This document shows positions 1 to 64,000 of a DNA stretch of 64,000 nucleotides, in pieces. The stretch lies in contig JAKAFM010000001.1 of NCBI GenBank assembly GCA_021817905.1, positions 3,985-67,984 of the forward strand, given 5' to 3'. The translations under genes and the position numbers were made by a program. Under the pieces are notes generated by a model, which did no database searches, had not been told where the DNA came from, and saw only the letters and a list, made by a program, of their open reading frames with translations. Source of the DNA: a bacterium. GTDB taxonomy: Bacteria > Patescibacteriota > Microgenomatia > UBA12405. Each line of letters opens with the position of its first letter. Position 1 is the stretch's first letter.

Positions 1-78
1 ACAAACCAACTGTCAAATGAAGATCTGAAGCTTTATTAGCCACTGCTAAATCCAATAGTTGTTTGATTTTTGTATGCA
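1..78 (-). CDS. pilT: Twitching-motility ATPase PilT, N-terminal fragment; the gene continues beyond the window start
   Basis: The reverse-complement of bases 1-78 translates to MHTKIKQLLDLAVANKASDLHLTVGL, which matches the conserved PilT N-terminus (ASDLHL). It lies immediately downstream of pilB on the same strand. Confidence 0.55.
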
Positions 79-81
79 TAA

Positions 82-1821
82 TTAATATTGCGCCACCCGC
101 AAGACTTCTTCAATAGTAGTAATATTTTCCAAAACTTTAACATAACCATCTTGTTTCATCGTCAACATTCCTTCCTCCATTGCCAACTTTTGCAATGCTG
201 AGGAGGGGGCTTTTTCCACCACCAGTTTACTCAGTTTTTCCGATATCGGCATCACTTCATAAATAGCAATACGTCCTAAGTATCCAGTATTATTACACTG
301 ATCACACCCCTTAACTTTAGCCAACGTCATAGCTTTACCTTCACTTTTCCATTTTTCCTCAACCGATTCATATATTGGTCCCAACACCTGCTTCATATCG
401 GCCACTACCTCTGGGGGAATAGGTATTTGTTCAACACACGTTTTACACACTTTACGCAACACCCGCTGTCCCACTACACAATTAAGAGACGATACTAATA
501 GAAACGGCTCAACCCCCATATCCAACATCCGCGGTGGCACTCCAGAAGCATCATTGGTATGCAAAGTTGAAAACACCAAATGCCCGGTAAGTGAAGCATT
601 GATTGCCAATTCTGCTGTTTCTGTATCCCGAATTTCCCCAACCATAATGACATTAGGATCCTGACGCAAAAAAGACCTCATTGCCGAAGCAAACGACAAT
701 CCTGCCTGATTGTTAACTTGCACTTGATTGACTCCTTTAATTTGATATTCCACCGGGTCCTCAATCGTCATCACATTTACTGTTGGTTTTGCCACAATAT
801 CGAGAACCGAATAAAGCGTCGTAGTTTTTCCAGAACCAGTTGGTCCACAGACAATAATAATGCCATGAGGTCTAGCAATAGCATCCATTAAATTTTTAAG
901 TGCTCGACCTCTCAACCCTAAATCCTGCAAAGTCGGTACTTTTATCGACTTTTGCAATAACCGCATTACCACCTTCTCTCCATAAGTAGTTGGCACAGTT
1001 GATACCCGCAAATCAACATCACGGCCATCGACCGAAAAGAAAAAACGTCCGTCTTGTGGTACCCGCTTTTCATCAATCTTCAAATTGGACAAAATCTTTA
1101 TTCTTGAAACAACCGCGTCGTGAACATTGCGGGGTAAAATATATTTCTCCTGCAAAATACCATCAATACGATATCTGATCCGTACATTATCCTCCTGCGG
1201 TTCAATATGAATATCCGATGCCCGCGACTTCATGGCAAACTCCAAAATCGTCGAAACTATTTTTGCCACCGGAGCCTCAGCGGTAACTTTTTGCCTGCTC
1301 TCCGACAGCGCTTTCTCCTCGTCTTTATGTTCGTCAAGCGCTTTTGTTACTTCAGAGGTAATACTCTTTTCCCGTTCGTATTTTTCTTTTATAGCCTCAT
1401 CAATTTGTCGAGGCATAGCCATCGCCGTTTTAATTTTAAAGCTTGTTTTCTTTTCCAAAAATTCGACGGTTTCTAAGTCAACCGGATTCACCATGGCCAC
1501 CGACAAGGTTTTATTTTTGGTATCAATATCGTAAGGGACCAAATGATATCGCTCGGCTACACTTTCGGGAACCAATGCCAATGATTCCGGAGCAAATCCT
1601 ACTTTCTCCAGATCAATAAAAGGGACCCGTAAAAAATCAGCCTTTGCTTCGACTAATTCACGATCAGTTACCAACCTAAGTGCCCGCAAAATTGATTCTT
1701 CTGACTCGCCTGTTTTAAGCTGCCGTAAAGCCACCTCATCAGCTTTGGTCTGGTTAATCAATTCTCGATCAACCAAAACTTCTCGTAGACTCTTATAGAC
1801 CTTGGGGGCAGAATCAGTCAT
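82..1821 (-). CDS. pilB: Type IV pilus assembly ATPase PilB / GspE family
   Basis: 579 aa. Walker A motif GPTGSGKTTT. Carries the GspE/PilB N-terminal domain and the C-terminal tetracysteine motif CxxC...CxxC. Confidence 0.9.
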   Translation of the reverse strand: MTDSAPKVYKSLREVLVDRELINQTKADEVALRQLKTGESEESILRALRLVTDRELVEAKADFLRVPFIDLEKVGFAPESLALVPESVAERYHLVPYDIDTKNKTLSVAMVNPVDLETVEFLEKKTSFKIKTAMAMPRQIDEAIKEKYEREKSITSEVTKALDEHKDEEKALSESRQKVTAEAPVAKIVSTILEFAMKSRASDIHIEPQEDNVRIRYRIDGILQEKYILPRNVHDAVVSRIKILSNLKIDEKRVPQDGRFFFSVDGRDVDLRVSTVPTTYGEKVVMRLLQKSIKVPTLQDLGLRGRALKNLMDAIARPHGIIIVCGPTGSGKTTTLYSVLDIVAKPTVNVMTIEDPVEYQIKGVNQVQVNNQAGLSFASAMRSFLRQDPNVIMVGEIRDTETAELAINASLTGHLVFSTLHTNDASGVPPRMLDMGVEPFLLVSSLNCVVGQRVLRKVCKTCVEQIPIPPEVVADMKQVLGPIYESVEEKWKSEGKAMTLAKVKGCDQCNNTGYLGRIAIYEVMPISEKLSKLVVEKAPSSALQKLAMEEGMLTMKQDGYVKVLENITTIEEVLRVAQY

Positions 1822-1851
1822 AATCTAGTATCATAGTAATCAAACGACAGT

Positions 1852-2499
1852 ATGATTGCAACAAATCTTTTTCCATCCACCATCATTACCAACGCTGATT
1901 CAAGCCAAAGAAGTGAGTTTTTGCACCAGATACTTAAAAGTCTCGACAATCTTCCCTCAGCAAATAATCCTGATGTTTTTGCCATCAACGACCAATCAGG
2001 GTGGGGAATCGATATTGTTCGCCAACTCATCAAATTCTTTACCCTTAAACCGGTAAACCACAACTCAAAAGTTGGCATCATTTATGATGCCCAGAACTTA
2101 GAAATTGCTGCCCAAAATGCTTTACTAAAAATCCTTGAGGAGCCACCGGCAAACTGTTATCTTATTCTCCTTGTTACCAATGCCAACAACCTGATTACCA
2201 CCATCAAATCGCGGTGCCAGATTATGCAGTTACCCACTGCAACCTCCAATCAAACTTCACTCGAAATTCAACCATCGGCTAATCTTATTAATAATTTTGC
2301 CATTGTTGATGATATTTTGGGTAGGTTTTCTAAACCCGATATTATTGTATGGCTCGATAATCAAATGATTTGCGCACAACAACAATTAATTATTGGGAAA
2401 ATTGGCCCAGAGATACTAACCAAAATTATAAAATCACGCGCCATGATTACTGCCAACGTCGACCCCCGTTCAGCACTCGATTGGCTCTACCTAAGTTAA
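1852..2499 (+). CDS. holB: DNA polymerase III delta-prime subunit (clamp-loader AAA+ protein)
   Basis: Motifs LLKILEEPP and TIKSRCQ are typical of delta-prime and gamma clamp-loader subunits. The protein is short at 215 aa. Confidence 0.65.
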   Translation: MIATNLFPSTIITNADSSQRSEFLHQILKSLDNLPSANNPDVFAINDQSGWGIDIVRQLIKFFTLKPVNHNSKVGIIYDAQNLEIAAQNALLKILEEPPANCYLILLVTNANNLITTIKSRCQIMQLPTATSNQTSLEIQPSANLINNFAIVDDILGRFSKPDIIVWLDNQMICAQQQLIIGKIGPEILTKIIKSRAMITANVDPRSALDWLYLS

Positions 2500-2554
2500 T
2501 TAACCGCACTTTCCCCTCACACAAAACTTTTTTTGGTGTATAATCGTTTTACCA

Positions 2555-3688
2555 ATGTTTTACCCGATCTTCTCAATTAACAACCAGATTTTGAAAAATA
2601 TCGGAGGCATCGAAGGAGCCAAAGCTGTCATTGATGATTCGCCCTTGGTTCCCGCCTATGAAAAACAGTTTCAGCAGGATGCTATTGTTCGCACTGTCCA
2701 CTTTGGAACTCGCATTGAAGGTAACGATTTAACGTTTCAGGAAGTTGCCAAACTAGTTGAAGGGCGGCAAATCACTGCTAGTCAGCGCGATATTCAAGAA
2801 GTCATCAACTATCGAAATGTTATGTCATACCTTGAAGAATTATGGGCTCTTTATGATGCCAATATGCCTCTTCCTGAAGAAAAAACGGTACCTAATTTCG
2901 AAGATAAAGCTCATCGGCCATTTTACTACAGCGAAACCATACTTAAAAAAATTCATGCCCTAACCACCGACAAAGTCATTCCCGACGGTGAACTAGGCAA
3001 ATACCGCCACCAACAAGTTGTCCTCAAAAACACCCGCACCGGTGAAATTGCCCACCGACCTCCCCCAGCCATCGAAGTACCCTACCTCGTTGCTGATTTC
3101 ATTGCCTGGCTTAATCACTCCACCTCACGGGACATACATCCGGCTATTAGAGCTGCCATCACCCAATACATTCTTGTTGCTATTCACCCTTTCATTGAGG
3201 GCAATGGACGTGTCAGTCGGGCATTTGGCCTATTACCACTTTATGTTGAAGGTTACGATATTCGCCGTTTATTTTCACTCGAAGAATATTTCGACCGTAA
3301 CGCCGAAAGTTACTATAACACTATCCAAGAAACCCATCTTAAAGCCTCTGATATTTTTAAGCGTGACATGACCACCTGGATCGAATACTACACCCAAGCC
3401 TTGGCCATTGAGTTAATCCGGGTTAAAGAAAAAGTCCAAGCCTTATCTCGCGACATTAAACTTAAACAAAAGTTAGGTGGCAAGCAGATCCCATTAAGTG
3501 ACCGCCAAATTAAATTAGTTGAATTTATGCAACAGTTCGGTGGACTACGTATGCCGGACGCCAAAGAACTTTTCCCCATGATTTCCGACGATACTATCTG
3601 GCGCGATCTCAAAAAACTAATTGATGACGGTGTGGTTGAAAAAAGAGGCTCAACCAAAGGTGCCTATTACTGTCTAGTCAACGCCTAA
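2555..3688 (+). CDS. Fic family protein (class II, N-terminal inhibitory helix) with a C-terminal winged-helix domain
   Basis: Canonical Fic motif HPFIEGNGRVSR. The N-terminal segment TRIEGN resembles the (S/T)xxxE(G/N) inhibitory motif. Confidence 0.85.
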   Translation: MFYPIFSINNQILKNIGGIEGAKAVIDDSPLVPAYEKQFQQDAIVRTVHFGTRIEGNDLTFQEVAKLVEGRQITASQRDIQEVINYRNVMSYLEELWALYDANMPLPEEKTVPNFEDKAHRPFYYSETILKKIHALTTDKVIPDGELGKYRHQQVVLKNTRTGEIAHRPPPAIEVPYLVADFIAWLNHSTSRDIHPAIRAAITQYILVAIHPFIEGNGRVSRAFGLLPLYVEGYDIRRLFSLEEYFDRNAESYYNTIQETHLKASDIFKRDMTTWIEYYTQALAIELIRVKEKVQALSRDIKLKQKLGGKQIPLSDRQIKLVEFMQQFGGLRMPDAKELFPMISDDTIWRDLKKLIDDGVVEKRGSTKGAYYCLVNA

Positions 3689-4465
3689 AATCTTTTGGAA
3701 CTTACCAACATACTCGCGTGCATACTTTTTAAGCATTTTTACAATCTGGTAATTATTAATTTTTTTAAGCGCTTTTTCCCAACTCACCCAATCACGCACT
3801 GACTTCAGACTCTCAAGTTGTTCACGGATATCATCACTCAATATTCCTTTAATTTTTGCCTTTTCCATGGCTATTTCTACTCCTTCTTTGATATATTGCC
3901 AACTTGCCTCGCTAAGAGCCATCTTTTCGTATTTTTCCAAATGAATAACGTTCATGTTAACTACTTTCCACTGATCAAAAACACTATTAAGGTAAGTTTC
4001 CACTCCCAACCGACTCGCCTCTATATGAGCTAAATGCGGCAACAAATCATTTCTAAAATATGCCCGTTCACCGGTTAAATTAGAAAATAATTGCGATTTA
4101 TTTTTGAATCCGCCCAATACTACCTTGGCACGATGAGTCGTCAGCGGTTTTGCCAAGGCCTCAACCTCTGTCGCATTCAAATTTATCAAATCACTATCAC
4201 AAAAAATAACGATATCTCCTTTAGCCTGTTTCACCCCGGCCGCCATCGCTGCCCCCTTACCTCGATTTTTACGAAACGAAATTATTCGCAATTTTTTCCG
4301 GGAACAACTACTTAACTGTCCCAAACTTCCATCGGTGGAACCATCATTAATAGCAATTATTTCGTCAATTTTATCACCCAAACATAATGCTTCCACCACC
4401 CCCTTAACCGTCTTTTCTTCGTTATATACCGGAACAATAACTGTCAACTTAAAACCTGCAATCAT
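3674..4465 (-). CDS. Family 2 glycosyltransferase (DPM1-like)
   Basis: VIVPVYNEE...INDGSTDGS...CDSDL: the DxD and GT-A fold motifs. Confidence 0.8.
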   Translation of the reverse strand: MIAGFKLTVIVPVYNEEKTVKGVVEALCLGDKIDEIIAINDGSTDGSLGQLSSCSRKKLRIISFRKNRGKGAAMAAGVKQAKGDIVIFCDSDLINLNATEVEALAKPLTTHRAKVVLGGFKNKSQLFSNLTGERAYFRNDLLPHLAHIEASRLGVETYLNSVFDQWKVVNMNVIHLEKYEKMALSEASWQYIKEGVEIAMEKAKIKGILSDDIREQLESLKSVRDWVSWEKALKKINNYQIVKMLKKYAREYVGKFQKILGVD

Positions 4466-4485
4466 TAGCTCTATAATAGCAAAGG

Positions 4486-6444
4486 ATGACCTACTACAAC
4501 TTAAGCGATTTTAACCTCGACACTCTTTCTCCCAACATTTTGGGCGAAATACTTATCGAAGCCAAAAAAGCTTACTACACTACCGGCAAACCGATTATGG
4601 ACGATCACACCTATGACACGTTGGAAACTATTCTAAAACAAAAAAACCCCTACCATCGCCTCTTTAAAAAAGTCGGTCATCAAAACTTTGATACCGGCTT
4701 TGATAAAAAAAATCATCAAATGGCCATGGGATCCGAAAACAAAGTTACTACCTACGAAGAACTTAAAAAATATTTTGAACTAAAAAAAATTCCGCCCACT
4801 ACCGATTTTGTTGTCCAACCAAAATGTGACGGCATTTCTCTTGAAATAATCTACCAAAACGGTCAGCTTGTCGAAGCCATTACTCGGGGAGACGGTTTTA
4901 TTGGCGACATTATTACCCAAAATGTGATCAAGATGCAAAACGTAGTCATCAATTTACCCCAAAAATTCACCGGTTCTGTCCGTACTGAAATTGTAGTTAC
5001 TACCCGAGACTTTATAAAACTCAATCAACAGGTCAAATCCGAGGATGCGTATTCCAATCCTCGCAACGCTGCCTCAGGATTAGCCCAACGTCTTGATGGT
5101 CAATATGCAGAATTTTGCAGCCTCTATGCAGTTGATATGATGAGCAAAAACCCTCCATGGGACAATTCCACTGAATCAGAAAAAATAAATAAGCTGTCTT
5201 CTCTGGGATTTACCACCGTCGAATCTCATCTTTGTCATACCTTTACCGACATCGAAAAAATCTATCAACTTTTTTTAACCACCAAACGACAAACCTACCC
5301 CTACGAAATTGACGGGTTAGTTATAAAAATCAACAATCTCAAGCTACAAGAAGAACTGGGCCGTCTCAATAATCGCCCCAAAGGCCAAGTTGCCTATAAA
5401 TTTCCCGCCAGTAGCAATCTCAGTCGAATTATCGCTATTGACTGGCAAGTCGGCCCCTTAGGAACCATCACCCCTGTTGCCCAAATAGAACCGGTCGAAA
5501 TTTCCGGCGCTATTATTACCTATGCCTCACTGGCTAACCTCGACTTAATCAAAGAAAAAAACATCAATCTTAACGATATCGTCAAAATTAGCCGCCGCGG
5601 CGATGTTATTCCCCACATCGAAACCGTAGTCACCAAAGTTACCCCGGGTTTTATAAAACCACCCACCCTATGCCCTGAATGCCACACCACCCTGATTCAA
5701 GACCATAAATTTCTTAAATGTCCCAACCCTGTCTGCCCCGCCCAAACCCTTGGTTTACTTAGACTCTTTTGCTCCGTCCTTGATATCAAAGGTATTTCCG
5801 AAAAAACTATCGCCAAATTAATCACCGCCGGCAAAATTAATCACCCTGGAGATTTTTATAAACTAACGGTCGCTGATTTTAATAACCTAGAAGGCTTAGG
5901 AGAAAAATCAGGGACTAACATTGTTCATCAAATTCAGTCCAAACGTGAACTCGATCTGGAGACCATCTTTCATGCAGCCGCCATTCCTCATTTTTCTCAT
6001 GCCCGGATCAGACAACTTATTAGCGCTGGCTTTAACACCCCGACCAAACTACTCAATATCTCCATCGAACAACTTGAAACCCTTCCCGGCATCCAAATTA
6101 CCCTCGCCAACAAAATTTACAACGGTATTCACCTACGTCGTACTAATATCGAGTCTATTTTATCCCACGTAACTATTAAGAATTTGAAATTAGAAATTAG
6201 AAATTTGACATTGGCTGGTTTATCTTTTGCCATTACCGGTCAGCTTTCTCAACCCCGTCCAAAAATACAATCAGTGATTGAAGCCGCCGGTGGCAAGATA
6301 GCCAACACCATTACCAAAACGACTTCCTACTTGGTTACCAATGAAACAGACTCGGATTCCTCAAAATTCCTTGCTGCTAAAAAATTTAATATCCCCATCA
6401 TTACCGAAGAAAAACTTTATAAATTTATCAAAATAGCAGAATAG
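4486..6444 (+). CDS. ligA: NAD-dependent DNA ligase
   Basis: KxDG adenylation motif (KCDGISL). Zn-finger CPECHTTL...C. C-terminal BRCT domain. 652 aa. Confidence 0.95.
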   Translation: MTYYNLSDFNLDTLSPNILGEILIEAKKAYYTTGKPIMDDHTYDTLETILKQKNPYHRLFKKVGHQNFDTGFDKKNHQMAMGSENKVTTYEELKKYFELKKIPPTTDFVVQPKCDGISLEIIYQNGQLVEAITRGDGFIGDIITQNVIKMQNVVINLPQKFTGSVRTEIVVTTRDFIKLNQQVKSEDAYSNPRNAASGLAQRLDGQYAEFCSLYAVDMMSKNPPWDNSTESEKINKLSSLGFTTVESHLCHTFTDIEKIYQLFLTTKRQTYPYEIDGLVIKINNLKLQEELGRLNNRPKGQVAYKFPASSNLSRIIAIDWQVGPLGTITPVAQIEPVEISGAIITYASLANLDLIKEKNINLNDIVKISRRGDVIPHIETVVTKVTPGFIKPPTLCPECHTTLIQDHKFLKCPNPVCPAQTLGLLRLFCSVLDIKGISEKTIAKLITAGKINHPGDFYKLTVADFNNLEGLGEKSGTNIVHQIQSKRELDLETIFHAAAIPHFSHARIRQLISAGFNTPTKLLNISIEQLETLPGIQITLANKIYNGIHLRRTNIESILSHVTIKNLKLEIRNLTLAGLSFAITGQLSQPRPKIQSVIEAAGGKIANTITKTTSYLVTNETDSDSSKFLAAKKFNIPIITEEKLYKFIKIAE

Positions 6445-6547
6445 ACAGTAGACTGCTAATAAATCGACAAAATTACATTATGCCTATAAATAGGAAATTT
6501 ATCAATATATAACAAACAATATCAATTAATATCATATATACTACACT

Positions 6548-7066
6548 ATGCAACTGATTATTGGATTAGGCAATCCAGACAAGGACTATCAATTCACCCG
6601 ACACAATCTAGGTCATCAAGTAATCTCCCGTCTTTCTGTTAAGCTACAAACAAAGCTGACCTCTCAACCAAAATTTAATGCCAATTTATCTAAAGTCAAA
6701 AATACTCTTTTAGGGATCACCACCGAATACATGAACAACTCAGGGCTTTCTGTCCAAAAAATACTTAATTACTACAAAATTGAACCTCAGAACCTCTATC
6801 TTATTCATGATGATTTAGATTTAGGAGTAGGGGAGTGGAAGAAGCAATTTGACCGGGGCCCCGCTGGCCACAACGGGGTTATCTCCACCATCAACCACAT
6901 TCAAACCCAACAATTTTGGCGCTACCGCCTTGGTATTGGCCATCCCGAAGGCAATATGCCCGTCGAATCCTATGTCCTCCAACCGTTCACCCCTAACGAA
7001 AAAGTGATAATCGACCAAACCATTGATAAAATAGTTGAGGACTTAATTGCCCTTATTGATACTTAA
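6548..7066 (+). CDS. pth: Peptidyl-tRNA hydrolase
   Basis: N-terminus MQLIIGLGNP...YxxTRHNxG is diagnostic for Pth. Confidence 0.9.
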   Translation: MQLIIGLGNPDKDYQFTRHNLGHQVISRLSVKLQTKLTSQPKFNANLSKVKNTLLGITTEYMNNSGLSVQKILNYYKIEPQNLYLIHDDLDLGVGEWKKQFDRGPAGHNGVISTINHIQTQQFWRYRLGIGHPEGNMPVESYVLQPFTPNEKVIIDQTIDKIVEDLIALIDT

Positions 7067-7069
7067 AAG

Positions 7070-7140
7070 GGGCCCGTAGTTAAACGGTATAACACGTCAT
7101 TCGCATTGACGCATTAGGAGTTCAATTCTCCTCGGGTCCA
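7070..7140 (+). tRNA. tRNA-Ala (anticodon CGC)
   Basis: Cloverleaf folds by hand: acceptor GGGCCCG/CGGGTCC with the G3:U70 alanine identity pair, anticodon loop TTCGCAT, T-loop TTCAATT. CCA is not encoded. Confidence 0.8.
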
Positions 7141-7208
7141 CTCTGCATTAGCACAAAGTCCGTGAGCTTTAGCGAAACGGATTGCAGAAAGGGCGGTTCG
7201 ACTCCGCC

Positions 7209-10200
7209 ATGGTCCACCCCATTTTTTATTCCTATGGATATAATGGTATAGTGAAGCGATTTTCTAAACTTTTAGCAGTAACCCTTATTCTAATTTTGGG
7301 AAGTTTTTTAGCCTATCGGCTTATTACTCAGTCACGACCTGTCCAGGCCGATTGGTACAACGATTCCTGGGCCTTTCGTAATGCTCTGCCTATAACCAGC
7401 CATTCTGTTGGCGAAACTAACGTTTATATCGTCGCCACGCTCAACATCAGTGCCACCGCCAACGCCCAGACTAACGATGCCGATATTCGCATTACCAAAA
7501 CAAACGGTGAAGTTTTACCCTATTACTTTGTCTCCGGAGTCGGCACCACCTCCATTGTCGTTCATGTTTTAATTGATAATTTTCCGGCTGGAGCTCAAAC
7601 ATTGTATTACTACTATGGCAACCCTAGCGCTCGGCCAATGGTCAGCCAAACTGATTTTTCCACTCTTGCCAGCAGCTACACCATCGGCACCCTCGGCTCT
7701 CAAGAAAAATCACCCGGCCCCCTTGCCTACTGGAAATTTGATGAAGGTCAGGGTTCAGTAACCAGTGATTCCGTCTCCAACCATTACCTAACTTTTGGCA
7801 CAGGTAGTTCCGCGCCATCCTGGGCAACCGAAGATCAATGTGTCAGTGGCAAATGTCTTTACTTTAATGGCAACAATTATTTGGCCAGCTCCGAAACATT
7901 TAACAATGTCCAATCTGTTTCTTTTTGGGTCAACCCCAAAAATGCGACACAAGGATTTGCCCTACCCTCATTTTCCCCCAGTACTTTACTTACCGGATAC
8001 ACTGGAAGCAATGCCAATTATTGGATATTTGAAACTACCGCTTCTAAGAGAATTGCTCAGAGTTTTCAACTAGGCCAAACCTCACAAATAGCTCAAATCT
8101 CATTTTACGGCCACCGATCAACTATTAATCAAAATTGGACCGTTCAATCCGATATTGAAACCGATAATGCTGGAATTCCATCAGGAACTATTATTAGCAC
8201 TAGTGATTGTATGCCATTTAATAATCTTGACACCGCCAACAATGTTCCCATTACTTTTAACTACAGCACACCCCCAACTTTGACGGGCAACACAACTTAC
8301 CATGTCGTATTTAAAATTTATAATGATTCATCCTGTACTACAGAACAAACTGTAAAAGATACCCAAAATTATGTTTTTATTCGATACAACACTACTAATA
8401 CCTACACTTCAGGTAATGAATCACTTTATAGTTCTAGTGACGTATGGACTGCCCAAACAGGAGAAGATGTCGCCTTCAGCGTTACCTCTACCAATAATGT
8501 TGTTGATATCGGCTCTTCTTCTGGGCAAATCGTTACCACCGGATTTTCGTCACCAACTATCTACATTAATGGCATTCTCAAAACAACACTTAATCTCAAT
8601 CAATGGCAACTTGTTACCGTCACTACTGCCACTCCTTTTTCAGCCGTCAATCCTAGTCTTGGGCAGTCAAACACCGCTTTTGCCACTGCTTATATGGATA
8701 ACTATAAACTATATTCTTATCAACTGACTGCTAACCAGGTCAAAGCAGAATTTAATTCTAAGGGGATCACTACCAATAAAGGTTCAGCCGTTAATCTAGG
8801 ATCCAACAACCGTAATTCCGATGCGTTATCTCAAGGGTTGGTCGGATATTGGAAATTAGATGAAAACATCGGTACTTCCACACTTGATTCTTCAGGAAAC
8901 AATAATACCGCCGTCTTCGGTACCGGCACTTCCGCTCCAAGTTGGGCCTCTGGTAAATTTGGTATTGGCTTAAGTTTTAATACCAATGATTACGCTTCCA
9001 TCGGAAACACCATTACTATTAGCAGCTTTTCCCTTTGGTATTATCCTACTACCACCGCTCCTGCTTTCCTCGAATTCGACGCATCAACCAACATTGGTGC
9101 ATCAGCCTCCACCATCTACACTAATGGCATTTCCTCTCCGAAAATTTATATTGACGGTAACCCATCACTCTCAATTGGCACGACTAATACTTGGCACCAC
9201 TTAGTTGTAACTACCAGCTCAACCATTATCGGCTCGTTGATCAAATTTGGAAAAGCCGGTTCCTTTTTTCTAAACGGTCAACTTGACGATATCCATTTTT
9301 ACAACCGCACCCTCTCTCCTTTAGAAGTCCAATATCTTTACGGTTGGGCTCCGGGTCCGATTGGCTATTGGAATTTTAACGAAAATAATAATCTCAACAA
9401 TATTGCTAACGATATTTCTGGTAGTAACAATCCTTTCACACTTTACGGACCTCTCTATACTGCTGGGAAATATGGTTCATCCTTAAAATTTAATGGTACT
9501 AGTAGCTATGGCGTCACCTCATCTCCTCTCACTATACTTAACGGAAAAGGTGCTTTTACCGTCTCTGCTTGGATAAACCCCACTTTTGCATCCAACGCCT
9601 CCACACGCCCACTTCGTCACATTGCTGCTTTAGGTGGAAGTTATGGACCAAATCTCAACTTTATTGACAATGGCACCAAATATTATATTGACTGTAGTGT
9701 TTGGAATACTGCAGTAACCGGCATAAACGTAAACACCTCCTCCACCGGACTTCCCACCTGGTCTGCCAATACTTGGCATTATTATACTTGCCGCTATACT
9801 GGTAGCATCATTGAATTATACTGGGACGGACAACTCTTAGCATCATCCGCCGGCTCAGGAAACGTTCACAATAGTGACGGCCCCGCTTATTTAGGCTCTG
9901 TCAATAGTAGCTTAGAGTTTTGGTCAGGACTAATTGATGACCTTAAAATTTACGACTACCCCCGTACCCAAAAACAGATCATTGAAGACATGAATGCCGG
10001 CCACCCCGCTGCCAACCCCAATTCAATGCTTGCCTACTACAAATTTGATGAAGGTTATGGATCCATTGCTAATAATTCCACCAATAATGGTTCAGTACTC
10101 AACGGCACCCTCGGCCCTGGTTCTTCCGCTCCCACTTGGACCAATAATGGCAAATTTGGCCGAGCTCTAAGTTTTAGCTCTACTAACAATGGTCAATATG

Positions 10201-12230
10201 TATCTGTCACCGACCCGGCCGATGGATCACTTGATATCGGCATCAGCCAACCCATTACACTTTCTACCTGGTTTAAACTCAACAGCCTGCCCGCACTCAA
10301 CATTTGGGGAACTTTATTAACTAAAGGTGCAACTAATGGTACTCAATCTGACAATTACATGCTTCAGTATGGCAACGCCGGAGGTAGTGACGAGTTAGAC
10401 GTATGCTTCACTCAAGCTGGCACCGGTACAATGCAGTGCTTCTCTTATGATGATAATAAAAATCAAACGCTTGACACCTCCCGCTGGCATCATTTAGTTT
10501 TTACCTACACCTTCGGTATCGCCAGTTCCGCCAAAATCTATTATGATGGCATTCTTAAAAACGGAACTTGGACTGCCGGTTCAGGAAACGTCATTCCCTA
10601 TACTGGTAACGATGCCCTCTGGATTGGAAATGATCATTACGCTACTTCTAGCTACGAACCGGTCAATGGCCTTATCGACGAAGTCAAAATTTACAACTAC
10701 GCCCTAACCTCCGATGAAATTAAGCTTGATTATAATAACGGTCTGGCCATCAATTTAGGTGCTTTCTCCCAATCGTCGGGCTCCACCGCCCCTGTCAACT
10801 CCACCGCTCAACAATATTGCATCCCCGGCGACACCTCCACTTGTTTACCACCCGTAGGTGAATGGAATTTTGACGAAGGCACTGGCACTTCTGCTTACGA
10901 TTCTTCTGGAAACGGAGGCACGGGGACACTTCTTGGAACCACCTCTTGGGCCACTGGAAAAATTGGCAAGGCCTTATCGTTTGATGGCTCATCCGGCTAT
11001 GTCAGTATTCCTAGTTCTACGTTTTTAAATATTACCGGCGATATCACCATCGAAGCTTGGGCAAAACCAAATCTTCTCGACAGCAATTACCACGATATTA
11101 TTTTTAAGGGAACCACTACCTCTAATTCCACTCGTCAATATGGGCTTCGACTTAATTCATCCAATAATTGGGAAGGATTACTTTACACCGGCACTACTGC
11201 CAATAGTGCCGGTAACGTTGCCGCTTCGGCTGCCAATGCTAACCGTTGGGATCATGTTGTTATGGTCAGAAGTGGAACAATTATGTATATCTATATCAAC
11301 GGCAAGCAAACCGATTACTCTTCCAATATCACCGGCTCACTTAATACTACTTCTAATATTGCTGCCGTCGGCAGAATTGGTGCTGCCAGTGGCGAATATT
11401 TTCCCGGTTTAATTGATAACGTTAAAATCTTTAATTATGCCCGCACTCCCGCTCAAATCGCCTATGATTACAATCGCGGCGGCGCCCTGTTATGGTACAA
11501 ACTAGACGAATGTCAGGGCAATATTGCCAATGATGCGTCAGGAAATAATAATAGCGGCACCATCACTATTGGTACCTCGGGTACTCAAGGAGCACTTGGC
11601 ACCTGCAACAATGGCACTGGCTCGACCGCAGCCTGGGGAGTTGGTTCTTCAGGACAGTTCAACTCCTCGCTTAGTTTTGATGGTACCGATGATTATCTCA
11701 GTACTACCTCAACTTTAAATTTATCACTATCAACTATCTCGACTGTCTCATTCTGGCTTAATTGGTCAAACTATACCAATAACGATAGCTTAGCAATGGA
11801 ATCAAGCATTAATTACAATTCAAACACTGGAGCCATCCTAATTGATCCCAACTCCTCAGCTAGCGGTGGTGGCAACTTTGAAGTTAGTATCCACGGTACT
11901 GGTTACGCCAACCTGCTATTTACTCGCCCTTCTGCTGGCGTCTGGCATCATTACACCTTTGTTATTGATTCCAGCACTTTAAACGGAAATATTACCGCCT
12001 ATGTTGACGGTAAACTTGTCAACGGCACTTTTTCAAGTGGTTTAAATGGTCCTTACTATCAGGGCAACTATACTTGGTACTTTATGAGCCGGGCTGGTAG
12101 TAGCCTCTTTGGAGCCGGGAAAATGGACGATATCCGTATTTTTAACTATGGACTCACAAAAACTCAAATCCAAACCCTTTATAACCAGAATTTTGCCGCG
12201 CGCTTTGCTCCAACTGTTGGCAAACCTTAA
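7209..12230 (+). CDS. Giant membrane-anchored surface protein with at least six LamG / concanavalin-A-like lectin repeats
   Basis: The ORF runs 7182-12230 (1682 aa); the probable start is M at 7209, ahead of the signal-anchor FSKLLAVTLILILGSF. The unit W-x-FDEG-xG...DSSGN...G...SAPSW..GKFG.ALSFDG ... IDEVKIYNxALT recurs about every 230 aa, which is the LamG_3-type signature. Confidence 0.8.
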   Translation: MVHPIFYSYGYNGIVKRFSKLLAVTLILILGSFLAYRLITQSRPVQADWYNDSWAFRNALPITSHSVGETNVYIVATLNISATANAQTNDADIRITKTNGEVLPYYFVSGVGTTSIVVHVLIDNFPAGAQTLYYYYGNPSARPMVSQTDFSTLASSYTIGTLGSQEKSPGPLAYWKFDEGQGSVTSDSVSNHYLTFGTGSSAPSWATEDQCVSGKCLYFNGNNYLASSETFNNVQSVSFWVNPKNATQGFALPSFSPSTLLTGYTGSNANYWIFETTASKRIAQSFQLGQTSQIAQISFYGHRSTINQNWTVQSDIETDNAGIPSGTIISTSDCMPFNNLDTANNVPITFNYSTPPTLTGNTTYHVVFKIYNDSSCTTEQTVKDTQNYVFIRYNTTNTYTSGNESLYSSSDVWTAQTGEDVAFSVTSTNNVVDIGSSSGQIVTTGFSSPTIYINGILKTTLNLNQWQLVTVTTATPFSAVNPSLGQSNTAFATAYMDNYKLYSYQLTANQVKAEFNSKGITTNKGSAVNLGSNNRNSDALSQGLVGYWKLDENIGTSTLDSSGNNNTAVFGTGTSAPSWASGKFGIGLSFNTNDYASIGNTITISSFSLWYYPTTTAPAFLEFDASTNIGASASTIYTNGISSPKIYIDGNPSLSIGTTNTWHHLVVTTSSTIIGSLIKFGKAGSFFLNGQLDDIHFYNRTLSPLEVQYLYGWAPGPIGYWNFNENNNLNNIANDISGSNNPFTLYGPLYTAGKYGSSLKFNGTSSYGVTSSPLTILNGKGAFTVSAWINPTFASNASTRPLRHIAALGGSYGPNLNFIDNGTKYYIDCSVWNTAVTGINVNTSSTGLPTWSANTWHYYTCRYTGSIIELYWDGQLLASSAGSGNVHNSDGPAYLGSVNSSLEFWSGLIDDLKIYDYPRTQKQIIEDMNAGHPAANPNSMLAYYKFDEGYGSIANNSTNNGSVLNGTLGPGSSAPTWTNNGKFGRALSFSSTNNGQYVSVTDPADGSLDIGISQPITLSTWFKLNSLPALNIWGTLLTKGATNGTQSDNYMLQYGNAGGSDELDVCFTQAGTGTMQCFSYDDNKNQTLDTSRWHHLVFTYTFGIASSAKIYYDGILKNGTWTAGSGNVIPYTGNDALWIGNDHYATSSYEPVNGLIDEVKIYNYALTSDEIKLDYNNGLAINLGAFSQSSGSTAPVNSTAQQYCIPGDTSTCLPPVGEWNFDEGTGTSAYDSSGNGGTGTLLGTTSWATGKIGKALSFDGSSGYVSIPSSTFLNITGDITIEAWAKPNLLDSNYHDIIFKGTTTSNSTRQYGLRLNSSNNWEGLLYTGTTANSAGNVAASAANANRWDHVVMVRSGTIMYIYINGKQTDYSSNITGSLNTTSNIAAVGRIGAASGEYFPGLIDNVKIFNYARTPAQIAYDYNRGGALLWYKLDECQGNIANDASGNNNSGTITIGTSGTQGALGTCNNGTGSTAAWGVGSSGQFNSSLSFDGTDDYLSTTSTLNLSLSTISTVSFWLNWSNYTNNDSLAMESSINYNSNTGAILIDPNSSASGGGNFEVSIHGTGYANLLFTRPSAGVWHHYTFVIDSSTLNGNITAYVDGKLVNGTFSSGLNGPYYQGNYTWYFMSRAGSSLFGAGKMDDIRIFNYGLTKTQIQTLYNQNFAARFAPTVGKP

Positions 12231-12730
12231 TTCAGCTGTACTGAAGTCACGATCTTTCCAAAATCTTTCTCTAATTCAGGATCATTACTATTAGCAGTTA
12301 AAGCTACCGACACTACTTGGTCTCCAAACATTTGCCAACAAACCCGCTCCCAAACATCTTTTTTTTGATAACATCGCCAATCATCAATTGCCAAGGCTTG
12401 ATACAAATCATTTTTTAGACTTCTCATTTTTATATCTGAAAGCTCATCTAAATTTCCACTATAATCTTTAGCCATTACTACCAGCTGTTGGGACAAACCA
12501 ACCGTTCCCACTAACAATACCTTTTTTTCTTCACTGCTTAAAACAGTCAAAGAGGGTGGATACTTAAAATGAAATGTTTTCCCTTGATAATCAATCCAGG
12601 CCGTTGATTGGCTTGCCAGCGGCTCTATCTTTGGGGTAGTTACTGTTCCCACACTAGGTTGTCGCATCCACCACCAAAAAACAGCTATCAATATCGCCAC
12701 TGTTCCCGATAACAATAACCATTTTCTCAT
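12227..12730 (-). CDS. Hypothetical membrane-anchored protein
   Basis: 167 aa with N-terminal TM (LLLSGTVAILIAVFWWW). It is the last gene of the minus-strand surface-protein operon. Confidence 0.5.
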   Translation of the reverse strand: MRKWLLLSGTVAILIAVFWWWMRQPSVGTVTTPKIEPLASQSTAWIDYQGKTFHFKYPPSLTVLSSEEKKVLLVGTVGLSQQLVVMAKDYSGNLDELSDIKMRSLKNDLYQALAIDDWRCYQKKDVWERVCWQMFGDQVVSVALTANSNDPELEKDFGKIVTSVQLN

Positions 12731-13410
12731 TATTTCCCGGCAATAATCAAAATATCAGCATCGGGCTGCGTCTCGCCATCAGGCAACGTTTGCACCTTAC
12801 CATTTACTAATTGAGCCATATCACTAGCTAACCCGGCATAATTACCCGTTAAATCTACTACTACTGTCTGGCCATAATCGCTTCGAGCCGCATTGCCGTG
12901 ACCAGTTACCTGAATACCGTCAATACCGCTTATTTTCTGCTCAACAGTTTTAGCTAAATTGGCCACTGTTGTCCCGTTTAACACCACTACTCTAACTTTT
13001 GCGGCCACTCCCGTTGGTGATGGTTTAACTGGCACCGCTGATTGATCATTAATCGTCAATGGCACCATATCGATAACTTTATTAGTTGACGGTCGATACA
13101 AAATTGCCCGTCTAATCTTGGTATAAATAAGCACTTTATCACCATTTTGTGATTTTTGAAAAAACGGCTGATCCTTTAATTTATCTTTATCCACGATAGT
13201 CGCCAAAGTAGGGGATTCGTCGGTGGGCAAATCCATATACTGACTAATTTTAGTCACATAACTTAAAACCTCGGCTGCCGCCACTTTTTGTGGATTTTGA
13301 GATGCTTTTTTATATTGCCGATAAAAATAATATGCTGTTCCGCTTAAACCCAAAATCAAGAGCACAATACCTGCGCCCGCTATCCACTTAACAATTGGTT
13401 GTTTCATCAT
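12730..13410 (-). CDS. LytR_C domain (LytR cell-envelope-related attenuator C-terminal) protein
   Basis: N-terminal TM, then C-terminal VRVVVLNGTTVANLAKTV...GNAAR..YGQTVVV, a LytR_C pattern. Start chosen at MMKQPIVKW (13410) rather than the ORF-track start at 13521. Confidence 0.6.
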   Translation of the reverse strand: MMKQPIVKWIAGAGIVLLILGLSGTAYYFYRQYKKASQNPQKVAAAEVLSYVTKISQYMDLPTDESPTLATIVDKDKLKDQPFFQKSQNGDKVLIYTKIRRAILYRPSTNKVIDMVPLTINDQSAVPVKPSPTGVAAKVRVVVLNGTTVANLAKTVEQKISGIDGIQVTGHGNAARSDYGQTVVVDLTGNYAGLASDMAQLVNGKVQTLPDGETQPDADILIIAGK

Positions 13411-13427
13411 ATTCAATTTTACCGCAA

Positions 13428-16370
13428 TTAAAAAGTGAATGGTTGCCTTACTCCATTTGAAAACCATTCCCCATGCCGCATAATTTGATCTAATGTTGGC
13501 CCGGAAGAAAAAATCCAACAAGTACCATTATTCCCCATATTAGTTGATCCTACCCCAATGGTCGCATTAGCCGATCCGACCGCACACCCGGAATCCTTAA
13601 TACCTATATAAGAAATGGTTGACTGGGCATTCAAGAAATTTACCAACCACTGCGAACCGGGAGTATCGGATTGCACCAATGCCAACGTCCCGGCGACCCC
13701 GGTCACCGTCATTGTCCCTCCGATAGTAAACACTGGTGTTGATCCCACTCCCGCTTCAAACTGAACTACTTTACCCGGATTGGTAATACTTAAACTATTG
13801 AAAGCCATCGATGTTGTTCCCACCGACACTACTGTCGTCGCCCCTCCGCTTAAATTAACCAATCCTGTATTAGCATTAAAAGTACCATTATTAGTTAACG
13901 CCCCCGATACGTCAAGCGTATTTGCCCCCGCTGTATAGGTTCCTCCAATAGTTACATTATTGGTAAAAACATTTCCTGCCGGTTGATACAAATTCCCCGG
14001 AAACACATATAACTTATACTGACTAAATTGGTTGCGAACATCGGTCGTCAAGGTATTTCCCACATCAACATTAAAAAAAACATCACTTGTTCCTGTTCCC
14101 GCCACCGAATTATCGTAATTTGCCAAATCAGTATTACCAATCGATACTGTCCCGCCACTATCACCAATTGTTAAAGTTTGCTCGTATAAATTAAGCCCAG
14201 ATATATTCCCTGAACCTGAGTATTCTGTCACTGTATTCGCCCGAGCCGTTACCCCAACTCCAGAAACAAAAGCAGTTAGCACATCGTTAGGTACCGGCTG
14301 ATCAACACTACTAAAAACATAAGTTCCCCCGGAGATAGTGGTTGTCGTCGATCGCAAACTGCCGTTAACGGCATAACGTATTGTTTCCCCTGTCGCACAA
14401 TTTGTGGTCATATCATATTTTTTACACGACCCAGAAATTGAGATCGGCGCATTTTTAATTTCTACCGCAATCCCACCAATATTTGAAGTTGTACTTTGGG
14501 TCATATTGACCGCCGTTGCCCCATATGCCGTCTTCCATTCAACTTTCATACTCGTTGTCGGATTATTAAAAGCTACCCCCGTACCCCCACTATATCCAGC
14601 TCCAGCCGTTAACGAATTGGCATTATTAACCGCATTAGCAAATCCACCCGCCGTGATATTAGAACTTGCCGACAAGGCACTTAAATTAATTGTCAACCCG
14701 GTGGCCGCTGTTGAACTATCACTCGCCCCCACCCCATACTGCACAACCGCCCCCGACCCGTCAGTTCCCGACGTATCCACCCCGCTAAATTCGACGATAA
14801 TATAACCCAGACCGGTTGCACTCTGCCCCCAGGTAATTGTGTTAGTTCCTGTACTCAATCCCGACGTCTTTAGTGCCCGGAATAAGGTAATATTACTTAA
14901 TTTTGTTGACGTAGTATTAAATTGCTGATTGGCAACTTTTACCCAATTAAGGCCTGTGGTTGTTGTTACTGTCGGCGTACTGGTCGCCGTTCCATAGGTT
15001 TGTATGGTCCACATTAAATAAAGCCGGTTTGCCACCGGCGTAAAACTATTAGTAACGGTTGACGTCGCCGCTGTTGTCGTTGCTCCTTGAGTAATCTGGG
15101 CTACCGTTACATAGTCAACGGCAATCTGCCACTCCCGATTTTCACTAAAGACAGTCTGGTTATTACTCACAAATTCTAGCGGTCCAACCGTATAAAATTG
15201 CGGACTTATCGATGGAGTTTGAAAGGTATATCCTAAAATAAGATCATCTCCATTTTTGGCATTCACTTCCCAAATAACTTTTTTTATGCCCAACCCTGGT
15301 TGCTCTTCAATCCGATCATAATTTTGGACTCCACCTTCACTCTGTTGATCAATCACAAAACTCAACGGCACTGTTTCCGAAACTTCACCCTTAAAATCAG
15401 CACCCATCGTTACAGACATGGTCATCGGATAAGTATAAGGTGGAAATACCCGGGTAATACTATCGCGATCAATACTCGCCCAATTGAATTCTGCTACCTC
15501 GAACTGATTAGTAATCGTATATGATCCATTTTTTGTCACCGCACTCATCGTCATTTGATACGTTCCACTGTCCGGCCCCACCATATAAGTAGCTTCATAA
15601 TCCGGTTGTAGCGTGTAATCGTGGCCCGAACACACTGAATTTATTTTTACCAGTCCATTTGCAGTCGACAAAGTATCTATCTTACCGGTTACCGTATTCT
15701 TAATATCCAAAGTTACTGCTGCATCACAAACCGTCTTACCCTGTTCATCCAAAACCGCCATCGAAATCAAACTATTTTCCAAGGGTCGATAAACCGCCTT
15801 GTTAGTATTAAGGGCCAACACTCCCCACAGAAAATCCTGTTGACTTATCACCCCAAAACTGTCCGACATTGTCACCCGATATTTTCCCGGCATAAACTGA
15901 TGCGGAGGATCAACTTTTACTATCGTCACATCATCAATTTGTTCATTTTCAACATTGGCAGTTATTAACTCACCCTGATTATTTCTAACCTCAGTTTTTA
16001 TGGTATTGACGGTAGTGTTTAACAGTTCCGCCTCAACCTTCTCGCCATTATCATACATACTTTTCATTCCCTGACGAAGCTTTGCCGGAACCCTTAATTG
16101 CGCCGAACCTCCGGTTGGAATTGCCAGTCCACTTCCTGGCGGTAAGGTGGGTATAAGCAACAAAGGTTGTCCACTTTGGCTAGCTACATTAATTGGTGGG
16201 GGAGTCAGATCTATAGGCGCCAAAGTGGACACCACCGATGTCCCAACCTGGCCACTCCCGGTAGCCAAAAAGGTTGTCGGACTGAGTTCTTGAGCATAGG
16301 CCACATTTCCCGACACTATTGTCACTACCATCCAACAACCAACCAATAATAGTAAATTTTTCCATCTCAT
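13428..16370 (-). CDS. Large secreted surface protein with a beta-helix-like, T/G/N-rich C-terminal half
   Basis: 980 aa. Sec signal peptide MRWKNLLLLVGCWMVVTIVSGNVAYA. Long runs of short G/T/N-rich beta-strand repeats. Ends ...NGTCWIFSS. Confidence 0.65.
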   Translation of the reverse strand: MRWKNLLLLVGCWMVVTIVSGNVAYAQELSPTTFLATGSGQVGTSVVSTLAPIDLTPPPINVASQSGQPLLLIPTLPPGSGLAIPTGGSAQLRVPAKLRQGMKSMYDNGEKVEAELLNTTVNTIKTEVRNNQGELITANVENEQIDDVTIVKVDPPHQFMPGKYRVTMSDSFGVISQQDFLWGVLALNTNKAVYRPLENSLISMAVLDEQGKTVCDAAVTLDIKNTVTGKIDTLSTANGLVKINSVCSGHDYTLQPDYEATYMVGPDSGTYQMTMSAVTKNGSYTITNQFEVAEFNWASIDRDSITRVFPPYTYPMTMSVTMGADFKGEVSETVPLSFVIDQQSEGGVQNYDRIEEQPGLGIKKVIWEVNAKNGDDLILGYTFQTPSISPQFYTVGPLEFVSNNQTVFSENREWQIAVDYVTVAQITQGATTTAATSTVTNSFTPVANRLYLMWTIQTYGTATSTPTVTTTTGLNWVKVANQQFNTTSTKLSNITLFRALKTSGLSTGTNTITWGQSATGLGYIIVEFSGVDTSGTDGSGAVVQYGVGASDSSTAATGLTINLSALSASSNITAGGFANAVNNANSLTAGAGYSGGTGVAFNNPTTSMKVEWKTAYGATAVNMTQSTTSNIGGIAVEIKNAPISISGSCKKYDMTTNCATGETIRYAVNGSLRSTTTTISGGTYVFSSVDQPVPNDVLTAFVSGVGVTARANTVTEYSGSGNISGLNLYEQTLTIGDSGGTVSIGNTDLANYDNSVAGTGTSDVFFNVDVGNTLTTDVRNQFSQYKLYVFPGNLYQPAGNVFTNNVTIGGTYTAGANTLDVSGALTNNGTFNANTGLVNLSGGATTVVSVGTTSMAFNSLSITNPGKVVQFEAGVGSTPVFTIGGTMTVTGVAGTLALVQSDTPGSQWLVNFLNAQSTISYIGIKDSGCAVGSANATIGVGSTNMGNNGTCWIFSSGPTLDQIMRHGEWFSNGVRQPFTF

Positions 16371-18697
16371 CGGGCGTTATATCTCAAAATAATATCACCG
16401 GCCCGGGTCAAGGCACTCGATGTATTCTTTGCCGCCAGTTTTATTCTAATAATTGCGGTCTGCCCGGCCGCATTCCACTGTGGTGACGAACCACTGCTCA
16501 GTGTCGTACTGGTACATCCCGAACTCGACCATGCTGTTGAGGCTGTTGAACCTATTGAACAGACACTGGTCCCCGGAGTATCGGTATCATTATTCACCCG
16601 ATAAGAAATATAGTTATCACCTGTAGTCCCAAGGCCAGTCTGATAATTGAATTGCAGTGCGCACGTTGAACCCGGGCAACTTCCTGTCTGCCAGCTACTA
16701 AAATCACCCGGCAAAGTTACTCTGACCAACACCGAATAATCCTGAAGGGCCGCATTAGTCGATGACCACTGATAATAATTTTGCCACCCGCTGGTGCCAG
16801 TATTCAAATTATTATCCGAAGTCAAAGATCCATCATTAGATGTCGAACCGTCTTTCGACAATGATGCCCCCGAATACTCTGGCGAAAGTACTATTTGAGA
16901 AGTATAGGTTGACGAACCAGCGCAGGCCCCCCAAGTACCGTTGGCATAACACCGAAAAGCATTCGAGGCAGTACTATAATACATCGCTCCATTTGTTCCC
17001 GCCGGATCACTACTACCATTATCCATCACAAACAAAATTGGTGAAGTTTTTCCCACTCCAGTCCCGATAATCACCTCGCCGGTTGGCCCGACATCAAAAA
17101 TAACATTGCCGGCATTAAAGGTTCGTAACGTTAAATCTGAACTTCCATAGATCGGTCCCGATTCGACAGACAAAGGTGCTCCCGATCGTATAGTTGACGA
17201 AGTTGGGTTGGTAAAATACATATCATAAGCAATACCTACATCACCAGCCGAAGTTAAGTTAAACGGATTATTTACCGTTGATTGCTGTGGCGATACCGAA
17301 GCGATATCACTCCCATTATTATTAAGATCCAAAATATTACCGTTACCATCACTTTCGACATACATTCCCCCAGCATTTGGATCGGTATTACCATTATAAA
17401 TACCTGCTACATAACCTGTACTTCCAGTACCATAAATATCAAATTGGTGACCCAGGCCGGAAGTTCCTATCCCCACATTACCACCACTACCAACATAAAA
17501 TACTTGGGTATTTCCTAATCCCAATAATGAAAAATAAAAAGATGAAACCCCTACATTGGTATTTTGGGTTAAAGTCCCACCTAAACCCACTGCCCCCGAT
17601 ATTAATTGCAAACCATTGGTAGCAGTCGCTGACCCCCCTGGTGGCAACGTTCCTTGAACCAAAACACCACTGCTATTGATATACAATACCGTGTTTCCCA
17701 CCCCTACCGGAATTCCTGTCATCGTTACCGACCCTCCAATTGAAAGGTTGGTAGAAATATTAACATTACCAACAACATCCAATTTATACCCCGGATTTGA
17801 TGTGCCAATTCCCACCCAACCACTAGTCCCAATAAACAACGCCTGACTATTACCCAACCCCAAAAAATTAACCGTAAATGATGAAGTACCAATTGAGGTA
17901 TTTTGTACCAAGGTTCCACCCAAACCAACCGAACCAGCAATCAAAGATAACCCATTTGTTGTTGATGCCGAGCCACTGGGAGGTAAAGTTCCTTGAGTAA
18001 TACTTCCATTACTGCTGATATATAAAACAGTCGATCCTGTTCCCAAGGGAATATTAGTCAAACTTAATGACCCGCCAATTGCCAAGTTACCCGTAACCCC
18101 TACGCCTCCCGTGATTACTAAGCCCGCAAAAAGAGGCGAATTAGTCGTCTGTAAACTCTGATTCAAACTAACCCCAACTCCCGAAGTCACAAAAGAATCT
18201 CCAAAACTTATCGTTTTGCCATTAGGAATGGTTAAGGTTCCGGTCGTATTAGTTACCGTCAATCCCGACACTTTCAAAGCATTCATCGCATAGGGCACAG
18301 CCGTAAATTGTAACCGAGGGCTCATATCACCATCACCATTAAAATTTACCGATAAATAAAGGCTATCAGTATTAAAATCAATTGACGATGGAAAAGTAGT
18401 GTAAGTTCCTAAAGCCACATTAAAAGTCCCGCTGGTTACCGGCACCTGTGTTGTCCCCGAATTCCAAGTTTCTGTCCATAACGATGACCCTGCCGACAAA
18501 GCATTCCAAATTGTAAAAGTAAAATTATAACTTCCATCCGCCACATTGGTTCCATCAGTTGACCCTATCCCTTTATTAACCACCTTACCCTGAAAATTAA
18601 TTTTTTGATTTATTCCTGTCGCTGCCAACACAGAGCCTGACCCTGCCAATCCCGCCACTAAAATCACCACAAACACAAGCACTTTTAAGTACTTCAT
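16367..18697 (-). CDS. Secreted protein with tandem ~100-aa repeats and a tail-fibre-like GIGT(S/T)xP motif
   Basis: 776 aa. Signal peptide. Two tandem repeats (G[SN]TVLYI[SN]S.G...QGTLPP.GSA..TNGL.L..G.VGLGGTL.QNT..G.SSF....LGLGN.Q......G.VGIGTS). VGIGTSNPGYKLDV resembles phage tail-fibre and chaperone-of-endosialidase-neighbour repeats. The start overlaps the stop of the upstream gene (ATGA). Confidence 0.65.
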   Translation of the reverse strand: MKYLKVLVFVVILVAGLAGSGSVLAATGINQKINFQGKVVNKGIGSTDGTNVADGSYNFTFTIWNALSAGSSLWTETWNSGTTQVPVTSGTFNVALGTYTTFPSSIDFNTDSLYLSVNFNGDGDMSPRLQFTAVPYAMNALKVSGLTVTNTTGTLTIPNGKTISFGDSFVTSGVGVSLNQSLQTTNSPLFAGLVITGGVGVTGNLAIGGSLSLTNIPLGTGSTVLYISSNGSITQGTLPPSGSASTTNGLSLIAGSVGLGGTLVQNTSIGTSSFTVNFLGLGNSQALFIGTSGWVGIGTSNPGYKLDVVGNVNISTNLSIGGSVTMTGIPVGVGNTVLYINSSGVLVQGTLPPGGSATATNGLQLISGAVGLGGTLTQNTNVGVSSFYFSLLGLGNTQVFYVGSGGNVGIGTSGLGHQFDIYGTGSTGYVAGIYNGNTDPNAGGMYVESDGNGNILDLNNNGSDIASVSPQQSTVNNPFNLTSAGDVGIAYDMYFTNPTSSTIRSGAPLSVESGPIYGSSDLTLRTFNAGNVIFDVGPTGEVIIGTGVGKTSPILFVMDNGSSDPAGTNGAMYYSTASNAFRCYANGTWGACAGSSTYTSQIVLSPEYSGASLSKDGSTSNDGSLTSDNNLNTGTSGWQNYYQWSSTNAALQDYSVLVRVTLPGDFSSWQTGSCPGSTCALQFNYQTGLGTTGDNYISYRVNNDTDTPGTSVCSIGSTASTAWSSSGCTSTTLSSGSSPQWNAAGQTAIIRIKLAAKNTSSALTRAGDIILRYNAR

Positions 18698-18825
18698 TAT
18701 ATATTTTTCGATAGGATAGGTAAATATATCCTAAAAAACCAGGAAAAATTAAATCCTAGTATCTAATTGTAGTGGTCAGGGGGAAAGGGGTAAAGACATC
18801 ACTATAGATCAAATTATCATTGCAT

Positions 18826-19770
18826 TTAATTCGGTAACTTAGGGTTTTTTTTAATAAATTTTTTAGAAATATAAATAGTACTCCCAAATAATCCAATTAT
18901 GAAGGCCAACAACAACCAAAACAAAGGAGCTCCGGCAGAAAAATAATGATCTTTCACTAATGTCGTATCAGCCACCCCATCGTAACGATAATTTACATTT
19001 ATTGTGTAGTTACCCGGAAAAAAGAGACGAGACAGAGGATAAAGTTGAGTCCGATAAACTCTAAAACTTTCCGGCAAAATAATTGCGGAATCGCTATTAA
19101 TTAACCCCTTGCCCACCACGCGCCCCAAAACATCAACCACAGTAACTGTCCCTCGAGGAACTAAATGAACATTACCACTATTTTGAAAACGTAATAAAAC
19201 AGTCGACGGCAGCCGAAACCAAGCAGCATCGTGTTCAATTTTTCTTAAATCAAGTTGTTTAATCTCTGCGCCACCCTGTTTGTCAACAAAAAATAAACTG
19301 GCATATGCTTGATTTACATTCACAACACTCCCAGGCTTAACATCACTTACCTGACTAAAAAGCACCGCTCCATAATGTCCGCCTGAAGTCAATGAATCTT
19401 TATTAAGAACCGTCACTTTAACTTTCTCCTCACTTCCCGCCGCCACCTCGAGCCTATCCTTTTCCAATTGCAACCATGACGCCAGCGAATATTTATATTT
19501 CTGCATTTCCTGGCCATTCACTCCCAAAAATTGAACCCCTCCAGAATCATTTAGGCTCCCAAAATCAACCACTGATAATTGAAAAGTTTGACTAAAAGTA
19601 TTATGGTTCGCTACCGTCAAAATTTCACTGTGAGAATTCTCTGCTGGTAACAATGTTACCGACACAAATGGAGGAGATATTGAAAATCCACCACTGACAG
19701 CAAAACACCTATCCGGCCTCAATAAAATAATCATCACTAACAATAAAAATTGCTTTAAAAACGTATGCAT
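18826..19770 (-). CDS. Secreted protein with a C-terminal TM anchor and basic tail (DUF916/DUF3324-like architecture)
   Basis: 314 aa. N-terminal signal peptide. C-terminal LFWLLLAFIIGLFGSTIYI followed by KKFIKKNPK. Paralogous to 19771-20814. Confidence 0.55.
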   Translation of the reverse strand: MHTFLKQFLLLVMIILLRPDRCFAVSGGFSISPPFVSVTLLPAENSHSEILTVANHNTFSQTFQLSVVDFGSLNDSGGVQFLGVNGQEMQKYKYSLASWLQLEKDRLEVAAGSEEKVKVTVLNKDSLTSGGHYGAVLFSQVSDVKPGSVVNVNQAYASLFFVDKQGGAEIKQLDLRKIEHDAAWFRLPSTVLLRFQNSGNVHLVPRGTVTVVDVLGRVVGKGLINSDSAIILPESFRVYRTQLYPLSRLFFPGNYTINVNYRYDGVADTTLVKDHYFSAGAPLFWLLLAFIIGLFGSTIYISKKFIKKNPKLPN

Positions 19771-20814
19771 CTACTTTCTTTTAATCATCCGATATAACAA
19801 ATAGGTCATTTGGCCCACTCCAAATAATAACAAAATAACTACCACTCCAACCCCTATAAGTATTCTCCACGGGACCACCCAAAAACTTAAACTCGCCTCA
19901 ATGGGAACATCCCGCTTACCATCATCATAAGCTAACAACATTAATGCCGTATATTTTCCAAATCGTAATTTCTTAATTTGCGAAAAATCCCAATTAAGTT
20001 GTTGGATGGGATTTCCTTTGCGATCAGTCTCTACCACCTTATTGTCAATTTTATCCGTATAGACAGGAAAACCATCACTCCATGCACTTGTGAATATCCT
20101 CGATGAATTTGGTAAAACATTTCCCTTAAGATCATTAATATCCAAAATAGCCACATCTTTTTTGTCCCCTTGGCTAATAAAAATGTTTCCTTTTGGAGCC
20201 ACATGAACATTTCCCTGGTTAAGCAACTTAATAGTAAAATTTACCGGTAAAAATTCAAATACTTTCTTCGGTACCGAAAATTCAGTAACCTCAATTTTTC
20301 GCACTGCATTTGGAACCCTTACTTCCAACAAGACCAAAGACGCCACTGCCCCCAAAATTTTAGTTGACCGCTCTCCTGCAACTGTCGGATCATTAAATCG
20401 GGAAAAAGTAACTGCGTAATAATAGCCAAATGCTGCGTTTGGAGGCACAGAAATATTCATCGTAATCGTTTTCCACTCATTCGCCACCATCGTAAAGTCG
20501 TTATCTGAAAAATGTACCCAATCAAAGTAATCATCCCCCGGGGCTCGATCTAATAATCTTGGGTTACCCTCATCTCCATAGGCCGAAAATTTCATTAAAC
20601 TAACATGAATTTTTTCTGGTAACAAACCGGCATTCTTAATTTTCAACTGCGCCGAAACCGTAGACCCTGGTTCAGTCACTAAATTAATGGGAAGAGGGGA
20701 CACCACCAAATTTAAACCGCCCACTGTTTGCGCCAATACCAGATTACTTTTTCCTCCAATAAGGAATAAAATTCCTAAAATCAAACCACTCCAAAACCTA
20801 AATCTAATTTTCAT
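19771..20814 (-). CDS. Secreted protein with a C-terminal TM anchor and basic tail (paralogue of 18826-19770)
   Basis: 347 aa. Signal peptide. C-terminal ILIGVGVVVILLLFGVG followed by YRMIKRK. Shares the central motif P(K/R)G...ILP.SSR with the neighbouring gene. Confidence 0.55.
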   Translation of the reverse strand: MKIRFRFWSGLILGILFLIGGKSNLVLAQTVGGLNLVVSPLPINLVTEPGSTVSAQLKIKNAGLLPEKIHVSLMKFSAYGDEGNPRLLDRAPGDDYFDWVHFSDNDFTMVANEWKTITMNISVPPNAAFGYYYAVTFSRFNDPTVAGERSTKILGAVASLVLLEVRVPNAVRKIEVTEFSVPKKVFEFLPVNFTIKLLNQGNVHVAPKGNIFISQGDKKDVAILDINDLKGNVLPNSSRIFTSAWSDGFPVYTDKIDNKVVETDRKGNPIQQLNWDFSQIKKLRFGKYTALMLLAYDDGKRDVPIEASLSFWVVPWRILIGVGVVVILLLFGVGQMTYLLYRMIKRK

Positions 20815-20822
20815 TCCAAAAC

Positions 20823-21833
20823 TTAAAAATTACCGGCACCAACTATGGTCCAGGTATCTGTATAGTCACTGCCAGCAGCCTTGGTTGCAATCATCGCCAC
20901 ATGAGCCTTAAGCCAAACAGTATCATTGTTAGTTTTTCCTGTTCGGAACACAAATGGTTGCAAAGAAGTACTAAATGCTCCTCCGGATGTAGTCCCGTTC
21001 CCAGCATAAGATGTCGCTGCCGTCAGCGACCCAGACCCTGTGCCCGCAGTTACTCCAACATCCAAAATATAGCAATCAGATCCGGAGGTACAGGTTACCG
21101 TCGATCCGCCCACTACTCCTGTTGTCCCGATACTTTCCCCAGTCGTCGCCGACGATAATGCAGCATTAGCGCTTTTTATCCACCCAGTCCACCCCTTGGC
21201 CGCATTAGTCGACACCGAAACTCCAACTCCGATCGTTGAGACGACAGATCCGGAACTTAAATTACCTGTAAAGGCATCCGTTGTTCCCGTTATTGAAAAA
21301 TTAAAAGTTGAAGGTACGTTTGCCGTAATTACCACTTGATCGCTTGACAAATATTGAACCGCCACCGTTGTTTGATCAATCAAAGCATCACCCGAAGTTG
21401 TTGTTTTCACGATATCAAACGCTGAACCTGGTGAAGCCGGTGTTGATATACCAATATTTATATTAAAGCCATAAGTTTGGCCAACTGACAACGCCGTTAC
21501 TCCCGTTATATCAACTTCCGAAGTTCCTGTCCGGGCTGCTACCAAAGTCCCCGGCAAAGTCGAGACCCCCGTATCCAAATTAGTAACCGACACACTAACT
21601 CCAGCCCCAACCACGGCTGATCCAAAAATGAGCTTTACTTTAGCAACTGTTGCCCCCGTCACCGGAATAAAGGTAACGTAAACATTCGACGGAGTGTTTG
21701 CCTGCATCCGATCATAACGAACCGTTGCCCGGGTAAGCTGTGCCGCCAACACCGACTGACTCGACATTGAAAAAAGGATTGCCGCCAACACCAACACCGA
21801 CAACAAAGAAACGACCGATCTTAATATTTTCAT
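20823..21833 (-). CDS. Secreted T/S/G-rich surface protein with a conserved C-terminal tail (possibly WxL-like)
   Basis: 336 aa. Signal peptide. The C-terminus ...SDYTDTWTIVGAGNF is homologous to the C-terminus of 21887-22939. Confidence 0.5.
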   Translation of the reverse strand: MKILRSVVSLLSVLVLAAILFSMSSQSVLAAQLTRATVRYDRMQANTPSNVYVTFIPVTGATVAKVKLIFGSAVVGAGVSVSVTNLDTGVSTLPGTLVAARTGTSEVDITGVTALSVGQTYGFNINIGISTPASPGSAFDIVKTTTSGDALIDQTTVAVQYLSSDQVVITANVPSTFNFSITGTTDAFTGNLSSGSVVSTIGVGVSVSTNAAKGWTGWIKSANAALSSATTGESIGTTGVVGGSTVTCTSGSDCYILDVGVTAGTGSGSLTAATSYAGNGTTSGGAFSTSLQPFVFRTGKTNNDTVWLKAHVAMIATKAAGSDYTDTWTIVGAGNF

Positions 21834-21886
21834 GGTTATGATTTAAATATGTCTTGTTTACGATAATTTGTCAAGCTGATCATTAT

Positions 21887-22939
21887 TTAAAAATTGGCGC
21901 TGGCAATTACCGTCATCGATTCACTATAGTCACTAGCCTCGGGGGTACTCGTTGACGACTTCGCTTTAACTAAAAAATGAGCTCTGCCCGAAGTTACTGG
22001 AGTAGTCGCAGTAAAAATCTGATTTACTAAGGTGTTTACCGAACCAATAACATTTCCACTCCCATTATAGGGAGACAATATTAAAAATTGCCCAGCAGTT
22101 TGTGTCGCTCCTACCCCTTGTACTCCATAACCTTCCGCAATCCCACCACTCGATAAATCCCCATTTACCGTTGCAATTGTATAACCTGCAGTCACACTTT
22201 TTAAACCGCCATTTTGGCCGTAAATAAACACCCCACCTCCAGACGCCGCATTCGTATCCAAAGATACCCAAACATAAACCGGGCTATTAACCACATTACT
22301 TGGATAAAGATCCCCTAAACTAATCGCATAAGGTGGCAAAGTGTGGGTATCGGTAGCAGAAACATCGATTTCAAATGTTAGCGTCGGCGCTACCGTGGCT
22401 CCCGTCGCCACTGGTCCCCAATTGGTTTCACTATATTTTCCTTGCCAAGCCTTTGCTTTAAAGCTATAAGTAGTTGAACCTAGCAAACCAGAGACAACGC
22501 TGCCCGTTGATCCTCCCCAGGCATTATAATTTTGATAATCAGTAAATGCCAATGAAGACCCAATAGTACCGTCAGATTTTATATATTGTGTCGTTACAAA
22601 ATTATCACTACTAATGGCAATTGCATACAATGCATCACCCGGATTACCTTGAGTATCGACCACAAAATGCAATTTATTATAATAGTTGCCCGGATTATCA
22701 ACCGTAATCTTGGGAACATTGGCCAACTCTGCAAATACCAATCCAGGACCAATCCCATAACTGGAACCAACAATCGGATTCCCTCCGACTTCACCAGCCA
22801 CCCCGTTTATAGAATAATTACTTGATCCCACCTGACCTCCTCCCGCACTCCCAAGACTGAAACCTTCGAGTTTGTAATTAGTACTCGCCGGCAATACAAA
22901 AAAGAGAAATAACCACCAATAGTTTCGATAGTTCTTCAT
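21887..22939 (-). CDS. Secreted surface protein, paralogue of 20823-21833 (possibly WxL-like)
   Basis: 350 aa. Signal peptide. C-terminus ...SDYSESMTVIASANF aligns with SDYTDTWTIVGAGNF. Confidence 0.5.
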   Translation of the reverse strand: MKNYRNYWWLFLFFVLPASTNYKLEGFSLGSAGGGQVGSSNYSINGVAGEVGGNPIVGSSYGIGPGLVFAELANVPKITVDNPGNYYNKLHFVVDTQGNPGDALYAIAISSDNFVTTQYIKSDGTIGSSLAFTDYQNYNAWGGSTGSVVSGLLGSTTYSFKAKAWQGKYSETNWGPVATGATVAPTLTFEIDVSATDTHTLPPYAISLGDLYPSNVVNSPVYVWVSLDTNAASGGGVFIYGQNGGLKSVTAGYTIATVNGDLSSGGIAEGYGVQGVGATQTAGQFLILSPYNGSGNVIGSVNTLVNQIFTATTPVTSGRAHFLVKAKSSTSTPEASDYSESMTVIASANF

Positions 22940-25584
22940 AATTTAAAACGAATCCATAAATACCAAAAAACAAAAGAAATCAAAAGAGGAACAGCTGCAA
23001 TCGTTGTGCTTACCACCGAAAGCATTACCCCAAACAAAATAGTAAAAAACAAAAACGCCCAAGCTCCAAATCTCCCAAAATTGATATGTCCACTATCATA
23101 GGAGCCGTCAAAATCACTTTTTACTAACCTAAAATGTAACGCCGCTCTCAATAAACTTTCGCGCTTAAAATCCATAAACGGGGACGGATCATACCCTCGT
23201 GCCGTCACTGAAATTCGAACCTGATCTAACCTAGCTGGCACTTTCATAGAAAAATTTCCCAACAATCCAGTATAACTTCTTTCAAGAACCTGATTTTTAT
23301 TGCCATCGACCAAAAAAACACCTGCCCCAGAAATCGGGTAACCACTCAAATCGTTTATCACCACCCCATTAATAGTATTAACCTCCTTTACTCTTATCAA
23401 CAGACGATACAAATATAAAGGTAACAACCACCAAGCAATATGGTTGATTAGTGACCATGTTAACATTCCCAAAAAAAGTAACATTCCTGTCATAAGAACC
23501 CAAAGTAATTGGATAAATCGACCAGAATGAAAAAGTTCAATTGCTGAATTCAGAACAAAGGTATAACTGTCACTTATGGTTGTCGCATAAAAACCCACCA
23601 CCGCGCCTATAGTTATTGGCAATCGTTCCAAACTAACCTGGGGATAACCATTATGAGGAGATACTACAAATTCCATGGTTTTACTTTTATAACCCATCGC
23701 CGTTACCACCATTTTATATTGACCTTCTATTAAGATAGTATTAACCGTTCCATTACTTTCCGAATAAGTAGGATTAGTTAATAAACCCGTTCCACGCCAT
23801 AATTGATAAATCCGTGCTGGCGTAAAATAATAAAAAGTCACCTCCGCCCGCTCGATTCCTTTTCCGTTTTGGTCAACAACCTTAACGGGCAAAATGACCG
23901 TTAATTCCCCAACCTTTTGCTCAACAATATTCCCATAAAAATCATAAATTCGCAAATACATTTCATAAACACCGGGAAGAGGAGGAGTTTTTAAGTACGC
24001 CTGATAACCATTACTCCCAGAATTAATAAGATCAGCCACTACCGAATTGGGATCATTCCCAGCTGCACTCACAATTCCCAAAACATGCTTATTCCGTAAC
24101 CAAACTTGCGCCAGTTTAATGATATACGTCGGCGGAAGATTAAATTGGACCATATATGGCTGCGCTACCGGCAAAATTATCTGTGCCAAAGGTTTAGTTT
24201 GACCAGTATTGCGGTTGTCATACAATATTTGATCTGAACTCACCACTGTTGCCAATAATTGGCTGAATACCGACGGTAAAAGGGGAGTTGATGGCGTTAT
24301 AAAGGTGAACACATCAGAAGTCGTGGTATCGGCAGTTACCGTAAAGAAATAGGCAGTTGATGGCAATAATCCTTCAATTTTTATTTTATTTTCCGTGCCA
24401 ATATCTAGTACTATTAATGACTTACTTAACAATGTCGGCGACAACCCATACCGTATTTGCAATTTCTGCGGTACAGCCGACACCTCCACCCCTACCGTCG
24501 CCGCAGTTGCATCCAGACCGGAAATCACCACATTGGTAATAGTTACTGGCACTGGCACCGGCACTGGCGTCGCTGTTGGCACCCCGGTTAATTCAACCGT
24601 CGGCACAATCGTTGCAATTGGTGTTGGAGTTGTCATGGATGCATACTGATAACTCTCAGTAATCTGATTACTCGAAACTGTCACTACTTTCGATGCATTC
24701 AACTCTCCCGAAACAGTAAAATGGACAGTTGATGACCCAGCATAGTTACTATTAGTCTTTAAACTAAAGCTAACCTTTTGGTCGGTCGTTTGGGCTGGAA
24801 AAGAAGTTATGGTCCAGGTAATCGTCCGATTAACTAAATCGATTACCGGATGTGTCCCATTATAAGCATCGCTGGCGCTGTTCACCACGTAATCAGCCAC
24901 ATCAACCGTCAGTCCTCCGCCACCCTCAACCGAACCCCGTCCCCAGGTTGCCGTCAGTACCAAGGGATACGTCGGACTATGCAAATTGGCTCCATAGGTT
25001 AAAGTGTAGCCAATTTGCTGATTTTGACTCAAAACTCCAACACTGTTGTCCGTCAATCCAATTTGAAAATCTGACGCCAAAGCCGACACTTTTCCAGTAA
25101 CTACCACAGTATCTTTTGCCGCAATCGGAATACCCACGTATTGTTGACCATCAATAGTCGACCCAACCAAAGTCATCACCTGCCATTGATATATTGAGCT
25201 ATCACCAGCGGACGGATTCAGCCCAACTCCACCAGTCACATAAAAACCATAAGTAACTCCAGCCGTTAAATCACCACTCGAAAAAGTTATCTGTTGACCG
25301 TCAACACCACTAAAACCTATTCCCGGCCAAGCAGTCACTCCGGATGGTAATTGTGAGGTACTAATAGTCACCCCGGAATTCACACTCCAGGCGCTATTTA
25401 CCACCATTCTGAATCCTGTTTCCGTCACGTTGGATAATGTCGAAACTTCAACCAAAACTGGTAAAGGATTTTCACCGCTTGCCATTCGGCTTAACCGAAT
25501 TGTTGATGATTCCAACCCAGCCGCTGCCACCTGTTTTGTCGACAGAAAAAATACCATCACGATCAAGAACCACTTTTTCATCAT
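22936..25584 (-). CDS. Large membrane-anchored adhesin-like protein with CarbopepD_reg/transthyretin-like domains
   Basis: 882 aa. Signal peptide. PVPVPVPV linker and an FN3-like region. Two CarboxypepD_reg-like beta-sandwich segments (VKVVDQNGKGIERAEVTFYY..GQYKMVVTAMGYKSKT; GVFLVDGNKNQVLERSYTGLLGNFSMKV..). Several C-terminal TM helices. Confidence 0.65.
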   Translation of the reverse strand: MMKKWFLIVMVFFLSTKQVAAAGLESSTIRLSRMASGENPLPVLVEVSTLSNVTETGFRMVVNSAWSVNSGVTISTSQLPSGVTAWPGIGFSGVDGQQITFSSGDLTAGVTYGFYVTGGVGLNPSAGDSSIYQWQVMTLVGSTIDGQQYVGIPIAAKDTVVVTGKVSALASDFQIGLTDNSVGVLSQNQQIGYTLTYGANLHSPTYPLVLTATWGRGSVEGGGGLTVDVADYVVNSASDAYNGTHPVIDLVNRTITWTITSFPAQTTDQKVSFSLKTNSNYAGSSTVHFTVSGELNASKVVTVSSNQITESYQYASMTTPTPIATIVPTVELTGVPTATPVPVPVPVTITNVVISGLDATAATVGVEVSAVPQKLQIRYGLSPTLLSKSLIVLDIGTENKIKIEGLLPSTAYFFTVTADTTTSDVFTFITPSTPLLPSVFSQLLATVVSSDQILYDNRNTGQTKPLAQIILPVAQPYMVQFNLPPTYIIKLAQVWLRNKHVLGIVSAAGNDPNSVVADLINSGSNGYQAYLKTPPLPGVYEMYLRIYDFYGNIVEQKVGELTVILPVKVVDQNGKGIERAEVTFYYFTPARIYQLWRGTGLLTNPTYSESNGTVNTILIEGQYKMVVTAMGYKSKTMEFVVSPHNGYPQVSLERLPITIGAVVGFYATTISDSYTFVLNSAIELFHSGRFIQLLWVLMTGMLLFLGMLTWSLINHIAWWLLPLYLYRLLIRVKEVNTINGVVINDLSGYPISGAGVFLVDGNKNQVLERSYTGLLGNFSMKVPARLDQVRISVTARGYDPSPFMDFKRESLLRAALHFRLVKSDFDGSYDSGHINFGRFGAWAFLFFTILFGVMLSVVSTTIAAVPLLISFVFWYLWIRFKL

Positions 25585-25625
25585 TTTAGTCTACCAACCT
25601 TGCAACACTATAGTAAACTTACTAC

Positions 25626-26273
25626 ATGAAGTTGTTAACAAAAAGTACCTTTATCATTCTTTGCACTCTGCTTGCTTCCGGTTGTAATCCGACTCATCCG
25701 GTTTCCACTACTAACTTTATTCCCACCCCCACCCGTATTCCAGGATCGGAAAAAATCGCCGCTCTCACTTGGCAAACACTCAAAAGCAAAGAATTAGGAA
25801 TAAGTTTTGAGTATCCCACCACCTGGAATGCAAATTTGCCACAAAATAACACAATTACTCTATCTGAAAACTCCATTACTTTTTTGATTTCCAAATTACC
25901 AAATCCACAAAAATTAGCCGTCACCAGCCTTTGGAACAAATACCGACCAGAAACTACTTCCACTTTATCAATTCAAAAATTTACTGTCGCTCAAAATGAT
26001 ATCACTGGAATTATTTCCAATCCAGTAAATCAAAATAATGACCTCACCTCAATTTACCTTATTTTCCCTTTTGGAACTGATGCTTATCGGGTAATGTTTA
26101 ACTACCCCAGCAGCAAACCAGAAAATAGCCTAATATTAGGCAGAATTATTCAAACATTTGATCTCTCAAACAATACTACTGGTTTTACCTGTCCCAAAGG
26201 CGATTACAATTTAGTTGCCAATCAACCACCGGAATTTTATTACTGGGCCTATCTTAATTGCACCACTAAATAA
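25626..26273 (+). CDS. Putative lipoprotein
   Basis: Lipobox LLASGC after a hydrophobic N-terminus. 215 aa. Confidence 0.55.
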   Translation: MKLLTKSTFIILCTLLASGCNPTHPVSTTNFIPTPTRIPGSEKIAALTWQTLKSKELGISFEYPTTWNANLPQNNTITLSENSITFLISKLPNPQKLAVTSLWNKYRPETTSTLSIQKFTVAQNDITGIISNPVNQNNDLTSIYLIFPFGTDAYRVMFNYPSSKPENSLILGRIIQTFDLSNNTTGFTCPKGDYNLVANQPPEFYYWAYLNCTTK

Positions 26274-26275
26274 CT

Positions 26276-26575
26276 ATGGTTTCAACTCAACCTTCGTTGT
26301 TATCAGAAACACTTTCTAAATATCAGGAAGTATTAGCCAAAAGAAAAAAGTATGTCAAAAAAGAATATCAAGCCTACGGACTTCAACTAGCCGAAGAACT
26401 ACTTGACTGGAAGAACAAATCACTCTACATGCGTCTTGCTAAAACCACTGATATAAAATTACTCGAAAAAGCCAGACTTTTTGTCAAAGATCAACAACGG
26501 GGAACAATCAGATCAAAAGCTAAGCTTTTTATGTGGAAATTAAAAGAGCTCAAATCATTCCCTCCCAAAACTTGA
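26276..26575 (+). CDS. Hypothetical small basic protein
   Basis: ORF of 99 aa with no recognisable motif. Confidence 0.35.
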   Translation: MVSTQPSLLSETLSKYQEVLAKRKKYVKKEYQAYGLQLAEELLDWKNKSLYMRLAKTTDIKLLEKARLFVKDQQRGTIRSKAKLFMWKLKELKSFPPKT

Positions 26576-26607
26576 CTTATGCAACTCAGTTGCATATAAT
26601 TGCCGAA

Positions 26608-27033
26608 ATGGAGTATTTTAATCCCGACAAGATCATGAAATCGTTTCATCTCAGATCTACCAAGGTCCGGCACGCACTCATTTGTATTTTATATCAGAAC
26701 AATCAACCACTTTCTGTGGCCACTCTAACCGATCATCTAAAAACGCAGTTTAAAATAACCACCAACAAAACCACACTCTATCGACAACTTGATCTTTTGG
26801 AAAATAAAAAAATAATTAGTATTTACGAAGTTGAAGGGATAAAACATTTCCAATTTAACCATAGTCATTCACATCAATATTTGTTTTGTCATAGTTGTCA
26901 TCAGTTTATTCCACTAAAATCAGAACCGATTATTACCCTCAAAGACATCCAAAATATCGAAAAAAAACATCATTTTACTATTAGTCATCATTCCACCCTC
27001 TATTTTGGTCAATGCCATAGCTGCAAACCATAA
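26608..27033 (+). CDS. Fur family metal-responsive transcriptional regulator
   Basis: The winged helix (LRSTKVRHALICILY..PLSVATL) plus the HSHSHQYLFCHSCHQ...CHSC metal-site motifs are typical of the Fur/Zur/PerR family. An internal start was chosen instead of the ORF-track start at 26533. Confidence 0.7.
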   Translation: MEYFNPDKIMKSFHLRSTKVRHALICILYQNNQPLSVATLTDHLKTQFKITTNKTTLYRQLDLLENKKIISIYEVEGIKHFQFNHSHSHQYLFCHSCHQFIPLKSEPIITLKDIQNIEKKHHFTISHHSTLYFGQCHSCKP

Positions 27034-27060
27034 TATGTGAGTTAATATAATAAGTCACCT

Positions 27061-28113
27061 ATGAATTTTCTTAAATCAAACATCATAAAAATCATTATTT
27101 TTATCACCATCATTGGGTTAGTAGTTTTTGTCATTAAAAGTAGATCTGCACCGGCAGCATCATCACTTTATAACCCAAAAACAGACCAAATCGTAACTCC
27201 AACCTACCAACCTATTGCCGATACGGTCAGTTTGGCTGGTTCTATTAATGCCAGCAATGTCGCCATACTTCAATTTCAAACCAGTGGTCAACTTGCCTGG
27301 GTCGGCGTCAAGATAGGGGATCACGTCAGAAGAGGTCAAGCCATTGCCATGCTTGATAAACGCCAGCTACAATCTCAATTTCAAACTGCCATGAATGCTT
27401 ATCTTACCAACCGATCAACCTTTGAAGACACTCAAGACCAATACAAGGCCACTAAGGACAACTATTTAGTCACCGATCCTATCAAACGAATTCTCGACCG
27501 CACCCAATGGTCACTTGATAATGCTGTTATCGGCGTCCAGGCTGCCGACTTAGCTGTCAAATACGCAACTCTTATCAGTCCCATCGATGGTATCGTTGTT
27601 GACATTGATCAACCTAATGCCGGCGTTAACATTACTCCGCTTACTGCCAACTATACTATTATCGATCCTACCAGTATCTACTTTAAGTCTGAGATTGATC
27701 AGGAAACTATTCCTAAAATAAATGTTGGCCAACAGGCTACTATTCAACTTGATAGTTTCCCCAACAGTACGTTTAACTCGACCATCACCTATATTGCCTT
27801 TACGCCAGTAGTCAATCAAACTTCAACCGTTTACGAAGTCAGATTTAAACTTCCGGTTGACAACAGTACGCTATTATATCGTCAAGGTATGACCGGAGAC
27901 GTTTCCATTACCCTCAGTCAATCACCTCGCACCTTAGTTATTCCCATAGATGCAATCAATGATGACGGTCTTGGTAATAAATATGTCTATACCAAACAAG
28001 CCAATAATACTCTTACCAAAGTGGCTGTTACTACCGGCATTGAATCTGATACTTCGATTGAAGTTACCAAAGGCTTAACCGAAAATGACCAAGTTATCAT
28101 CAAAAAAAGATAA
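27061..28113 (+). CDS. HlyD/MacA-like periplasmic adaptor (membrane-fusion) subunit of an ABC exporter
   Basis: N-terminal TM, coiled-coil region and beta-barrel/lipoyl-like segments. Sits immediately upstream of a MacB-type ATPase and permease. Confidence 0.7.
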   Translation: MNFLKSNIIKIIIFITIIGLVVFVIKSRSAPAASSLYNPKTDQIVTPTYQPIADTVSLAGSINASNVAILQFQTSGQLAWVGVKIGDHVRRGQAIAMLDKRQLQSQFQTAMNAYLTNRSTFEDTQDQYKATKDNYLVTDPIKRILDRTQWSLDNAVIGVQAADLAVKYATLISPIDGIVVDIDQPNAGVNITPLTANYTIIDPTSIYFKSEIDQETIPKINVGQQATIQLDSFPNSTFNSTITYIAFTPVVNQTSTVYEVRFKLPVDNSTLLYRQGMTGDVSITLSQSPRTLVIPIDAINDDGLGNKYVYTKQANNTLTKVAVTTGIESDTSIEVTKGLTENDQVIIKKR

Positions 28114-28816
28114 TCCCAAAGTTATTCTAGAACTTCGAGATGTTGTTAAAACCTATACCACTGGTAATACTAGTTTTAACGCTCTAAACAAAGTCAACCT
28201 TTCTATAAACCAGGGAGAATTTGTCTCCATTACCGGTCCTTCAGGCTCAGGAAAGTCAACCCTAATGCACATTGTTGGATTACTTGATATCCCAACCTCC
28301 GGCGAAGTCCTGCTCAATAATCTCGATATCGCTCACTTTGACGAAAAAAAATTGGCCCAAATTAGAAACGTCACCCTCGGGTTCGTCTTTCAGCAATTTA
28401 ACCTCCTCCCCAAAACCTCAGCCCTCGAAAACGTCATGTTACCACTCCTATATTCCGACGTCCCCCAACATCTCCGCCGGGATTTAGGTGTTGAAATGTT
28501 AACCAAAGTCGGATTGGCCGACAAATTAGTCAATACTCCCTCACAACTCTCCGGTGGTCAACAACAACGGGTAGCTATTGCCCGAGCCCTTATCAACAAT
28601 CCCAAAATTATCCTAGCTGATGAACCGACAGGAAATCTCGACTCTAAATCAGGTAGCGATATTATGGCTTTTTTCCATCAACTTAACCAAAAGGAAGGTC
28701 GGACTATTGTTTTTGTGACTCATGATCGTGATCTTGCCAACGAAGCCGACCGTATCATTATTATCAAAGATGGTCAAATACAAATTGAACAACACCCCCG
28801 CCATGTTGAAACCTAG
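28085..28816 (+). CDS. ABC transporter ATP-binding protein (MacB/LolD type)
   Basis: Walker A GPSGSGKST, ABC signature LSGGQQQRVAIARAL, Walker B ILADEPTGNLD. Confidence 0.9.
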   Translation: MTKLSSKKDNPKVILELRDVVKTYTTGNTSFNALNKVNLSINQGEFVSITGPSGSGKSTLMHIVGLLDIPTSGEVLLNNLDIAHFDEKKLAQIRNVTLGFVFQQFNLLPKTSALENVMLPLLYSDVPQHLRRDLGVEMLTKVGLADKLVNTPSQLSGGQQQRVAIARALINNPKIILADEPTGNLDSKSGSDIMAFFHQLNQKEGRTIVFVTHDRDLANEADRIIIIKDGQIQIEQHPRHVET

Positions 28817-30026
28817 CCTCGGCGAACTGGTTCGTTCCAGTTTTCATTCTATTTTTAAAAATAAAAGCCGTACTTTCCTGACTTCCTTAGGTATTATTAT
28901 TGGTGTCACCTCAGTAATTCTCTTAACTTCAATTGGTAATGGTCTTCAGAAATATGTTAACGACCAGTTCGATAGTCTTGGCTCAAATACTGTTTTTATC
29001 GTCCCAGGGCAAATATTTAACGACAAAGGTGGTTTTAATAATAGCTCTCAGAACCGCTTGGTCACCACTCGATTTTCGCTTAACGATGTCGCCACCTTGA
29101 GAAAGGGATTAAGAAGATCTCAAATATTACCCCTTTCTCAGGCAGTAGTTGATGTTAAATCAGGACCAATTCTTAAAAAAGCCAAAAGTCTTGTCGGCGT
29201 CACTAGTGATTATGGAGCTGCCAATAACGCCCTTCCCTCCAGTGGTAATGGTCGTTGGTTTACCAAAGATGAAGAAGACAAAAAAAGTAATGTTGTTGTT
29301 CTTGGCTACCAAATAGCTCTCGATCTTTTTCCGACGACTAGTCCGCTAAACAAAAAAATTGTTATTAAAGGTAAAAATCTTAAAGTAATCGGAATCCTCG
29401 ACAAAAAGGGGAGTACCTTTGGCGGGCCAAGCCTTGATGATTTTATCTACACTCCCATTGGTCTAGTATTCGACATCAATGGCAACCAGGATATTCAAAG
29501 TATGTATGTCAAAGCTCCCAATAAAGACTTGGTCCCCACTACTAAGGATGAAATTAGTAAATTATTACTAAAGAAATATGATAAAGACGCCTTCTCTGTT
29601 TTTGATAGCAGTCAATTATTAAGTAGCATTAATGCCATTATCGGCACTTTAACCATCGCCCTCTCGGGTATTGCCGCCATATCGCTCGTAGTTGGTGGTA
29701 TCGGTATAATGAACATTATGTTGGTTACCGTTACCGAACGAACCAGAGAAATTGGCTTACGCAAAGCTATCGGTGCTTACCCTAATGCCATTCTATTACA
29801 ATTCTTATTCGAGGCTATATTTTTATCATGTTTTGGTGGATTAATCGGTATTATGCTTGGTTCGCTGGGTGCATTTGCCATTAATAAAGTTTTTCCGGCT
29901 ATCGTCACCCCCGGCTCTGTCCTGTTGGCCTTTGGTGTTTCCTCAGCCGTCGGTATTATTTTTGGTGTTGCCCCCGCCCGCAAAGCATCTCAGCTTTCAC
30001 CAATTGAAGCTCTCCGCTACGAATAG
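28803..30026 (+). CDS. ABC transporter permease with FtsX/MacB-like domain
   Basis: N-terminal TM, large extracytoplasmic domain, then three C-terminal TMs of FtsX type. Start moved to the ATG at 28803, overlapping the end of the ATPase gene. Confidence 0.8.
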   Translation: MLKPSLGELVRSSFHSIFKNKSRTFLTSLGIIIGVTSVILLTSIGNGLQKYVNDQFDSLGSNTVFIVPGQIFNDKGGFNNSSQNRLVTTRFSLNDVATLRKGLRRSQILPLSQAVVDVKSGPILKKAKSLVGVTSDYGAANNALPSSGNGRWFTKDEEDKKSNVVVLGYQIALDLFPTTSPLNKKIVIKGKNLKVIGILDKKGSTFGGPSLDDFIYTPIGLVFDINGNQDIQSMYVKAPNKDLVPTTKDEISKLLLKKYDKDAFSVFDSSQLLSSINAIIGTLTIALSGIAAISLVVGGIGIMNIMLVTVTERTREIGLRKAIGAYPNAILLQFLFEAIFLSCFGGLIGIMLGSLGAFAINKVFPAIVTPGSVLLAFGVSSAVGIIFGVAPARKASQLSPIEALRYE

Positions 30027-30050
30027 TCTTCTTTTTGCTACTATTAATCA

Positions 30051-30614
30051 GTGAAACCTGAGTTAACTAAACACCTTATACCACTCTCTCTTGTCTTGCT
30101 ACTTACCTCAACCATCTGGATTGTTGGCCACGTTACCTGGATCAATTTTGTGCTTTTAATTGTTGGCCTCAGTCTTGGGGCATTTTTTCTCGACATTGAC
30201 CACCTTATTTACTGGCTTTATACCCACCCCCAGTTGGAAGAAAGCCGCCTGGCCCGAATTGCAATCAACAAAAAAGATGTCCGGACCCTGCTTAATTTAC
30301 TCGAATTAACCCACAAAAAACATACTAATCTTATTTTTCATCACTATATTTTCCAATTGGTACTTATTGCCTTATCACTATTTGTTTTTACCTCAACTGG
30401 TAGTATTTTTGGTATGGCCTTCTTGTTCTCCCTTAATCTTCATTTATGGATAGACGAGTTTTCCGATTTTCAAACCAATAAGATTCATCTCCAAGATTGG
30501 CTTTTTGCTCGATCTCCCAAGCAGTTGCCCCAAGCCTATTTTCCACATCTTCTTACTGCCATTGGAATATTTTTACTACTTTGTTTATGGTTACTTATCA
30601 AAACTAAACTATGA
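30051..30614 (+). CDS. Hypothetical integral membrane protein
   Basis: 187 aa with about five hydrophobic helices. Confidence 0.45.
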   Translation: MKPELTKHLIPLSLVLLLTSTIWIVGHVTWINFVLLIVGLSLGAFFLDIDHLIYWLYTHPQLEESRLARIAINKKDVRTLLNLLELTHKKHTNLIFHHYIFQLVLIALSLFVFTSTGSIFGMAFLFSLNLHLWIDEFSDFQTNKIHLQDWLFARSPKQLPQAYFPHLLTAIGIFLLLCLWLLIKTKL

Positions 30615-31096
30615 ACGATCTTTTTAATCAAGTCGAAAAAGTTGTTGCCCCCGAAGAACGCAATCTTGTAGCTGATGTTGTCACGATTATGGAAAGACTT
30701 GGCGAAGATCATATTAATGATTATTCATTCTTAGTAGCTCCTATGGCCAAAGCATACGAAGGCTACCTTAAAGATTTTTTCTTACGAATCGGACTTATTG
30801 ACAAAGTAACCTATACTAATGATCGTTTTCGAGTCGGCAAAACACTTAACCCTTCCCTTCGTTATAAACGATTTTCGATTTATCAAAAATTAGCCGAAAT
30901 CGACGATTCAGGAGAAGAATTAGCTGAACTTCTCTGGGATGCCTGGAAAAAAGGAAGAAACGAAACCCTTCATTTCTTCCCCCATAATCTTAAAAAACTA
31001 AACCACGACGAAGCTCTACAACTCATCAACCAGATGTTGGAAGCCATTATGAAAGCCAACCAATTTTTAATTGATAATCCCCCCCGATTGACCTAG
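30611..31096 (+). CDS. Hypothetical protein with a possible HEPN-like Rx4-6H motif
   Basis: 161 aa. KGRNETLH fits Rx4H. Start is coupled to the upstream gene through an ATGA overlap. Confidence 0.4.
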   Translation: MNDLFNQVEKVVAPEERNLVADVVTIMERLGEDHINDYSFLVAPMAKAYEGYLKDFFLRIGLIDKVTYTNDRFRVGKTLNPSLRYKRFSIYQKLAEIDDSGEELAELLWDAWKKGRNETLHFFPHNLKKLNHDEALQLINQMLEAIMKANQFLIDNPPRLT

Positions 31097-31116
31097 GTTG
31101 ATATTTTAGGGATAAT

Positions 31117-31314
31117 ATGACCATGTCTAAAGTTGTCGTCGACCCAATTACTTGTATTGGTTGCAGCACCTGCACCTTAGTTGATCCAGACACTTTTGTT
31201 ATGGATCAAACTGAATTTAAAGCTGTTGTCAAACAACAGCCAGAAAAAATTACTGAGGTGGTTAAGGCTGCTGTCGATTCTTGTCCAGTCGGCGCCATTT
31301 CTATTACTGATTAG
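31117..31314 (+). CDS. Small single-cluster [4Fe-4S]/[3Fe-4S] ferredoxin
   Basis: CIGCSTC...VDSCPV cysteine pattern of short clostridial/thermophile-type ferredoxins. 65 aa. Confidence 0.75.
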   Translation: MTMSKVVVDPITCIGCSTCTLVDPDTFVMDQTEFKAVVKQQPEKITEVVKAAVDSCPVGAISITD

Positions 31315-32144
31315 TGGCACCCATTGTGGTTAAAATCAAACCAATCCAGGTAGCCTTTATTATTGTCACCACCATTCTTTCTCTGGTTGCCTTTGCCCTG
31401 GGAAGATCGCTTCCTCTAGCTCAAAAATTTACCCCCATTGCAATGATAGTCGACAATCAATCCACTGTCATGGCCACCGATAAATCAGCTCAGCCAACGC
31501 TTAACTTTTATCTCATGAGTTTTTGTCCGGGGAGTCATCAGTTAATTCAATCCCTCCAACCGGTTGCTAAACTTTTTGGTCAAAAGGTCAATTTTCAACC
31601 CCACTACCTTTTTAGTCAAATTGACAATCTAGCTTCTTATTGTCAGCAAAAGCCGCTTTCCCAACGCAACACTTGTCTCAATGAAAATAATTATCTTAGA
31701 TCCACCGACAACTTACGCTTTGGATCAACTAACGGGAGATCTGAAATTAACGAAAATATCCGTGAACTTTGTGCTTGGACAACAACTAATGATAAAAGCC
31801 TATGGTGGCAATTCATAAAAAAAATTGACACCAATTGCACCCCCGCAAATATCGACAGTTGTTGGTCTGACCAGGCCAAAACCGCCGGCCTTGATACTAC
31901 CAAAATTACCGAATGTCTTAACACTAATGGCATTACCATCATTAAAAACGAAATAACCCAATCTTCCAACGTTACTGCTTCACCACAATTATCAATTAAT
32001 GGCCGCCAACTCACCCTTCAATCACTTCAACCCAACACAATTAAAGAGACACTCTGTTCAGCATTCAATACCCCGCCCGATATCTGCCAAACAGTTTTAC
32101 CAACTATTAAAACTAATAACACTATTCAAAACTGTCAACTATGA
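31314..32144 (+). CDS. Membrane-anchored Cys-rich DsbA-like thioredoxin-fold protein (CxxS variant)
   Basis: N-terminal TM. FCPGS sits where DsbA has CPxC. A C-terminal (S/T)Pxx.INGRQL resembles the cis-Pro / INGK motif of the DsbA family. Confidence 0.4.
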   Translation: MAPIVVKIKPIQVAFIIVTTILSLVAFALGRSLPLAQKFTPIAMIVDNQSTVMATDKSAQPTLNFYLMSFCPGSHQLIQSLQPVAKLFGQKVNFQPHYLFSQIDNLASYCQQKPLSQRNTCLNENNYLRSTDNLRFGSTNGRSEINENIRELCAWTTTNDKSLWWQFIKKIDTNCTPANIDSCWSDQAKTAGLDTTKITECLNTNGITIIKNEITQSSNVTASPQLSINGRQLTLQSLQPNTIKETLCSAFNTPPDICQTVLPTIKTNNTIQNCQL

Positions 32145-32683
32145 CCAAACTTAATTCCCATCAATTACGAGCCAGCAGAGAAGTGGAGTCGCTCAAAATG
32201 GCCAAAGAACTTCCGCGCAACCCCTTAATCTTAGTTTTAGATAATATTCAAGATACCTACAATATCGGCTCTTTTTTTCGTCTAGCCGATGCTTTAGCAG
32301 TCGAGAAAATATATTTATGTGGCCAGGTCATCACTCCACCCAATATTAAAATTCACCGCGCTTCTATTGGCACCTGGAAAGTTGTTCCCTGGGAAAACGT
32401 GTATTCAACACCAGATTGTCTTAAACAGCTTAAAACCGAAGGTTATCAAATCGTCGGCTGCGAACAGACAAAAAAGAGTATTACCTATAATCAGGCAAAC
32501 TACAAATTTCCCATCGCCTTGGTTGCCGGCAATGAGCAAGAGGGGATAGGGGATTCTACATTAGCACTTTGCGATATTGTCACCGAAATTCCCATGTTTG
32601 GCATCAATAAATCATTAAATACCCTCGTCGCCACCTCAATAATTGGCTATGAAATCGTTAACCGACTTAGTCATAAAAATTAG
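32141..32683 (+). CDS. SpoU/TrmH-family RNA 2'-O-methyltransferase
   Basis: SPOUT motifs YNIGSFFRLADA, LVAGNEQEGI, and C-terminal ..SLN..VA.SI. Confidence 0.75.
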   Translation: MTKLNSHQLRASREVESLKMAKELPRNPLILVLDNIQDTYNIGSFFRLADALAVEKIYLCGQVITPPNIKIHRASIGTWKVVPWENVYSTPDCLKQLKTEGYQIVGCEQTKKSITYNQANYKFPIALVAGNEQEGIGDSTLALCDIVTEIPMFGINKSLNTLVATSIIGYEIVNRLSHKN

Positions 32684-32832
32684 TCGGTAAGATCCGGTTT
32701 TTTTGTTATATACTTCAAGATATTATACCTATCTTTCCAAGTATTTTGCGTATTGTAAAGCAAAAATTGCCGTGATACTATGGATTACGCCTTAATTATG
32801 AACGAATTAACTTTTAGACTTTAGATTAACTT

Positions 32833-34770
32833 ATGCCAACTGATACTACGTATACCTCTGAGCAAATCATCGTCCTTGAGGGGCTTGAACCTGTTCGCAA
32901 ACGCCCCGCCATGTATATCGGCTCCACCGACTTTCACGGTCTTCATCATTGTGTCTCCGAAATTATCGACAATTCCAATGACGAAGCTTTAGCTGGTTAC
33001 GCCAAAAATGTCTGGGTAGTTTTGCACGCCGATGACACCGTTACGGTTGCTGATGATGGCCGGGGTATTCCCGTCGATATTATGCCAAAATATAAAAAAC
33101 CTGCCCTTGAGGTTATTATGACCACGCTTCATTCCGGTGGTAAGTTTGAAGGAGCCGCCTACAAAGTTTCCGGCGGTCTTCATGGAGTTGGTGCTGCCTG
33201 TGTTAACGCCTTATCCACTAGCTATCAAGTTGAAGTCAGACGTGATCAAAAAATACTCTTCATGGAATTTAGTAAAGGTACTACTAAAACAAAACTAACC
33301 GAAATACCCGAAAGTAAAATTGCATTAATTCGTAAATTAATTCCTGCCGGAACTACGGGCACAACCACCACCTTTAAGCCTGATCCAGAAATTTTTAAGG
33401 AAACCGTCGAGTTTGATCATAAGATTATTGCCAAAACACTTAAAGATCGTGCTTATCTTACCAGCAAAATCTATTTTCATTTCTACGATGAGAAAAAGGG
33501 TTCGCAGGTTCATTATTATTTTGAAGGTGGTATTGTCTCCTTACTTCGGGAATTGAATAAAAATAAAGTTACTTTACACGAGCCCATTTATATCCAAAGA
33601 GAGGAGGGGATTGTCAATGTCGAAATTGCCATTCAATACAACGATACTTTCAATGAAAACACACCTTCATATGTCAACATCATCAATACTACCGAAGGCG
33701 GTTCCCATGTCACAGGTTTTAAAATAGCCTTAACTAAGGCTATTAAAGATTATGCCACCCGCAAAGAGCTGATGAAAAATAAAGAAGACAGTATTACCGG
33801 CGAAGATGTTCGCGAGGGGCTAACTGCCGTTTTGTCGTTACGCATTCCCTCCAAAGATCTCCAATTCGAAGGTCAAACCAAATCAAAACTCGGCAACTCC
33901 GAAATTCAACCATTAGTTGCCAAAGTTGTCAAAGATGCCCTTGATAACTACTTTGAAGAGCACCCCGATGTGGCTAAGGTAATTGTTTCCAAGAGCCTAT
34001 TAGCTATTCAGGTTCGTAAAGCCGCTAAAGCCGCCAAAGATGCCATCATGCGCAAAGGCGCCTTTGATTCGTTAGGTCTTCCCGGAAAACTTGCCGACTG
34101 CCAATCAAAACATCCTGAAGAATGTGAAATTTACATTGTCGAAGGAGATTCCGCCGGAGGTTCAGCCAAGCAGGGGAGAGACCGCAAATTTCAAGCCATA
34201 TTACCACTTTGGGGAAAAGCCCTTAACACCGAAGGTATGCGCCTTGATAAAATTGTCGGTTCCGACAAACTTAAAGATCTTATTATTGCCCTTGGGATGG
34301 GAATTGGTGACACACTAGATCCCACCAAACTTCGCTATCATCGAATTATTATTATGTCAGATGCTGATGTTGATGGCGCCCATATTGCCACCTTGCTTTT
34401 AACATTTCTTTATCGACACATGCCCAACACAGTTCTAGACGGTCACGTTTATTTGGCCATGCCACCGCTCTATCGTATTAAACACGAAAAAACTACCAAA
34501 TATGTTTATACTGATGAAGAAAAAGAAAAGTACTTACAAAAAATCGACGGCGCCAAATACGATATTCAGCGCTACAAAGGTTTAGGGGAAATGAACCCTC
34601 AACAATTGTGGGATACAACCATGAATCCCGAAACCAGGTCCCTCAAAAAAGTCAATGTTGCCGATGCCATTAAAGCCGATGAAATGTTTACTATTTTAAT
34701 GGGTGAAGAAGTCCCTCCCCGCAAAAAATTCATCACTTCTCATGCCCACCTAGCAACGCTGGATATATAA
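32833..34770 (+). CDS. gyrB: DNA gyrase subunit B
   Basis: GHKL ATPase and Toprim motifs (EGDSAGGSAKQGRDR; PLWGKALN), 645 aa. Immediately followed by gyrA. Confidence 0.95.
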   Translation: MPTDTTYTSEQIIVLEGLEPVRKRPAMYIGSTDFHGLHHCVSEIIDNSNDEALAGYAKNVWVVLHADDTVTVADDGRGIPVDIMPKYKKPALEVIMTTLHSGGKFEGAAYKVSGGLHGVGAACVNALSTSYQVEVRRDQKILFMEFSKGTTKTKLTEIPESKIALIRKLIPAGTTGTTTTFKPDPEIFKETVEFDHKIIAKTLKDRAYLTSKIYFHFYDEKKGSQVHYYFEGGIVSLLRELNKNKVTLHEPIYIQREEGIVNVEIAIQYNDTFNENTPSYVNIINTTEGGSHVTGFKIALTKAIKDYATRKELMKNKEDSITGEDVREGLTAVLSLRIPSKDLQFEGQTKSKLGNSEIQPLVAKVVKDALDNYFEEHPDVAKVIVSKSLLAIQVRKAAKAAKDAIMRKGAFDSLGLPGKLADCQSKHPEECEIYIVEGDSAGGSAKQGRDRKFQAILPLWGKALNTEGMRLDKIVGSDKLKDLIIALGMGIGDTLDPTKLRYHRIIIMSDADVDGAHIATLLLTFLYRHMPNTVLDGHVYLAMPPLYRIKHEKTTKYVYTDEEKEKYLQKIDGAKYDIQRYKGLGEMNPQQLWDTTMNPETRSLKKVNVADAIKADEMFTILMGEEVPPRKKFITSHAHLATLDI

Positions 34771-34794
34771 TCAAAAATAATTTATAACCAACTC

Positions 34795-37437
34795 ATGCCA
34801 GACGCACCAAAAAAAACTCCCTATATTGCCACTAATAATACAGGCAGAATCATCGAAACCGACATTGTTCCCGAAATGGAAAAGTCCTACTTGGATTACG
34901 CCATGTCAGTTATCGTTGCTCGGGCCTTACCTGATGTCCGTGATGGTTTAAAGCCCGTCCACCGTCGCATCATCTATGCTATGGATAAAATGGGTCTAAC
35001 CCCGGGTGGTCGCAACTACAAGTCCGCAGCTGTCGTTGGAGAGGTCTTAAAATCGTTCCATCCCCACGGAGATATGGCTGTCTATATGTCACTCGTCCGT
35101 ATGGCCCAAGATTTTTCTCTGCGCTACCCCTTAGTTAAAGGGCAGGGGAACTTCGGCTCAATTGATGGTGATCCTCCCGCCGCTATGCGTTACACCGAAG
35201 TTCGCATGACTAGACTTACTATGGAAATGGTAGCCGACATCGACAAAGAAACGGTCGATATGGTTCCCAACTATGATGCCACCCTTGAAGAACCATCAGT
35301 TCTTCCGGCACGTATTCCCAACCTACTTCTCAATGGCGCCGATGGTATCGCTGTTGGCATGGCTACTCGCATCCCACCCCACAATCTAAAAGAAATATGC
35401 CTTGCTATCGACCATATTCTTCACCATACGACAATCGAAAAACACGCCAATACTGAATTTGAACTCAAACCCATAGTTACCTCTCAATCAACCACCCAAG
35501 ACATTGTCTTAAAAGATGTCTATGAGCTTGAACATCAAAAATATTTACTTGAAACCACGGCCACCGTCGAGCAACTGGTTACTTTTGTTCAAGGTCCTGA
35601 TTTTCCCACTGCCGGTGAAATTTTTGGCAAAACCGGTATCGTCGAAATGTATAATACCGGCCATGGTAAATTTGACATTCGTGGCAAAACCAGTATTGAA
35701 ACCACAAAACTAGGAAAGATGCGCATTATTATTACCGAACTCCCGTATCAGGTCAACAAAGCTGAGTTTGTTAAAAAAATTGCCGATCTTGCTCGTGATA
35801 AAAAAATCATCGGCATTTCTGATTTGCGCGACGAATCCGACCGTCACGGCATCCGCGTTGTTGTTGAAATCCGTAAAAATGGCAAACCAAAATCAATTCT
35901 AAACAAGCTGTTCAAATACACCCCCCTTCAAAGTTCATATTCCGCCAACATGTTGGCCTTAGTTGATGGTATCCCTCAGACTCTTAATCTTCGCCAAATG
36001 TTGTTGCTCTTCCTTCGCCATCGTGAACAAATTATCCGCCGACTAACAATCCACGATTTAAAAGGTGCCAAAATGCGTGCCCATATTTTGGAAGGTCTCA
36101 AGAAAGCTCTCGACGTGCTTGATGAGGTCATCAAAACCATTCGTGCCTCTGCCACCGCTGAAATTGCTAAAGAGAATTTAATGACCAAGTTTAAATTTAC
36201 AGATCTTCAGGCCGCTGCCATTCTCGAAATGCAACTCCGCCGCCTGGCCGCACTTGAACGCCAAAAACTGGAAGAAGAATACCATCAGCTTATGGACACC
36301 ATTAGTGGCTTTTTAGCCCTCTTGACCCAACCAGACAAAATGATTGCCCGCCTCATTGCCGAAAATAACGAAATAATAGAAAAATACGGTGATCCCAGAC
36401 TAACTAAGATTTACGTTCGCGGACTTGAAGAAATTAAAGAAGAAGATCTGGTTCCTAATGAAGAAGTTTTGGTGACCATTACTAAAAGTGGTTATATTAA
36501 GCGCGTCCCTCGCGATACCTACCGCACTCAAGCCCGGGGCGGAAAAGGAATCAGCGGCATGACCACTAAGACTGAAGACGAAGTTGAGACAATGCTTTCA
36601 GTCGAAACCCACGACGACCTGCTTTTCTTTACCAATCGAGGCCGGGTTTTTAAAACTAAGGTCTGGGATCTTCCCGAAAGCAGTCGTCAAGCCAAAGGTA
36701 TGGCCGTTATTAACCTTATCAATATCCTCCAAGGGGAAACCATTCAAACCGTTTTACCGCTCAACTCCCTTTCAAAAGCCAAATTTATCATCTTAGCCAC
36801 CAAAAAAGGCACTATTAAAAAAACATCACTGGATAAATTTAAAAACATACGACTAACTGGCCTGGCCGCTATCAAGCTTGACACCGGCGACGAATTATCA
36901 TGGGCAAAAGTCACTTCCGGCAAAGACCAGATCTTTTTGGTCACACATACTGGCAAATGTATCCGCTTTAGTGAAAACGATATCCGCCCCATGGGTCGTC
37001 ACACGCGGGGAGTCCGAGGAATAATGCTGAAAGATAATGACCTAGTTGTCAGTATGGACGTTATTCCCGAAGTCCTTGACAGTAGTTCTAAAAAAGATTT
37101 TCGCCATCTCTTAACAGTCACTGAAAATGGTATTGGCAAACGCTCCGACGTTTATCAATACCCTCTCCAAAAACGAGGGGGTGTTGGAGTTAAAGTCAGT
37201 AATCTCTCAGAAAAAACAGGTAAAATTGCCGTTGCCCAGGTTGTCAATCAAAATTCCGATCAAATTCTCCTGGTCTCCCGCAAAGCTGTCACCATAAAAT
37301 TACCACTCAAGAATATCCCCACCCTCAATCGCAACACGAGGGGAGTTATCCTCATGCGCCTGAAAACCGGTGAAGACAAAGTCACTAGTTTAACCGTATT
37401 AGAAGCCACAAACGAGCCAGAGACTAAGAATAACTAA
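34795..37437 (+). CDS. gyrA: DNA gyrase subunit A
   Basis: Active-site region AAMRYTE with the catalytic Tyr. A QRDR-like segment. C-terminal beta-pinwheel repeats. 880 aa. Confidence 0.95.
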
Positions 37438-37440
37438 AAC

Positions 37441-37650
37441 TATAGGACTATATATATGCAATATTATAGGACTATATATACTTATAGACACTTTTTAGCA
37501 TACAGAGTAGGGGACTGCTATCCTTGTTTCCGTTTTAATTTTAGGCGTATTATAAGGATAAATTAACTATATCTAAAGCTGATAGTAGGGGAGTTAAGGC
37601 TACTTTACCAAAAAACCTAAAAGTCGTCCATTATAGGACATATATATTAC
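37441..37650. repeat. Array of direct repeats (TATAGGACTATATATA x2, ATTATAGGACATATATA, TTATAAGGATAAATT, GTAGGGGA x2) on the 3' side of the recombinase gene
   Basis: Repeats are read directly from the sequence. The same TTATAGGA(C/T) and TTATAGGATAAATT words recur at 39150-39210 on the other side of the gene. Confidence 0.6.
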
Positions 37651-37658
37651 ATATCTTT

Positions 37659-38642
37659 CTATTTATTTCCACTATGAAATTTATCGTGTACTTCGCGTAA
37701 GTGAGCATCTGTAACGTGGGTATAGACCTGTGTCGTAATTATATTCTTATGACCAAGTAATTCCTGGATCGACCGCAGATCAGCACCAGCTAACAAGAGA
37801 TCCGTCGCCATTGAATGACGTAGGGTATGAGGTGTAGCATCAACCGGCAATCTTGCCTTACGCACATAGTGCTTCATTAAACGCTGAATTGAACGTACCG
37901 ATAGCCGGACGTCTTTATCAGTCATAGTTATAGAGACTTTGCCACCAAAACGAATAAACAATGGTTTAAACTTATCCGTCCGAGCCCGAAGGTAACGTCC
38001 AACATAAATAGCTGCCTGTTTTGAAATAAACACTACCCGTGATTTGCCACCCTTACCAACAACCCCAAACTCCCGTGTTTCCAAATTAATCCGATCACGG
38101 TCTAAACCTGCCAACTCCGATACCCGCAAACCCGTTGAAAACAATAACTCTAAAATAGCCTTATCTCGAAGTCCCTCTTTGGTCGATAGTAATGGTTGGT
38201 TAAGCAATAACTGCATTTGCTCTGAATTTAAAAATTTTAACGAATGGTCCTTATTTTTGGGAACGTCTAATTTTTCAGGAGCTAGAACCACATAATCCTT
38301 TTTAATCAACCATTTAAGAAACGAACGCAGAGCAATAATATAATAGCCTTGGGTAACAATCTTCAATTGACCAACTGTCCCATCAAGATGACTCAAATAA
38401 ACTCTAAATTTACGCACCCAATCACCATCAATATCAGCCACCACCGGCGGTCTCGTAAGATTACTTTTTAAATAATCATAAAATACGGTCAAGTAATGAC
38501 GATAGTTGCGGATTGTCAACCGTGAACAATTTCTCTCTATCTCCAGATGTTCCAAAAACTGTTCTATCAAAACTGACAAATTTACCTCCATAGATACCAG
38601 TATAACCCAAATCGTGCGTCTAATGGGCTCACACGAAGTCAA
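37659..38642 (-). CDS. Tyrosine site-specific recombinase (XerC/XerD/phage-integrase family)
   Basis: The C-terminal catalytic region HTLRHSMATDLLLAGADLRSIQELLGHKNIITTQVYTHV carries the R..H..R..Y signature. An N-terminal SAM-like core-binding domain is present. It stands alone between gyrA and a membrane-protein gene. Confidence 0.85.
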   Translation of the reverse strand: MTSCEPIRRTIWVILVSMEVNLSVLIEQFLEHLEIERNCSRLTIRNYRHYLTVFYDYLKSNLTRPPVVADIDGDWVRKFRVYLSHLDGTVGQLKIVTQGYYIIALRSFLKWLIKKDYVVLAPEKLDVPKNKDHSLKFLNSEQMQLLLNQPLLSTKEGLRDKAILELLFSTGLRVSELAGLDRDRINLETREFGVVGKGGKSRVVFISKQAAIYVGRYLRARTDKFKPLFIRFGGKVSITMTDKDVRLSVRSIQRLMKHYVRKARLPVDATPHTLRHSMATDLLLAGADLRSIQELLGHKNIITTQVYTHVTDAHLREVHDKFHSGNK

Positions 38643-38819
38643 TATAAATATTAGCCTTAGTTTACGTATTATTTATATATTTACTCTTTTAAGAGTGGTC
38701 CGGAGAAGTCAAATAACCAAATTTGAACCTAAAACCAAAAAATCAAGCAATTTTAAGCAACTTAGCCTCCGGGGAGGTATTTTACGATCTTTAGATCTTT
38801 TAAAAAAAATATAAAAATA

Positions 38820-39274
38820 TAAACAACATAATTATTTTAATTAAATTCAAAAAAATAACACTCCTCTGCCGTCAAAATGAATAGAAGTCGCAAAAGATAC
38901 ATTGTGCGACATATAAAAAGTGTCTTCCCCAATCAGAGGACAGTACTAAATAGTATTACCCAAGGAATAGGAACTATATCCACAAATAAACAAATAATGT
39001 ATTCGATACGTAAATAACAGCACCACCTCACCTATACAAGACCCTCTCTCCATCTAGCAGACCTATACTCCTCTGCCAAAGTTATCCACACAGACTATAT
39101 CATGCTATATCATCAAAGCTAAACTATATCAATATATATCATTCGTGAAAATTATAGGATAAATTGTGAAAATTATTTAATATTATAGGATTCAATATTA
39201 TAGGACACTTCCCTACTCTCCTATCAACTTACAAAAAATATTTCTATCTTTAGGCTAATTTAAAATTCAAATAA
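38820..39274. repeat. AT-rich non-coding region carrying ACTCCTCTGCC x2 and ATTATAGGA(T/C) x3 direct repeats
   Basis: About 630 bp with no credible ORF. The repeat words are shared with 37441-37650. Confidence 0.5.
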
Positions 39275-40054
39275 TTATCGCCAACTGGTGGTTACGACTA
39301 ACGATAAAATTACAGCCACCGTAATCCAAGCGAAACCTATCCACGTCTTTCGAAACAGCCGTTCCCGTAAATCAACCTGTAACAAGCTTCCCAAAATAAA
39401 CACAGCCCAAACCAAATAGATAGACGCGTTAAATATCCCTACCGGCCAAAATGATAAAACAAGCCCCAGTTCACCTACTACCAAAGCGGGAACAATCACA
39501 TGAACCGATACATCCTTTCGCTCCCGCAATTCAGTTTCAATTGATATTACCCAATAAAGATAAGCAAATAATAATAAACCAACCAAAAAGGCAATAAGTG
39601 CATTTATTCCAAAGAAAAATCGAAATGACCATAATGAATTAAAGATAAAAAATGAAGCCAGTAGAGTTAATAATAAATTTACCGTCCAAGCTGCCCGATA
39701 AAGCGGCACGGTTTTAAAAGCCAATGCCACCAAAAAAATATTCTCAACCAAATACACAATATAAAAGATAAATGCCAAAAGCAACGAAACAAAAATCCCC
39801 AGCTCCACCGAAAATGGTAATAACATCAAAAAAAGACTATAGCCTCCAAAAAAAAGTACCGGCAATACACTGATCATAATTCGGACCATCCACGACTCCT
39901 TCCATACTCCCTCAGCAAACCAGGACAGGATAATAATTCCCAACGACAATGCCCCCAAAGCCACGTAGCGCCATTCAAAAGGCAAGCTCAACAAAAATAA
40001 TAAACCTACCGCACTAGCCGCCGAAGCAATAAAAAACCTAAACCTTTTCGGCAT
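39275..40054 (-). CDS. Hypothetical polytopic membrane protein
   Basis: 259 aa with 7-8 hydrophobic helices. Confidence 0.5.
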   Translation of the reverse strand: MPKRFRFFIASAASAVGLLFLLSLPFEWRYVALGALSLGIIILSWFAEGVWKESWMVRIMISVLPVLFFGGYSLFLMLLPFSVELGIFVSLLLAFIFYIVYLVENIFLVALAFKTVPLYRAAWTVNLLLTLLASFFIFNSLWSFRFFFGINALIAFLVGLLLFAYLYWVISIETELRERKDVSVHVIVPALVVGELGLVLSFWPVGIFNASIYLVWAVFILGSLLQVDLRERLFRKTWIGFAWITVAVILSLVVTTSWR

Positions 40055-40751
40055 AGTCCATCCCTACATAAACAGTAACAATATCCTCATTTTCTTCCAA
40101 TTCTTCCACTAATTCTATAATTTTTTCCACTTCTTCTTCTTTTTCCAACACAACCGGTACTTTACAGCGCATTACCACTTCAGCGCGTTTAACCACAAAC
40201 CCCGCTTCCTCCATAGCCTTGCGCATCGTCTCTAACCGATGACTATCAACCAACACCACCTCGCCATCAAAATCACCAGCACCCATATCAATCAAAGCCA
40301 GTTGAGAAGCCTCTGACATAGTTGTCGTTTCAATCTCCCCTACTTTCTCAAACATAAATGCCACGGAACCACTCTCTCCTAAATTACCACCATAAGAATT
40401 TAAAATCGATTTTATTTCGCCAATCGCTCTATTTTTATTATCACTCTCAACTTCGATAATCAGTGGCACGCCAAAAGGTCCAAAACCTTCAAAAATATAT
40501 GATGCCAAACGTGCCCTACGTTCCTCAAAAGACGACAGTAATCGTTCAATATTATCCTTTGGCATACTAGCTTCACGAGCCTTTTCCAAAGCCACCTTAA
40601 GATAAGCATTAACCTCCGGGTCAGTCTTTCCACCTCCTTGCCGGACAGCCGTTAAAATAAGCTTCGAAATTTTTGTAAATGTTTCGCTTCGTTTTTTATC
40701 CTGAGCACCTTTCCTATTTTTTATATTTGCCCACTTAGAATGACCTGACAT
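40038..40751 (-). CDS. yebC: YebC/PmpR family DNA-binding regulator
   Basis: N-terminal MSGHSKWANIKNRKGAQDKKRSETFTK is diagnostic for the YebC/TACO1 family. Confidence 0.9.
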   Translation of the reverse strand: MSGHSKWANIKNRKGAQDKKRSETFTKISKLILTAVRQGGGKTDPEVNAYLKVALEKAREASMPKDNIERLLSSFEERRARLASYIFEGFGPFGVPLIIEVESDNKNRAIGEIKSILNSYGGNLGESGSVAFMFEKVGEIETTTMSEASQLALIDMGAGDFDGEVVLVDSHRLETMRKAMEEAGFVVKRAEVVMRCKVPVVLEKEEEVEKIIELVEELEENEDIVTVYVGMDYAEKV

Positions 40752-41574
40752 AGTTGCGATATTCTAACATTTTTGTCAGCTTTTCCCCTATAACCAATTC
40801 AATTTCGCCACTAATTACAGTTGGATCATAAACTACCTGACAACCTGCATATTGATGTTTAAGCCAGGTCAAAGTTACCCCATTTTCTTTTTCTGAAGTA
40901 ACAACTATTTGGCAATCGGGTTGAATATCTTGAGTCTGAGTCTCTATAACCGTCATTCCTGCCCACCCCAAACGCAACGATAACCACTCTGCCACCCCAT
41001 CTTCTCCACTCGCGTTAATAATGGTCAAACGCGACTCGTCATTCAACAATTCAGTATCGGCAAAATCTCGCGCTAACGTCGTAACAATCGGATTAGTCGG
41101 ACTCATATCACTGGTCAACTGACTGTCTTTTACCAATAATCCATCTACCATTATTTTTAACCTAATACCATTAAGTATACCCGATGATTCCAATAAAGAT
41201 TTCCACCCATCCCAACCATCAACTGTTTCCCGCATTATAACCTCATTAGGTAAAAACCCAAAATTATAAAAAGCCAATTGGCCCAATATTCCTGTCTTCT
41301 TTTCCTGAACCAACAGCCGATAGATACGATCGGTTTGATACCACCCCAAACCTCCCGGAATCCACAACTTTACCGTTTTTGATATCACCAGTTCATTAAC
41401 AATGCCTCTTCGAGGTGAAATCGTTAACAAAGCCATAGATTCTGGACTTACCACCAATATTCGTCTGTCATCTCGACCATTCCACCATCCATGCGACACC
41501 CCATCCCCCACCAACACCGCCGCCATCAACAACACTAATACACCCAAACCCAACCATCTACGATATGGCATCAA
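40735..41574 (-). CDS. Membrane-anchored LytR_C-domain (LCP-associated) protein
   Basis: N-terminal TM. C-terminal RLTIINASGEDGVAEWLSLRL..GMTV matches the LytR_C pattern also seen in 12730-13410. Confidence 0.5.
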   Translation of the reverse strand: MMPYRRWLGLGVLVLLMAAVLVGDGVSHGWWNGRDDRRILVVSPESMALLTISPRRGIVNELVISKTVKLWIPGGLGWYQTDRIYRLLVQEKKTGILGQLAFYNFGFLPNEVIMRETVDGWDGWKSLLESSGILNGIRLKIMVDGLLVKDSQLTSDMSPTNPIVTTLARDFADTELLNDESRLTIINASGEDGVAEWLSLRLGWAGMTVIETQTQDIQPDCQIVVTSEKENGVTLTWLKHQYAGCQVVYDPTVISGEIELVIGEKLTKMLEYRNYVRSF

Positions 41575-42286
41575 ATTGCTTCAAAACAGTAACTAAATCA
41601 CCCGCTAATAAAGTACTAAATTCCTTTCTTTCCCCACTTTCAGGGTGATGTAACGACAAATAACCTGCATGTAAAAAAGGTCGCTGTATCCCGGCAACCA
41701 TCTCCCCGCCATACGTTCTATCACCCACCAAAGGCCAACCTAAATAACTCATATGAACCCGAATTTGATGCGTCCTGCCTGTCTTTAATCGTACTTCCAA
41801 TAGACTATAGATTTTACCTAAATATCGATATTTCTGTTCAAGCCTAAAACTTGTTTCTGCCATTTTCCCTTCGGGCTTAACCCGCCATTTACCAAAACTA
41901 CCCGTAAATCTTCCAATCGGGGCTTTAACCTCACCTACTCTGGAACAATTGCCTCCAACCAGTGCTGTGTATACCTTTATCACTTCCCTATTTTTAAACT
42001 GTCGCTGTAAATTATCCAGAGACTGTTGTTGTAACGCGATCGCCACCAACCCTGATGTTCCCTTATCAATTCGATGCACAATTCCGTGCCGTTTTAAAAC
42101 AACACTCTCAGGAAAATGATGGTTCACCCAATTTTCCAAGGTTAGACCAGCTATTACCCCTTCGGAAGTCACCGTCATTCCCGCTGGCTTATTAACAATC
42201 ACCATAGCCTCATCCTGATAGATAATCGTTACTTCTTCCATAACTGTTGTAATAATAACCCCACAATTCCTACAGCAATTATCCAA
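41558..42286 (-). CDS. RluA-family pseudouridine synthase
   Basis: Catalytic motif HRIDKGTSGL. 242 aa. Confidence 0.85.
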   Translation of the reverse strand: MDNCCRNCGVIITTVMEEVTIIYQDEAMVIVNKPAGMTVTSEGVIAGLTLENWVNHHFPESVVLKRHGIVHRIDKGTSGLVAIALQQQSLDNLQRQFKNREVIKVYTALVGGNCSRVGEVKAPIGRFTGSFGKWRVKPEGKMAETSFRLEQKYRYLGKIYSLLEVRLKTGRTHQIRVHMSYLGWPLVGDRTYGGEMVAGIQRPFLHAGYLSLHHPESGERKEFSTLLAGDLVTVLKQFDAIS

Positions 42287-42570
42287 TCTCCGACATTATT
42301 ATACAAACCAATAATCGGTAAATACCAATAATCACGAACATAACCAAATCGCAATCGATCTCCCAAATTAACTAACCCTCCAATTGCCGCCATTTTCCCA
42401 CCAATTCGCCACAAAACCACAATCACCATTATCTCTATCAAAACAATTAGTCCAACCAACCCTTGGCCAATTCCAAAACTGATTCCATAATTAGACACTA
42501 CTGTCCCGCGAGTTGCCAAAAATTCATGCAAACAAAATCCTGCTACCGCTATCAATAACCATTTAGTCAT
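42229..42570 (-). CDS. lspA: Lipoprotein signal peptidase (SPase II), short form
   Basis: Four TMs. SNYGISFGIG resembles the LspA N.GxAFG box and YNNVGDWIIAVG resembles FNxADxxI. It neighbours lgt. Confidence 0.6.
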   Translation of the reverse strand: MTKWLLIAVAGFCLHEFLATRGTVVSNYGISFGIGQGLVGLIVLIEIMVIVVLWRIGGKMAAIGGLVNLGDRLRFGYVRDYWYLPIIGLYNNVGDWIIAVGIVGLLLQQLWKK

Positions 42571-42931
42571 CCATCTCTTTACTACAGCTAATGCAAAGGG
42601 TTATTTCCGGTCTAACCGCTAATCGGTCAGTATCAATCATCTGACCACATCGTTCACAGACACCATATTTACCAATCTTAATCCGCGCCAAAGCTTTTCG
42701 GAATTGGACTATTTGCTTTGATAAAAATTTTGCTTTTGCCTGAGTCTCATTATGTCCGATTTGCTCGTCAACATCCTCTTCCACTGAATTTTGAACAGTC
42801 CGATCGCTATTCATAAATGGGTCGCTCTTCTCAATTGAGTGTTTTGTTTTACGTAGTCGAGCCAATTCGTTCTGTAAAAATCCTTTAATCGGAATCAACA
42901 ATGATTTTGGGAATACTACCGAATTATTCAT
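42563..42931 (-). CDS. DksA/TraR-family C4 zinc-finger protein
   Basis: C-terminal CERCGQMIDTDRLAVRPEITLCISC. Confidence 0.7.
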   Translation of the reverse strand: MNNSVVFPKSLLIPIKGFLQNELARLRKTKHSIEKSDPFMNSDRTVQNSVEEDVDEQIGHNETQAKAKFLSKQIVQFRKALARIKIGKYGVCERCGQMIDTDRLAVRPEITLCISCSKEMDD

Positions 42932-43602
42932 TTTTTCTTCCTCCCAGTAATAAATGATAAATGCTTAAAAGTGTCACCTAGGATAAACATTCCTCCCGCA
43001 GATGTCAAACTCAAGCCAACCATCAACCCTATCCATATCATATCGAAACCAAGATAATAAAGCCAGCCGCAAGCCACCACTCCAAAAGTAAAGAGTACCC
43101 ACCAAAACAAAAATCCCTTTTTACCGCTCGGATACCATATAAACGAACGATAGCGATTTTTTACCAGCAGAGCCAACAATAAAACCAGCAATGTCAATAA
43201 TCCCCATCCCAATAACGCAAACGACCTCCCTCCCCATATCCAATCCGTCCAGATCATGCCACTCATTAAAAAAACCACAAACGGGGTAATTTCTTCTGCT
43301 AACACGTAAAATCGCCACTTTTTTGAAGAACAAAAATAAAGCGTCCAACCTATCACTGCCACCACCGAACCCCAATATGCCATTCCCGCAATCCTCCACA
43401 CCAGTAACCACTGCCACCAACTGTCCCATACTCCCAGATGGGTTATTCCGTATGCAATTCTTCCGCCAACTATAACCATAAACAAAGTCGACCAAAGATA
43501 AAGTAAAAGATCATTAATTTGATAATCTTCCCGAAGTGCCCGCCAACTCAAATACACAAACAACGTCACCACAAAAAGCCTGAAAATAATCAACAGAATC
43601 AT
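42928..43602 (-). CDS. lgt: Prolipoprotein diacylglyceryl transferase-like membrane protein
   Basis: Polytopic membrane protein. VIVGGRIAYGITH resembles the Lgt GARLGHV box and IAGMAYWGSVVA resembles the Lgt GGMSFHGG box. Lies adjacent to lspA. Confidence 0.5.
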   Translation of the reverse strand: MILLIIFRLFVVTLFVYLSWRALREDYQINDLLLYLWSTLFMVIVGGRIAYGITHLGVWDSWWQWLLVWRIAGMAYWGSVVAVIGWTLYFCSSKKWRFYVLAEEITPFVVFLMSGMIWTDWIWGGRSFALLGWGLLTLLVLLLALLVKNRYRSFIWYPSGKKGFLFWWVLFTFGVVACGWLYYLGFDMIWIGLMVGLSLTSAGGMFILGDTFKHLSFITGRKKK

Positions 43603-43628
43603 GACCTATTGTACCGCACCAAACATAG

Positions 43629-43712
43629 TGCCGAGGAAGGGAATCGAACCCCTATGACATTGCTGTCACACGATTTTGAGTCGTGCGCGTCTGCCAGTTC
43701 CGCCACCCCGGC
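43629..43712 (-). tRNA. tRNA-Leu (anticodon CAA), class II with long variable arm
   Basis: The reverse-complement GCCGGGGTGGCGGAACTGGCAGACGCGCACGACTCAAAATCGTGTGACAGCAATGTCATAGGGGTTCGATTCCCTTCCTCGGCA folds as a cloverleaf: anticodon loop CTCAAAA, T-loop TTCGATT, 7-bp acceptor stem. Confidence 0.85.
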
Positions 43713-43730
43713 GTTAGGCTTATTGTACCA

Positions 43731-45041
43731 CTAACCCTTCTTCTCCACATCAAAAAAGCTGACCTGTTTACCGTTAAAATACAAATTCATCTCCCCTATT
43801 GGACCATTTCGATGCTTTGCAATACTCAAGGTCACATTCTCCCGAATTTCCTCATCTTCTCGACTCAAAAACATGACCACATCAGCATCCTGTTCAATAC
43901 TACCCGACTCCCGCAAATCAGAAAGCTTTGGCTTTCCTCCTCGAGCTTCCATCGCCCGCGATAATTGCGCTGCTGCCACAATGGGAATTCGTAACTCCCG
44001 AGCCAAATTTTTTAAACCTTGGGAAATTTCTGAAACCTCTTGGACACGATTATCCCGAGTCATGCCATGCATTAGCTGCAAATAGTCAACCAGAATAAAT
44101 TTAATTCCTCTCTCCGACTGTAAACGTCTTGCCTTCGTCCGTAACTCAGTTACTGTTAAGCCAGGACTATCATCAATATAAAGCGGTGCCTCAGCCAAAA
44201 TTCCCATCGCCTCAGAAAGCGACACAAAATCATCATCATTCAATTGTCCGGTTTTCAATTTCCAGGAATCCAACAATCCCTGACGTACCAACAGCCGATC
44301 GACCAATTCCTCCTTACTCATTTCCAATGAAAAAATACACACTGGCTGCTTTAGTTCAACTGCAATATACCTGGCAACATTCATACAAAACGCAGTTTTT
44401 CCAACTCCTGGTCGAGCCGCTAAAATCAACAAATTACTATCCTGCATTCCCGCCAACATTTTATCTAAAGTCCCAAATCCGGTTCCCAAACCACGAAGTC
44501 CACTCCCCCGTTTTTGTAATTCGTCAAGCCGGTCGAAACTTGCCGTCAAAACTTCACGCAATGATGTCGGCACATTCCGCAAATGTCGTTGAGTCAACGA
44601 GAATATTTCTTGCTCCGCCGCATCCAATAACTCCGACGAAGGCAAACCTTCATCAAATGCTTTTTCTGTAATTCGAGCCGCAGCTGAAATCAGCTCCCTC
44701 TTGGCCGACAACGATCGAATAATTTGTCCGTAACTTTCGACATTAGCACTGGTTGGCACATCATCTGCCAATCTGGCTAAAAACGCCTTGCCACCAATCT
44801 TCTTAAGGTACTTTAACTCTTTTAATTTTTCCGATACAGTAACAATATCAATCGGCGTTCGATTCTGATAGAGCAATTGCATTGCCTCATAAATCTTGCC
44901 GTGGATTTCGTTATAAAAATGCTCCGGCAACAAAAACTCCGACACATTTAAAATTGCCTCATTATCAATCAAAATTGAACCTAATACCGATTTTTCTGCC
45001 TCCTCCGAAGACGGCGGAATCTTTAGATCGCTCATATGCAA
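43731..45041 (-). CDS. dnaB: Replicative DNA helicase DnaB
   Basis: N-terminal domain (PPSSEEAEKSVLGSIL). Walker A GARPGVGKTAF. RecA-like C-terminal domain. 436 aa. Confidence 0.95.
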   Translation of the reverse strand: MHMSDLKIPPSSEEAEKSVLGSILIDNEAILNVSEFLLPEHFYNEIHGKIYEAMQLLYQNRTPIDIVTVSEKLKELKYLKKIGGKAFLARLADDVPTSANVESYGQIIRSLSAKRELISAAARITEKAFDEGLPSSELLDAAEQEIFSLTQRHLRNVPTSLREVLTASFDRLDELQKRGSGLRGLGTGFGTLDKMLAGMQDSNLLILAARPGVGKTAFCMNVARYIAVELKQPVCIFSLEMSKEELVDRLLVRQGLLDSWKLKTGQLNDDDFVSLSEAMGILAEAPLYIDDSPGLTVTELRTKARRLQSERGIKFILVDYLQLMHGMTRDNRVQEVSEISQGLKNLARELRIPIVAAAQLSRAMEARGGKPKLSDLRESGSIEQDADVVMFLSREDEEIRENVTLSIAKHRNGPIGEMNLYFNGKQVSFFDVEKKG

Positions 45042-45053
45042 TTGTAATACACT

Positions 45054-46484
45054 TTAGTAAAGTTGGCTTTGTTTATCGTTAAGCGATAATTTAAGTAAAT
45101 TTAAATCATTAGCTGTGGCCTGGCAATCACCATCTAAATCAGTTGCTAAATTGGCCCCACTATCTACTGTCCGATGTGTTAAAACATCTGATTTTACCAG
45201 TGAAAAATCAAGCCCATTAATGACCCCATCCCCATTAGCATCCCCGGCCATCAAAGGGTAATGACTAAAATCAAATACTGTTCCTGATGTCAGATCCAGA
45301 GTTCCGCCAGCTAAACCATAATAATCACTCTGACCATCTTTACCATATTTAGTCTGAATTTGCTTCGGACCTTTAACAAAAATTGCGGCATTAGTCATCG
45401 TTGATAAATTCACATTTGGCAATGTCACCCGATAAATAACTGCACTCGCCACCACCCCGATTCGTTCGGGGGTAACTTGGTCATACTGCGCCAGCGCATT
45501 CCCACTTTTTACAATCACACTAACCGGCGCAACCACCGGACATTGCCCATCAGCCACCAATCCTCCAAATGACATTAAAAATTGGACCAAACCAGTTGTT
45601 GAAGATGTCACCTGTGTTGGCGTTGGAATAGGAGTCATAACCATTGTTGGCTGAACTCCTGTTGCCGGTTGTTGAATCATTGTCGGCGAAGGTAATACAG
45701 TTCCACTACCTACTGTAAAACTGACATCCCGATTCTTACCCTCCCCACTTGAAAAAGTCGCTGTATACACTCCTGGAGTGGTCACCACCGGACAAGTCCA
45801 TTGCCACCAACAACTCATGCCATCACCCATAGTGTTACCGCTACACTTCGTCGCTGCAGGATTACTAACACAGAGAGACTTATTACTAATGCCTGCTGAA
45901 TTAAGATTAATGTTAGTAAGTCCATCATTCGAAGTAAACGTCAGCGTCACCTGGCCGCCCGGAGTTACTAATGCTGGAGTTACGTATCCATTAAGACCAT
46001 TAATTGTCGTTACGGTTGGCTGAATTGCTGTCCCTGTTGACGTTGGCAATGGTGCAGTTCCGCCAACCGTAATGGTAACGTTTCTAGTATTACCTTCACT
46101 ACTGCTAAACGTTCCAACATAAGTACCTGGCGTAAAGCTTGCTGTACAGGTCCATTGCCACCAACAACTCATGCCATCACCCATTGGATTGCCACTGCAC
46201 TTAGCACTATTAACCAAATCGAGTTGACAACTACTCAATTGTCCCGAAGCAAAACTGACATTAGTATATCCTTGTGCTGCCGTAAAAGTAACCTTTACTT
46301 GACCCCCGGGAGCTACTGGCTGTGGATTAACATAAGCGTTAAGACCATTAATCGTATCTAAAGTCGAAGTACTTGTTGCCCGACCTCGATTATCAAGATT
46401 AGTTTTTAATTCCAAAACAATCAACGGTACTGTAGCCACTAAAAGCAAACTCCATATCACCCAAAATGAAATATGTTTATTCAT
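45054..46484 (-). CDS. Secreted protein with two Cys-rich ~115-aa repeats and C-terminal dockerin-like Ca-binding repeats
   Basis: Signal peptide. Duplicated module INGLN.YV.P..V.PGGQV...FT...G.TN.......CSGN.MGDGMSCWWQWTC...TPG.Y...FSS.EG..R.V..TVG. C-terminal GDANGDGVINGLDFSLVKSDV...DLDGDCQATANDLNLL is like a dockerin type I pair. Confidence 0.6.
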   Translation of the reverse strand: MNKHISFWVIWSLLLVATVPLIVLELKTNLDNRGRATSTSTLDTINGLNAYVNPQPVAPGGQVKVTFTAAQGYTNVSFASGQLSSCQLDLVNSAKCSGNPMGDGMSCWWQWTCTASFTPGTYVGTFSSSEGNTRNVTITVGGTAPLPTSTGTAIQPTVTTINGLNGYVTPALVTPGGQVTLTFTSNDGLTNINLNSAGISNKSLCVSNPAATKCSGNTMGDGMSCWWQWTCPVVTTPGVYTATFSSGEGKNRDVSFTVGSGTVLPSPTMIQQPATGVQPTMVMTPIPTPTQVTSSTTGLVQFLMSFGGLVADGQCPVVAPVSVIVKSGNALAQYDQVTPERIGVVASAVIYRVTLPNVNLSTMTNAAIFVKGPKQIQTKYGKDGQSDYYGLAGGTLDLTSGTVFDFSHYPLMAGDANGDGVINGLDFSLVKSDVLTHRTVDSGANLATDLDGDCQATANDLNLLKLSLNDKQSQLY

Positions 46485-47079
46485 GTCTATTTAATACTAC
46501 CACCTCAAGACCTTCTGGCAACTCATCTCGACTTATCTTAAGACTAGCCACCGGCAAAAGATCTTCTCGGTCAACCACATCCAAAAAAGTCTTCAATTCA
46601 TCCTCGCTTTCATAACCAACCGGAATAACATAATTTACTCCCCACTTCTTCGCCCATGATAAATATAATTTCAACTTTTCCAAAGATTTTTTTGCACACG
46701 GCACAAAAAGAACATCCAATGAATCAATTCGCTCAATTTTCTTTTCGGTCAAATCTTCAATAGGCTCTCCCATTACCCCAACCGACACCCCATCAATTGT
46801 TATCGCATAAACAGTTGACCCCTGTCCCGCCGAGATTCCCGTTAACTCTACCCCTCCAACTTCATATTCTCCCGGACCGGCAATAACTACTTGATCAGGA
46901 CTTTTCTTCACAAAGTTCCACATATTTTTAGTTGATACCACTACTCGTCCCTCAAAACCATTCTTCTCTTCAGGATCAATTACTACTTGTTCTTTTTTTC
47001 CCTTAAGTACTAGACAATAATCATGTAGGTACTGGATTTCCATAAAAATTACTATATCATGATATGATAATATCTGCAC
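46477..47079 (-). CDS. Hypothetical protein (possibly a degenerate MBL-fold hydrolase-like protein)
   Basis: 200 aa with beta-lactamase-fold-like secondary-structure periodicity but no clear HxHxDH. Confidence 0.35.
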   Translation of the reverse strand: MQILSYHDIVIFMEIQYLHDYCLVLKGKKEQVVIDPEEKNGFEGRVVVSTKNMWNFVKKSPDQVVIAGPGEYEVGGVELTGISAGQGSTVYAITIDGVSVGVMGEPIEDLTEKKIERIDSLDVLFVPCAKKSLEKLKLYLSWAKKWGVNYVIPVGYESEDELKTFLDVVDREDLLPVASLKISRDELPEGLEVVVLNRHE

Positions 47080-47532
47080 ATGGTAAAAGAACTCTCCCTT
47101 GCAATAATTCTCGGTTTGATAATTGGATTTGTCGTAACTGGAGGCGTTATAAGCCTAACAAAAAATAAGAATCCAGCTACCAAAAATACTACTCCCACCC
47201 CGACAATTACCGCGATCACTACCAGCCCATCAGAAACTACCACCAGCGATACTCCAACGCCAGTTCAAACCTTAACGATCTCTTCTCCGGTCAATGAAAC
47301 CGTTGTCGATACCGATAAACAAACCATCACCGGTACTACTAATCCCAACGCTACCATCATAATCGCTACATCCAACGATTCAATCACCGCCACTGCCGAT
47401 CAACAAGGTAATTTTTCAGTTCCTATCACTCTTGATGTCGGCATCAATGGTATTCAAGTCGTCAGTTTCGACCCAACAGGAAACCATCAGGAAGTTGACC
47501 TTACGGTTACCTATTCAACCGCCAAAATCTAA
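47080..47532 (+). CDS. Secreted T-rich protein with a bacterial Ig-like domain
   Basis: N-terminal TM/signal. T/P-rich linker. ISSPVNETVVDTDKQTITGTT..ATIIIATSNDSITATADQQGNFSV is a Big-like beta-sandwich. Confidence 0.5.
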   Translation: MVKELSLAIILGLIIGFVVTGGVISLTKNKNPATKNTTPTPTITAITTSPSETTTSDTPTPVQTLTISSPVNETVVDTDKQTITGTTNPNATIIIATSNDSITATADQQGNFSVPITLDVGINGIQVVSFDPTGNHQEVDLTVTYSTAKI

Positions 47533-48257
47533 TGTTACTTTTAATCTTCATCCTAAAAACTATCATTCAACCGATATCCGCTTATGCCATTGCCAAACCT
47601 ACCCTGGCAATTACCCCAACATTAATCGCCACCACGTCTGCTGATCTTTCTCCTACAGTTACTCCCGACAGCACCTCACTAACCGAAATCCAAAAGATAA
47701 GAGAAGCCGTTCAGCAAAAAGTAAAAGAAAAATTAAGTGAAATTGTTGCCCTTGATACAACCAAAAAAAGAGGTGTCTATGGTAACATTTCAACAATTAG
47801 TGCATCCACCATCACTTTAACCAAAGACGACAACTCTACTATCCAGATAAACACCGATGACACCACCGCATTTATTGATATTAATCGCAAAAAAATCGAC
47901 ATTACCAAACTAAAAACTGGGCAGTCTATATTAGTCATGGGCTACAACAATAATGATGGTAGCCTGGCCGCCAAAAGAATAGTAGTTAACGATCCCTCAT
48001 ACCTTCCCGTTAAAAAAATTATCACCATGGGAAAAATTGTTGACCGTTCCCAAGCTACAAATGTCGCTTTAATTGTTCCTCTCACCGACAAAAACACTCA
48101 ATATCAAGTATCTCTAGTTAACGCCACCACCATTGTCGATAGTACTAATAAGAAATTAGCGATAAAAGATGTTACCGTCGGCAAAAAAGTCATTGCTATA
48201 TTGTCGCCTAGCGCCAAAAATAAAACCTATACCACCGACAAAATTATTATCTTCTAA
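47532..48257 (+). CDS. Hypothetical secreted protein
   Basis: 241 aa with a signal peptide (ISAYAIA). Start overlaps the stop of the preceding gene. Confidence 0.5.
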   Translation: MLLLIFILKTIIQPISAYAIAKPTLAITPTLIATTSADLSPTVTPDSTSLTEIQKIREAVQQKVKEKLSEIVALDTTKKRGVYGNISTISASTITLTKDDNSTIQINTDDTTAFIDINRKKIDITKLKTGQSILVMGYNNNDGSLAAKRIVVNDPSYLPVKKIITMGKIVDRSQATNVALIVPLTDKNTQYQVSLVNATTIVDSTNKKLAIKDVTVGKKVIAILSPSAKNKTYTTDKIIIF

Positions 48258-48823
48258 CTAATCCTTCGTCCCAGCCCTACGCTCTCTTTTCTCAATAGTG
48301 AACTATAATTGGTTATCCAATTTTTTTCAAAAATACCAACAGTAATCCTATTGCCTGCAAACTGAGAACTGGCACAAACATCCACCGTCTTAATCGCTGC
48401 CAAAACCATGAGATACGAATTAAAAGAACTGGTTTCAAATACAACATTAACATTTGGCACTATTTCCCCGACAACATAATCTACCCGCTCATTACAAATA
48501 TCTTGCCAATGGCAATATCGCCACCTATCCTGCTCCGACCACTCCGCACTCTCCATTACCTTCGCCCACGACAACCTCGACCTCAAATACTCTTCCACGT
48601 GTGATAATAATCTCCTTCCATATCGTGCTTCACTTTGAAAGAAATAATCAGCAATTGCGATTGGATAGTCTTGAATTATCATTAGCCCCTTTTCCGGATC
48701 AAGATAATTACTAATAATGTTTTTTATGCGTGGTTCACGCCGCAAAACTTCGTGATACATCAAAAATGTGTCCATCCCTGCCAGTGCCCGAATCATCCGG
48801 TAACGTTCTTCGCTGATTCCCAT
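48254..48823 (-). CDS. Hypothetical protein
   Basis: 189 aa with no recognisable motif. Confidence 0.45.
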   Translation of the reverse strand: MGISEERYRMIRALAGMDTFLMYHEVLRREPRIKNIISNYLDPEKGLMIIQDYPIAIADYFFQSEARYGRRLLSHVEEYLRSRLSWAKVMESAEWSEQDRWRYCHWQDICNERVDYVVGEIVPNVNVVFETSSFNSYLMVLAAIKTVDVCASSQFAGNRITVGIFEKNWITNYSSLLRKESVGLGRRIS

Positions 48824-48856
48824 AATATGTAATTATATAATTTTTACCATTTTATA

Positions 48857-48976
48857 TTGACTTTAAAGCCGCCAACCAGTAAAATTCCCCTATGAAATTG
48901 AGCATTTCATTTCATCATCACGCCAACTAAGTGTGGCGGGTGTTTTGGTAAATCCCCGTCAAGGGGATTTTTTTTG
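48857..48976 (+). promoter_or_regulatory. Putative histidine leader-peptide transcription attenuator (copy A): promoter, His-His-His mini-ORF and intrinsic terminator
   Basis: -35 TTGACT (48857-62), 17-nt spacer, -10 TAAAAT (48880-85). Mini-ORF 48892-48930 ATG AAA TTG AGC ATT TCA TTT CAT CAT CAC GCC AAC TAA = MKLSISFHHHAN. Hairpin CGCCA/TGGCG overlaps the stop codon. Terminator AATCCCC-GTCAA-GGGGATT followed by T8 (48951-48977). Confidence 0.55.
48892..48930 (+). CDS. 12-aa His-rich leader peptide MKLSISFHHHAN (attenuator copy A)
   Basis: Three consecutive His codons immediately before alternative hairpins and a terminator. The start is leaderless or nearly so relative to the predicted promoter. 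Confidence 0.45.
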   Translation: MKLSISFHHHAN

Positions 48977-49043
48977 CTTCTTTAGGTCTAATTTTGAACG
49001 AAGTGCTAAAATTTGTCTAAAGAAGCAATCCGTCTCAAACGGA

Positions 49044-49070
49044 TTAACATGGTGGTAGACGCTCAATTGG
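49044..49070 (+). other. Duplicated 5' fragment of tRNA-His (5' flank + acceptor + D-arm start)
   Basis: TTAACATGGTGGTAGACGCTCAATTGG versus the genuine gene TTAACATGGTGGTATTAGCTCAATTGG at 49143-49170. Confidence 0.5.
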
Positions 49071-49150
49071 CGAATCTGCAGATGAGTCCGTCGACTGACG
49101 GATTAGAGGCCTAATTGATATACTCCACTAAAATAACGTTTCTTTAACAT

Positions 49151-49225
49151 GGTGGTATTAGCTCAATTGGTTAGAGCGCAGCTCTGTGAAAGCTGAGGTT
49201 GCCGGTTCAAGTCCGGTATACCACC
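49151..49225 (+). tRNA. tRNA-His (anticodon GUG) with genome-encoded G-1
   Basis: G-1 then acceptor GTGGTAT/ATACCAC. D-arm GCTC-AATTGGTTA-GAGC. Anticodon loop CTGTGAA. T-loop TTCAAGT. Discriminator C. Confidence 0.85.
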
Positions 49226-49235
49226 CCTAAATAGT

Positions 49236-50510
49236 TCAATGACTCCAACGAAATCTTCTGGATGAGGTGTACCATGCACTACCACTTCCCGACCTAGCCC
49301 CGACTCTATTAAATTCCTCAATTCTTCTAAAGACACTCGGAAAACGCGCTTCTCTATTCCAATCGGGGTCAACTTTATTAACCATTTCCGGATTATTCAA
49401 ATAGAAAGTAATAAGTTCTGCCATTATCGCTAGACCTTCTTTACATACGTCATAAACATCTTTATACATTGGTCCGTTTTCCTGAGTACTAAGTGCTCTA
49501 AGAATAAAACCACGCGATTGACGATAATACTCTTCTAATTGAGAAGGAGAAACTAAATCGTTTCTTTTAACATTTTTGGGAAGATTTGAAAGCAAATCTA
49601 AAGCATAAAAAACAAAAGCTGGAAGGAGTCTCATATCAGAAATAATTTCACCATTATGCCTAACCCCCTTCATCTCTTGTGCTTCAAAAGATGATAGGTG
49701 TCTCATGGGATATTTAGTATTTCTATTATCGACCTCAAGCAAAAAGTGCCCAATATTTTCCAAATAAAAATCAACAGTATCGGCATTTAAAAACCCCAGT
49801 TCTAACAGTTTCTCTACAAAATAAGTATCTGCTGCCATACTAAATATTCGTTTCATGTCAGCCCATCCCATATATTTTTCAATCTGAGCTATTTCTTTTG
49901 GTAATCCATGGTCGTTAGTTTCACGCAAAACGTTTTCGGGCAATGCCATACATATTAACAACGGGGCCAACATAAAAGCAGTTTCCGAAGTATAGGGTGG
50001 TGCTGATAAATTAATTCTCTGTACCCCTGCCTGTAATAACTCACTCATTCGTTCTTCCGCATAAATATCGTCAAGCATTTTTCTATTATTCTCAATTATT
50101 ACCTTGTTACCATATTTATGTCCAAAATTTTCATTTATAGCTTCAAACAGTTCATCAAAAGTCACTTGACCTTTCATTTCCGCCAAAGTCGACAAGGTAA
50201 TCTTAACAAAATCAAGTGGTACCAATCTCGGCTCAACTAACCCATAAATAGACTTATCTTCTTGATATAACTCCCAACGATGATCACGATACCACGTTTC
50301 GCCATGTTCGCTAATACAATGTTCCTCATATTCTTTCATACATGCTTTAATCTGCCTATCAAATCCTCCTAGTCCAGAATAAGTACTGTCTGTACCAAAA
50401 ACCCAACCTGCTTGATTAAGTGTAATAACTGGCACCAACTGAACAGGTGGCAAATTACTCCGTATCGCCCTCCTGAATCCATCATAACCTTGAGATGTTT
50501 CAATTTTCAT
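49236..50510 (-). CDS. Hypothetical 424-aa protein bracketed by the two attenuator-like elements
   Basis: Long ORF of unrecognised family. An alternative frame near the 3' end (49163-49372) looks protein-like, suggesting a possible frameshift or degraded C-terminus. Confidence 0.5.
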   Translation of the reverse strand: MKIETSQGYDGFRRAIRSNLPPVQLVPVITLNQAGWVFGTDSTYSGLGGFDRQIKACMKEYEEHCISEHGETWYRDHRWELYQEDKSIYGLVEPRLVPLDFVKITLSTLAEMKGQVTFDELFEAINENFGHKYGNKVIIENNRKMLDDIYAEERMSELLQAGVQRINLSAPPYTSETAFMLAPLLICMALPENVLRETNDHGLPKEIAQIEKYMGWADMKRIFSMAADTYFVEKLLELGFLNADTVDFYLENIGHFLLEVDNRNTKYPMRHLSSFEAQEMKGVRHNGEIISDMRLLPAFVFYALDLLSNLPKNVKRNDLVSPSQLEEYYRQSRGFILRALSTQENGPMYKDVYDVCKEGLAIMAELITFYLNNPEMVNKVDPDWNREARFPSVFRRIEEFNRVGARSGSGSAWYTSSRRFRWSH

Positions 50511-50669
50511 TTGTAATCTAAGTTACTATAGGCTATAATTATACCATTATGCTCAAAACTAATCTTTTTATCCATCATACCCATACCGTGGTCACCACCC
50601 GCGGGGTAGTGGTCTGACCCTAAATTTTGAGTAGTCTTTTTAATCCCCGCACCCGCGGGGATTTTTGTG
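50511..50669 (+). promoter_or_regulatory. Putative histidine leader-peptide transcription attenuator (copy B) upstream of the ORF73-dapF-like-hisS-rpmE-prfA' operon
   Basis: -35 TTGTAA (50511-16), 17-nt spacer, -10 TATAAT (50534-39). Mini-ORF 50549-50617 = MLKTNLFIHHTHTVVTTRGVVV. 1:2 hairpin GGTCACCAC/GTGGTCTGACC. The 11-mer CACCCGCGGGG (50596-50606) is repeated exactly in the terminator (50650-50660) and so can form an antiterminator with the terminator 5' arm. Terminator AATCCCCGC-ACCC-GCGGGGATT followed by a U-tract (50642-50669). Confidence 0.55.
50549..50617 (+). CDS. 22-aa His-rich leader peptide MLKTNLFIHHTHTVVTTRGVVV (attenuator copy B)
   Basis: Three His codons in four positions (CAT CAT ACC CAT), placed just upstream of region 1 of the alternative hairpins. 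Confidence 0.45.
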   Translation: MLKTNLFIHHTHTVVTTRGVVV

Positions 50670-50787
50670 TCTCTTTAGGTCGAAATTTAAACGTAGTGAA
50701 AAATTTTGCCTAAAGATACCATCCGTGAGCGCCAGCAAAGCGGATATCTCAGACGGGTAGATCCCCTCCTTATTATTTTTTAAAACT

Positions 50788-51009
50788 ATGACCGAAATTC
50801 AAAAAAATAGTCAATTAACCTGGGACGTTTCTGAAGAAGAAGCTAACCGTATAAATTTACCTGCAAATGATTGCCGGCGATTTAATGGCGGACAAATCGC
50901 CACTCCAGAGCAACAAGCTGCCTGGAAAGTTCGACCGAGAACAACATTAGTATCCATTGCAAAAAACCAATTAATAGTCATTAATCGACTCAGGGAGGAA
51001 CTACTATGA
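50788..51009 (+). CDS. Hypothetical 73-aa protein, first gene of the hisS operon
   Basis: Its stop overlaps the next gene's start (ATGA). No recognisable motif. Confidence 0.4.
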   Translation: MTEIQKNSQLTWDVSEEEANRINLPANDCRRFNGGQIATPEQQAAWKVRPRTTLVSIAKNQLIVINRLREELL

Positions 51010-51716
51010 ACATAAAGTATCAACTCATTTCCCCCTCTGGGAATCTTACCGCCATAATTAATGGTCAGTATTCAGCCTCAGAAAAAAGTCGTATTAATCA
51101 AAAAATATTCGCCACCAATAAACTGGTCGAACAAATTGGTTACATCTTTCAAAAAGATTCGAAAAATTATTTTGAAATGATGGGTAATGAATTTTCCGGC
51201 AATGGTTGTCGCGCCGCAACATTGGCATTTCTCAATAATAATCCGGGAAAAATTTCATTTTTTACCTCTGGTATCAATAAAATAATAATCGGAAAGATAG
51301 ACAATGGTAATGCAACAGTCGCTATTCCTTCTCAAAAAGTGAACTTTATCAAAATAAGCAATACTATTTATTCAACAGTAATTTTCAATACCTTAATGAT
51401 CATTTCTGCAGATAATATCAACGATAAATCGAAAATTATCAAAAGATATTCTGATAAATACAATGCTATCGGATTTATGAGTTATCAAAAACAAGATAAC
51501 CAAATAAAGCTCAATCCCTGGTTTTGGGTCAAAGAAACCAATAGTCTCATTAATGAAACAGCCTGCGGCAGTGGCTCGATAGTTGTTGCCAAACTATTAG
51601 CTAAATCAACTATTTTCCAACCTTCAGGTCAGGCCCTCAAAATTAGGTTTAATAAACAAACAATCAATCTCAGTGGACCCATAAAATTGCTTACTGCTTA
51701 TAATGTTAAAATCTAA
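51006..51716 (+). CDS. DapF/PhzF-fold (diaminopimelate-epimerase-like) protein, non-canonical
   Basis: EFSGNGCRAATLAF resembles the DapF box xCGNGxRC, with Ser in place of the first catalytic Cys. ETACGSGSIVVA matches the second-Cys box TxACGTGA. 236 aa. Confidence 0.45.
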   Translation: MNIKYQLISPSGNLTAIINGQYSASEKSRINQKIFATNKLVEQIGYIFQKDSKNYFEMMGNEFSGNGCRAATLAFLNNNPGKISFFTSGINKIIIGKIDNGNATVAIPSQKVNFIKISNTIYSTVIFNTLMIISADNINDKSKIIKRYSDKYNAIGFMSYQKQDNQIKLNPWFWVKETNSLINETACGSGSIVVAKLLAKSTIFQPSGQALKIRFNKQTINLSGPIKLLTAYNVKI

Positions 51717-51718
51717 CT

Positions 51719-52963
51719 ATGAATCAATCAAAACCACAAACTCTCAAAGGTTTTCGTGACTTTTTACCCGACGATATGCGGGTACGCAACTACGTCAAAA
51801 AAATCTGTATCGAAGCCTTTGAACAGTTCGGTTTCGAACCTCTCGAAACCCCAACGCTTGAATATGCTTCTACCTTGATGGGTAAATATGGGAAGGAAGC
51901 CGATAAATTAGTCTATAAATTCAAAGATAATGGCGATCGTGATGTTGGCCTCCGCTATGACTTGACCGTCCCCACCGCCAAAGTTTTAAGCATCTACCAA
52001 CAACAGCTTCCCCTTCCTTTTAAGCGCTATCAAATTCAATCGGTTTGGCGTGCCGACAAACCTCAAAAAGGCCGCTATCGGGAATTCACCCAATGCGACA
52101 TCGACACTTTTGGTCCCCCCTCCCCTTTAAACGATGCCGAAATGGTCGCGGTTATCTATACTATTTTACAAAAATTAAATTTCAAAAAGTACCAAATTAA
52201 AATAAACAGTCGTCAAGTCCTTTTTGAAATAATTACCCGCTCAGGCCTTGAAGAACAAAAATTTACAGTCCTCCAGTCAGTCGATAAATTAAGCAAAATC
52301 GGATATGATGGAGTACAAAAAGAACTCATTTCCAAGGATATTAGCCAGGAACAGATAGAGTTACTGTTTAAATACGTCAAAGAGGCTCAACCAGACGATT
52401 ATCTAAAATCAGTCTTTTCTAAGCTGTCGGAATTTGGTGTCCCTCAAAGTGCCTATAGTTTTGACCCTACCATAGTCCGAGGACTTGACTACTACACCGG
52501 CCCAATTTTTGAAACCTATGTTGAAGAGCCCAAGATCGGATCAATTACCGGTGGTGGTCGCTATGATAATCTAGTCTCCAGCCTTGGCGGCCCCAATATT
52601 TCCGCCGTTGGCACTACGCTTGGCTTTGACCGTATTGTAGACTGTATTATCGAGCTCAAATTGCTCCCTCAACTACAAACCTCTACCACCAAAGTCATGG
52701 TTGCCAATTTTGGCCTCGACACTGAGAAAGAAGCGATAGGTCTAGCCACCACACTTCGTGCCAACAAAATCGCCACCATGCTCTACCCTACCTTTGACAA
52801 ATTAGGCAAACAATTTGCCTATGCCGACGCCAAAAAAATTCCCTTTGTCGCTGCTATTGGAAGTGATGAAGCAAAAGCCGGAAAAATTATGCTCAAAAAC
52901 ATGGCTAAAAAAGAGCAAACTTTAGTTAGTCAAGAAGACTTATTATCAATTCTTATGATATAA
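51719..52963 (+). CDS. hisS: Histidine--tRNA ligase
   Basis: N-terminal KGFRDFLPDDMRVRN signature of HisRS. Class II motifs. C-terminal anticodon-binding domain. 414 aa. Confidence 0.95.
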   Translation: MNQSKPQTLKGFRDFLPDDMRVRNYVKKICIEAFEQFGFEPLETPTLEYASTLMGKYGKEADKLVYKFKDNGDRDVGLRYDLTVPTAKVLSIYQQQLPLPFKRYQIQSVWRADKPQKGRYREFTQCDIDTFGPPSPLNDAEMVAVIYTILQKLNFKKYQIKINSRQVLFEIITRSGLEEQKFTVLQSVDKLSKIGYDGVQKELISKDISQEQIELLFKYVKEAQPDDYLKSVFSKLSEFGVPQSAYSFDPTIVRGLDYYTGPIFETYVEEPKIGSITGGGRYDNLVSSLGGPNISAVGTTLGFDRIVDCIIELKLLPQLQTSTTKVMVANFGLDTEKEAIGLATTLRANKIATMLYPTFDKLGKQFAYADAKKIPFVAAIGSDEAKAGKIMLKNMAKKEQTLVSQEDLLSILMI

Positions 52964-52971
52964 TAAAGCCC

Positions 52972-53238
52972 ATGAAAGCCTCAATCCATCCAAAATATAA
53001 CGATCAATGCCAGGTTAGCTGTGCCTGCGGCAATAAATTCGTCACCGGCTCTACGCTTGACAAAATCGAAGTCGAAGTTTGTTCTCATTGCCACCCTTTC
53101 TTCACCGGTCAGCAAAAATTCGTGGATATTAAAGGTAAAATTGATAAATTTAAAGAAAAAGTTGCCAAAGGTAAAGCTCATGCTATTGTGGCTGCTGATC
53201 GCCAAGCCAAGAAGGCTGCCGCTAAAAAAGAAAATTAG
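52972..53238 (+). CDS. rpmE: 50S ribosomal protein L31
   Basis: MKASIHPKY... with a CxxC...CxxC zinc ribbon (CACGNKF...CSHCHPFFTG). Confidence 0.9.
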   Translation: MKASIHPKYNDQCQVSCACGNKFVTGSTLDKIEVEVCSHCHPFFTGQQKFVDIKGKIDKFKEKVAKGKAHAIVAADRQAKKAAAKKEN

Positions 53239-53301
53239 ATAAATTTGCAGCATACGACTATCATTAGAAATTTGAAATTAGAAATTTTGAATTATTGAGG
53301 T

Positions 53302-54036
53302 ATGCCCACTACCAATTCAGACATTGCCATACTTGAATTCCGTCCAGGACCAGGAGGAGAAGAAGCCAGTATCTGGTTAAACGACCTTATGAACATGTAT
53401 GTCCGTTATGCCAACAAGGTTGGATGGAAGGTTAACCAGCTCGACGCCAATGTCGTTCAAATTAAAGGCTTTGACGCCTATAATCAACTTAAATTCGAGA
53501 CCGGTACTCACCGCGTCCAACGAATTCCGGTCACCGAAAAACATGGCCGGATACACACCTCCACTGCCGCTGTAGTTGTTCTCCCCCAAGTCAGTTCTAA
53601 TGACATAAAAATAAATCCCGATGACCTAGAAATTAGTGCTACTCGCGCTGGAGGCCACGGCGGTCAAAACGTTAACAAAGTCTCCACTGCTATCCACCTT
53701 CTTCACAAACCTACCAATATTGTTATCGATGTTCGCCAGGAACGGTCCCAGCAACAAAACCGGGAAATTGCCATGGATATATTGCGCTCAAAATTATGGG
53801 AAATTGAAGATGAAAAACGAGGGAGTCTCTTAAGCGGAGCCAGAGCGATTATTGGCCAAGCTAAACGCGCCGACAAAATTCGTACCTATAACTATGCCCG
53901 CAATCAAGTCAAAGACCACCGCTTGGAATCAATGAGTTTCAACAATCTCGACCGTATCATGCAAGGCGACCTTGACGACCTGCTTCTCAACCTCTCAATT
54001 CTCGAAGAAACCAATAATAATGTTATTAAACAATAG
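53302..54036 (+). CDS. prfA: Class I peptide chain release factor, RF1-like (PxT type) but lacking N-terminal domain 1
   Basis: PVT tripeptide in the context RVQRIPVTEKHGRIHTSTAAVVVLP, which is RF1-like. GGQ motif RAGGHGGQNVNKV. Only 244 aa: the alignment to RF1 begins near RF1 residue ~110 at FRPGPGGEEA. The upstream space is occupied by rpmE. Confidence 0.75.
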   Translation: MPTTNSDIAILEFRPGPGGEEASIWLNDLMNMYVRYANKVGWKVNQLDANVVQIKGFDAYNQLKFETGTHRVQRIPVTEKHGRIHTSTAAVVVLPQVSSNDIKINPDDLEISATRAGGHGGQNVNKVSTAIHLLHKPTNIVIDVRQERSQQQNREIAMDILRSKLWEIEDEKRGSLLSGARAIIGQAKRADKIRTYNYARNQVKDHRLESMSFNNLDRIMQGDLDDLLLNLSILEETNNNVIKQ

Positions 54037-54044
54037 TAGTCGGA

Positions 54045-54392
54045 CTATCTTCTCTCACGCTTAAGTTTAAAAGAAACATTTTCTCCAGCTACATATACTT
54101 CTGTACCTATCTTCTTTAAGACAATTTCAGTTCTTCCAGTGGGCATTACCTCAATCGAAGCAATTCCATTTCTGACTTCTGCTTGCACCTTACCTGATCC
54201 AGAATTAAAATTTAACACCTCAACTTCATAGGTACGAAATGCACTGTTAATAATTGCTCCACCTTCTCTTTCAGTTGAAGACCTTCTTTCATCAAACATA
54301 AAACTACCATCCCACCTTCTTTTCCACCCCTTAAGAACATTTAGTTCATTTGCTAAATTCGGACTCGGCATACTTATTCTCATTGGTGTCAT
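54045..54392 (-). CDS. Hypothetical protein
   Basis: 115 aa with no motif. Confidence 0.4.
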   Translation of the reverse strand: MTPMRISMPSPNLANELNVLKGWKRRWDGSFMFDERRSSTEREGGAIINSAFRTYEVEVLNFNSGSGKVQAEVRNGIASIEVMPTGRTEIVLKKIGTEVYVAGENVSFKLKRERR

Positions 54393-54433
54393 AATTAGTT
54401 AAACCTATAATTACCAGATTATAACATCAACTT

Positions 54434-54868
54434 TTACCATCCTCTTCTTGACCTTCTTCTCCCAGATAGTTCTCTTAATTCTTCCTGCTCTTTCTTCGTT
54501 GCTTTTTGATGCGTAATACGTACTTCTAATTCAGGGATAGCAATCCCCTTATCCCTTCCGTTCATATTAACCGAAGCTGTAACGATTCCATACTCATCCA
54601 ACGTAGGTTCAATATGCTTTCTTGTCAGTAACCCACGAATAGACCATCGTCGACTTTCAAATCTAATAGCTTTGGTATCTGCAAAAACCTTCGTCTTGTC
54701 TACCGACGATGTGATTTGAGAAACCGGACTCTCCTTATCTCCAACATAAAACGAACCACTCCCCACCGATCCATCCTCTCGAACCCGAACTTGCCCGCTG
54801 CCTGGTACTGGCTTAAGTTTAGCTATAAACGTATCCCTACCAGATCCCTCAACTCTAAATGCTGTCAT
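54434..54868 (-). CDS. Hypothetical protein
   Basis: 144 aa with no motif. A weak GSG(Q/K)V similarity to the neighbouring 115-aa ORF. Confidence 0.4.
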   Translation of the reverse strand: MTAFRVEGSGRDTFIAKLKPVPGSGQVRVREDGSVGSGSFYVGDKESPVSQITSSVDKTKVFADTKAIRFESRRWSIRGLLTRKHIEPTLDEYGIVTASVNMNGRDKGIAIPELEVRITHQKATKKEQEELRELSGRRRSRRGW

Positions 54869-54888
54869 AACCTATATTGTATCAATAA

Positions 54889-56079
54889 CTAGCGCTTTTT
54901 ATCCAGTTTTACCGTTACAGTTATGGTACTAGTATCACGGTAAATTTTTAATACCATCGTCTCCCCCAGCTTCTTTTTATTAACCAAATCAGCCAAACTA
55001 GTGGTATCGTCAAGTTTCTTACCATCAGCCTCGGTAATGATATCGTTTTGCTTTATTCCCGCAGCCTCAGCCGCGCTTCCAGCCACAACATCTTGAACCA
55101 AGGCTCCTTGAGGCACCGAGTTAAGTAAGGCTGACTGCTTGGTGATCATTTGGTACGATACCCCCAAAAAGGGTCGCTCAAAACCACCGGTAGTCTTAAA
55201 ATTTGCAATTGAATCCTTGACCATATTAATCGGCAGTGCAAAGCCAATATTTTGGGCACTTTGTGAAACTGCTACATTTACACCGACTACTTGACCAGAT
55301 GAATTTAATAACGGTCCACCTGAGTTACCGGGATTAATCGCCGCGCTCGTCTGGATGACATTTGACAACTGCTCTGAACCCTCAAAAGGTGACCCGGCTT
55401 CTATCCCCCGTCCCAACCCTGAAATTACCCCCGTTGTCACTGTTGATCGAAATTCTCCCAAAGCCGTCCCAATAGCTATCGCCGTTTGACCAACTTTAAT
55501 TTTATCCGAATCACCTAAGGGTAATGGCGTCAAGCCGTTCTTATTTACTTTCAAAATTGCCAAATCATTAACCGGATCACGATAAATATTAACCACATCC
55601 AAGACAGTATTATCATACGTTACCACTTTGTATTTAGCCGTCGTATCGGCCACTACATGTTTATTAGTTACAATCAATCCGTCAGCACTAATCACAAATC
55701 CGGTTCCAATGTCTTGTGGTTTACTTGGCGCCGGCGTCGTATCAGGCATCATTTGCCGTGGAAATCCAAACATATTTCCAAAAAAATCAAAATTTCCTCC
55801 GCCAAAGATATCCTGTGGCGAAGTCGCAACCTTACTAATTGAAATGGTTACTACACTTGGTGTCGAGTCGGAAACAACCTTCGTCACCACTGATTCCTGA
55901 TCAACTATTTTCTCTTTCACCCCGCTTCCAACACTTGTTATCGACTTAGGCAACAAGGTGTCCAAAAAACCCATACTCTTAATCCGTTCTGCGCCAGCAC
56001 CCGTCACAAATGACAGTGCTACTACCAACCCAAACCCCAGTCCTACCAAAAAAGTTCGCATTGTTTTATTTTCATCCAT
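54889..56079 (-). CDS. htrA: HtrA/DegP-family serine protease with C-terminal PDZ domain
   Basis: N-terminal TM, trypsin-like domain with GNSGGPLLN catalytic-Ser box, and a PDZ domain. Confidence 0.9.
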   Translation of the reverse strand: MDENKTMRTFLVGLGFGLVVALSFVTGAGAERIKSMGFLDTLLPKSITSVGSGVKEKIVDQESVVTKVVSDSTPSVVTISISKVATSPQDIFGGGNFDFFGNMFGFPRQMMPDTTPAPSKPQDIGTGFVISADGLIVTNKHVVADTTAKYKVVTYDNTVLDVVNIYRDPVNDLAILKVNKNGLTPLPLGDSDKIKVGQTAIAIGTALGEFRSTVTTGVISGLGRGIEAGSPFEGSEQLSNVIQTSAAINPGNSGGPLLNSSGQVVGVNVAVSQSAQNIGFALPINMVKDSIANFKTTGGFERPFLGVSYQMITKQSALLNSVPQGALVQDVVAGSAAEAAGIKQNDIITEADGKKLDDTTSLADLVNKKKLGETMVLKIYRDTSTITVTVKLDKKR

Positions 56080-56101
56080 GAAAACCTCCTGTTTTTAACA
56101 T

Positions 56102-57313
56102 TTATTTTTGTTGTAACAAGGTTTGATAAACCTTAGCATATTGATCCTCACGTGTTGGGTCCGCTCCCCATGTAATCGGAATATCCGGTTCTACTCCCAC
56201 TCCGTGAATATTTTTACCACTCGGTAACAACCATCGGGCAATAGTCACATGCAATCCTGAACCATCCGGTAAATCTTCCGGCTGCTGAACTGTCCCTTTA
56301 CCAAAACTTTTCTCCCCCAACAACTTCGCCCGGTTATGATCATGCAATGCCCCCGCCAAAATTTCCGATGCTGAAGCTGAACCACCATTAAGCAAAACTA
56401 CCACCGGTACATTGATTAACTGTCGACGACTCGGATCAACTGAATAGGTTATCACTGACTTATCGCCAGATTCCTGTTTAACTACTACCCCACTATCTAA
56501 GAAATCCGAGGCCACCATCACTGCCGAATCCAAAAATCCACCGGGGTTATTTCGCAAATCTAATACCACGCCTCCAAAATTTCCGCCAGCTTCCATATTC
56601 TTTATTTTTGTCACCGTATCAGGCCAATCTTTATATAATTGTTCTGAAAATTTATTAAGTTGCACCCAGGCAATTGATTTTCCTTGATAGTTTTTAGCTG
56701 TAAAAACAATACTTGGAACAACAATAGTATCTCGCTTCAAAGTTACATCATAAGCATCTGCCCGTCCTTCACGATACATCTTTAAAACGACATCGCTTCC
56801 CACTTTCCCTCTTATTAACGTTACCGCGTCAGCCAAACTTATACCCGAAGTATCTTTATTAACATTGTTGGCCGCATCGGTAATTTTTAAAATCAAATCC
56901 CCTGCTTTAATTCCCGCTCGCTCGGCAGGAGTGCCGGTTAAAGTTGTCATTACTGCCAAAGTCTTATCTTTATATCCCAACGATATCCCTACGCCACCAA
57001 ATTCACCAGCTAAATCATCCTTTGAACTTTTATTATCGACTGGAGGCAGAAAAAAAGTATAAGGGTCCCCGAGTGACGCCACCATTCCCTGAATCGCACC
57101 GTAGGTTAAACTTTTCTCATTTTTTAATTTATCCTTTTCCAAAAAATTCTTTTGTAATTCTGCTTTTACCCGAGCCATTAAAGTCGTGTCAATGGGGCCA
57201 GCACTAGGCTGCAACGTCACCGTCTGTCCACTACCTATCCGGTACGAGACAAGCGAAGTTATCCCTACTAAAGCCAAAATTAGAAATATATTGCGAACCT
57301 TTCGTAATGTCAT
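56102..57313 (-). CDS. ctpA: S41 carboxyl-terminal processing protease with PDZ domain
   Basis: PDZ followed by the S41 catalytic region LLNGGSASASEILAGAL ... K. Confidence 0.85.
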   Translation of the reverse strand: MTLRKVRNIFLILALVGITSLVSYRIGSGQTVTLQPSAGPIDTTLMARVKAELQKNFLEKDKLKNEKSLTYGAIQGMVASLGDPYTFFLPPVDNKSSKDDLAGEFGGVGISLGYKDKTLAVMTTLTGTPAERAGIKAGDLILKITDAANNVNKDTSGISLADAVTLIRGKVGSDVVLKMYREGRADAYDVTLKRDTIVVPSIVFTAKNYQGKSIAWVQLNKFSEQLYKDWPDTVTKIKNMEAGGNFGGVVLDLRNNPGGFLDSAVMVASDFLDSGVVVKQESGDKSVITYSVDPSRRQLINVPVVVLLNGGSASASEILAGALHDHNRAKLLGEKSFGKGTVQQPEDLPDGSGLHVTIARWLLPSGKNIHGVGVEPDIPITWGADPTREDQYAKVYQTLLQQK

Positions 57314-57319
57314 ATCTTT

Positions 57320-58069
57320 CTATTGTACAACAACCATTAATCGACAAGCTTTTATATTAAGCAGCAGTCGATAGGTTGTCTGAGGCTTTATTGTATGCTC
57401 TAATTCCTGAAAAGCAGCTGAAGATAAAAACGCCATCGGTAACAGCCCCTCAAGATTAAGATTCATGTCGTTTCCCACAACCACTATCCCTTTCACTCCC
57501 ACTGCCGCCGCCTTTGCCACCATCGCCCTATCAATTCGCGAACAAAACACTAATTGTCCCTCCTGTGAAAAATGTAAATCATTAATTCGTTGTAATAACC
57601 TAAAATCTCCATTGCCCCATACCTTAGCCATCCCTGTTCCACTAATCGGAAACTCCCAAGCTTGAAAATGCAACCGCATTGTTCCAGGTTTTAGTTCCCC
57701 TACTCGTGCCGATACTGGCGAATAAAGCGTACGTTCACGAAACACTCCTGTTCTAATCTGAACCCTCATAAACTCGTCCAATCCTGTTACCACCCCCTGT
57801 TCGGGAATAGTTACTTTTTTACCAAAAAGGTGATGTAATAATTCCGGTTTCCCTTCTAACTGCTCTCGTAAAATCTGTTTCTTTGGTTCGGTCCACCCAT
57901 AAACCAGATGAGAAATATCGATCAGTGCCAAATCTTCCTCTTTAATTTCCACTATCCTCTGACCTTGAGTAACCATTTCCCCCGAAGTTACCAAAACTTC
58001 CGACCCGTTAACAGGATACGAAACGATCCAGGCAATCGGGTGAGACGCTAATGTTGCAAAAGCTGGCAT
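57320..58069 (-). CDS. Hypothetical protein
   Basis: 249 aa with no recognisable motif. Confidence 0.45.
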   Translation of the reverse strand: MPAFATLASHPIAWIVSYPVNGSEVLVTSGEMVTQGQRIVEIKEEDLALIDISHLVYGWTEPKKQILREQLEGKPELLHHLFGKKVTIPEQGVVTGLDEFMRVQIRTGVFRERTLYSPVSARVGELKPGTMRLHFQAWEFPISGTGMAKVWGNGDFRLLQRINDLHFSQEGQLVFCSRIDRAMVAKAAAVGVKGIVVVGNDMNLNLEGLLPMAFLSSAAFQELEHTIKPQTTYRLLLNIKACRLMVVVQ

Positions 58070-58090
58070 CTAACTATTATAAAACCTTTC

Positions 58091-58348
58091 TTAGGCTTCT
58101 TGGGCAATGAAAGGCAACAAAGCCAAATGTCGGGCATGTTTCACCGACTCCGCCAATCGACGTTGGTGTTTGACACAAACGAAAGAAATTTCTCTTGATA
58201 AAATTCTTCCTCTCGAAGACAAATATGGGCGAAGCTGTTCATATTCTTCCCACATTGGCTCATGTTTAGCCTTACAAAAAGGACAACCCTTATCCTTCAC
58301 TACGCGTGGCTGTTTTTGGTTATCTTGCTCTTTAGTTATCGGCTGCAT
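58091..58348 (-). CDS. rpsR: 30S ribosomal protein S18
   Basis: CPFC... and RGRILSREISFVCVKHQRRLAESVKHARHLALLPF match the S18 core. Confidence 0.85.
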   Translation of the reverse strand: MQPITKEQDNQKQPRVVKDKGCPFCKAKHEPMWEEYEQLRPYLSSRGRILSREISFVCVKHQRRLAESVKHARHLALLPFIAQEA

Positions 58349-58829
58349 AATCCTCCTTTTTATCCTCTACTGCCTCATCAGGAATCATGACATCATCAAG
58401 AGGTGCCGGACCTATCGCTTGCATCGAAGCATCGTCAGCTGGAGCCTCATCCACCGTTACCTCTTCAACCGGAGCCATCCGCTCACCATTACCTTTATTA
58501 TCCAATATAATCATATCGTCAATCACAATCTCAGCAACCTGTTTTTTTAACCCTTCGTTATCACTAAATTCGCGATATTGAATTCTACCCTCAACATAAA
58601 TACGACGCCCTTTCTTTAATAATTGAGCACATAATTCTGCTAATTTATTCCAGGCTACAATTCGATGAAATTGCGCGTCTTCCTTACGTTCACCCTGTTT
58701 AGTGCTCCACACCCGATTAGTAGCTAATCCAAAAGTGGAAACAGCCATTCCAGCCGGCGTATAGCGCAATTCTGGATCCCTGGTTAAATTTCCAATTAAC
58801 ATCACTCTATTTAGACAACGACTCGGCAT
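58332..58829 (-). CDS. ssb: Single-stranded DNA-binding protein
   Basis: OB-fold N-terminus NRVMLIGNLTRDPELRYTPAGMAV. Acidic C-terminal tail. Start chosen at the internal Met; the ORF track extends to 58865. Confidence 0.85.
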   Translation of the reverse strand: MPSRCLNRVMLIGNLTRDPELRYTPAGMAVSTFGLATNRVWSTKQGERKEDAQFHRIVAWNKLAELCAQLLKKGRRIYVEGRIQYREFSDNEGLKKQVAEIVIDDMIILDNKGNGERMAPVEEVTVDEAPADDASMQAIGPAPLDDVMIPDEAVEDKKEDYAADN

Positions 58830-58839
58830 ATTTTTCTCC

Positions 58840-59166
58840 TTACTTGCCCGCCAAAGCCTTGGCAACGGCGGTTTTCTTTAAAACTAAATAACGAATAACT
58901 TGCGGCTCACGATTTAAAAATAAATTAATTTCATTATTATTAAAGGTCTTTTCAGCCTCAATGTCCAACTGCCAAAATTCACCTTTAGTACATTTTTTAA
59001 TTGGATACGCTAATTCCCGGGTTCCAAGGTCAGTCGTCAAAGCCACTTTAGCCCCTAATTTTTCCACCATTTCAGTCACCTTAGCAAAAGTCATCTCTCG
59101 ATCCTTTTGGCTTGTCTTAGGCTGAAAAACAATCACCAATTGATAGGCATTTCTGTTTGTTTTCAT
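58840..59166 (-). CDS. rpsF: 30S ribosomal protein S6
   Basis: YQLVIVFQP...REL.AYPI pattern. Sits in the conserved rpsF-ssb-rpsR order. Confidence 0.85.
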   Translation of the reverse strand: MKTNRNAYQLVIVFQPKTSQKDREMTFAKVTEMVEKLGAKVALTTDLGTRELAYPIKKCTKGEFWQLDIEAEKTFNNNEINLFLNREPQVIRYLVLKKTAVAKALAGK

Positions 59167-59190
59167 AATCTGGTTAGGTTATCACAACTG

Positions 59191-59424
59191 TTATTTTTTT
59201 ACAACCGGATGCGCCTTATCAACGTAAGCTAACACCTCTTCGTCCGAAACTACCTCATCATTGTCAACTGATTCTTTGTCGATCAAAGCCAACAACTCAT
59301 CCAATATCTGTTCAGACAACTCGTCACTATCTGCCAATCCCGCCAACAACTTTGCCGCCTTATCAAGCGATTTCGTTGATAGTTCCATAGTAGTAATAAT
59401 GTCTTTTGCTTCTTTTACCTTCAT
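59191..59424 (-). CDS. Hypothetical small acidic protein
   Basis: 77 aa, D/E-rich. Confidence 0.35.
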   Translation of the reverse strand: MKVKEAKDIITTMELSTKSLDKAAKLLAGLADSDELSEQILDELLALIDKESVDNDEVVSDEEVLAYVDKAHPVVKK

Positions 59425-59433
59425 AAACTAAGC

Positions 59434-60816
59434 CTATTTTATCATTTTTTTAACTTTTGTCCCATCTAATCCATCTTCCACCACAAATCCGGCCTGCTCC
59501 AACTCTTTTCGCAGCCTATCCGATTCTTCCCAGTTTTTTGCTTTGCGTGCTGCATCCCGAGCCATAACCAATTTTGCAATCTCATCGGAAATTTCCACTG
59601 TTTTTATCTTTTCTCCTAAATTTAATCCCAAAACCCGATCAAAATCTAATAAAGTTGCCTTTTTATCTTCAGGTCTAATATCCACATCTTTTGTCAATTT
59701 CCATACTAATGCTATTACCTCAGGCATTGCCAAATCAGCCGCCAACAAAGTCTCAAACGCTTGTTTATAAGCTTCACTTACCGACCCTTTAACTCCAATT
59801 TCACTCACAAAATTTTTAAGTTTTTGATAAGCCACCATCGCCACTTTTAAATTATCCAAAGAAAATTCCAACCCTTTTCGGTAGTGACTCGTTAATACCA
59901 TATATCGATAAGCCAAAGGGTCAATTCCCATTGTCGCCAACTCCTGCGCCAAAAATAAATTTCCCGTCGACTTTGACATCTTGGCTCCCCCCTTACTAAC
60001 CACAAAAGCATTATGCACCCAATAATGGGCCGTCTGATGCCCAAAAGCGCCATAACCTTGTGCAATTTCGTTAGTATGATGAACCGGAATATGATCAATT
60101 CCGCCGGTATGAATATCAAAAGTTTCTCCCAAATATTTAACCGACATCGCTGTACACTCCAAATGCCACCCCGGAAACCCAACTCCCCATGGGCTCCCCC
60201 ACTCCATTTGTCGCTTCGGTCCATCTTTAGGACTAAATTTCCATAAGGCAAAATCACTCAAATTTCTCTTTTCTTTACTGATTTCATCCCGTTTTGTATC
60301 TTTAATTTCCTCCAGCTTTAAGTGTGCAAATTGAGCATAATCAGGAAACTTACCAGTATCAAAATAAACTCCATCTGAAGTGATATAAGTAAACCCGTTG
60401 GCCTCAATCTTTTGAATCAAGGCTATCTGCTCCGGAATATGATCAGTTGCCGCGCAAACCACTTCAGGTCGATTAATATTAAGTAGTTTTTCACTATCAA
60501 AAAATTGCTGCTCATATTTTTTCGCTATTTCCCACACTGTTAACCCCTCTCGTTTAGCCCCTTTCTCCATCTTGTCCTCACCCTCGTCGCCGTCAGAGAC
60601 CAAATGTCCGACGTCAGTAATATTCATTACCTGTTTTACCTCATACCCAAGATATCTCAATGCTCGTACCAATAAATCCCAAGAAATATAGGCATACATA
60701 TTTCCGATATGCTGATTCCAATAAACCGTCGGTCCGCAGGAATAAATTCCAATTTGTTTATCTTTAATAGGAACAATTTCCTCAACTTTTCTGGTAGCTG
60801 TGTTATAAAGCCTCAT
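59434..60816 (-). CDS. cysS: Cysteine--tRNA ligase
   Basis: Class I HIGH (HIGN) and KMSKS motifs. CysRS-specific Zn ligands. 460 aa. Confidence 0.95.
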   Translation of the reverse strand: MRLYNTATRKVEEIVPIKDKQIGIYSCGPTVYWNQHIGNMYAYISWDLLVRALRYLGYEVKQVMNITDVGHLVSDGDEGEDKMEKGAKREGLTVWEIAKKYEQQFFDSEKLLNINRPEVVCAATDHIPEQIALIQKIEANGFTYITSDGVYFDTGKFPDYAQFAHLKLEEIKDTKRDEISKEKRNLSDFALWKFSPKDGPKRQMEWGSPWGVGFPGWHLECTAMSVKYLGETFDIHTGGIDHIPVHHTNEIAQGYGAFGHQTAHYWVHNAFVVSKGGAKMSKSTGNLFLAQELATMGIDPLAYRYMVLTSHYRKGLEFSLDNLKVAMVAYQKLKNFVSEIGVKGSVSEAYKQAFETLLAADLAMPEVIALVWKLTKDVDIRPEDKKATLLDFDRVLGLNLGEKIKTVEISDEIAKLVMARDAARKAKNWEESDRLRKELEQAGFVVEDGLDGTKVKKMIK

Positions 60817-60831
60817 AATCGAGATTATACC

Positions 60832-61281
60832 CTAATCAATCTTACCCTTAAACTCGCTTGTCTGTGACATTGACTGCAAGTCAGGCTGACTTTTTTTCTT
60901 TTTGCCTCCAAAGGCACTTCCTCGTGACTTTTTTTGTTTTGATGGATTAGTCGACTCCGTATTTAAAATTACCGGTTGCTGTTGCGGCTGGACCTGCGAC
61001 TGCTTCTTCTTATTTTCGTCTTCCTCTTTTTGTCTTCTTATTTGTTCAATTTCTTGCTCCATATTCCGTCCCTGACCCATTGATACTCTCAACTGGTTTA
61101 TCTCTTCTTGTTTCTTTTGCTCATCCTCGTTTTTCTTCTTGACTATCTCTTCATCTGATAGTGGTTTAATATCGCCAAGTAATTCTTTCGAAGTAATCTC
61201 TGTCTGTTTTATCACTTGGTTACTAACCGTTTCTAATCCTTTTTCAATAGTATCGACAGCTGTTATAACAATATTAGTCAT
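60832..61281 (-). CDS. Hypothetical K/E/Q-rich low-complexity protein
   Basis: 149 aa with a charged coiled-coil-like composition. Confidence 0.4.
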   Translation of the reverse strand: MTNIVITAVDTIEKGLETVSNQVIKQTEITSKELLGDIKPLSDEEIVKKKNEDEQKKQEEINQLRVSMGQGRNMEQEIEQIRRQKEEDENKKKQSQVQPQQQPVILNTESTNPSKQKKSRGSAFGGKKKKSQPDLQSMSQTSEFKGKID

Positions 61282-61296
61282 AGTTAATTAGAAATT

Positions 61297-61956
61297 TCAT
61301 AACTCTCTTCTTCCTTCCATTGCCCGCGACAATGTCGCCTGATCGGCATATTCCACATCCGCTCCCATTGGCAAACCACTTCCAATCCGGGTAATCTTCA
61401 AATTCTTAACGTTCAAACTTTCAACTTGTCTTTTTATATACAAAGCTGTTGATTCACCTTCCATAGTCGGATTAGTTGCCATCACCAGTTCAATTACCCC
61501 CTCGCCACTTGCTTGCATTTGACCAATTCGATCAATCAAAGCGTTAATAGTCAAATCATCAGGAGAAACATGATCCAAAGGGTTAATCACCCCACCAAGC
61601 ACATGATAAACTCCACCAAAACCTCCCGCCCGTTCAAACGCCAACACATCAAGTGGTCGTTCCACTACACAAATTAAACGCTTATTCCGCTCCGGACTAC
61701 TACAAATCTCACACAATTCCCCTTCCGCCACCCCATGGCATTGCCGGCATTTTTTGATCGTTGATTTCATCGTCACTAACGTTTGGGCAAAATTATCAAC
61801 AAATCCGGTCGGTGTCACCAACAAATAAAAAGCCAATCGAGCGGCACTTTTTGGCCCAATTCCCGGCAATCGCTCAAACAACTCAATCACCCGACGAATT
61901 GATAAAGGAAGATCTGACATGACATGTTGACTAAAATAAGCCATCCAAGCCGACAC
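61297..61956 (-). CDS. recR: Recombination protein RecR
   Basis: HhH, C4 zinc finger CRQCHGV..CEICS, and Toprim domain. Confidence 0.9.
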   Translation of the reverse strand: MSAWMAYFSQHVMSDLPLSIRRVIELFERLPGIGPKSAARLAFYLLVTPTGFVDNFAQTLVTMKSTIKKCRQCHGVAEGELCEICSSPERNKRLICVVERPLDVLAFERAGGFGGVYHVLGGVINPLDHVSPDDLTINALIDRIGQMQASGEGVIELVMATNPTMEGESTALYIKRQVESLNVKNLKITRIGSGLPMGADVEYADQATLSRAMEGRREL

Positions 61957-62182
61957 CCATATCCTTCATTTTATGAGCTGCCGCTTCCTGTGATTTTTTC
62001 AAAGCCTTATTAATAATTTCAATTAAATTCTTATTCGCCACCCCGTTAACGGTCAAATCTTTAATCTTTTGGTCGCCACTGACTTTAATGACAATTCCAT
62101 TTTCTTCAAACGTTATAATTTCTGATTCAATTGCCCGTTTTAACTTTATGGCCTGAGCCATCATTTTTGCTTTATCAAACAT
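61931..62182 (-). CDS. ybaB: YbaB/EbfC nucleoid-associated protein
   Basis: 83 aa. Lies in the conserved dnaX-ybaB-recR context. Confidence 0.8.
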   Translation of the reverse strand: MFDKAKMMAQAIKLKRAIESEIITFEENGIVIKVSGDQKIKDLTVNGVANKNLIEIINKALKKSQEAAAHKMKDMGVGLDGLF

Positions 62183-62259
62183 AGGTAAATATAAGTTCTA
62201 ACAACTCCAATTGTAGCAAATAAAACCAAAGCTATACTGCTGTATTCTCTGGCAACGTT

Positions 62260-62484
62260 TTACTTTTTTTCCAAATCATTTAATACCCGTGCAGCCACTG
62301 CTGCCACATCAAACGATGGTTTTTTCCCTTCCGGCTTCACCTCTTCCAAAACTTCAAGGTTTCCACCTTTATCTCTAAATCGTGCATACACCTCTTTAAA
62401 GCGTTCTAGATCAGAACTGCCGCTTGAATCATTACCAAGTCCTAAAATTTTAATGTCATCTGATTTTTGTATAGTCTCACTCAT
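62260..62484 (-). CDS. Hypothetical small protein
   Basis: 74 aa with no motif. Confidence 0.35.
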   Translation of the reverse strand: MSETIQKSDDIKILGLGNDSSGSSDLERFKEVYARFRDKGGNLEVLEEVKPEGKKPSFDVAAVAARVLNDLEKK

Positions 62485-62505
62485 ACCCTATAGTATACCA
62501 CATAC

Positions 62506-64000
62506 TTACCCGAATATTTCTTTAGCTACCTGATACATATCCCCATTTTCTCCATCTTTAGATTTATCTACCACGTTAAGTACCGCATTTTCAGTCGGAA
62601 CAATCACCGGTCCAGTTGACCTTTGTAACTTTCCCAAAACACATGCCATCAACAATTCCACCCCCATTACTTCCTTTAATACCTTTTCTACAATTTTGCG
62701 ATTTTTATCCTCCTCCAACTTATCCTTATGAAAGGGATAAAAAACTTCAAGCACCACCGTTTCCCCTTCCACCCGTAATGGCCGAGCCGCTCGCAAAAAC
62801 GCCTCAATTGAATGATTATATGGCTTCACCGCCAACAAAATCTGTCCCCACACTTTTTCTACTGCCTCTACCTCAACTAAAGCCGATCCTATGGCTTTTT
62901 TATGACTGATTTCACTCGCCGATAAATTCTCTTTCTTTTCTTTTTCTTCTTCTTCGACCTTCCGATTTTTTACTCCAGTGGACACCGGAGTCAACTTTCG
63001 ACCTTTCAGAAACTCCACCACCGCCAACTGCAAGGGTAACTGCGAAAGAACTGAATCTCTTTCTTGTCTTCCCGCTGCAATTAACAATTGCAACCATTCC
63101 ATCAATGCTTCGGTTGATAGTCCAATTTTTTTCTGATCTTCCAACTCAATTCCACAACTTATCAATAGTTTATTTTGAAAAAAATATACTAATCTAGTCC
63201 GGAACTCCGCCATATCACTCCCAGCAGACGCCATTACCTCAAGAGCTTGTAATATCGCTTTCTCGTCTCCCTCAACCAAGTCACCCGCCAATAGTTCCGG
63301 TGAATAGTTTCCATCAGCCAACCAAGCCAAATCAGCTACCTTCTCATCTGTTATTTTCTTACCACAAGCTAACACTAACTCAGTCAATAATTTTTGAGCG
63401 TTTCTAAAACTCCCCTCGCTGCGATCGATAACCAATTTTAAAACATCCTCAGCCACCTCAATTCCTTCACCCGCAATCACCCGCTGCAAAGAATCCCGCA
63501 ACTCTTTGGTTTTACCTTTTTTAAAATCAATTCGAATCAGACGTGACAATACTGTCTCTGGTATCTTCTCGGGATCAGTTGTACACAAAATAAAAATAGT
63601 GTGAACAGGCGGTTCTTCTAAAATTTTAAGTAAGGCATTAAATGCCTCCTTAGTTAACATGTGGACTTCGTCAATAATAAACACTTTTCTCTTTAAACTA
63701 GCCGGTAATAAAAAGGTCTTTTCTTTCAACAGTCTAATGTCATCGATTCCTCGATTCGAAGCCCCATCCAATTCCATCACATCAACGCTAGCCCCCGCCG
63801 TTATTTCCAAACACGCACTACACTTCCCACAAGGATCTCCATTCTTTGGTTTAAGACAATTTACCGCCTTAGCCACAATCCGAGCCGCTGAAGTCTTCCC
63901 AGAACCCTTAGGACCGGCAAATAAAAATACTTGAGGTATATCCTTATTTTCCAACAATTTTGCTAATGTTTTCCGGACTGCTTCTGAATCCAACTGGGCT
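62506..64000 (-). CDS. dnaX: DNA polymerase III subunit gamma/tau (5' end probably beyond the window)
   Basis: Walker A GPKGSGKTS. Zn module CLKPKNGDPCGKCSAC. Sensor motifs. The N-terminal helix preceding Walker A appears cut by the window edge. Confidence 0.9.
   Translation of the reverse strand, partial: AQLDSEAVRKTLAKLLENKDIPQVFLFAGPKGSGKTSAARIVAKAVNCLKPKNGDPCGKCSACLEITAGASVDVMELDGASNRGIDDIRLLKEKTFLLPASLKRKVFIIDEVHMLTKEAFNALLKILEEPPVHTIFILCTTDPEKIPETVLSRLIRIDFKKGKTKELRDSLQRVIAGEGIEVAEDVLKLVIDRSEGSFRNAQKLLTELVLACGKKITDEKVADLAWLADGNYSPELLAGDLVEGDEKAILQALEVMASAGSDMAEFRTRLVYFFQNKLLISCGIELEDQKKIGLSTEALMEWLQLLIAAGRQERDSVLSQLPLQLAVVEFLKGRKLTPVSTGVKNRKVEEEEKEKKENLSASEISHKKAIGSALVEVEAVEKVWGQILLAVKPYNHSIEAFLRAARPLRVEGETVVLEVFYPFHKDKLEEDKNRKIVEKVLKEVMGVELLMACVLGKLQRSTGPVIVPTENAVLNVVDKSKDGENGDMYQVAKEIFG

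Follow-up and report, generated by a model that had tools for sequence, protein, structure and literature searches.

The classical synthetase operon under control of a leader peptide with cognate codons and a terminator is pheST of E. coli, with the pheM leader peptide. In mycobacteria, polycysteine attenuators reportedly act without relying on an intrinsic terminator of the classical kind. Leader-peptide control of an aminoacyl-tRNA synthetase gene is not as unusual as an earlier, sequence-only reading of the locus described here had held, as precedents exist in E. coli pheST and in a paralog of hisS and the hisZ gene of Bacillus. Upstream of these two Bacillus genes a His leader peptide has been predicted, and swaps between T-box and leader-peptide sensing at hisS loci have already been described (PMC2965389).

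Here, we analyzed a 64-kb window (the whole stretch of DNA under study, 64,000 nucleotides) of the tiny genome of a Microgenomates (CPR) bacterium, which contains two regulatory elements, A (48857-48975) ahead of tRNA-His and B (50511-50668) ahead of the hisS operon. Both share one layout, in which a strong promoter is followed by a mini-ORF with a run of His codons, a hairpin at the stop codon, an antiterminator segment, and an intrinsic terminator. Every sequence feature that had been listed for this layout by the sequence-only reading is present at the expected position. On the basis of sequence, comparison with relatives, and modelled folding, we consider it likely that A and B are ribosome-mediated (leader-peptide) transcription attenuators sensing charged tRNA-His. 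When charged tRNA-His is low, the two leader-peptide/terminator units appear to provide more histidine tRNA and more of the histidine-charging enzyme. The mechanism is classical, and its use on a tRNA gene seems to be undescribed: literature searches on T-boxes in Patescibacteria and on leader-peptide control of tRNA genes returned nothing relevant, and, in line with what had been suspected before, they gave no case of a tRNA gene under an attenuator that responds to the charged form of that same tRNA.

Architecture of the two elements

The features of both elements and of their surroundings are listed in Table 1. Both promoters are close to the sigma70 consensus and have the exact 17-nt spacing that had been claimed for them, and promoter A is kept in an alignment of A-type orthologs. 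Three His codons are found in each mini-ORF at the transcript start, again as previously read: HHH (CAT CAT CAC) within 12 codons in A, and HH-T-H (CAT CAT ACC CAT at 50573-84) within 22 codons in B. Since the ATG lies only 6 nt (A) or 9 nt (B) past the -10 box, both mini-ORFs are predicted to be leaderless or nearly so. Hairpin 1:2 overlaps the mini-ORF stop in both elements. Its GCCAA...TTGGCGG motif in A is conserved among orthologs; in B, it encloses the antiterminator segment GCGGGG (50601-06) and has the stop codon TGA (50615-17) in its 3' strand, and the GGTCAC/GTGACC pairing is retained in three related genomes (L083, L097, and L002; L numbers are our handles for relatives). The upstream segment of antiterminator B is part of an exact 11-nt duplicate of the terminator loop and 3' arm, CACCCGCGGGG (50596-606 and 50650-660), which had been pointed out earlier and was found again by sequence comparison. 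Both intrinsic terminators are strong, and they are two of only three such terminators on the plus strand of the 64-kb window under strict criteria. In a shuffle comparison, the folds of both leaders are more stable than those of shuffled sequence (z = -4.8 and -4.5).

Table 1. Coordinates of features in and around elements A and B (positions in the window)
Feature	Coordinates	Strand	Support or remark
Promoter A: TTGACT 48857-62, 17-nt spacer, TAAAAT 48880-85	48857..48885	+	10/12 matches
Mini-ORF A: MKLSISFHHHAN and stop; His codons CAT CAT CAC at 48913-21	48892..48930	+	leaderless (predicted)
Hairpin 1:2 of A: CGCCA/TGGCG, stop TAA 48928-30 in loop	48921..48938	+	
Antiterminator 2:3 of A: TGGCGGG 48934-40 with CCCGTCA 48955-61	48934..48961	+	masked folding
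Terminator A: 8-bp stem, 5-nt loop (48950-70), T8 tract	48950..48975	+	hairpin -11.3 kcal/mol
hp1-hp2 copy A: long hairpin, loop GAACGAAGUGCU, then short hairpin ATCCGTCTCAAACGGAT	48975..49044	+	model R1, 73.4 bits
Degenerate tandem tRNA-His copy (tRNA-like pseudogene)	49047..49140	+	alignment
tRNA-His (GUG), encoded G-1	49151..49227	+	69.3 bits
Promoter B: TTGTAA 50511-16, 17-nt spacer, TATAAT 50534-39	50511..50539	+	10/12 matches
Mini-ORF B: MLKTNLFIHHTHTVVTTRGVVV and stop; His codons 50573-78 and 50582-84	50549..50617	+	near-leaderless (predicted)
Hairpin 1:2 of B: GGTCACCAC 50590-98 with GTGGTCTGACC 50609-19	50590..50619	+	
Antiterminator 2:3 of B: GCGGGG 50601-06 with CCCCGC 50645-50	50601..50650	+	
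Terminator B: 9-bp stem, 4-nt loop (50642-63), T run	50642..50668	+	hairpin -15.5 kcal/mol
hp1-hp2 copy B	50668..50745	+	model R1, 71.4 bits
ORF73, first gene after attenuator B	50788..51009	+	called by some gene callers, not all
ORF236, histidine-racemase-like enzyme (DapF/CntK fold)	51006..51716	+	
hisS (histidyl-tRNA synthetase)	51719..52963	+	tRNA-synt_His, E = 2.9e-39

The two elements had also been called homologous. This holds only for the stretch after the terminators (48964-49033 versus 50657-50726, 77% identical), whereas the leader-plus-terminator parts barely align. To judge from these alignments, the A and B leaders are analogous, not demonstrably homologous, and represent two different leader types, which coexist in the relatives L083, L097, and L002. 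What relates the two regions is a module of two hairpins, hp1-hp2, after each terminator; this relation had been missed by the sequence-only reading, as had a degenerate copy of tRNA-His.

Conservation in related genomes

The layout recurs in about 30 related genomes whose HisS is 45-72% identical to that of the window. It precedes hisS operons, and in eight genomes it directly precedes tRNA-His. The family was recovered by a search for the architecture, not by sequence search; nhmmer with A or B matched almost nothing in the relatives' loci. A His mini-ORF directly precedes tRNA-His in L002, L004, L027, L083, L092, L093, and L097, with a clear terminator too in all of these leaders except that of L027, and in L083, L002, and L004 the distance from the end of the terminator to tRNA-His is about 20 nt at most. 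Among the 80 GTDB hisS loci, at least 24 have a His mini-ORF and a terminator ahead of hisS itself or of a co-directional operon whose last gene is hisS; these hisS-operon leaders include those of L020, L022, L028, L042-45, L050, L056, L057, L062, and L066. In L063, another of these loci, the His leader precedes putative his biosynthesis genes (identified by N-terminal sequences and sizes only), which are followed by hisS. Loss of the in-frame His mini-ORF in relatives had been named earlier as an observation that would speak against attenuation; mini-ORF and terminator are in fact kept, upstream of both hisS and tRNA-His.

The His codons of orthologous leaders stay in frame while the remaining peptide diverges. 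Orthologs of mini-ORF A read MTITSLYLHHCL (L083), MTLTTGSIAHHHAN (L097), MINLSSKSTHHHAN (L093), MIYAKVISKHHHTTK (L092), MNTVLVIGNFHHTTK (L002), and MRSLSLHHHHSHE (L004); those of mini-ORF B read MYQKSFFHHHHTVVTYRGVLM (L083) and MNFTNFNTHHRHTVVTIPRGAAVT (L097), with the block CATACCGTGGTCAC invariant in four genomes. Within 400 nt upstream of hisS, a mini-ORF with HHH was present on the sense strand at 7 of 78 loci and on the antisense strand at none, and the corresponding counts for HH were 14 and 2. Moreover, where CAYCAY occurs upstream of terminators (68 cases), it belongs 49 times to the His frame of a mini-ORF running from ATG to stop, versus 10 and 5 times to the other frames, while the antisense control gave 3, 2, and 4 of 27. 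The leaderless design is also widespread: in 22 of 32 leaders, a promoter with 9 or more of 12 matching positions is present, and its -10 box ends 6-11 nt before the ATG.

The element is absent from L001 and L003, the closest GTDB relatives by HisS identity, and the B-type copy of L002 has lost the His-His pair and contains a palindromic insertion; thus, the element is dispensable in some lineages. No leader adjoins hisS in L081, L082, and L084 either, which are the nearest relatives in HisS (71-79% identical). Over 48824-51010, five further assemblies of this population do not differ from the window at all (100% identity) and are therefore uninformative on strain variation. In L007 (Paceibacterota), tRNA-His and hisS are preceded at the equivalent place by a T-box-like leader (43.8 bits, E = 1e-6, against a gathering score of 93). 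It is likely that the ancestral unit consisted of a promoter, leader 1, a terminator, tRNA-His, leader 2, a terminator, and hisS, an order that is still compact in L083. In the window, a minus-strand gene has likely split this unit, leader 2 having its own promoter.

Genes downstream of the elements

The tRNA-His gene behind element A is probably the only one of the genome. Because the next gene (49236-50510, minus strand) is convergent with it, attenuator A would gate tRNA-His alone. The degenerate copy that precedes it is 89% identical, in its 5' 27 nt, to the region around the real tRNA start and folds with z = -3.1; neither ARAGORN nor Rfam calls a tRNA there. The genes under attenuator B would be ORF73, the one for the histidine-racemase-like enzyme, and hisS, perhaps with rpmE and prfA as well. 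The best solved-structure match of ORF236 is histidine racemase 9cr1 (E = 1.3e-13), its precomputed Pfam family is CntK_N, and it shares 62% identity with its ortholog in L082; hisS follows co-directionally 2 nt downstream. The cargo is thus tied to histidine through tRNA-His, HisRS, and a histidine-racemase-like protein. No Cys leader was found upstream of cysS (59434-60816, minus strand), and the 64-kb window contains no his biosynthesis genes.

Predicted switching of the attenuators

In the proposed mechanism, the transcript would begin at the AUG or no more than about 3 nt away from it, and a 70S ribosome would translate the nascent leader directly by leaderless initiation. With plentiful His-tRNA-His, the ribosome would arrive at the stop codon and cover segment 2 (TGGCGGG in A, GCGGGG in B), upon which the terminator hairpin would form and RNA polymerase would halt at the T tract. 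With scarce His-tRNA-His, the ribosome would stall on the His run and cover segment 1 only; the free segment 2 could then pair with the emerging 5' arm of the terminator, which would be blocked, and transcription would go on. Translation of the mini-ORFs, its coupling to transcription, and histidine-dependent readthrough are what we infer from the sequence. The sensitivity of the switch may be low, because the His runs are short (3 codons versus 7 in E. coli hisL).

In folding tests, the terminator formed in all 32 leaders when a ribosome was masked at the stop codon. When the ribosome was stalled at His, the full-length minimum-energy fold lost the terminator at all three stall positions in 21 of the 32 leaders and at some of the positions in five further ones; the terminator of A was lost at all three. 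In the nascent transcript with a stalled ribosome, the terminator 5' arm was paired upstream in 31 of 32 leaders. The paired nucleotides of this arm numbered 7 of 8 in A and 6 of 9 in B, and none in either with the ribosome at the stop codon. Over the whole family, antiterminator pairing is highly significant relative to shuffled spacers, with 0.84 versus 0.46 of the arm paired (Wilcoxon p ~5e-8) and -16.3 versus -8.2 kcal/mol (Wilcoxon p ~5e-10).

The two elements of the window differ in this respect. Antiterminator A is present with a ribosome mask on the His codons and absent with the mask on the stop codon, and 5 of 100 shuffled spacers are as stable (equal or lower free energy). For antiterminator B, 34 of 100 shuffled spacers are as stable as the real one, which alone is not significant; its 6 bp stand against a 9-bp terminator that persists in the full-length minimum-energy fold despite a stalled ribosome. 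The mutually exclusive 1:2/3:4 and 2:3 folds that had been proposed are therefore found for A in both models and for B only in the nascent-transcript model. Likewise, the proposal that the antiterminator competes with the terminator stands for A and fails for B in the full-length fold. Since antiterminator B is thermodynamically weaker than its terminator, attenuator B would work only as a kinetic switch. Attenuation of the his-operon type, as originally suggested for both elements, is supported by the conserved leaders of relatives, the frame test, and ribosome-masked folding.

The hp1-hp2 module and alternative explanations

The hp1-hp2 module shows covariation; in hp1, changes in the two arms compensate each other, and G·U pairs occur on the plus strand. 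It matches no family in Rfam 15, the only matches being spurious microRNA-like hairpins far below gathering scores. In other genomes, the module precedes infC, prfA, ileS (the IleRS gene), tRNA-Lys, and genes of small membrane proteins. It appears to be a separate conserved RNA element and a candidate for a new RNA motif. The attenuator does not depend on it, since relatives possess the attenuator but no hp1-hp2. The module is unlikely to be a mobile repeat or to stem from a recent duplication, as it occupies orthologous positions in divergent genomes (HisS of L092 is an estimated ~70% identical to that of the window; that of L097 was not compared), hp2 covaries, and the copy number is low (2 in the 64-kb window and 0 in the 80 GTDB hisS loci).

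Among the alternatives to attenuation, the one that survives best, although we regard it as unlikely, is that leader and terminator form a stand-alone small transcript (a small RNA or tiny protein gene) and that the cargo is transcribed from a promoter further downstream, for example in hp1. This would agree with the typical position of hp1-hp2 between a terminator and the next gene, where a promoter is expected, with an extended -10-like TGnTAAAAT in the hp1 loop of 9 of 13 copies (our own reading of the alignment), and with a weak promoter-like site (49095-49124, 9/12) inside the 180 nt between terminator A and tRNA-His. Given this site and the hp1 motif, some attenuator-independent transcription of tRNA-His and hisS is possible. 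However, hp1 was rejected as a sigma-70 promoter: no -35-like hexamer stands at the right distance from it, and the scan accepted no site in hp1. The compensatory changes in both arms and the G·U pairs point instead to an RNA hairpin, and the hp1 of L103 has a canonical promoter (TTGGCA-17-TAAAAT) upstream of it. In L083, L002, and L004, furthermore, the His mini-ORF and terminator abut tRNA-His; hp1 is lacking there, and a promoter would not fit in. A downstream promoter would also leave the conserved His codons, the placement of the stop codon, and the antiterminator complementarity unaccounted for.

That the leaders are T-box-type riboswitches, in which CAU/CAC would pair directly with the tRNA-His anticodon and translation would not be involved, is very improbable. 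The idea draws on the common T-box control of hisS, the T-box-like leader at the equivalent place in L007, and the ability of a GUG anticodon to pair with both CAU and CAC. Against it, the window gives no T-box match even at E up to 10, and the leaders are only ~80-120 nt long, without Stem I or a T-box sequence. Their His triplets are tandem and share their frame with an AUG at the start of the transcript, the stop codon is fixed relative to hairpin 1:2, and the frame preference is strong (49 versus 10 and 5).

Autoregulation by HisRS in the manner of E. coli thrS, with the GUG of the hp1 loop mimicking the tRNA-His anticodon arm and binding the enzyme, is hardly credible. The hp1 loop AACGNAGUG does contain the His anticodon GUG, and hp1 lies upstream of both tRNA-His and hisS in the window. 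In other genomes, however, hp1 with this loop precedes infC, prfA, the IleRS gene, tRNA-Lys, and small membrane-protein genes, and in L097 the second hp1 copy, which precedes the hisS operon, differs in its loop. Thus, hp1 is not histidine-specific, and its role as an anticodon mimic was rejected. Just as implausible is a chance or relic origin, with fortuitous or decayed mini-ORFs and hairpins of no present function, since, despite the absence of the element from L001 and L003 and the degenerate look of the L002 B-type copy, every part is intact in the window, the layout is kept over the ~30 genomes despite their HisS divergence, and the shuffle, frame, and strand controls contradict chance.

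Implications

To our knowledge, gene regulation in CPR/Patescibacteria, whose genomes are minimal and have few recognisable regulators, is almost unexplored. Our analysis indicates that a large CPR clade controls a synthetase and its cognate tRNA gene by leaderless leader-peptide attenuators, while sister lineages use a T-box-like leader at the equivalent place. The leader family also implies many mini-ORFs that current genome annotation misses. We suggest, tentatively and at somewhat less than even chance, that the locus forms a homeostat of charged tRNA-His, in which the attenuator of tRNA-His reads its own aminoacylated product, the second attenuator gates HisRS, and hp1-hp2 is a novel constrained module of translation genes. 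If this homeostat exists, tRNA-His would be the first tRNA gene known under leader-peptide attenuation. If confirmed, a textbook mechanism would gain a type of cargo that is new to it, a tRNA gene, and the organism, for which no his biosynthesis genes are seen in the window, would be tuning decoding capacity, not amino-acid supply. As a candidate new RNA motif of translation-related genes, hp1-hp2 may mark a lineage-specific post-transcriptional regulon or a processing signal (infC, prfA, ileS, and tRNA-Lys).

Comparison with known systems

A search of the window with Rfam returned only tRNAs, whether the gathering threshold or a limit of E up to 10 was applied; A and B therefore do not belong to His_leader (RF00514), T-box (RF00230), or any other Rfam family. 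In design, they resemble the enterobacterial hisL leader (RF00514): a short leader ORF with a His run is followed by overlapping 1:2, 2:3, and 3:4 pairings and an intrinsic terminator, and readthrough is predicted to occur, as in hisL, when the ribosome stalls for want of His-tRNA-His. The likeness extends to L063, where a His leader stands ahead of putative his biosynthesis genes. Unlike hisL, A and B show no homology to it in sequence or structure (no RF00514 match), the leaders of the family have 2-4 His codons versus 7, initiation would be leaderless instead of relying on a Shine-Dalgarno site, and, in a CPR bacterium, a tRNA gene and a synthetase operon take the place of biosynthetic genes as cargo. 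From pheST, which controls no tRNA gene, A and B differ in the amino acid, in the lack of homology, and in the leaderless design.

With T-box control of hisS, they share the signal (charging of tRNA-His) and the output (terminator versus antiterminator); the T-box senses the tRNA directly by RNA, without a ribosome, and A and B have no T-box features. The mycobacterial leaderless polycysteine short ORFs (bioRxiv 10.1101/834739) are similar in that a 5' leaderless mini-ORF with a run of regulatory codons tunes downstream genes, and these Cys-responsive attenuators differ from A and B in amino acid and phylum. In Bacillus, a hisS paralog and the hisZ gene are likewise predicted to have a His-codon mini-ORF and a premature terminator before a hisS-family gene (PMC2965389). 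In contrast to the present locus, that case is from Firmicutes, concerns a paralog or regulatory subunit and not the sole HisRS, involves no tRNA gene, and has no sequence relationship to A and B.

Architecture and gene context of the two elements

The window comes from a Microgenomates genome (CPR/Patescibacteria), whose HisS relatives are labelled Shapirobacteria, Woesebacteria, and Microgenomates, and an identical region is carried by assembly GCA_027347555.1. All features that the sequence-only reading had listed for elements A and B, two putative His-codon leader-peptide attenuators ahead of tRNA-His and the hisS operon, respectively, were found in the sequence. The ATG lies 6 nt (A) or 9 nt (B) from the -10 box, and both mini-ORFs are therefore leaderless or nearly so. 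The leaders fold far more stably than shuffled sequence (z = -4.8 for A and -4.5 for B). Under strict criteria, the 64-kb window contains three intrinsic terminators on the plus strand, two of which are supplied by A and B, and six on both strands, among which these two are the clearest. Canonical intrinsic terminators are thus very rare across the whole window.

Features in and around elements A and B (window coordinates)
Feature	Position	Strand	Detail
Promoter A	48857-85		TTGACT-17-TAAAAT
Mini-ORF A	48892-48930		MKLSISFHHHAN, then stop
Hairpin A	48921-38		stop codon inside loop
Terminator A	48950-70		followed by T8
hp1-hp2 module, copy A	48975-49044		
Degenerate tRNA-His copy	49047-49140		tandem, between hp2 and the real tRNA-His
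Promoter-like site	49095-49124		weak, inside the degenerate copy
tRNA-His(GUG)	49151-49227		downstream of A
424-aa gene	49236-50510	minus	splits ancestral tRNA-His-hisS unit
Promoter B	50511-39		TTGTAA-17-TATAAT
Mini-ORF B	50549-50617		MLKTNLFIHHTHTVVTTRGVVV, then stop
Hairpin B	50590-50619		spans stop codon
Exact duplicate in B	50596-606 and 50650-660		CACCCGCGGGG
Terminator B	50642-63		
hp1-hp2 module, copy B	50668-50745		
ORF236	51006-51716		just 5' of hisS

Since the 424-aa gene following tRNA-His is convergent, tRNA-His is the sole cargo of A. This gene has no Pfam match, and a different minus-strand gene occupies its position in two loci from relatives' genomes (L001 and L003); given these different genes, the tRNA-His/hisS junction seems to be insertion-prone. 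The degenerate tRNA-His copy, on which tRNA finders made no call, retains ends that resemble an acceptor and, on the 5' side, 7 nt of flank, with a diverged interior.

Downstream of B, the gene order is ORF73, ORF236, and hisS, then rpmE and prfA. ORF236 is a histidine-racemase-like protein of the DapF/CntK fold with GNGCRA and ACGSGS motifs; among solved structures it matches histidine racemase best (9cr1, E = 1.3e-13), and the precomputed Pfam assignment is CntK_N. These matches, together with hisS, make the cargo of B histidine-related. Co-regulation of a histidine racemase with HisRS is unexpected in a CPR genome.

Leaders in related genomes

Searching relatives by sequence similarity to A or B gave almost no matches, and a scan for the layout (an ATG mini-ORF with HH, then a terminator) matched repeatedly in their hisS loci. 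The combination of His mini-ORF and terminator, whose recurrence in related genomes had been proposed as a check on attenuation, is present at both hisS and tRNA-His. Leaders stand immediately upstream of hisS in L020 (MTKVAVKLAHHHSLR), L022 (MLLSNATTQVHHHTLL), L057 (MQKINEKTSVFHHHSST), and L050 (MDKQLFITILHHHSTHIVRGSVFHC), and directly upstream of tRNA-His in L002 (MNTVLVIGNFHHTTK), L004 (MRSLSLHHHHSHE), L027 (...VFHHHAR), L083 (MTITSLYLHHCL), L092 (MIYAKVISKHHHTTK), L093 (MINLSSKSTHHHAN), and L097 (MTLTTGSIAHHHAN). B-type leaders have a common invariant nucleotide block, CATACCGTGGTCAC.

At some other loci, the operon behind the leader is co-directional and has hisS as its last gene. In L063 (1262-7236), for example, six co-directional genes ending with hisS follow a His leader (MCKRFGFTSNVHHHSSHISRGSVSLL) and terminator. 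Judged from N-terminal sequences and sizes alone, the intervening genes look like his biosynthesis genes, which, if true, would connect such attenuators with classical his-operon organization.

L083, whose HisS is 72% identical, has a compact form consisting of promoter, leader 1, terminator, tRNA-His, leader 2, terminator, and hisS. Leader 2 (MYQKSFFHHHHTVVTYRGVLM) starts about 4 nt past the tRNA-His discriminator base (1685-1690) and has neither its own promoter nor a Shine-Dalgarno site; thus, 3' processing of the tRNA could yield a leaderless mRNA for it. A-type and B-type leaders are both present in L083, L097, and L002, and the two types are therefore older than the gene insertion that split the unit in the window. 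One GC-rich palindrome, CCTGCCTGCCGGCAGGCAGG, is inserted both in the B-type leader of L002 (5550-5580) and in the tRNA-His T-arm region of L027 (~3690-3715); this palindrome may be a small mobile element.

Within 400 nt upstream of hisS at 78 loci, HHH mini-ORFs occur at seven loci in the sense direction and none in antisense (HH mini-ORFs, 14 and 2). Upstream of terminators, 49 of 68 sense CAYCAY occurrences read as His-His within a mini-ORF running from ATG to stop, compared with 10 and 5 in the other frames; the antisense frame control gave 3, 2, and 4 of 27. A promoter with at least 9/12 matches, whose -10 box ends 6-11 nt before the ATG, precedes 22 of 32 leaders.

In silico behavior of the predicted switch

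To model the switch, ribosome-covered nucleotides were masked and the remainder was folded. With the mask at the stop codon, the terminator formed in all 32 leaders. With the mask at the His codons, the minimum-energy full-length fold no longer contained the terminator in 21 of the 32, including A, whichever of three stall positions was used; in another five, this held for some of the positions. In a nascent-transcript model, with the transcript cut before the terminator 3' arm, 31 of the 32 leaders had the terminator 5' arm bound by a segment further upstream when the ribosome was stalled. This pairing involves 7 of 8 nt of the arm in A (48934-40 with 48955-61) and 6 of 9 nt in B (50601-06 with 50645-50); neither element shows it once the ribosome is placed at the stop codon.

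Compared with shuffled spacers, real leaders pair more of the arm (0.84 vs 0.46, p ~5e-8) and form a more stable antiterminator (-16.3 vs -8.2 kcal/mol, p ~5e-10). Shuffles equalled or bettered the real spacer in 5 of 100 cases for A and 34 of 100 for B; in these models, A is individually convincing and B is not. The mutually exclusive structures that the sequence-only reading had proposed to confirm by folding were thus recovered for A in both full-length and nascent folds, and for B in the nascent transcript but not at equilibrium. Because the B terminator beats the antiterminator at equilibrium, B would depend on kinetic precedence, as does the classical trp leader.

A two-hairpin module downstream of the terminators

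A and B had been described as homologous, which holds best for the stretch after the terminators (77% identity) and not demonstrably for the leaders. This stretch, the hp1-hp2 module, was missed by the sequence-only reading, which also needed correction on homology and precedents. The module begins within the terminator U tract and comprises hp1, a ~22-bp hairpin with loop N-AACGNAGUG-NN, and hp2, a second, variable hairpin. The hp1 sequence is almost invariant among genomes, and covariation was found in both hairpins. In hp1, compensatory changes occur at 7 pairs, 92% of cells are paired, and G·U pairs are on the plus strand only; its covariation score was reached by none of 500 shuffles, and RNAalifold independently predicts the same hairpin. 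No Rfam family matched the module.

The module was not found in the 80 GTDB hisS loci. A metagenome scan for hp1 placed it after a His leader and terminator and before tRNA-His (L092, L093, and L097, the last with a second copy ahead of the hisS operon), before infC (L086 and L089), between rpmE and prfA (L096), before tRNA-Lys (L103), and between two small membrane-protein genes (L098). In L094 (~8260-8490), it lies upstream of an IleRS gene, behind a terminator and a near-leaderless mini-ORF with a GTG start (FCFKSIIIT, three Ile codons). This leader suggests that synthetase leader-peptide attenuation may reach other amino acids in the window's clade.

The attenuator is present without hp1-hp2 in L083, L002, and L004, and the module is therefore not part of it. 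Our best guess is a protein-recognized leader or a processing hairpin. The main rival is that hp1 is a promoter or operator: 9 of 13 copies have an extended -10-like TGnTAAAAT in the loop region. Against this rival, a canonical promoter, read from the sequence, sits upstream of hp1 in L103.

Comparison with known regulatory systems

The function of A and B is modelled like that of the enterobacterial hisL attenuator, although neither is a member of the Rfam hisL or T-box families. A literature search turned up no tRNA gene described as controlled by a leader-peptide attenuator. E. coli pheST is a synthetase operon under leader-peptide control. In Bacillus, a hisS paralog and hisZ have also been predicted to be preceded by a His leader (PMC2965389). 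Both are precedents for leader-peptide control of a synthetase, which the sequence-only reading, in naming T-box or protein regulation as the norm, had not mentioned.

The Bacillus paper also describes hisS loci at which T-box and leader-peptide sensing have been swapped for one another (PMC2965389). Consistent with this, a T-box-like leader lies upstream of tRNA-His and hisS in L007 (4754-4941, Paceibacterota), scoring 43.8 bits, below the gathering score of 93, and probably in the equivalent region of L009. In the L007 leader, CAC is the apparent specifier codon and an apparent UGGG bulge would match discriminator C73; functionally, this leader would be the equivalent of attenuator A. Mycobacteria are known to have leaderless regulatory mini-ORFs (10.1101/834739).

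Comparative and in silico evidence backs the attenuation reading and supports A and B as predicted leader-peptide attenuators, a known mechanism in a new variant form. What sets this form apart is leaderless initiation, the control of a tRNA gene, a CPR host, and an associated, previously undescribed RNA module.

Follow-up and report, generated by a model that had tools for sequence, protein, structure and literature searches.

Organization of the histidine loci

The stretch of DNA analysed in the present study (the window; 64,000 nucleotides) comes from a CPR bacterium of the Microgenomates/Woesebacteria type. It contains two putative histidine attenuators, A and B, the first of which precedes the gene for tRNA-His and the second an operon that encodes histidyl-tRNA synthetase (HisRS). 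Directly after each attenuator terminator lies one copy of a module made of two hairpins, here called H1 and H2. The features of the region are as follows.

48254-48823, minus strand: gene for a 189-aa orphan protein, without Pfam or PHROG match
48857-48885, plus strand: promoter-like site A, TTGACT-17-TAAAAT (promoter scan, sequence)
48892-48930, plus strand: leader peptide ORF A, MKLSISFHHHAN and stop (read from the sequence)
48950-48975, plus strand: predicted intrinsic terminator A, AAATCCCCGTCAAGGGGATTT plus T-run (terminator scan)
48976-49046, plus strand: module copy A, whole, adjoining the 3' end of terminator A
48976-49026, plus strand: H1-A, hairpin 1 of copy A (sequence reading, folding, alignment)
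49027-49046, plus strand: H2-A, hairpin 2 of copy A, AAUCCGU-CUCAA-ACGGAUU (predicted fold)
49044-49070, plus strand: 27-nt partial copy of the tRNA-His 5' end plus the upstream TTAACATGG, 89% identical to 49144-49170
49086-49103, plus strand: third, degenerate H2 copy, GUCCGUC-GACU-GACGGAU followed by TA (sequence, fold)
49152-49227, plus strand: tRNA-His (GTG), the gene 3' of copy A (ARAGORN, Rfam)
49236-50510, minus strand: gene for a 424-aa orphan protein, without Pfam or PHROG match
50511-50539, plus strand: promoter-like site B, TTGTAA-17-TATAAT (promoter scan)
50549-50617, plus strand: leader peptide ORF B, MLKTNLFIHHTHTVVTTRGVVV and stop (read from the sequence)
50642-50668, plus strand: predicted intrinsic terminator B (terminator scan, fold)
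50669-50746, plus strand: module copy B, whole, adjoining the 3' end of terminator B
50669-50719, plus strand: H1-B, hairpin 1 of copy B (folding, alignment)
50720-50746, plus strand: H2-B, hairpin 2 of copy B (folding, alignment)
50747-50763, plus strand: tail of the fragment apparently inserted at B (alignment, comparison with L002 and L097)
50788-52963, plus strand: operon 3' of copy B, comprising the three genes that follow
50788-51009, plus strand: 73-aa ORF, beginning ATGACCGAAAT
51006-51716, plus strand: 236-aa CntK_N (histidine-racemase-like) protein (domain search)
51719-52963, plus strand: HisRS, hisS (domain search)

Terminators A and B are credible as histidine leader-peptide attenuators, since a promoter-like site, a short His-rich ORF and alternative pairings of the classical attenuator type, as seen in the predicted folds, lie 5' of each. 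The full sequence of terminator A is AAATCCCCGTCAAGGGGATTTTTTTT and that of terminator B is AATCCCCGCACCCGCGGGGATTTTTGTG; the 5' arm of the latter, CCCCGC, is predicted to be able to pair with an upstream GCGGGG, which is the classical antiterminator arrangement. The description of a His leader-peptide attenuator applies to 48892-48975 and to 50549-50668, and the module lies outside both. Rfam gave no match to RF00514 (his operon leader) at either attenuator. The ATG of leader A lies 7 nt past the -10 hexamer of its promoter-like site and the leader A mRNA is therefore probably leaderless; for the two leaders of the window this distance is 7–9 nt. It was observed that the leader ATG lies 6–9 nt past the -10 hexamer in every genome listed (the window, L002, L098, L099, L100, L101, L103, L104 and L004; related loci are referred to by L numbers), and leader mRNAs across these CPR genomes are apparently leaderless.

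Orthologous leader ORFs with an HHH run were found in L002, L004, L098, L099, L100, L101, L103 and L104. Leader ORF B is preserved in L095 with a different N-terminus, and its HHTHTVV core is conserved in L002, L098, L099, L100 and L104. The usual order in the clade is attenuator A, tRNA-His, attenuator B, an optional hisG, an optional cntK-like gene and hisS; the full order with the pair of attenuators is present in L002, L098, L099, L100 and L104, and at least its first half in L004, L101 and L103. This pair of attenuators is thus widespread in related Microgenomates and would constitute a conserved histidine regulon. The attenuators span 48857-48975 and 50511-50668 in the window, 5035-5183 and 5520-5640 in L002, and 4250-4366 and 4500-4650 in L098. 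An attenuator in front of a tRNA gene seems to be unusual. In two further loci, L007 (about 4700-5003) and L009 (about 4350-4643), tRNA-His lies behind a long structured leader that has no His leader ORF, and these leaders could represent a different type of sensor, such as a T-box.

The 73-aa ORF at the head of the window operon has no Shine-Dalgarno sequence. It shares its start, ATGACCGAAAT, with a 49-aa ORF at 342-491 of L097, and that ORF occupies the position where L098 carries hisG. We infer that the 73-aa ORF may be what is left of hisG, a gene that L098 retains intact behind attenuator B. The genes for ribosomal protein L31 and RF1 follow hisS. The two orphan genes on the minus strand encode mutually unrelated proteins, and for the 424-aa protein a set of 5.8 billion protein clusters contains nothing related apart from the protein itself. 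At both orphan positions the related loci have other genes, and the tRNA-His locus is thus a hot spot of gene turnover. Arrival of the module together with the orphan genes was ruled out, since L095 and L100 have the module with neither gene. The composition of the plus strand of the window is skewed, with 25.5% C and 15.8% G.

Structure of the two-hairpin module

It had been noticed in a sequence-only reading that both attenuator terminators are directly followed by a module of two hairpins with about 75% identity between the copies. Reading of the sequence and the predicted folds bear this out, and the two copies form a 70-nt direct repeat with 77% identity (39 of 51 positions, 76%, in H1 and 13 of 18 in H2). 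The layout is the same in each: an irregular H1 of 51 nt, one unpaired base, and a short H2 with an AUCCG/CGGAU stem. The module measures about 75–95 nt per copy. H1-A reads GCTTCTTTAGGTC...GTCTAAAGAAGC over its 51 nt and is predicted to consist of 11 bp, a bulge, 7–8 bp and an apical C(GAA)G mini-hairpin; it can be extended by two more pairs into the last Ts of terminator A (48974-49028). H2-A, directly 3' of it, is AATCCGTCTCAAACGGATTA in DNA. H2-B has a longer loop that encloses a GC-GCCA-GC mini-hairpin, as is also the case in L100. A degenerate pattern of 45 nt matched twice in the 64-kb window, at copies A and B, where shuffled sequences give an expectation of 0. Copies A and B each fold as two adjacent hairpins, with -23.8 and -24.9 kcal/mol and Z-scores of -5.3 and -4.4 respectively, and none of 200 shuffles folded equally well.

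A distant homologue and conservation of the fold

A true homologue was located in L100, a metagenome contig, by means of a pattern that combined the junction with the 5' end of tRNA-His. L100 is syntenic with the window but only distantly related to it (its dnaB is 71% identical to that of the window), and it has the full module at the tRNA-His (A) position, TTTTTAAGGTCTAAATTTGAAGCGAAGCGCCAAATTTTGCCTTAAAACC and then ATCCAGCAAGCGTTAGCAAGCCGGAT. A covariance model built from A and B alone gives this module 53.8 bits (E 3e-11). Leader and module together are 74% identical to copy A over 115 nt, and they are the sole non-coding, non-tRNA stretch of L100 that blastn aligned to the window. H2 is followed there by GUUUCUUUUU and by a TATAAT hexamer 14 nt before tRNA-His.

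The earlier statement that stem pairings are preserved through covarying positions is thin when A and B alone are compared and holds when L100 is added. Between A and B, two pairs are changed on both sides (C-G to U-A and U-A to A-U), two show wobble switches (G.U/G-C or U-A/U.G) and two are broken in one copy; this is not significant, as 133 of 500 shuffles do as well. The alignment fitted to the covariance model comprised B, L095-B, A and L100, which amount to three independent versions. It contains 6 pairs changed on both sides, with 94% of cells paired; none of 500 shuffles matched any of five measures, and controls with slid partners gave 0–1 such pairs. RNAalifold independently predicted the same two hairpins and likewise 6 compensatory pairs. 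By inspection the apical mini-hairpin also covaries, with A-U/C-G around G-N-A in A and B and G-C/C-G around GAA in L100. The stability of H1 is nearly constant in A, B and L100 (-14.2 to -15.0 kcal/mol) in spite of 12–16 substitutions. When substitutions were placed at random (12 of them for the A/B pair), such stability was retained in 1–3% of trials for A/B and in 1–2% for each comparison of the three versions (p about 0.01–0.02 per comparison). Since the L100 homologue raises the number of covarying pairs to 6, a number that no shuffle reached, the fold of the module is conserved beyond what sequence relatedness explains. The idea of a structural constraint in place of a neutral spacer is thereby upheld, the fold being kept through compensatory changes in A, B and L100, and the homologue supplies the covariation support that had been asked of relatives.

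It should be noted here that template switching that corrects palindromes could mimic covariation. An alternative to be weighed is that the module has no RNA function and is a REP-type DNA palindrome, neutral or selfish, which arose beside the terminator hairpin and whose symmetry is maintained by template switching within a strand; we regard this as unlikely but well short of negligible. The sequence comparison speaks against it at two points. The identity of about 70–74% with L100 is at least that of coding DNA, at a distance where neutral sites should be saturated, and the unpaired positions are conserved too, namely the GGUC bulge region, the apical CGNAG and the single-base linker. Small CPR genomes are, moreover, widely held to lose neutral DNA quickly. 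On the other side, folding shows no consistent strand preference, as such a palindrome would predict. There are four G.U pairs on the plus strand as against one A.C, and the plus strand folds better than the minus strand by 2–5.5 kcal/mol in both window copies; in the L098 module both strands fold about equally, and in L100 the minus strand folds better, the segment used there carrying extra flanking sequence. The strand asymmetry is weak, and assignment of a strand from G.U pairs and folding energy was discarded as not decisive.

The strand was considered also from the side of the neighbouring genes. On another view the module would act on the minus strand, H1 containing a promoter for the divergent or convergent orphan genes (48254-48823 and 49236-50510) or H2 forming a terminator for them. 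This would agree with a promoter-like TAGACA-17-CAAAAT on the minus strand inside H1-A, with a terminator-like call on the same strand at H2-A, and with the position of both copies about 150–230 nt upstream of a minus-strand gene. However, in L100 the upstream gene is co-directional, so that there is no minus-strand gene to serve, and the -10-like hexamer is lost (TCAAAT by sequence reading). L095 has module B without the 424-aa gene, and in the window promoter-like sites exist closer to that gene. The 424-aa orphan is restricted to this species and is hence younger than the module. A role on the minus strand is largely refuted by L100 and L095, and we consider it very improbable. A promoter on the plus strand inside the module was rejected as well, since the extended -10 of copy A (TGcTAAAAT) is not kept in copy B or L100.

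Distribution of the module

Further copies were sought with covariance models R1 and R2 and the degenerate pattern in the window, in 80 hisS loci from GTDB species genomes and in 20 further loci. These searches, of the kind that the sequence-only reading had proposed, found a B-type copy in L095 and the A-type copy in L100. No other copy turned up, whether in the rest of the 64-kb window or in the related CPR loci, about 1.05 Mb in all. The H1 core, sought as an exact pattern in JGI metagenomes, gave no match. A loose pattern gave 9 matches in viral contigs, none fitting the covariance model, and distant blastn searches gave no match for copy B in phages or for copy A with its downstream spacer in plasmids. 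A hairpin directly 3' of tRNA-Ala in the window (7147-7185, AAGTCCGTGAGCTTTAGCGAAACGGATTGC) resembles H2-B in stem and loop, and it is a weak match to the covariance model, with E between 2 and 5. The absence of any copy beyond the two His sites, in the window and in the related DNA, counts against a neutral or selfish palindrome.

At the A position the relatives differ widely. L098 has about 55 nt, in which a short hairpin GGTTCG-12 nt-CGAACC is followed by AATCCGCC-TCT-GGCGGAT and then by CTTTAACAACATGG and the tRNA; this is a reduced module whose H2 and tRNA junction are clearly the same as in copy A. L103, L002 and L004 have only 2, 3 and 14 nt, respectively, between terminator A and tRNA-His. 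In L104 the spacer is about 50 nt long and contains one AU hairpin, and in L099 it is about 85 nt long with three unrelated hairpins. Where the A spacer has at least 50 nt it folds, in all such relatives, into hairpins whose sequences are unrelated (L104, L099, L098, L100 and L101), with z-scores of -2.1 to -4.6, and this fits a general requirement, or tendency, for self-contained spacers. At the B position of L002, L097, L098, L099, L100 and L104 there is no module, and the terminator is directly followed by the 5' UTR or the next ATG.

The module is absent from the orthologous His attenuators of L002, L004, L097, L099, L103 and L104. Thus the view that it regularly accompanies each attenuator terminator does not stand, as it is missing at the orthologous attenuators of these six genomes and at attenuator B of L098 and L100. 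Since several relatives regulate the same genes without it, the module is dispensable for attenuation and for tRNA-His expression. Such dispensability and patchy distribution are what the neutral-palindrome explanation would predict, as are the highly variable length of H1 (24 nt in L098 as against 51 nt in the window), the unrelated palindromic spacers at the same position in L104 and L099, and the movement of other small palindromes in the clade. The example of the latter is a perfect GC-rich palindrome, CCTGCCTGCCGGCAGGCAGG, with 9 occurrences in 7 of 102 related loci and none in the window. It lies at 5557-5574 in L002, 5743-5760 in L099, 1626-1643 in L100, 124-141 in L101 and 75-92 in L006, and twice each in L027 (3695-3712 and 10693-10710) and L080 (2934-2951 and 3113-3130). 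In three genomes it is found inside the coding part of His leader B and in L101 inside the D-loop of a pseudo-tRNA-His, and it looks like a small mobile palindromic repeat.

Outside the window, module B was seen only in L095/L096 among the relatives examined, where it differs from that of the window at 1 of 82 nt, as against a synonymous divergence of 10.9% (pS 0.109) in the adjacent gene. This comparison is suggestive but confounded, since low divergence between L095 and the window spans the whole of 50570-50925, even the synonymous sites in the first part of the 73-aa ORF, and L095 is a recombinant mosaic. L095/L096 (GCA_041643075.1; L095 1-2598) matches the window only over 50534-51745, at about 94–95% identity. 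The matching segment holds leader B, the module, the 73-aa ORF and the cntK-like gene; upstream of it the sequence is unrelated, with a different gene there, and from about 51745 on, in hisS, it is highly diverged. This suggests that the segment may move as a cassette.

Origin of the two copies

The presence of the module at the A position in L100 (full) and in L098 (reduced) marks this position as the ancestral one. Copy B is an old secondary copy, since it is absent from all other B attenuators examined except that of L095. The comparison supports an origin of the module in the spacer between attenuator A and tRNA-His. In the lineage of the window genome a fragment of about 95 nt, made up of H1, H2 and the first tRNA-like bases, was then copied to the corresponding place behind the paralogous attenuator B. 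The tail at B, CTCAGACGG..GTAGA, matches CTCAAACGG..GGTAGA of copy A and the start of its pseudo-tRNA. Relative to L002 and L097, attenuator B is followed by additional sequence that extends from its T-run up to about 50763, beyond which the ancestral 5' UTR resumes. The copying to B predates the shortening of H2-A, since H2-B has the long loop with an inner GC-NNNN-GC hairpin that is also present in L100.

It had been pointed out that a recent segmental duplication could produce the similarity between the copies with no structural constraint. H1 is 76% identical between A and B, 73% between A and L100 and 69% between B and L100, so that the divergence of A and B is comparable to that of either from L100. 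Separate A and B attenuators already exist in L002, L098, L099, L100 and L104. Recent duplication is ruled out by the 76% identity of H1 together with flanks that are orthologous to two separate attenuators. Under the neutral-palindrome explanation, template switching between two similar terminators would have produced copy B by accident.

Between module A and the real tRNA-His lies a rearrangement of about 100 nt (49044-49150), consisting of the 27-nt copy of the tRNA 5' end, the third H2 and about 50 nt more. Neither ARAGORN nor Rfam calls a tRNA at 49044-49070. The rearranged stretch may be the scar of an integration or of a tandem duplication at tRNA-His. L101 likewise has a pseudo-tRNA-His 5' fragment upstream of the real gene. 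The module can be taken as a marker of such events, in that an accessory element of the tRNA-His leader was copied into the leader of the hisS operon and long retained there.

Possible functions of the module

The sole context common to all copies is a plus-strand transcript that reads through a His attenuator; in L100, with its co-directional upstream gene, no minus-strand gene is associated. The explanation that we favour, though tentatively, is that the module is a cis-acting, self-contained RNA spacer or processing element in the read-through leader. It would be transcribed only when the attenuator is read through, would not sense histidine and would act in cis. The two autonomous hairpins would block pairing of the spacer with the upstream attenuator or with the downstream tRNA or mRNA start. 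They would probably also determine processing and stability, H1 being an irregular helix of 19–21 bp, about the size of an RNase III-type site, and H2 being left as a 5' hairpin on the downstream RNA. Of the functions proposed from the sequence alone, a processing or structural role is therefore retained as the best guess, and neither a His-specific second layer nor mobility to unrelated sites finds support.

A second layer of regulation specific for histidine, in which the hairpins bind HisRS, tRNA-His or another protein, or modify RNA polymerase in the manner of put RNA, is suggested by the fact that all copies and homologues lie at genes of the His-tRNA system. The AGUG loop of A and B contains the tRNA-His anticodon GUG, and a hairpin pair with one unpaired base between recalls put RNA. 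But the loop reads AGCG in L100, and this loss of GUG also rules out a mimic of the anticodon arm. The main identity element for HisRS is G-1:C73, and the module is unlike a tRNA-His acceptor stem with this pair. The module contains neither a His codon nor a UGGN motif like that of T-boxes, and even at E up to 10 Rfam assigns it to no family; on sequence reading, its three versions have no exposed CAC or CAU in common. The ancestral site precedes a tRNA gene and not hisS, six relatives manage without the module, and the terminator scan lists no terminator between copy A and tRNA-His that would need to be overridden. Such a second layer is thus rather improbable.

The spacer downstream of copy A brings in another candidate, a small RNA consisting of leader, H1 and H2 that would be gated by the attenuator, released by a second termination or by RNase P cleavage, and active in trans. 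tRNA-His may have a promoter of its own, given the TATAAT of L100 and, in the window, a promoter-like site (49095-49124, extended -10) that separates module A from the tRNA gene. Trans-acting RNAs derived from attenuators exist, rnTrpL being an example. However, there is no U-tract after H2 in copy A, copy B or L098, no target complementarity was identified, and promoter-like sites occur at chance frequency (9 found as against 6.6 expected). We consider a small RNA quite improbable. More broadly, there is little likelihood that the hairpin pair is an attenuator-gated regulatory RNA made when charged tRNA-His is scarce, serving as a second layer of control on the His-tRNA system. If this were true, the RNA would act like put on RNA polymerase, on HisRS or tRNA-His, or as a released small RNA, and the benefit of such control would explain its independent recruitment to the hisS operon.

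The module is a narrow and dispensable addition to a regulatory region of known type, it gives no sign of a new mechanism, and it is a candidate for a small unclassified RNA motif. Should it have a function, one Microgenomates (CPR) lineage would possess a cis-acting RNA motif of its own, and this would show how attenuator read-through transcripts are handled in organisms whose RNA biology is almost unknown. The system around it is more notable, with paired His attenuators that would control tRNA-His and hisG/cntK-like/hisS across many CPR genomes.

Comparison with known systems

A search of the window with Rfam 15 gave no family that reaches its gathering threshold at the module; only tRNAs pass. 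At E up to 10 there were chance-level matches in the module region, such as mir-737 with 23.7 bits (threshold 60) and Phe_leader on the wrong strand with 21.8 bits (threshold 55). Features of histidine sensing, namely an exposed His codon, a T-box motif or likeness to the tRNA-His acceptor stem, were looked for in the module and not found; as for a T-box, there is no Rfam match, the module lies downstream of the terminator and it has no UGGN bulge. A tRNA or tRNA-like element was excluded, as ARAGORN and the Rfam tRNA model detect only the real tRNA-His (49152-49227) at the locus. Class C group II introns insert after terminators, and a remnant of such an intron was therefore considered. It was rejected, as there is no Intron_gpII or other group II match at E up to 10, and the AU-rich H1 with its GNA triloop is unlike domain V.

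The context of the module is that of the His leader-peptide attenuators, as in RF00514 and in Bacillus, with an ORF of His codons, alternative hairpins, a terminator and genes related to His-tRNA; in Bacillus such leader peptides have been described ahead of hisZ and of hisS paralogues (PMC2965389). The module itself differs from these in that it sits past the terminator, is missing at most orthologous attenuators and has no Rfam match. In comparison with the known His attenuators it is also unusual that one of those described here precedes tRNA-His and that the leader ORFs are apparently leaderless.

With REP/BIME palindromes the module shares the form of a short imperfect palindrome beside a terminator, variable length, dispensability and a copy at a second site. 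It differs from them in having two window copies at paralogous sites and loop and bulge nucleotides that are conserved across a deep divergence. Neither a dispersed family nor an associated transposase was found. The window, which is part of the genome, has 2 copies in its 64 kb, and the related loci, about 1.05 Mb in all, contain no copy at an unrelated site. Sequence reading of the ends of the inserted fragment revealed no terminal inverted repeats and no target-site duplication, and the neighbouring ORFs have no Pfam or PHROG match to transposases (RAYT/TnpA).

The put RNA of phage HK022 consists of two stem-loops one unpaired nucleotide apart and brings about processive antitermination. 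The module is alike in its two stem-loops, in the single unpaired nucleotide between them and in its place on a nascent transcript 3' of a promoter. It apparently has no sequence similarity to put RNA and it lies after a terminator rather than before one, and the likeness is thus one of geometry alone.

The form and position of the module also resemble those of intercistronic RNase III processing hairpins, such as those of T7 early mRNA and rRNA operon spacers, in that a non-coding spacer of a longer transcript harbours an irregular, roughly 20-bp helix interrupted by a bulge and an internal loop. An RNase III site is a double-stranded helix of about two turns, and the predicted H1 helix of 19–21 bp with its bulge would be compatible with this. 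H1 differs from these sites in being AU-rich and topped by a conserved C(GNA)G mini-hairpin. In the same way, by a likeness of form and position only, the small H2 would cap the downstream RNA like the 5' stabiliser hairpins of which that in the ompA 5' UTR is an example.

Follow-up and report, generated by a model that had tools for sequence, protein, structure and literature searches.

What does a racemase-fold protein with a serine at its first catalytic position do next to the gene for histidine–tRNA ligase? The question is raised by an ORF at positions 51006–51716 of the window, the 64,000-nucleotide stretch of DNA that was analysed; all features named below are on its plus strand. The ORF encodes 236 aa (Pfam CntK_N, DapF fold, Ser64/Cys187 form; hereafter the HisR-like protein), with an ATG start, a TAA stop and a Shine-Dalgarno sequence (GGGAGGA) 7–13 nt upstream. 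Since 16 independent contigs encode the identical 236-aa protein, homologues are numerous (one search gave 44 at E ≤ 1e-3, a second one 1106 cluster representatives) and the AF2 model is confident (pLDDT 95.9, pTM 0.92), the ORF is a real gene.

The first catalytic box reads E62-F-S64-G-N66-G-C68-R-A, where relatives have C-G-N, and the second reads E184-T-A-C187-G-S-G. The original prediction had described ETACGSG as a second catalytic-Cys box and a serine in place of the first catalytic cysteine. Both descriptions agree with the translation, in which Ser64 aligns exactly with the catalytic cysteines Cys67 (HisR) and Cys72 (CntK). The further cysteine was misplaced by one residue: Cys68 is four positions after Ser64, not three, with three residues in between.

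Family, fold and proposed histidine pocket

The only NCBIfam matches of the protein are histidine racemase HisR (1.4e-17) and CntK (2.1e-16). Since the scores are far below the equivalog cutoffs (64.3 bits against 400 and 60.2 against 300), the protein is placed by sequence in a distant subfamily of HisR/CntK. The precomputed Pfam annotation is PF26317 CntK_N, and the PDB sequence matches are HisR and CntK only. In the AF2 model, S64 and C187 each directly precede a helix. Structure prediction had been suggested as a check, and Foldseek put CntK and HisR nearest to the model, in all of the best nine matches (E 3e-18 to 4e-15, TM 0.72–0.78). The best DapF and PhzF-family chains follow at E 1.8e-12, about six orders of magnitude behind; DapF structures are 12–17% identical and PhzF-family structures 10–12% identical, and both rank below HisR/CntK. 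The 3-hydroxyproline dehydratase 4K7G is also among the fold matches. As judged from sequence and predicted structure, the protein belongs to the HisR/CntK family as a short, Patescibacteria-type form with a DapF fold, and is not DapF.

The fold itself, and the presence of CntK among the best matches, would fit a canonical or moonlighting DapF serving lysine or peptidoglycan synthesis, or a CntK in an opine-metallophore (staphylopine-like) pathway. We regard either as highly improbable. No DapF model matched at E ≤ 1 in Pfam (including PF01678) or NCBIfam, DapF structures rank lower by fold, and no dap or lys gene lies within ±10 kb; DapF orthology was rejected on the missing HMM match and the lower fold rank. 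DapF also requires a thiol/thiolate pair, whereas here Ser64 occupies the first position and Cys187 the second. Genes for cntL, cntM/Staph_opine_DH and cnt transporters are likewise missing within ±10 kb, and cntL, cntM and cnt transporters are absent from the recurrent neighbours in 80 HisR-like loci. A cntKLM staphylopine-type metallophore cluster was therefore rejected, as no cntL or cntM is a neighbour, and the genomic context is one of translation and histidine. A PhzF-like isomerase, which has an acid/base Glu for Cys, was rejected because of its lower fold rank and the retained Cys box.

The pocket residues N13, E42, E62, G65, N66, E184, G188 and S189 are all present, with G188 and S189 equivalent to A210 and S211 of HisR, and C187 to its C209. 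Among relatives, the equivalents of HisR N18, E49, E65, G68, N69, E206, A210 and S211 vary hardly or not at all, and this holds for all 32 forms with serine at position 64 too. In the alignments, the proposed histidine-contact residues of HisR/CntK are thus conserved in the HisR-like protein.

The operon and two predicted His attenuators

The HisR-like gene is the second of a same-strand block comprising ORF73, hisR-like, hisS, rpmE and a release factor gene. The sole strong promoter-like site upstream is P2 (TTGTAA-17-TATAAT, 50511–50539, 10/12 match), and the ATG of a His leader peptide (leader 2) is 10 nt past its -10 hexamer. ORF73 (50788–51009) encodes a small conserved protein without a Pfam match, and its stop overlaps the HisR-like start (ATGA). 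It has a homologue in locus L194 between leader 2 and hisS (score 129.5, against 22±4.3 for shuffles). Locus L088 has a frameshifted hisG in the ORF73 slot; ORF73 as a hisG remnant was rejected (score 31.5 against 27.5±6.4 for shuffles, and no tblastn match). The hisS gene (51719–52963) begins 2 nt past the HisR-like stop and encodes a full-length histidine–tRNA ligase with its anticodon-binding domain (TIGR00442, 397.5 bits, cutoff 286.75; Pfam domains tRNA-synt_His and HGTP_anticodon). The rpmE gene for ribosomal protein L31 (52972–53238; PF01197, precomputed) follows 8 nt after hisS and is syntenic in L085, L086, L089, L090 and L093. The last gene of the block encodes a short class-I release factor of 244 aa (53302–54036; Pfam PCRF, profile positions 100–194 only, and RF-1). 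Between the leader terminator (50642–50663) and hisS, neither a terminator-like nor a strong promoter-like site was found. Together with the 2-nt spacing and its conserved coupling, this bears out the earlier proposal of co-transcription with hisS.

Leader 2 (50549–50617) encodes MLKTNLFIHHTHTVVTTRGVVV followed by a stop, in 22 codons, of which 9, 10 and 12 specify His. These His codons lie at 50573–50578 and 50582–50584 (HH-T-H, codons 9–12), in a region 1 (50572–50591) predicted to pair with region 2 (50599–50612). Terminator 2 (50642–50668) consists of AATCCCCGC-ACCC-GCGGGGATT and a T run, and its 5' arm CCCCGC (50645–50650) can pair alternatively with GCGGGG (50601–50606), forming a predicted antiterminator. 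With the His codons masked, GCGGGG pairs with the terminator 5' arm (-14.1 kcal/mol); in the unmasked fold, the His-codon region pairs with region 2. Full-length minimum free energy folds always gave the terminator, and the antiterminator appeared only when the terminator 3' arm was omitted and the His codons were masked. This behaviour matches, short of proof, the prediction of the kinetic attenuation model.

The leader peptide core HH(T/P)HTV is conserved in 18 further loci, with synonymous codon changes. The alternative antiterminator pairing is predicted in 19/19 distinct related leaders, and in the same 19/19 the CGGGG element sits 17–20 nt past the last His codon. A compensatory change, ACGGGG/CCCCGT in L090 against GCGGGG/CCCCGC at leader 2, accords with the pairing. 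An Rfam search of 48500–53500 at E ≤ 1 gave nothing besides tRNA and a chance sRNA match, with no His_leader, and no T-box was found in 13 related loci; both were rejected as the element upstream of the HisR-like gene. From sequence and folding only, the His attenuator is a conserved element with leader, terminator and mutually exclusive antiterminator all in place, in line with the original prediction of an operon under His attenuation.

A second predicted attenuator of like design precedes the neighbouring tRNA-His gene. A promoter-like site P1 (TTGACT-17-TAAAAT, 48857–48885, a 10/12 consensus match only) is followed by leader 1 (48892–48930), which encodes MKLSISFHHHAN and a stop, with three consecutive His codons. 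Its terminator 1 (48950–48977, also delimited as 48950–48970), AAATCCCCG-TCAAG-GGGATTT plus a T run, has a 5' arm that GGCGGG at 48935–48940 can pair with instead (alternative fold -10.3 kcal/mol). The tRNA-His gene downstream (GTG, with encoded G-1; 49152–49227) was found by ARAGORN and Rfam (69.3 bits). The arrangement recurs in L086, L089 and L090, and the leader 1 equivalents before tRNA-His in relatives encode MNTLMSTHHHHHQ, MNTACVISNHHHTTK and MNTAMEKSIHHTSK, each followed by a stop. We know of no earlier leader-peptide attenuator controlling a tRNA gene. With the twin attenuators, the range of leader-peptide attenuation would widen to include Patescibacteria, an operon for an aminoacyl-tRNA synthetase and a gene for a tRNA.

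The predicted leaders resemble the enterobacterial his operon leader in their short ORF with clustered His codons, their mutually exclusive 1:2, 2:3 and 3:4 pairings and their intrinsic terminator. Unlike that leader (Rfam His_leader), the present one has no Rfam match, contains only three His codons and belongs to Patescibacteria. It would control hisS and a variable "histidine-acquisition" cargo, and its twin tRNA-His, rather than biosynthetic genes.

Ser64 as a recurrent natural variant

In a sample of 188 relatives, position 64 is Cys in 156 and Ser in 32. An S-G-N sequence as the normal HisR/CntK motif was rejected, since the serines of 9CR1 and 6JIW are engineered Cys-to-Ser changes and the wild types have Cys. 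A sequencing artefact or decay was rejected in view of the 16 contigs, the 32 Ser forms and the three Ser codons. The Ser64 codon is TCC, AGT or AGC according to lineage, and one sister has TGT. An NJ tree implies at least ten Cys/Ser changes at position 64. Cys187 is retained in 32/32 Ser forms, in which the whole second catalytic box is invariant. Because of the varied codons, the repeated switches and the retained Cys187, the comparison of relatives indicates that Ser64 is natural and recurrent, tolerated or selected, and not decay. In the literature searched, we found no description of a natural variant with a hydroxyl residue for a catalytic Cys in the HisR/CntK family. The repeated Cys-to-Ser exchange at a supposedly essential catalytic base amounts to a natural experiment on the two-base mechanism, and the question it poses is whether a hydroxyl or water serves one face or the fold has been reused as a binding protein.

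A further possibility involves Cys68, the thiol of which could act as the L-face base or as a proton relay through Ser64, preserving a fully competent two-base racemase in which the Cys/Ser pair is shifted or swapped. Position 68 is Cys in 17/32 Ser forms against 5/156 Cys forms, and in the AF2 model it belongs to the opening turn of the helix that directly follows residue 64. The nearest relatives of the Ser/Cys clade are the Cys/Cys forms P0016 and P0046, so Cys68 appears older than the loss of Cys64. However, position 68 is Thr, Ser, Leu or Ile in the remaining 15/32 Ser forms, which also lack any further Cys in the vicinity; this weakens Cys68 as a general compensator. Helix geometry also suggests that an i+4 side chain, placed one turn down from the N-terminus of the helix, would probably fall short of the substrate C-alpha. 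We consider such a rescue very unlikely.

A change of chemistry is quite unlikely. The Ser forms would then catalyse a one-thiol, one-base reaction (elimination, dehydration or isomerisation) on histidine or a derivative. There is precedent: Cys-to-Thr/Ser replacement in proline-racemase-family epimerases gave 3-hydroxyproline dehydratases (PMC8142540). The fold match to 4K7G and the recurrence and conservation of the Ser forms also fit, as does the co-variation of position 11, which is Gly in Cys forms and Ser, Ala or Asn in Ser forms. Against this, histidine has no leaving group for elimination, and the residues proposed to hold the alpha-amino, alpha-carboxylate and imidazole groups are all unchanged. 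Cys and Ser forms moreover interleave on the tree and occupy one syntenic slot, which argues for one common function.

Alternatively, racemase activity may be gone from the Ser64 forms, which would then bind or sense histidine as partner proteins and, for example, modulate HisRS or, in genomes that have it, HisG. HisZ, a HisRS paralogue that senses histidine for HisG, would be the model. Position 64 switches readily from Cys to Ser and back within the clade, as if the base were no longer needed, and the residues of the binding pocket are kept. Translational coupling links the gene to hisS, and relatives show a hisG–X–hisS triad. Engineered C67S HisR is nearly inactive, with turnover much reduced for both D- and L-His (PMC11602996). 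However, an invariant Cys187 and second box in all 32 Ser forms would be unexpected if binding alone mattered, and Cys and Ser forms again share a genomic slot (L090 versus L089). On balance, we think a non-catalytic binding protein unlikely.

Probable histidine handling and relation to known enzymes

The neighbourhood of HisR-like genes in other genomes points towards histidine as well. hisS lies within 6 kb in 18/80 species-representative loci from several phyla, and tRNA-His, hisS and a HisR-like gene occur together also in one MAG each of Oscillospiraceae and Bacteroidales. Short ORFs with His runs precede HisR-like genes in 16/84 loci, compared with 23/607 control ORF starts (3.8%; p=1e-7). 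The recurrent neighbour families, clustered with jackhmmer, are M15 D-Ala-D-Ala-type dipeptidases, PF00144, M20, amino-acid ABC transporters and hisG, which forms the triad mentioned above. A fusion protein in L034 joins hisG and M15. Fifteen sister operons have the same leader and hisS and go without the HisR-like gene, which is therefore dispensable cargo; GNAT, S66 and M20 genes fill the same attenuated slot in sister operons. A context of hisS, tRNA-His, hisG, D-peptide-type peptidases, transporters and His leaders suggests histidine for translation, not for metallophores or the cell wall. The original prediction had raised a histidine-related role as an alternative to DapF, lysine and peptidoglycan, and it gains support from the missing DapF match, the proximity to HisR/CntK, the kept pocket, the His attenuator and the coupling to hisS.

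The HisR-like protein is most likely a histidine-handling enzyme induced at low His-tRNA, and it probably converts D-His to L-His for HisRS. With ample His-tRNA(His), the ribosome would clear leader 2, regions 1 and 2 would pair, terminator 2 would form and transcription would halt. If the supply of His-tRNA(His) runs low, the ribosome would stall on the His codons and cover region 1, and the GCGGGG of region 2 would then pair with the terminator 5' arm, allowing readthrough into the operon. Since both genes share the leader 2 attenuator, the HisR-like protein and HisRS would be produced side by side upon a failure of histidine charging. Free histidine would bind the HisR pocket (N13, E42, E62, G65/N66, E184 and G188/S189). 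Cys187, as the D-face base, would take the alpha-proton from D-histidine, and reprotonation of the opposite face, from the side of Ser64, would yield L-histidine for use by HisRS. Both face assignments come from DapF, in which the alkylation target is the N-domain Cys for L,L-aziDAP and the C-domain Cys for D,L-aziDAP (PMC12039745). As a precedent, natural Cys-to-Thr racemases such as EcL-DER are reported to be unidirectional (PMC8142540).

For this racemase-family enzyme, His-attenuated with HisRS and supplying it from D-His, we infer substrate, direction and competence of the Ser form, and put the probability at about 50%. The substrate is extrapolated from enzymes of about 23% identity. Because the turnover of C67S HisR is greatly reduced, a plain Ser64 enzyme may, by analogy, be very slow. 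Racemisation has Keq = 1, and by the Haldane relation no enzyme for it can be truly one-way; any "D-to-L specialisation" could only be a direction of flux imposed by the consumption of L-His. To our knowledge, no D-histidine source is known for the organisms concerned.

A more speculative extension, which we hold to be quite unlikely, is that the protein of Microgenomates-type bacteria has ceased to be a symmetric racemase. It would be a single-thiol enzyme or a histidine sensor acting directly with HisRS and tRNA-His, as part of a regulon for "histidine-charging stress". In one version, it would be an effectively one-way converter of D-His to L-His. In the other version, it would epimerise, and thereby disarm, a histidyl-adenylate-like inhibitor of HisRS, alongside the GNAT, S66 and M20 proteins. 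Immunity to microcin-C-type aminoacyl-adenylate mimics is known from two activities, those of GNAT and of S66 enzymes. If such a regulon existed, it would include a leader-peptide attenuator on a tRNA gene.

Cofactor-independent histidine racemases are a recent discovery, CntK being the first and HisR following in 2024, and the physiological purpose of HisR was called unclear by its authors (PMC11602996). Our literature search found nothing on a histidine racemase combined with HisRS or with Patescibacteria. The hisS-linked operon may offer a first clue to the cellular role of HisR-like enzymes, and the locus and its relatives supply a concrete, testable context for the family.

HisR of F. nucleatum (9CR1/9CR6; NF052224; PMC11602996) is the best match of the HisR-like protein in sequence and fold. 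The two share a two-domain DapF-like fold, whose two central helices carry the catalytic residues at their N-termini, and the proposed histidine-contact residues, and neither lies in a metallophore cluster. However, the HisR-like protein is only about 24% identical, about 30 residues shorter and below the equivalog cutoff. HisR reads C-G-N-A-S where the present protein reads S-G-N-G-C, so that the first catalytic Cys is naturally replaced by the Ser of the low-activity C67S mutant. HisR is surrounded by folate genes, whereas the gene here accompanies hisS, tRNA-His and a His attenuator. CntK of the S. aureus staphylopine pathway (6JIS/6JIW/6L4L; NF033599) shares the precomputed Pfam family PF26317 CntK_N and the boxes E-x-C/S-G-N and E-x-x-C-G-S-G, and is the top Foldseek match (3e-18). 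The HisR-like protein differs from it in Ser64 and in having no cntL, cntM or cnt transporter gene nearby. CntK makes D-His for a metallophore, whereas the predicted regulation here implies induction at low L-His charging.

DapF (PF01678/TIGR00652) has the superfamily fold and the two-base architecture in common with the HisR-like protein, but differs in HMM match, identity and the lack of a dap context. Glu62 stands where DapF has a small or hydrophobic residue, a contrast drawn by the HisR authors. The closest parallels to Ser64 are the EcL-DER and MMP0739 Asp/Glu racemases and trans-3-hydroxy-L-proline dehydratase, in which one catalytic Cys has also become a hydroxyl residue and altered directionality or chemistry accompanies the swap (PMC8142540). 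Those enzymes have other folds or substrates, whereas in the HisR-like family Cys and Ser have repeatedly replaced each other at this position.

A HisR/CntK-family protein encoded upstream of hisS

The HisR-like ORF at 51006–51716 (+) is genuine. It starts with ATG behind the ribosome-binding site GGGAGGA, encodes 236 aa and ends with TAA, and 16 independent contigs, including DAIEQR010000002.1 (MAG GCA_027347555.1), encode the identical protein; a close homologue (46% identity) is found in a Candidatus Shapirobacteria MAG. The translated first box reads M-M-G-N-E62-F-S64-G-N66-G-C68-R-A and the second N-E184-T-A-C187-G-S-G. Both motifs of the original prediction, SGNGCRA and ETACGSG, are present, although Cys68 follows Ser64 by four positions and not by three as it stated.

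Since no DapF model in Pfam or NCBIfam matched the protein at E ≤ 1, DapF identity by sequence was rejected. The sole NCBIfam matches were the histidine-racemase models for HisR of Fusobacterium (1.4e-17) and CntK of the S. aureus staphylopine pathway (2.1e-16), both far under the equivalog cutoffs, and PF26317 (CntK_N) is the precomputed Pfam call for the protein and all 44 homologues. PDB sequence matches were confined to HisR (9CR1/9CR6) and CntK (6JIW/6JIS/6L4L). In the AlphaFold2 model from the 44-sequence alignment (pLDDT 95.9, pTM 0.92), Ser64 directly precedes helix 65–75 and Cys187 directly precedes helix 188–198. This modelled placement corresponds to the superfamily's two-base geometry, which the original prediction had proposed to look for by structure prediction. 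The nine top Foldseek matches in the PDB were CntK and HisR (E 3e-18 to 4e-15, TM 0.72–0.78); the best DapF and PhzF-family chains reached E 1.8e-12, and O-ureidoserine racemase and proline-racemase-family proteins were weaker still. The earlier doubt about a DapF role is thus borne out, and a canonical DapF or CntK role is close to excluded. Neither the family nor the fold is new, and some members are already annotated by automatic pipelines as 'histidine racemase'.

The end of ORF73 (50788–51009, +), a small conserved protein with no family match and no obvious ribosome-binding site, overlaps the HisR-like start (ATGA). Its 64-aa homologue lies between leader 2 and hisS in metagenome locus L194, and the two share the core W-DV..EE..R..LPANDCRRFNGG. 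The hisS gene starts 2 nt past the HisR-like stop codon and encodes a full-length HisRS (397.5 bits to TIGR00442, cutoff 286.75) including the anticodon-binding domain. Further downstream, a class-I release factor of only 244 aa (53302–54036, +) combines part of PCRF, matched only in the C-terminal half of the profile (positions 100–194), with an RF-1 domain; relatives' release factors in the same slot have 237–301 aa.

Histidine leaders and their cargo

A promoter-like site (TTGTAA-17-TATAAT, 50511–50539, +) upstream of ORF73 is followed by leader 2, a 22-codon ORF encoding MLKTNLFIHHTHTVVTTRGVVV and a stop (50549–50617, +), and by intrinsic terminator 2 (50642–50663, +) plus a T run. When the transcript is folded up to the 5' arm of the terminator, the His-codon stretch at 50572–50591 pairs with 50599–50612. 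When the His codons are masked, mimicking a stalled ribosome, GCGGGG at 50601–50606 instead pairs with the terminator arm CCCCGC at 50645–50650 (−14.1 kcal/mol). The leader 2 peptides of the related loci L086, L089 and L090 have HHTHTV or HHPHTV cores with synonymous differences in His and Thr codons, and a metagenome motif scan added 15 distinct examples, each ahead of a hisS gene 59–71% identical to that of the window. A terminator follows the leader in all 19 cases, and in every masked fold the terminator 5' arm is paired to a CGGGG element 17–20 nt past the last His codon; this pairing shows a compensatory change in L090 (ACGGGG/CCCCGT against GCGGGG/CCCCGC in the window). No Rfam family, His_leader and T-box included, matches the leader region. 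The His attenuator of the original prediction is therefore recovered in its leader, terminator and alternative pairing, and we infer attenuation at leaders 1 and 2 from sequence and folding. From its architecture, the operon is predicted to be induced by a shortage of His-tRNA(His).

Leader 1 (MKLSISFHHHAN and a stop) and the terminator that follows it span 48892–48977 (+). Here too an alternative pairing is predicted, and the element appears to be a second attenuator of the same kind, directly upstream of tRNA-His(GTG) (49152–49227, +). L086, L089 and L090 share with the window the order leader 1, tRNA-His, leader 2, (cargo), hisS, and the leader upstream of tRNA-His in L086 encodes MNTLMSTHHHHHQ and a stop. 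To our knowledge, no leader-peptide attenuator controlling a tRNA gene has been described before, and the searchable literature contained nothing on twin His attenuators. A 27-nt copy (49044–49070, 24/27 identical) of the 8-nt flank and first 19 nt of tRNA-His lies 100 nt upstream of its true counterpart (49144–49170) and resembles the scar of a rearrangement or an insertion at this tRNA gene. A 424-aa ORF (49236–50510, −) with no Pfam or NCBIfam match separates tRNA-His from leader 2; since the corresponding interval is empty in L086, L089 and L090, this ORF is a lineage-specific insertion splitting the tRNA-His/hisS unit. Its neighbour, a 189-aa ORF (48254–48823, −), also has no family match.

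The HisR-like gene is absent from all 15 additional leader 2 operons, in which hisS stands alone or follows M20, S66 or GNAT-like genes or an ORF73 homologue. The conserved core is therefore the attenuator and hisS (with tRNA-His). The HisR-like gene belongs to a set of several interchangeable cargo genes that, for the most part, plausibly release amino acids or process them. In the metagenome loci L158, L161, L183, L190, L205 and L112/L120, the place between attenuator and hisS is taken by an M20 peptidase, an S66 LD-carboxypeptidase or a GNAT-like protein carrying a Cys-rich insert. GNAT and S66 proteins are the two enzyme types known to protect against microcin-C-like aminoacyl-adenylate mimics, which makes a connection with HisRS inhibitors conceivable.

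Genomic context of the HisR-like family

We surveyed ±6 kb around 80 species-representative loci from the family alignment search (79 of them Cys forms, with Cys at position 64), covering Patescibacteria classes, Clostridia and one Bacteroidales MAG. hisS was present in 18 of the 80, usually co-directional and <1 kb away, against a chance expectation that we put very roughly at 1% for a gene present once in a genome of 1–3 Mb. In L034, an Oscillospiraceae MAG with a dense histidine cluster, two tRNA-His genes are followed by hisS, the HisR-like gene and an M15-HisG fusion, and a Bacteroidales contig (L052) has tRNA-His, hisS and the HisR-like gene together. Short ORFs with at least three His in five codons, ending ≤450 nt upstream, precede the HisR-like start in 16/84 loci and 23/607 control ORF starts (binomial p = 1e-7); others precede the first operon gene in Clostridia. 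The searchable literature contained nothing on this association, seen across phyla, with hisS, tRNA-His and His leaders; the HisR paper is silent on hisS and does not settle what the enzyme is for (PMC11602996).

A gene for an M15 (VanX-type D-Ala-D-Ala) dipeptidase occurs in 28 of 87 loci searched, usually directly downstream. Other recurrent neighbours are a GNAT domain (fused or adjacent), TrpR-like genes, polar amino-acid ABC transporters and M20 peptidases; close relatives neighbour PF00144 and M24 peptidases. hisG lies directly upstream in the contig of relative P0028, and also in L088 (342–1013), between terminator and HisR-like gene, where a single frameshift near position 480 marks either a pseudogene or an assembly error. 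The L088 protein (62% identical) is the closest sequenced relative outside the species. The Clostridia MAGs L013 and L020 also have dense histidine clusters: behind a leader reading MKN..KVHHHF, each carries two or three HisRS-like genes, of which one is short and HisZ-like, together with hisG, a HisR-GNAT fusion and an M15 dipeptidase. TrpR-like genes directly upstream of HisR-like genes in L032 (2648–2965), L041 (1371–1478), L055 (5829–5924) and L093 (1899–2270) end in His-rich tails (RLHHSHT, KRHHHTS, NSHHHTR and VMHHHPS, respectively) with a T run 43–56 nt downstream, and their 3' ends may themselves be attenuator leaders.

Serine at position 64 and possible catalysis

Wild-type HisR carries Cys67 and Cys209, and turnover is greatly reduced in both C67S and C209S (PMC11602996). 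The 'SGN' in the 9CR1 and 6JIW alignments was rejected as a native motif, since it is an engineered mutation. The window protein is thus a natural equivalent of HisR C67S; the searchable literature contained nothing on a natural, recurrent Ser variant of this family. Of 188 sampled relatives, 156 have Cys at position 64 and 32 have Ser, and Cys187 is kept in 187. The Ser forms are confined to short proteins (about 210–260 aa) of Microgenomates-type Patescibacteria. All 32 keep C187, E62, E184, G188 and S189, and nearly all keep N13, E42 and N66. The counterparts of all these residues have been proposed in HisR/CntK studies to bind the alpha-amino group, carboxylate and imidazole. The protein thus has a HisR/CntK-family fold in which the histidine pocket and one of the two thiol bases are intact. 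Position 11, two residues ahead of Asn13, differs between the two groups: Cys forms have Gly there, whereas Ser forms of both subclades have Ser, Ala or Asn.

Ser64 is specified by TCC in the window and in L085, L088 and L089, by AGT in L086, and by AGC in L091 and L044; the sister L090 has Cys (TGT). Since TCY and AGY are not one Ser-keeping substitution apart and both are one step from TGY, Ser arose more than once from Cys. A rough neighbour-joining tree with Fitch parsimony, giving at least 10 Cys/Ser changes from a Cys root, agrees with such repeated change. An equally good reading of the free toggling is that residue 64 has lost its importance, as in one-base chemistry or in a binding-only pseudoenzyme, the latter being unlikely in our judgement. 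Rescue by Cys68 seems very improbable: Cys68 is present in 17/32 Ser forms against 5/156 Cys forms, and the nearest Cys forms (P0016 and P0046) already have it, but the other 15 Ser forms carry Thr, Ser, Leu or Ile there, which argues against a general rescue.

We favour, at roughly even odds (about 0.5), an active histidine-converting enzyme. L,L-aziDAP and D,L-aziDAP alkylate different cysteines of DapF, the former that of the N-domain and the latter that of the C-domain (PMC12039745); by homology, position 64 would face the L side and Cys187 the D side. Cys187 would abstract the proton from D-His, and the Ser64 side would need only to donate one, through its hydroxyl, a bound water or a Cys68-assisted relay. 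Net flux from D-His to L-His would suit an enzyme coupled to HisRS and induced by histidine shortage. However, HisR C67S has almost no activity, thermodynamics does not allow a racemase to run one way only, and no D-His source is known. The locus is valuable both for assigning the HisR-like family a physiological role and for the mechanism of two-base racemases. Natural Cys→Thr replacements in racemases are informative in both directions (PMC8142540). Some members became dehydratases, a precedent for changed chemistry, which we consider rather improbable here; others are reported to be unidirectional racemases, a precedent for the D-His to L-His converter.

Follow-up and report, generated by a model that had tools for sequence, protein, structure and literature searches.

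To our knowledge, every textbook bacterial class-I release factor has domain 1, an N-terminal helical domain through which it touches RF3 and the L11 stalk. Until now, only engineered deletions in E. coli had shown that this domain can be dispensed with. In the account of Mora et al. (2003) given in PMC1586002, E. coli RF1 deleted for domain 1 released peptide in vitro with unchanged codon specificity and worked in vivo, while it was unable to stimulate RF3, domain 1 being required to act on that factor. PrfH (RFH) likewise has no domain 1 and keeps the GGQ motif (PMC1586002); its recognition loop is its own, neither PxT nor SPF, and its gene lies directly downstream of rtcB. ArfB, ICT1 and C12orf65 are rescue factors built on the GGQ domain; they have no domains 2 and 4 for codon recognition and rely on a C-terminal tail (basic in ArfB).

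We analysed a 64-kb stretch of DNA (the window) from a Candidatus Shapirobacteria bacterium, a member of the candidate phyla radiation (CPR), which encodes an RF1 made of domains 2, 3 and 4. This protein resembles canonical RF1 (E. coli, T. thermophilus and T. maritima) in its PxT and GGQ motifs, in domains 2–4 as recognized by sequence and predicted fold, and in an rpmE–prfA neighbourhood that is also found with full-length RF1. It is 39–40% identical to E. coli RF1 over residues 111–335 but lacks the whole of domain 1 (~105 residues) and has a ~10-residue deletion in a loop of domain 2, where E. coli has SEGEHGGYKE. The same architecture of domains 2–4 only has been engineered into RF1 and RF2 of E. 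coli (Mora, Zavialov, Ehrenberg and Buckingham 2003, described in PMC1586002 and PMC6514570). Those proteins, however, are laboratory constructs in an RF3-bearing organism with a full-length copy in its evolutionary history, whereas here whole lineages carry the truncation as a natural and fixed trait. Unlike PrfH, the window protein has a PxT motif and is encoded after rpmE, and unlike the ArfB-type factors, with which it shares the GGQ domain, it has complete domains 2 and 4.

We estimate at roughly 85% the probability that the gene is a genuine RF1 (a prfA orthologue), probably the only one in its genome, whose domain 1 was lost during the evolution of Microgenomates. The initial annotation of this DNA had suggested a naturally domain-1-less RF1, and the motifs, family score, predicted fold and orthologous rpmE–prfA slot all bear this out; what the annotation did not contain is that the whole lineage shares the trait, which is graded across Microgenomates. 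The literature searched contained no account of an RF1 that naturally lacks domain 1, in CPR or elsewhere; in one review on how release factors evolved, the CPR appears only in a figure legend (PMC6514570).

Architecture of the short RF1

The prfA reading frame is intact, with 244 codons from an ATG start to a TAG stop (Table 1). The PVT motif, GGQ motif and domain 4 had already been read from the sequence, and Pfam recovered the RF-1 domain whole (positions 3–116 of 116) together with positions 100–194 only of the 194-position PCRF domain. Against the NCBIfam prfA model (TIGR00019) the protein scored 287.1 bits over model positions 112–349 of 361, and its PDB alignments began at residue 111 of the E. 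coli RF1 chains and residue 84 of T. maritima RF1. Based on these alignment starts, about 103–110 N-terminal residues of canonical RF1 are absent, which agrees with the initial estimate of about 105–115 and with a start at the beginning of canonical domain 2. Among the sequence, fold and genomic-position properties of RF1 that we compared, the four-domain architecture with an N-terminal helical domain 1 was the only one that the protein lacked.

Table 1. Positions of prfA, its motifs and its upstream neighbours in the window
Feature	Position in protein	Coordinates	Strand	Evidence or description
hisS		51719..52963	+	Pfam tRNA-synt_His and HGTP_anticodon; part of the conserved hisS-rpmE-prfA block
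rpmE (bL31, 88 aa)		52972..53238	+	Pfam Ribosomal_L31, E=5e-27; conserved upstream neighbour of prfA
Spacer, 63 nt		53239..53301	+	AT-rich; no coding remnant of domain 1
prfA orthologue, 244-aa RF1		53302..54036	+	Pfam, TIGR00019, AlphaFold2 model; domains 2, 3 and 4 only
N-terminus MPTTNSDIAILEFRP		53302..53346	+	Conserved; linker remnant and first beta-strand of domain 2; protein begins here
PVT codons	76-78	53527..53535	+	PxT tripeptide specifying UAA/UAG recognition in RF1
GGQ codons	120-122	53659..53667	+	Peptidyl-tRNA hydrolysis motif, domain 3

An AlphaFold2 model of the protein (pLDDT 81) placed residues 3–15 in a strand, the first of domain 2. With Foldseek this model matched 70S-bound T. 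thermophilus and E. coli RF1 (TM 0.75, E=1.7e-24), several of the matched ribosome-bound chains having only domains 2–4 modelled. The predicted fold is thus that of domains 2–4 of ribosome-bound RF1.

Because domain 1 is absent, the protein falls below the curated prfA cut-offs (287.1 versus 423.25 bits for TIGR00019; 284.8 versus 400 for NF001859), and its relatives are consequently named ‘release factor-like protein’ or ‘PCRF domain-containing protein’ by NCBI, an annotation blind spot. TIGR00019 presumably belongs to the single-copy marker set for bacterial phylogeny and genome completeness, in which case prfA would count as missing in genomes with a short RF1.

Separately, domain 3 of the Shapirobacteria RF1 (~53640–53800 in the window) and of a Dojkabacteria RF2 (L055) have GGQNVNKVS, HKPT and ERSQQQNREIAM in common, at positions that differ from E. 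coli RF1 and RF2. GGQNVNKV is not limited to CPR, as a pattern scan also matched it in RF2s with canonical SPFD...RRHTSF loops.

Family assignment

Family scores placed the window protein with RF1. The NCBIfam models gave 287 bits for prfA, 202 for prfB, 62.7 for prfH and 51.6 for ArfB, and matches to PDB chains reached 172–228 bits for RF1, at most 140 for RF2, 38–46 for PrfH and 38 for ArfB. The PrfH matches in the PDB covered the GGQ domain alone and the ArfB match ~35 residues.

These scores bear on the alternative raised initially, a PrfH-like paralogue. Under this explanation the protein would be a specialised PrfH- or ArfB-like factor for the rescue of ribosomes that are stalled or damaged, and the genome would have its true, full-length prfA elsewhere; PrfH also lacks domain 1 (PMC1586002), the NCBI names of the relatives go no further than those given above, and our search covered the window and its flanks, leaving the rest of the genome for a second gene. 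However, the protein missed the prfH equivalog (TIGR03072) by a wide distance (62.7 versus a cut-off of 166.65 bits), and the ArfB model matched residues 99–135 only (51.6 versus a cut-off of 100 bits). It also carries the PxT motif of RF1, and no member of the RtcB family was found among the genes called within 10 kb either side of prfA or among the window ORFs scanned.

Genomic position argues in the same direction. In Shapirobacteria, Amesbacteria, Gottesmanbacteria and Microgenomates GWA2_44_7 the gene immediately 5' of prfA is rpmE, and a 366-aa full-length RF1 of another lineage also directly follows rpmE, so that the slot of the window gene is that of prfA in its relatives, a slot occupied in other lineages by longer and by full-length RF1s. 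In addition, each Shapirobacteria species yielded a single RF1 locus in a genome scan, and none of the 120 nearest homologues was full length. We conclude that the window protein is an RF1 without domain 1 rather than a PrfH or ArfB, and regard a rescue paralogue as very unlikely.

Upstream region and probable stepwise erosion of the N-terminus

The DNA upstream of prfA is filled by rpmE and the 63-bp spacer, as the initial annotation had described, and a TGA lies in frame at 53296–53298, one codon 5' of the prfA ATG, which leaves no room for a missing exon. We searched all frames of the window and the Shapirobacteria loci with a domain-1 profile of 27 sequences (25 full-length factors and two E. 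coli sequences) and obtained nothing better than E=4, while the Saccharibacteria RF1, used as a control, was recovered at E=5e-22. For local BLAST and alignment, the sequences of E. coli RF1 and RF2 were entered by hand; the results agree with those of the PDB search. A frameshifted upstream exon, named at the outset as a finding that would overturn the natural truncation, is ruled out by the in-frame stops, the null result of the domain-1 profile and the lack of conservation in the upstream DNA.

The neighbouring bL31 has a Lys/Ala-rich C-terminal extension past the 65-position Pfam model. We rejected this extension as a stand-in for domain 1 because bL31 lies far from the ribosomal A site. 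It fits the reported enlargement of bL31 in CPR bacteria (PMC9297842).

The block hisS-rpmE-prfA-htrA-ctpB-...-S18-SSB-S6-cysS-recR-dnaX was conserved in all 12 Shapirobacteria, and a recognisably related block surrounded the RF1s of Gottesmanbacteria (235 aa), Amesbacteria (256 aa, with rearranged flanks) and Microgenomates GWA2_44_7 (317 aa). Across these and other lineages the proteins formed a graded series: the Pfam PCRF match began at model position 2 in Dojkabacteria RF2, 18 in Saccharibacteria RF1, 42–44 in GWA2_44_7 RF1, 47 in P0137, 72 in P0153, 95 in Amesbacteria RF1, 97 in P0125 and 100 in the RF1s of Gottesmanbacteria and Shapirobacteria. The N-terminal stubs of the sister lineages were progressively shorter, at about 70, 45, 30 and 21 residues.

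Among 1.84 billion cluster representatives, searched exhaustively, the nearest RF1s were mostly full length, with a minority short or intermediate. In a profile search the 117 matches listed were as a rule 225–245 aa long; the named short ones were Gottesmanbacteria, and some of the short RF1s sat on contigs of 1.07–1.12 Mb. The ~10-residue loop deletion in domain 2 (at ~53470 in the window, between residues 59 and 60) was common to the RF1s of Shapirobacteria, Gottesmanbacteria, Amesbacteria and GWA2_44_7. Since it is present in forms that keep ~70 N-terminal residues, it seems to have preceded the full loss of domain 1.

The simplest reading of these data is a stepwise N-terminal erosion of one orthologous gene within Microgenomates, with the truncation fixed across Shapirobacteria and Gottesmanbacteria and nearly so in Amesbacteria. 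Such a history speaks against a paralogue and also against a split gene, in which domain 1 would be a separate small protein, encoded elsewhere, that joins the 244-aa protein in trans. The latter draws some plausibility from the nature of domain 1, a helical module able to fold independently and flexible when in solution (PMC1586002), and from the extent of genome seen, which was ~85 kb (the window and ~10 kb at each end). Nonetheless, the domain-1 profile found no such protein in the window or the Shapirobacteria loci, and the graded stubs are a signature of erosion, not of a clean split; we consider a domain 1 supplied in trans highly improbable.

Conservation of the short form

The short protein recurs with the same boundaries. 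The identical 244-aa protein was present on at least 15 contigs, and the places shown, which had the same neighbours, were NCBI assembly GCA_027347555.1, one ENA assembly and two Logan runs (four samples). The best 120 matches among 5.8 billion proteins were all 227–257 aa long and 63–100% identical to the window RF1, their named members being Candidatus Shapirobacteria, and hundreds of protein clusters had its boundaries. Orthologues in related genomes were equally short: the start MPTINPNIAILEF was common to all 12 Shapirobacteria species-representative genomes, in which ATG or GTG was followed by P-T-I-N-P-N-I-A-I-L-E-F and in-frame stops lay 0–25 codons upstream. The DNA 5' of the start was AT-rich and unrelated between species, and conservation began exactly at the start codon.

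Among 42 relatives the mean column identity was 72%, and P76, T78, G120, G121, Q122 and other functional or decoding residues were invariant, which indicates purifying selection on the short protein; P-x-T was found in 120 of 120 relatives. The short RF1 of Shapirobacteria is neither a miscalled start nor a pseudogene. Metagenome-assembled genomes often contain errors and an SD-like GAGGT stands directly before, and unusually near, the prfA ATG, but the recurrence of the protein across samples, species and clusters, the onset of conservation at the start codon and the purifying selection make the chance of an artefact or decaying gene (wrong start, frameshift, misassembly or pseudogene) negligible.

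Five of the loci (L006, L008, L009, L011 and L015) belonged to Shapirobacteria by RF1 identity (67–74%) and synteny, and came from records titled ‘uncultured Gammaproteobacteria bacterium’. These appear to be mislabelled MAG records.

A variable residue in the RIHTS motif

The His of the RF1 RIHTS motif, which we take to be the residue that stacks on the stop codon, is His85 in the window protein (53554–53556). It was replaced by Gln in 62 of 120 Shapirobacteria RF1 clusters (P0001–P0120) and in 3 of 150 general RF1 representatives, and was retained in all 117 Gottesmanbacteria-type RF1s. The equivalent residue of RF2 was Gln in each of 120 Dojkabacteria RF2s (LRQTSF; P0276–P0395). The occurrence of Gln in about half of the Shapirobacteria relatives hints that details of decoding may differ.

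Stop codon usage and the other release factors

UAG is read by RF1 only. Among 54 genes in the window, 29 ended in TAA, 18 in TAG and 7 in TGA, and at 157 orthologous gene ends from the 12 species the counts were 86, 44 (28%) and 27 (17%), with the three codons replacing one another at the same ends. RF1 activity is required where TAG closes 28–33% of genes, and much of termination falls to the short protein. The TGA stops likewise lead us to expect an RF2 somewhere in the genome.

No second release factor homologue was found in the window or in the Shapirobacteria loci, and no RF2 or RF3 in the 10 kb beyond each window end, which held a type IV pilus cluster at the left and, at the right, ybeY, yqeY and cohesin/dockerin genes. 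A Dojkabacteria RF2 used as query returned full-length Dojkabacteria RF2s only and no Shapirobacteria RF2; the 120 Dojkabacteria clusters among the matches listed were nearly all 355–388 aa long and kept domain 1. A scan of metagenome DNA with the pattern SPF...GGQNVNKV, which sampled only RF2s with a 46-residue spacing from SPF to GGQ, yielded at least about 22 CPR-like RF2s, all with domain 1. They included proteins from a Microgenomates group bacterium (367 aa), Pacebacteria (366 aa) and WWE3 (335 aa); two, both full length, come from named Microgenomates lineages, and none was tied to Shapirobacteria by neighbouring genes. From these sequences, loss of domain 1 appears specific to RF1, in a comparison that takes its RF2s from other lineages rather than from one genome.

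In CPR genomes prfB was seen in a prfB-x-ftsE-ftsX(-M23 peptidase) cluster (L080, L101, L190 and L191), which in two cases directly followed a macA/macB-like ABC exporter 46–55% identical to that of the window. The window exporter (27061–30026) is followed by unrelated small ORFs and no prfB cluster; the prfB slot after macB, as found in another Microgenomates genome, is not conserved in the window.

Termination without domain 1

With the decoding and catalytic parts complete in sequence and model, the short RF1 would be expected to recognize UAA and UAG and to hydrolyse peptidyl-tRNA. Judging from its motifs and fold, it would bind the ribosomal A site at these codons through the intact domain 2/4 decoding module, with its PxT loop, and, as in any RF1, the GGQ loop of domain 3 would release the peptide. 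Lacking domain 1, the factor would be unable to touch the L11 stalk region or RF3 in the usual way and would therefore have to bind and leave without these contacts, its dissociation being spontaneous or driven by recycling factors. The host cell presumably lacks RF3. As domain 1 is needed for action on RF3 while truncated E. coli RF1 works, termination independent of RF3 is likely.

The L11 contact matters in E. coli, where RF1 is inactive on ribosomes without L11 (reviewer remark, PMC1586002), and its loss in the short RF1 therefore needs explaining. Microgenomates ribosomes are reported to be reduced, with no bL9, an altered uL1 and loss of 23S helix 78 (PMC9297842); the same paper makes no mention of uL11 in its main text, nor of release factors, and the link between the loss of domain 1 and reduced ribosomes is only circumstantial.

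A broader proposal, which we offer tentatively and hold to be on the unlikely side, is that termination in Microgenomates has been rewired asymmetrically, with an RF1 without domain 1, an RF2 with it and no RF3 or substitute partner. If true, domain 1 of RF1 would be dispensable in nature, and termination at UAA and UAG in a large part of the bacterial tree would follow a simpler, RF3-free cycle. The decoding chemistry may be altered too, given the change from the stop-codon-stacking His to Gln in half of the Shapirobacteria RF1s and the Gln of all examined Dojkabacteria RF2s.

What is new is that the domain-1-less architecture occurs naturally and is fixed throughout lineages; the factor itself and the chemistry it performs are already familiar. 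Since the laboratory deletions predicted that such a protein could work, a natural short RF1 is only mildly surprising, evolution having done the same experiment. With intermediates kept in sister lineages, it offers a natural system for asking what domain 1 does and how class-I factors are recycled without RF3.

Other features of the window

Immediately 3' of prfA, the opposite strand carries two small genes, at 54045–54392 (−; 115 aa) and 54434–54868 (−; 144 aa). Neither has a Pfam match. Independent assemblies have gene calls for both, with a length for the first of 115, 108 or 112 aa according to the assembly. Eight ORFs of 167–980 aa occupy 12227–25584 (−); seven have no Pfam match and one has a below-cut-off match to CarbopepD_reg_2. 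This run adjoins a gene for a 1682-aa protein with four LamG-like repeats (7182–12230, +). The type IV pilus cluster, a large one just past the left end of the window, comprises two T2SSE genes, T2SSF, a prepilin peptidase, ~10 pilin-like genes and pilM. The window also encodes a 377-aa Fic/DOC-domain protein (2555–3688, +) and a 327-aa XerC/D-like tyrosine recombinase (37659–38642, −).
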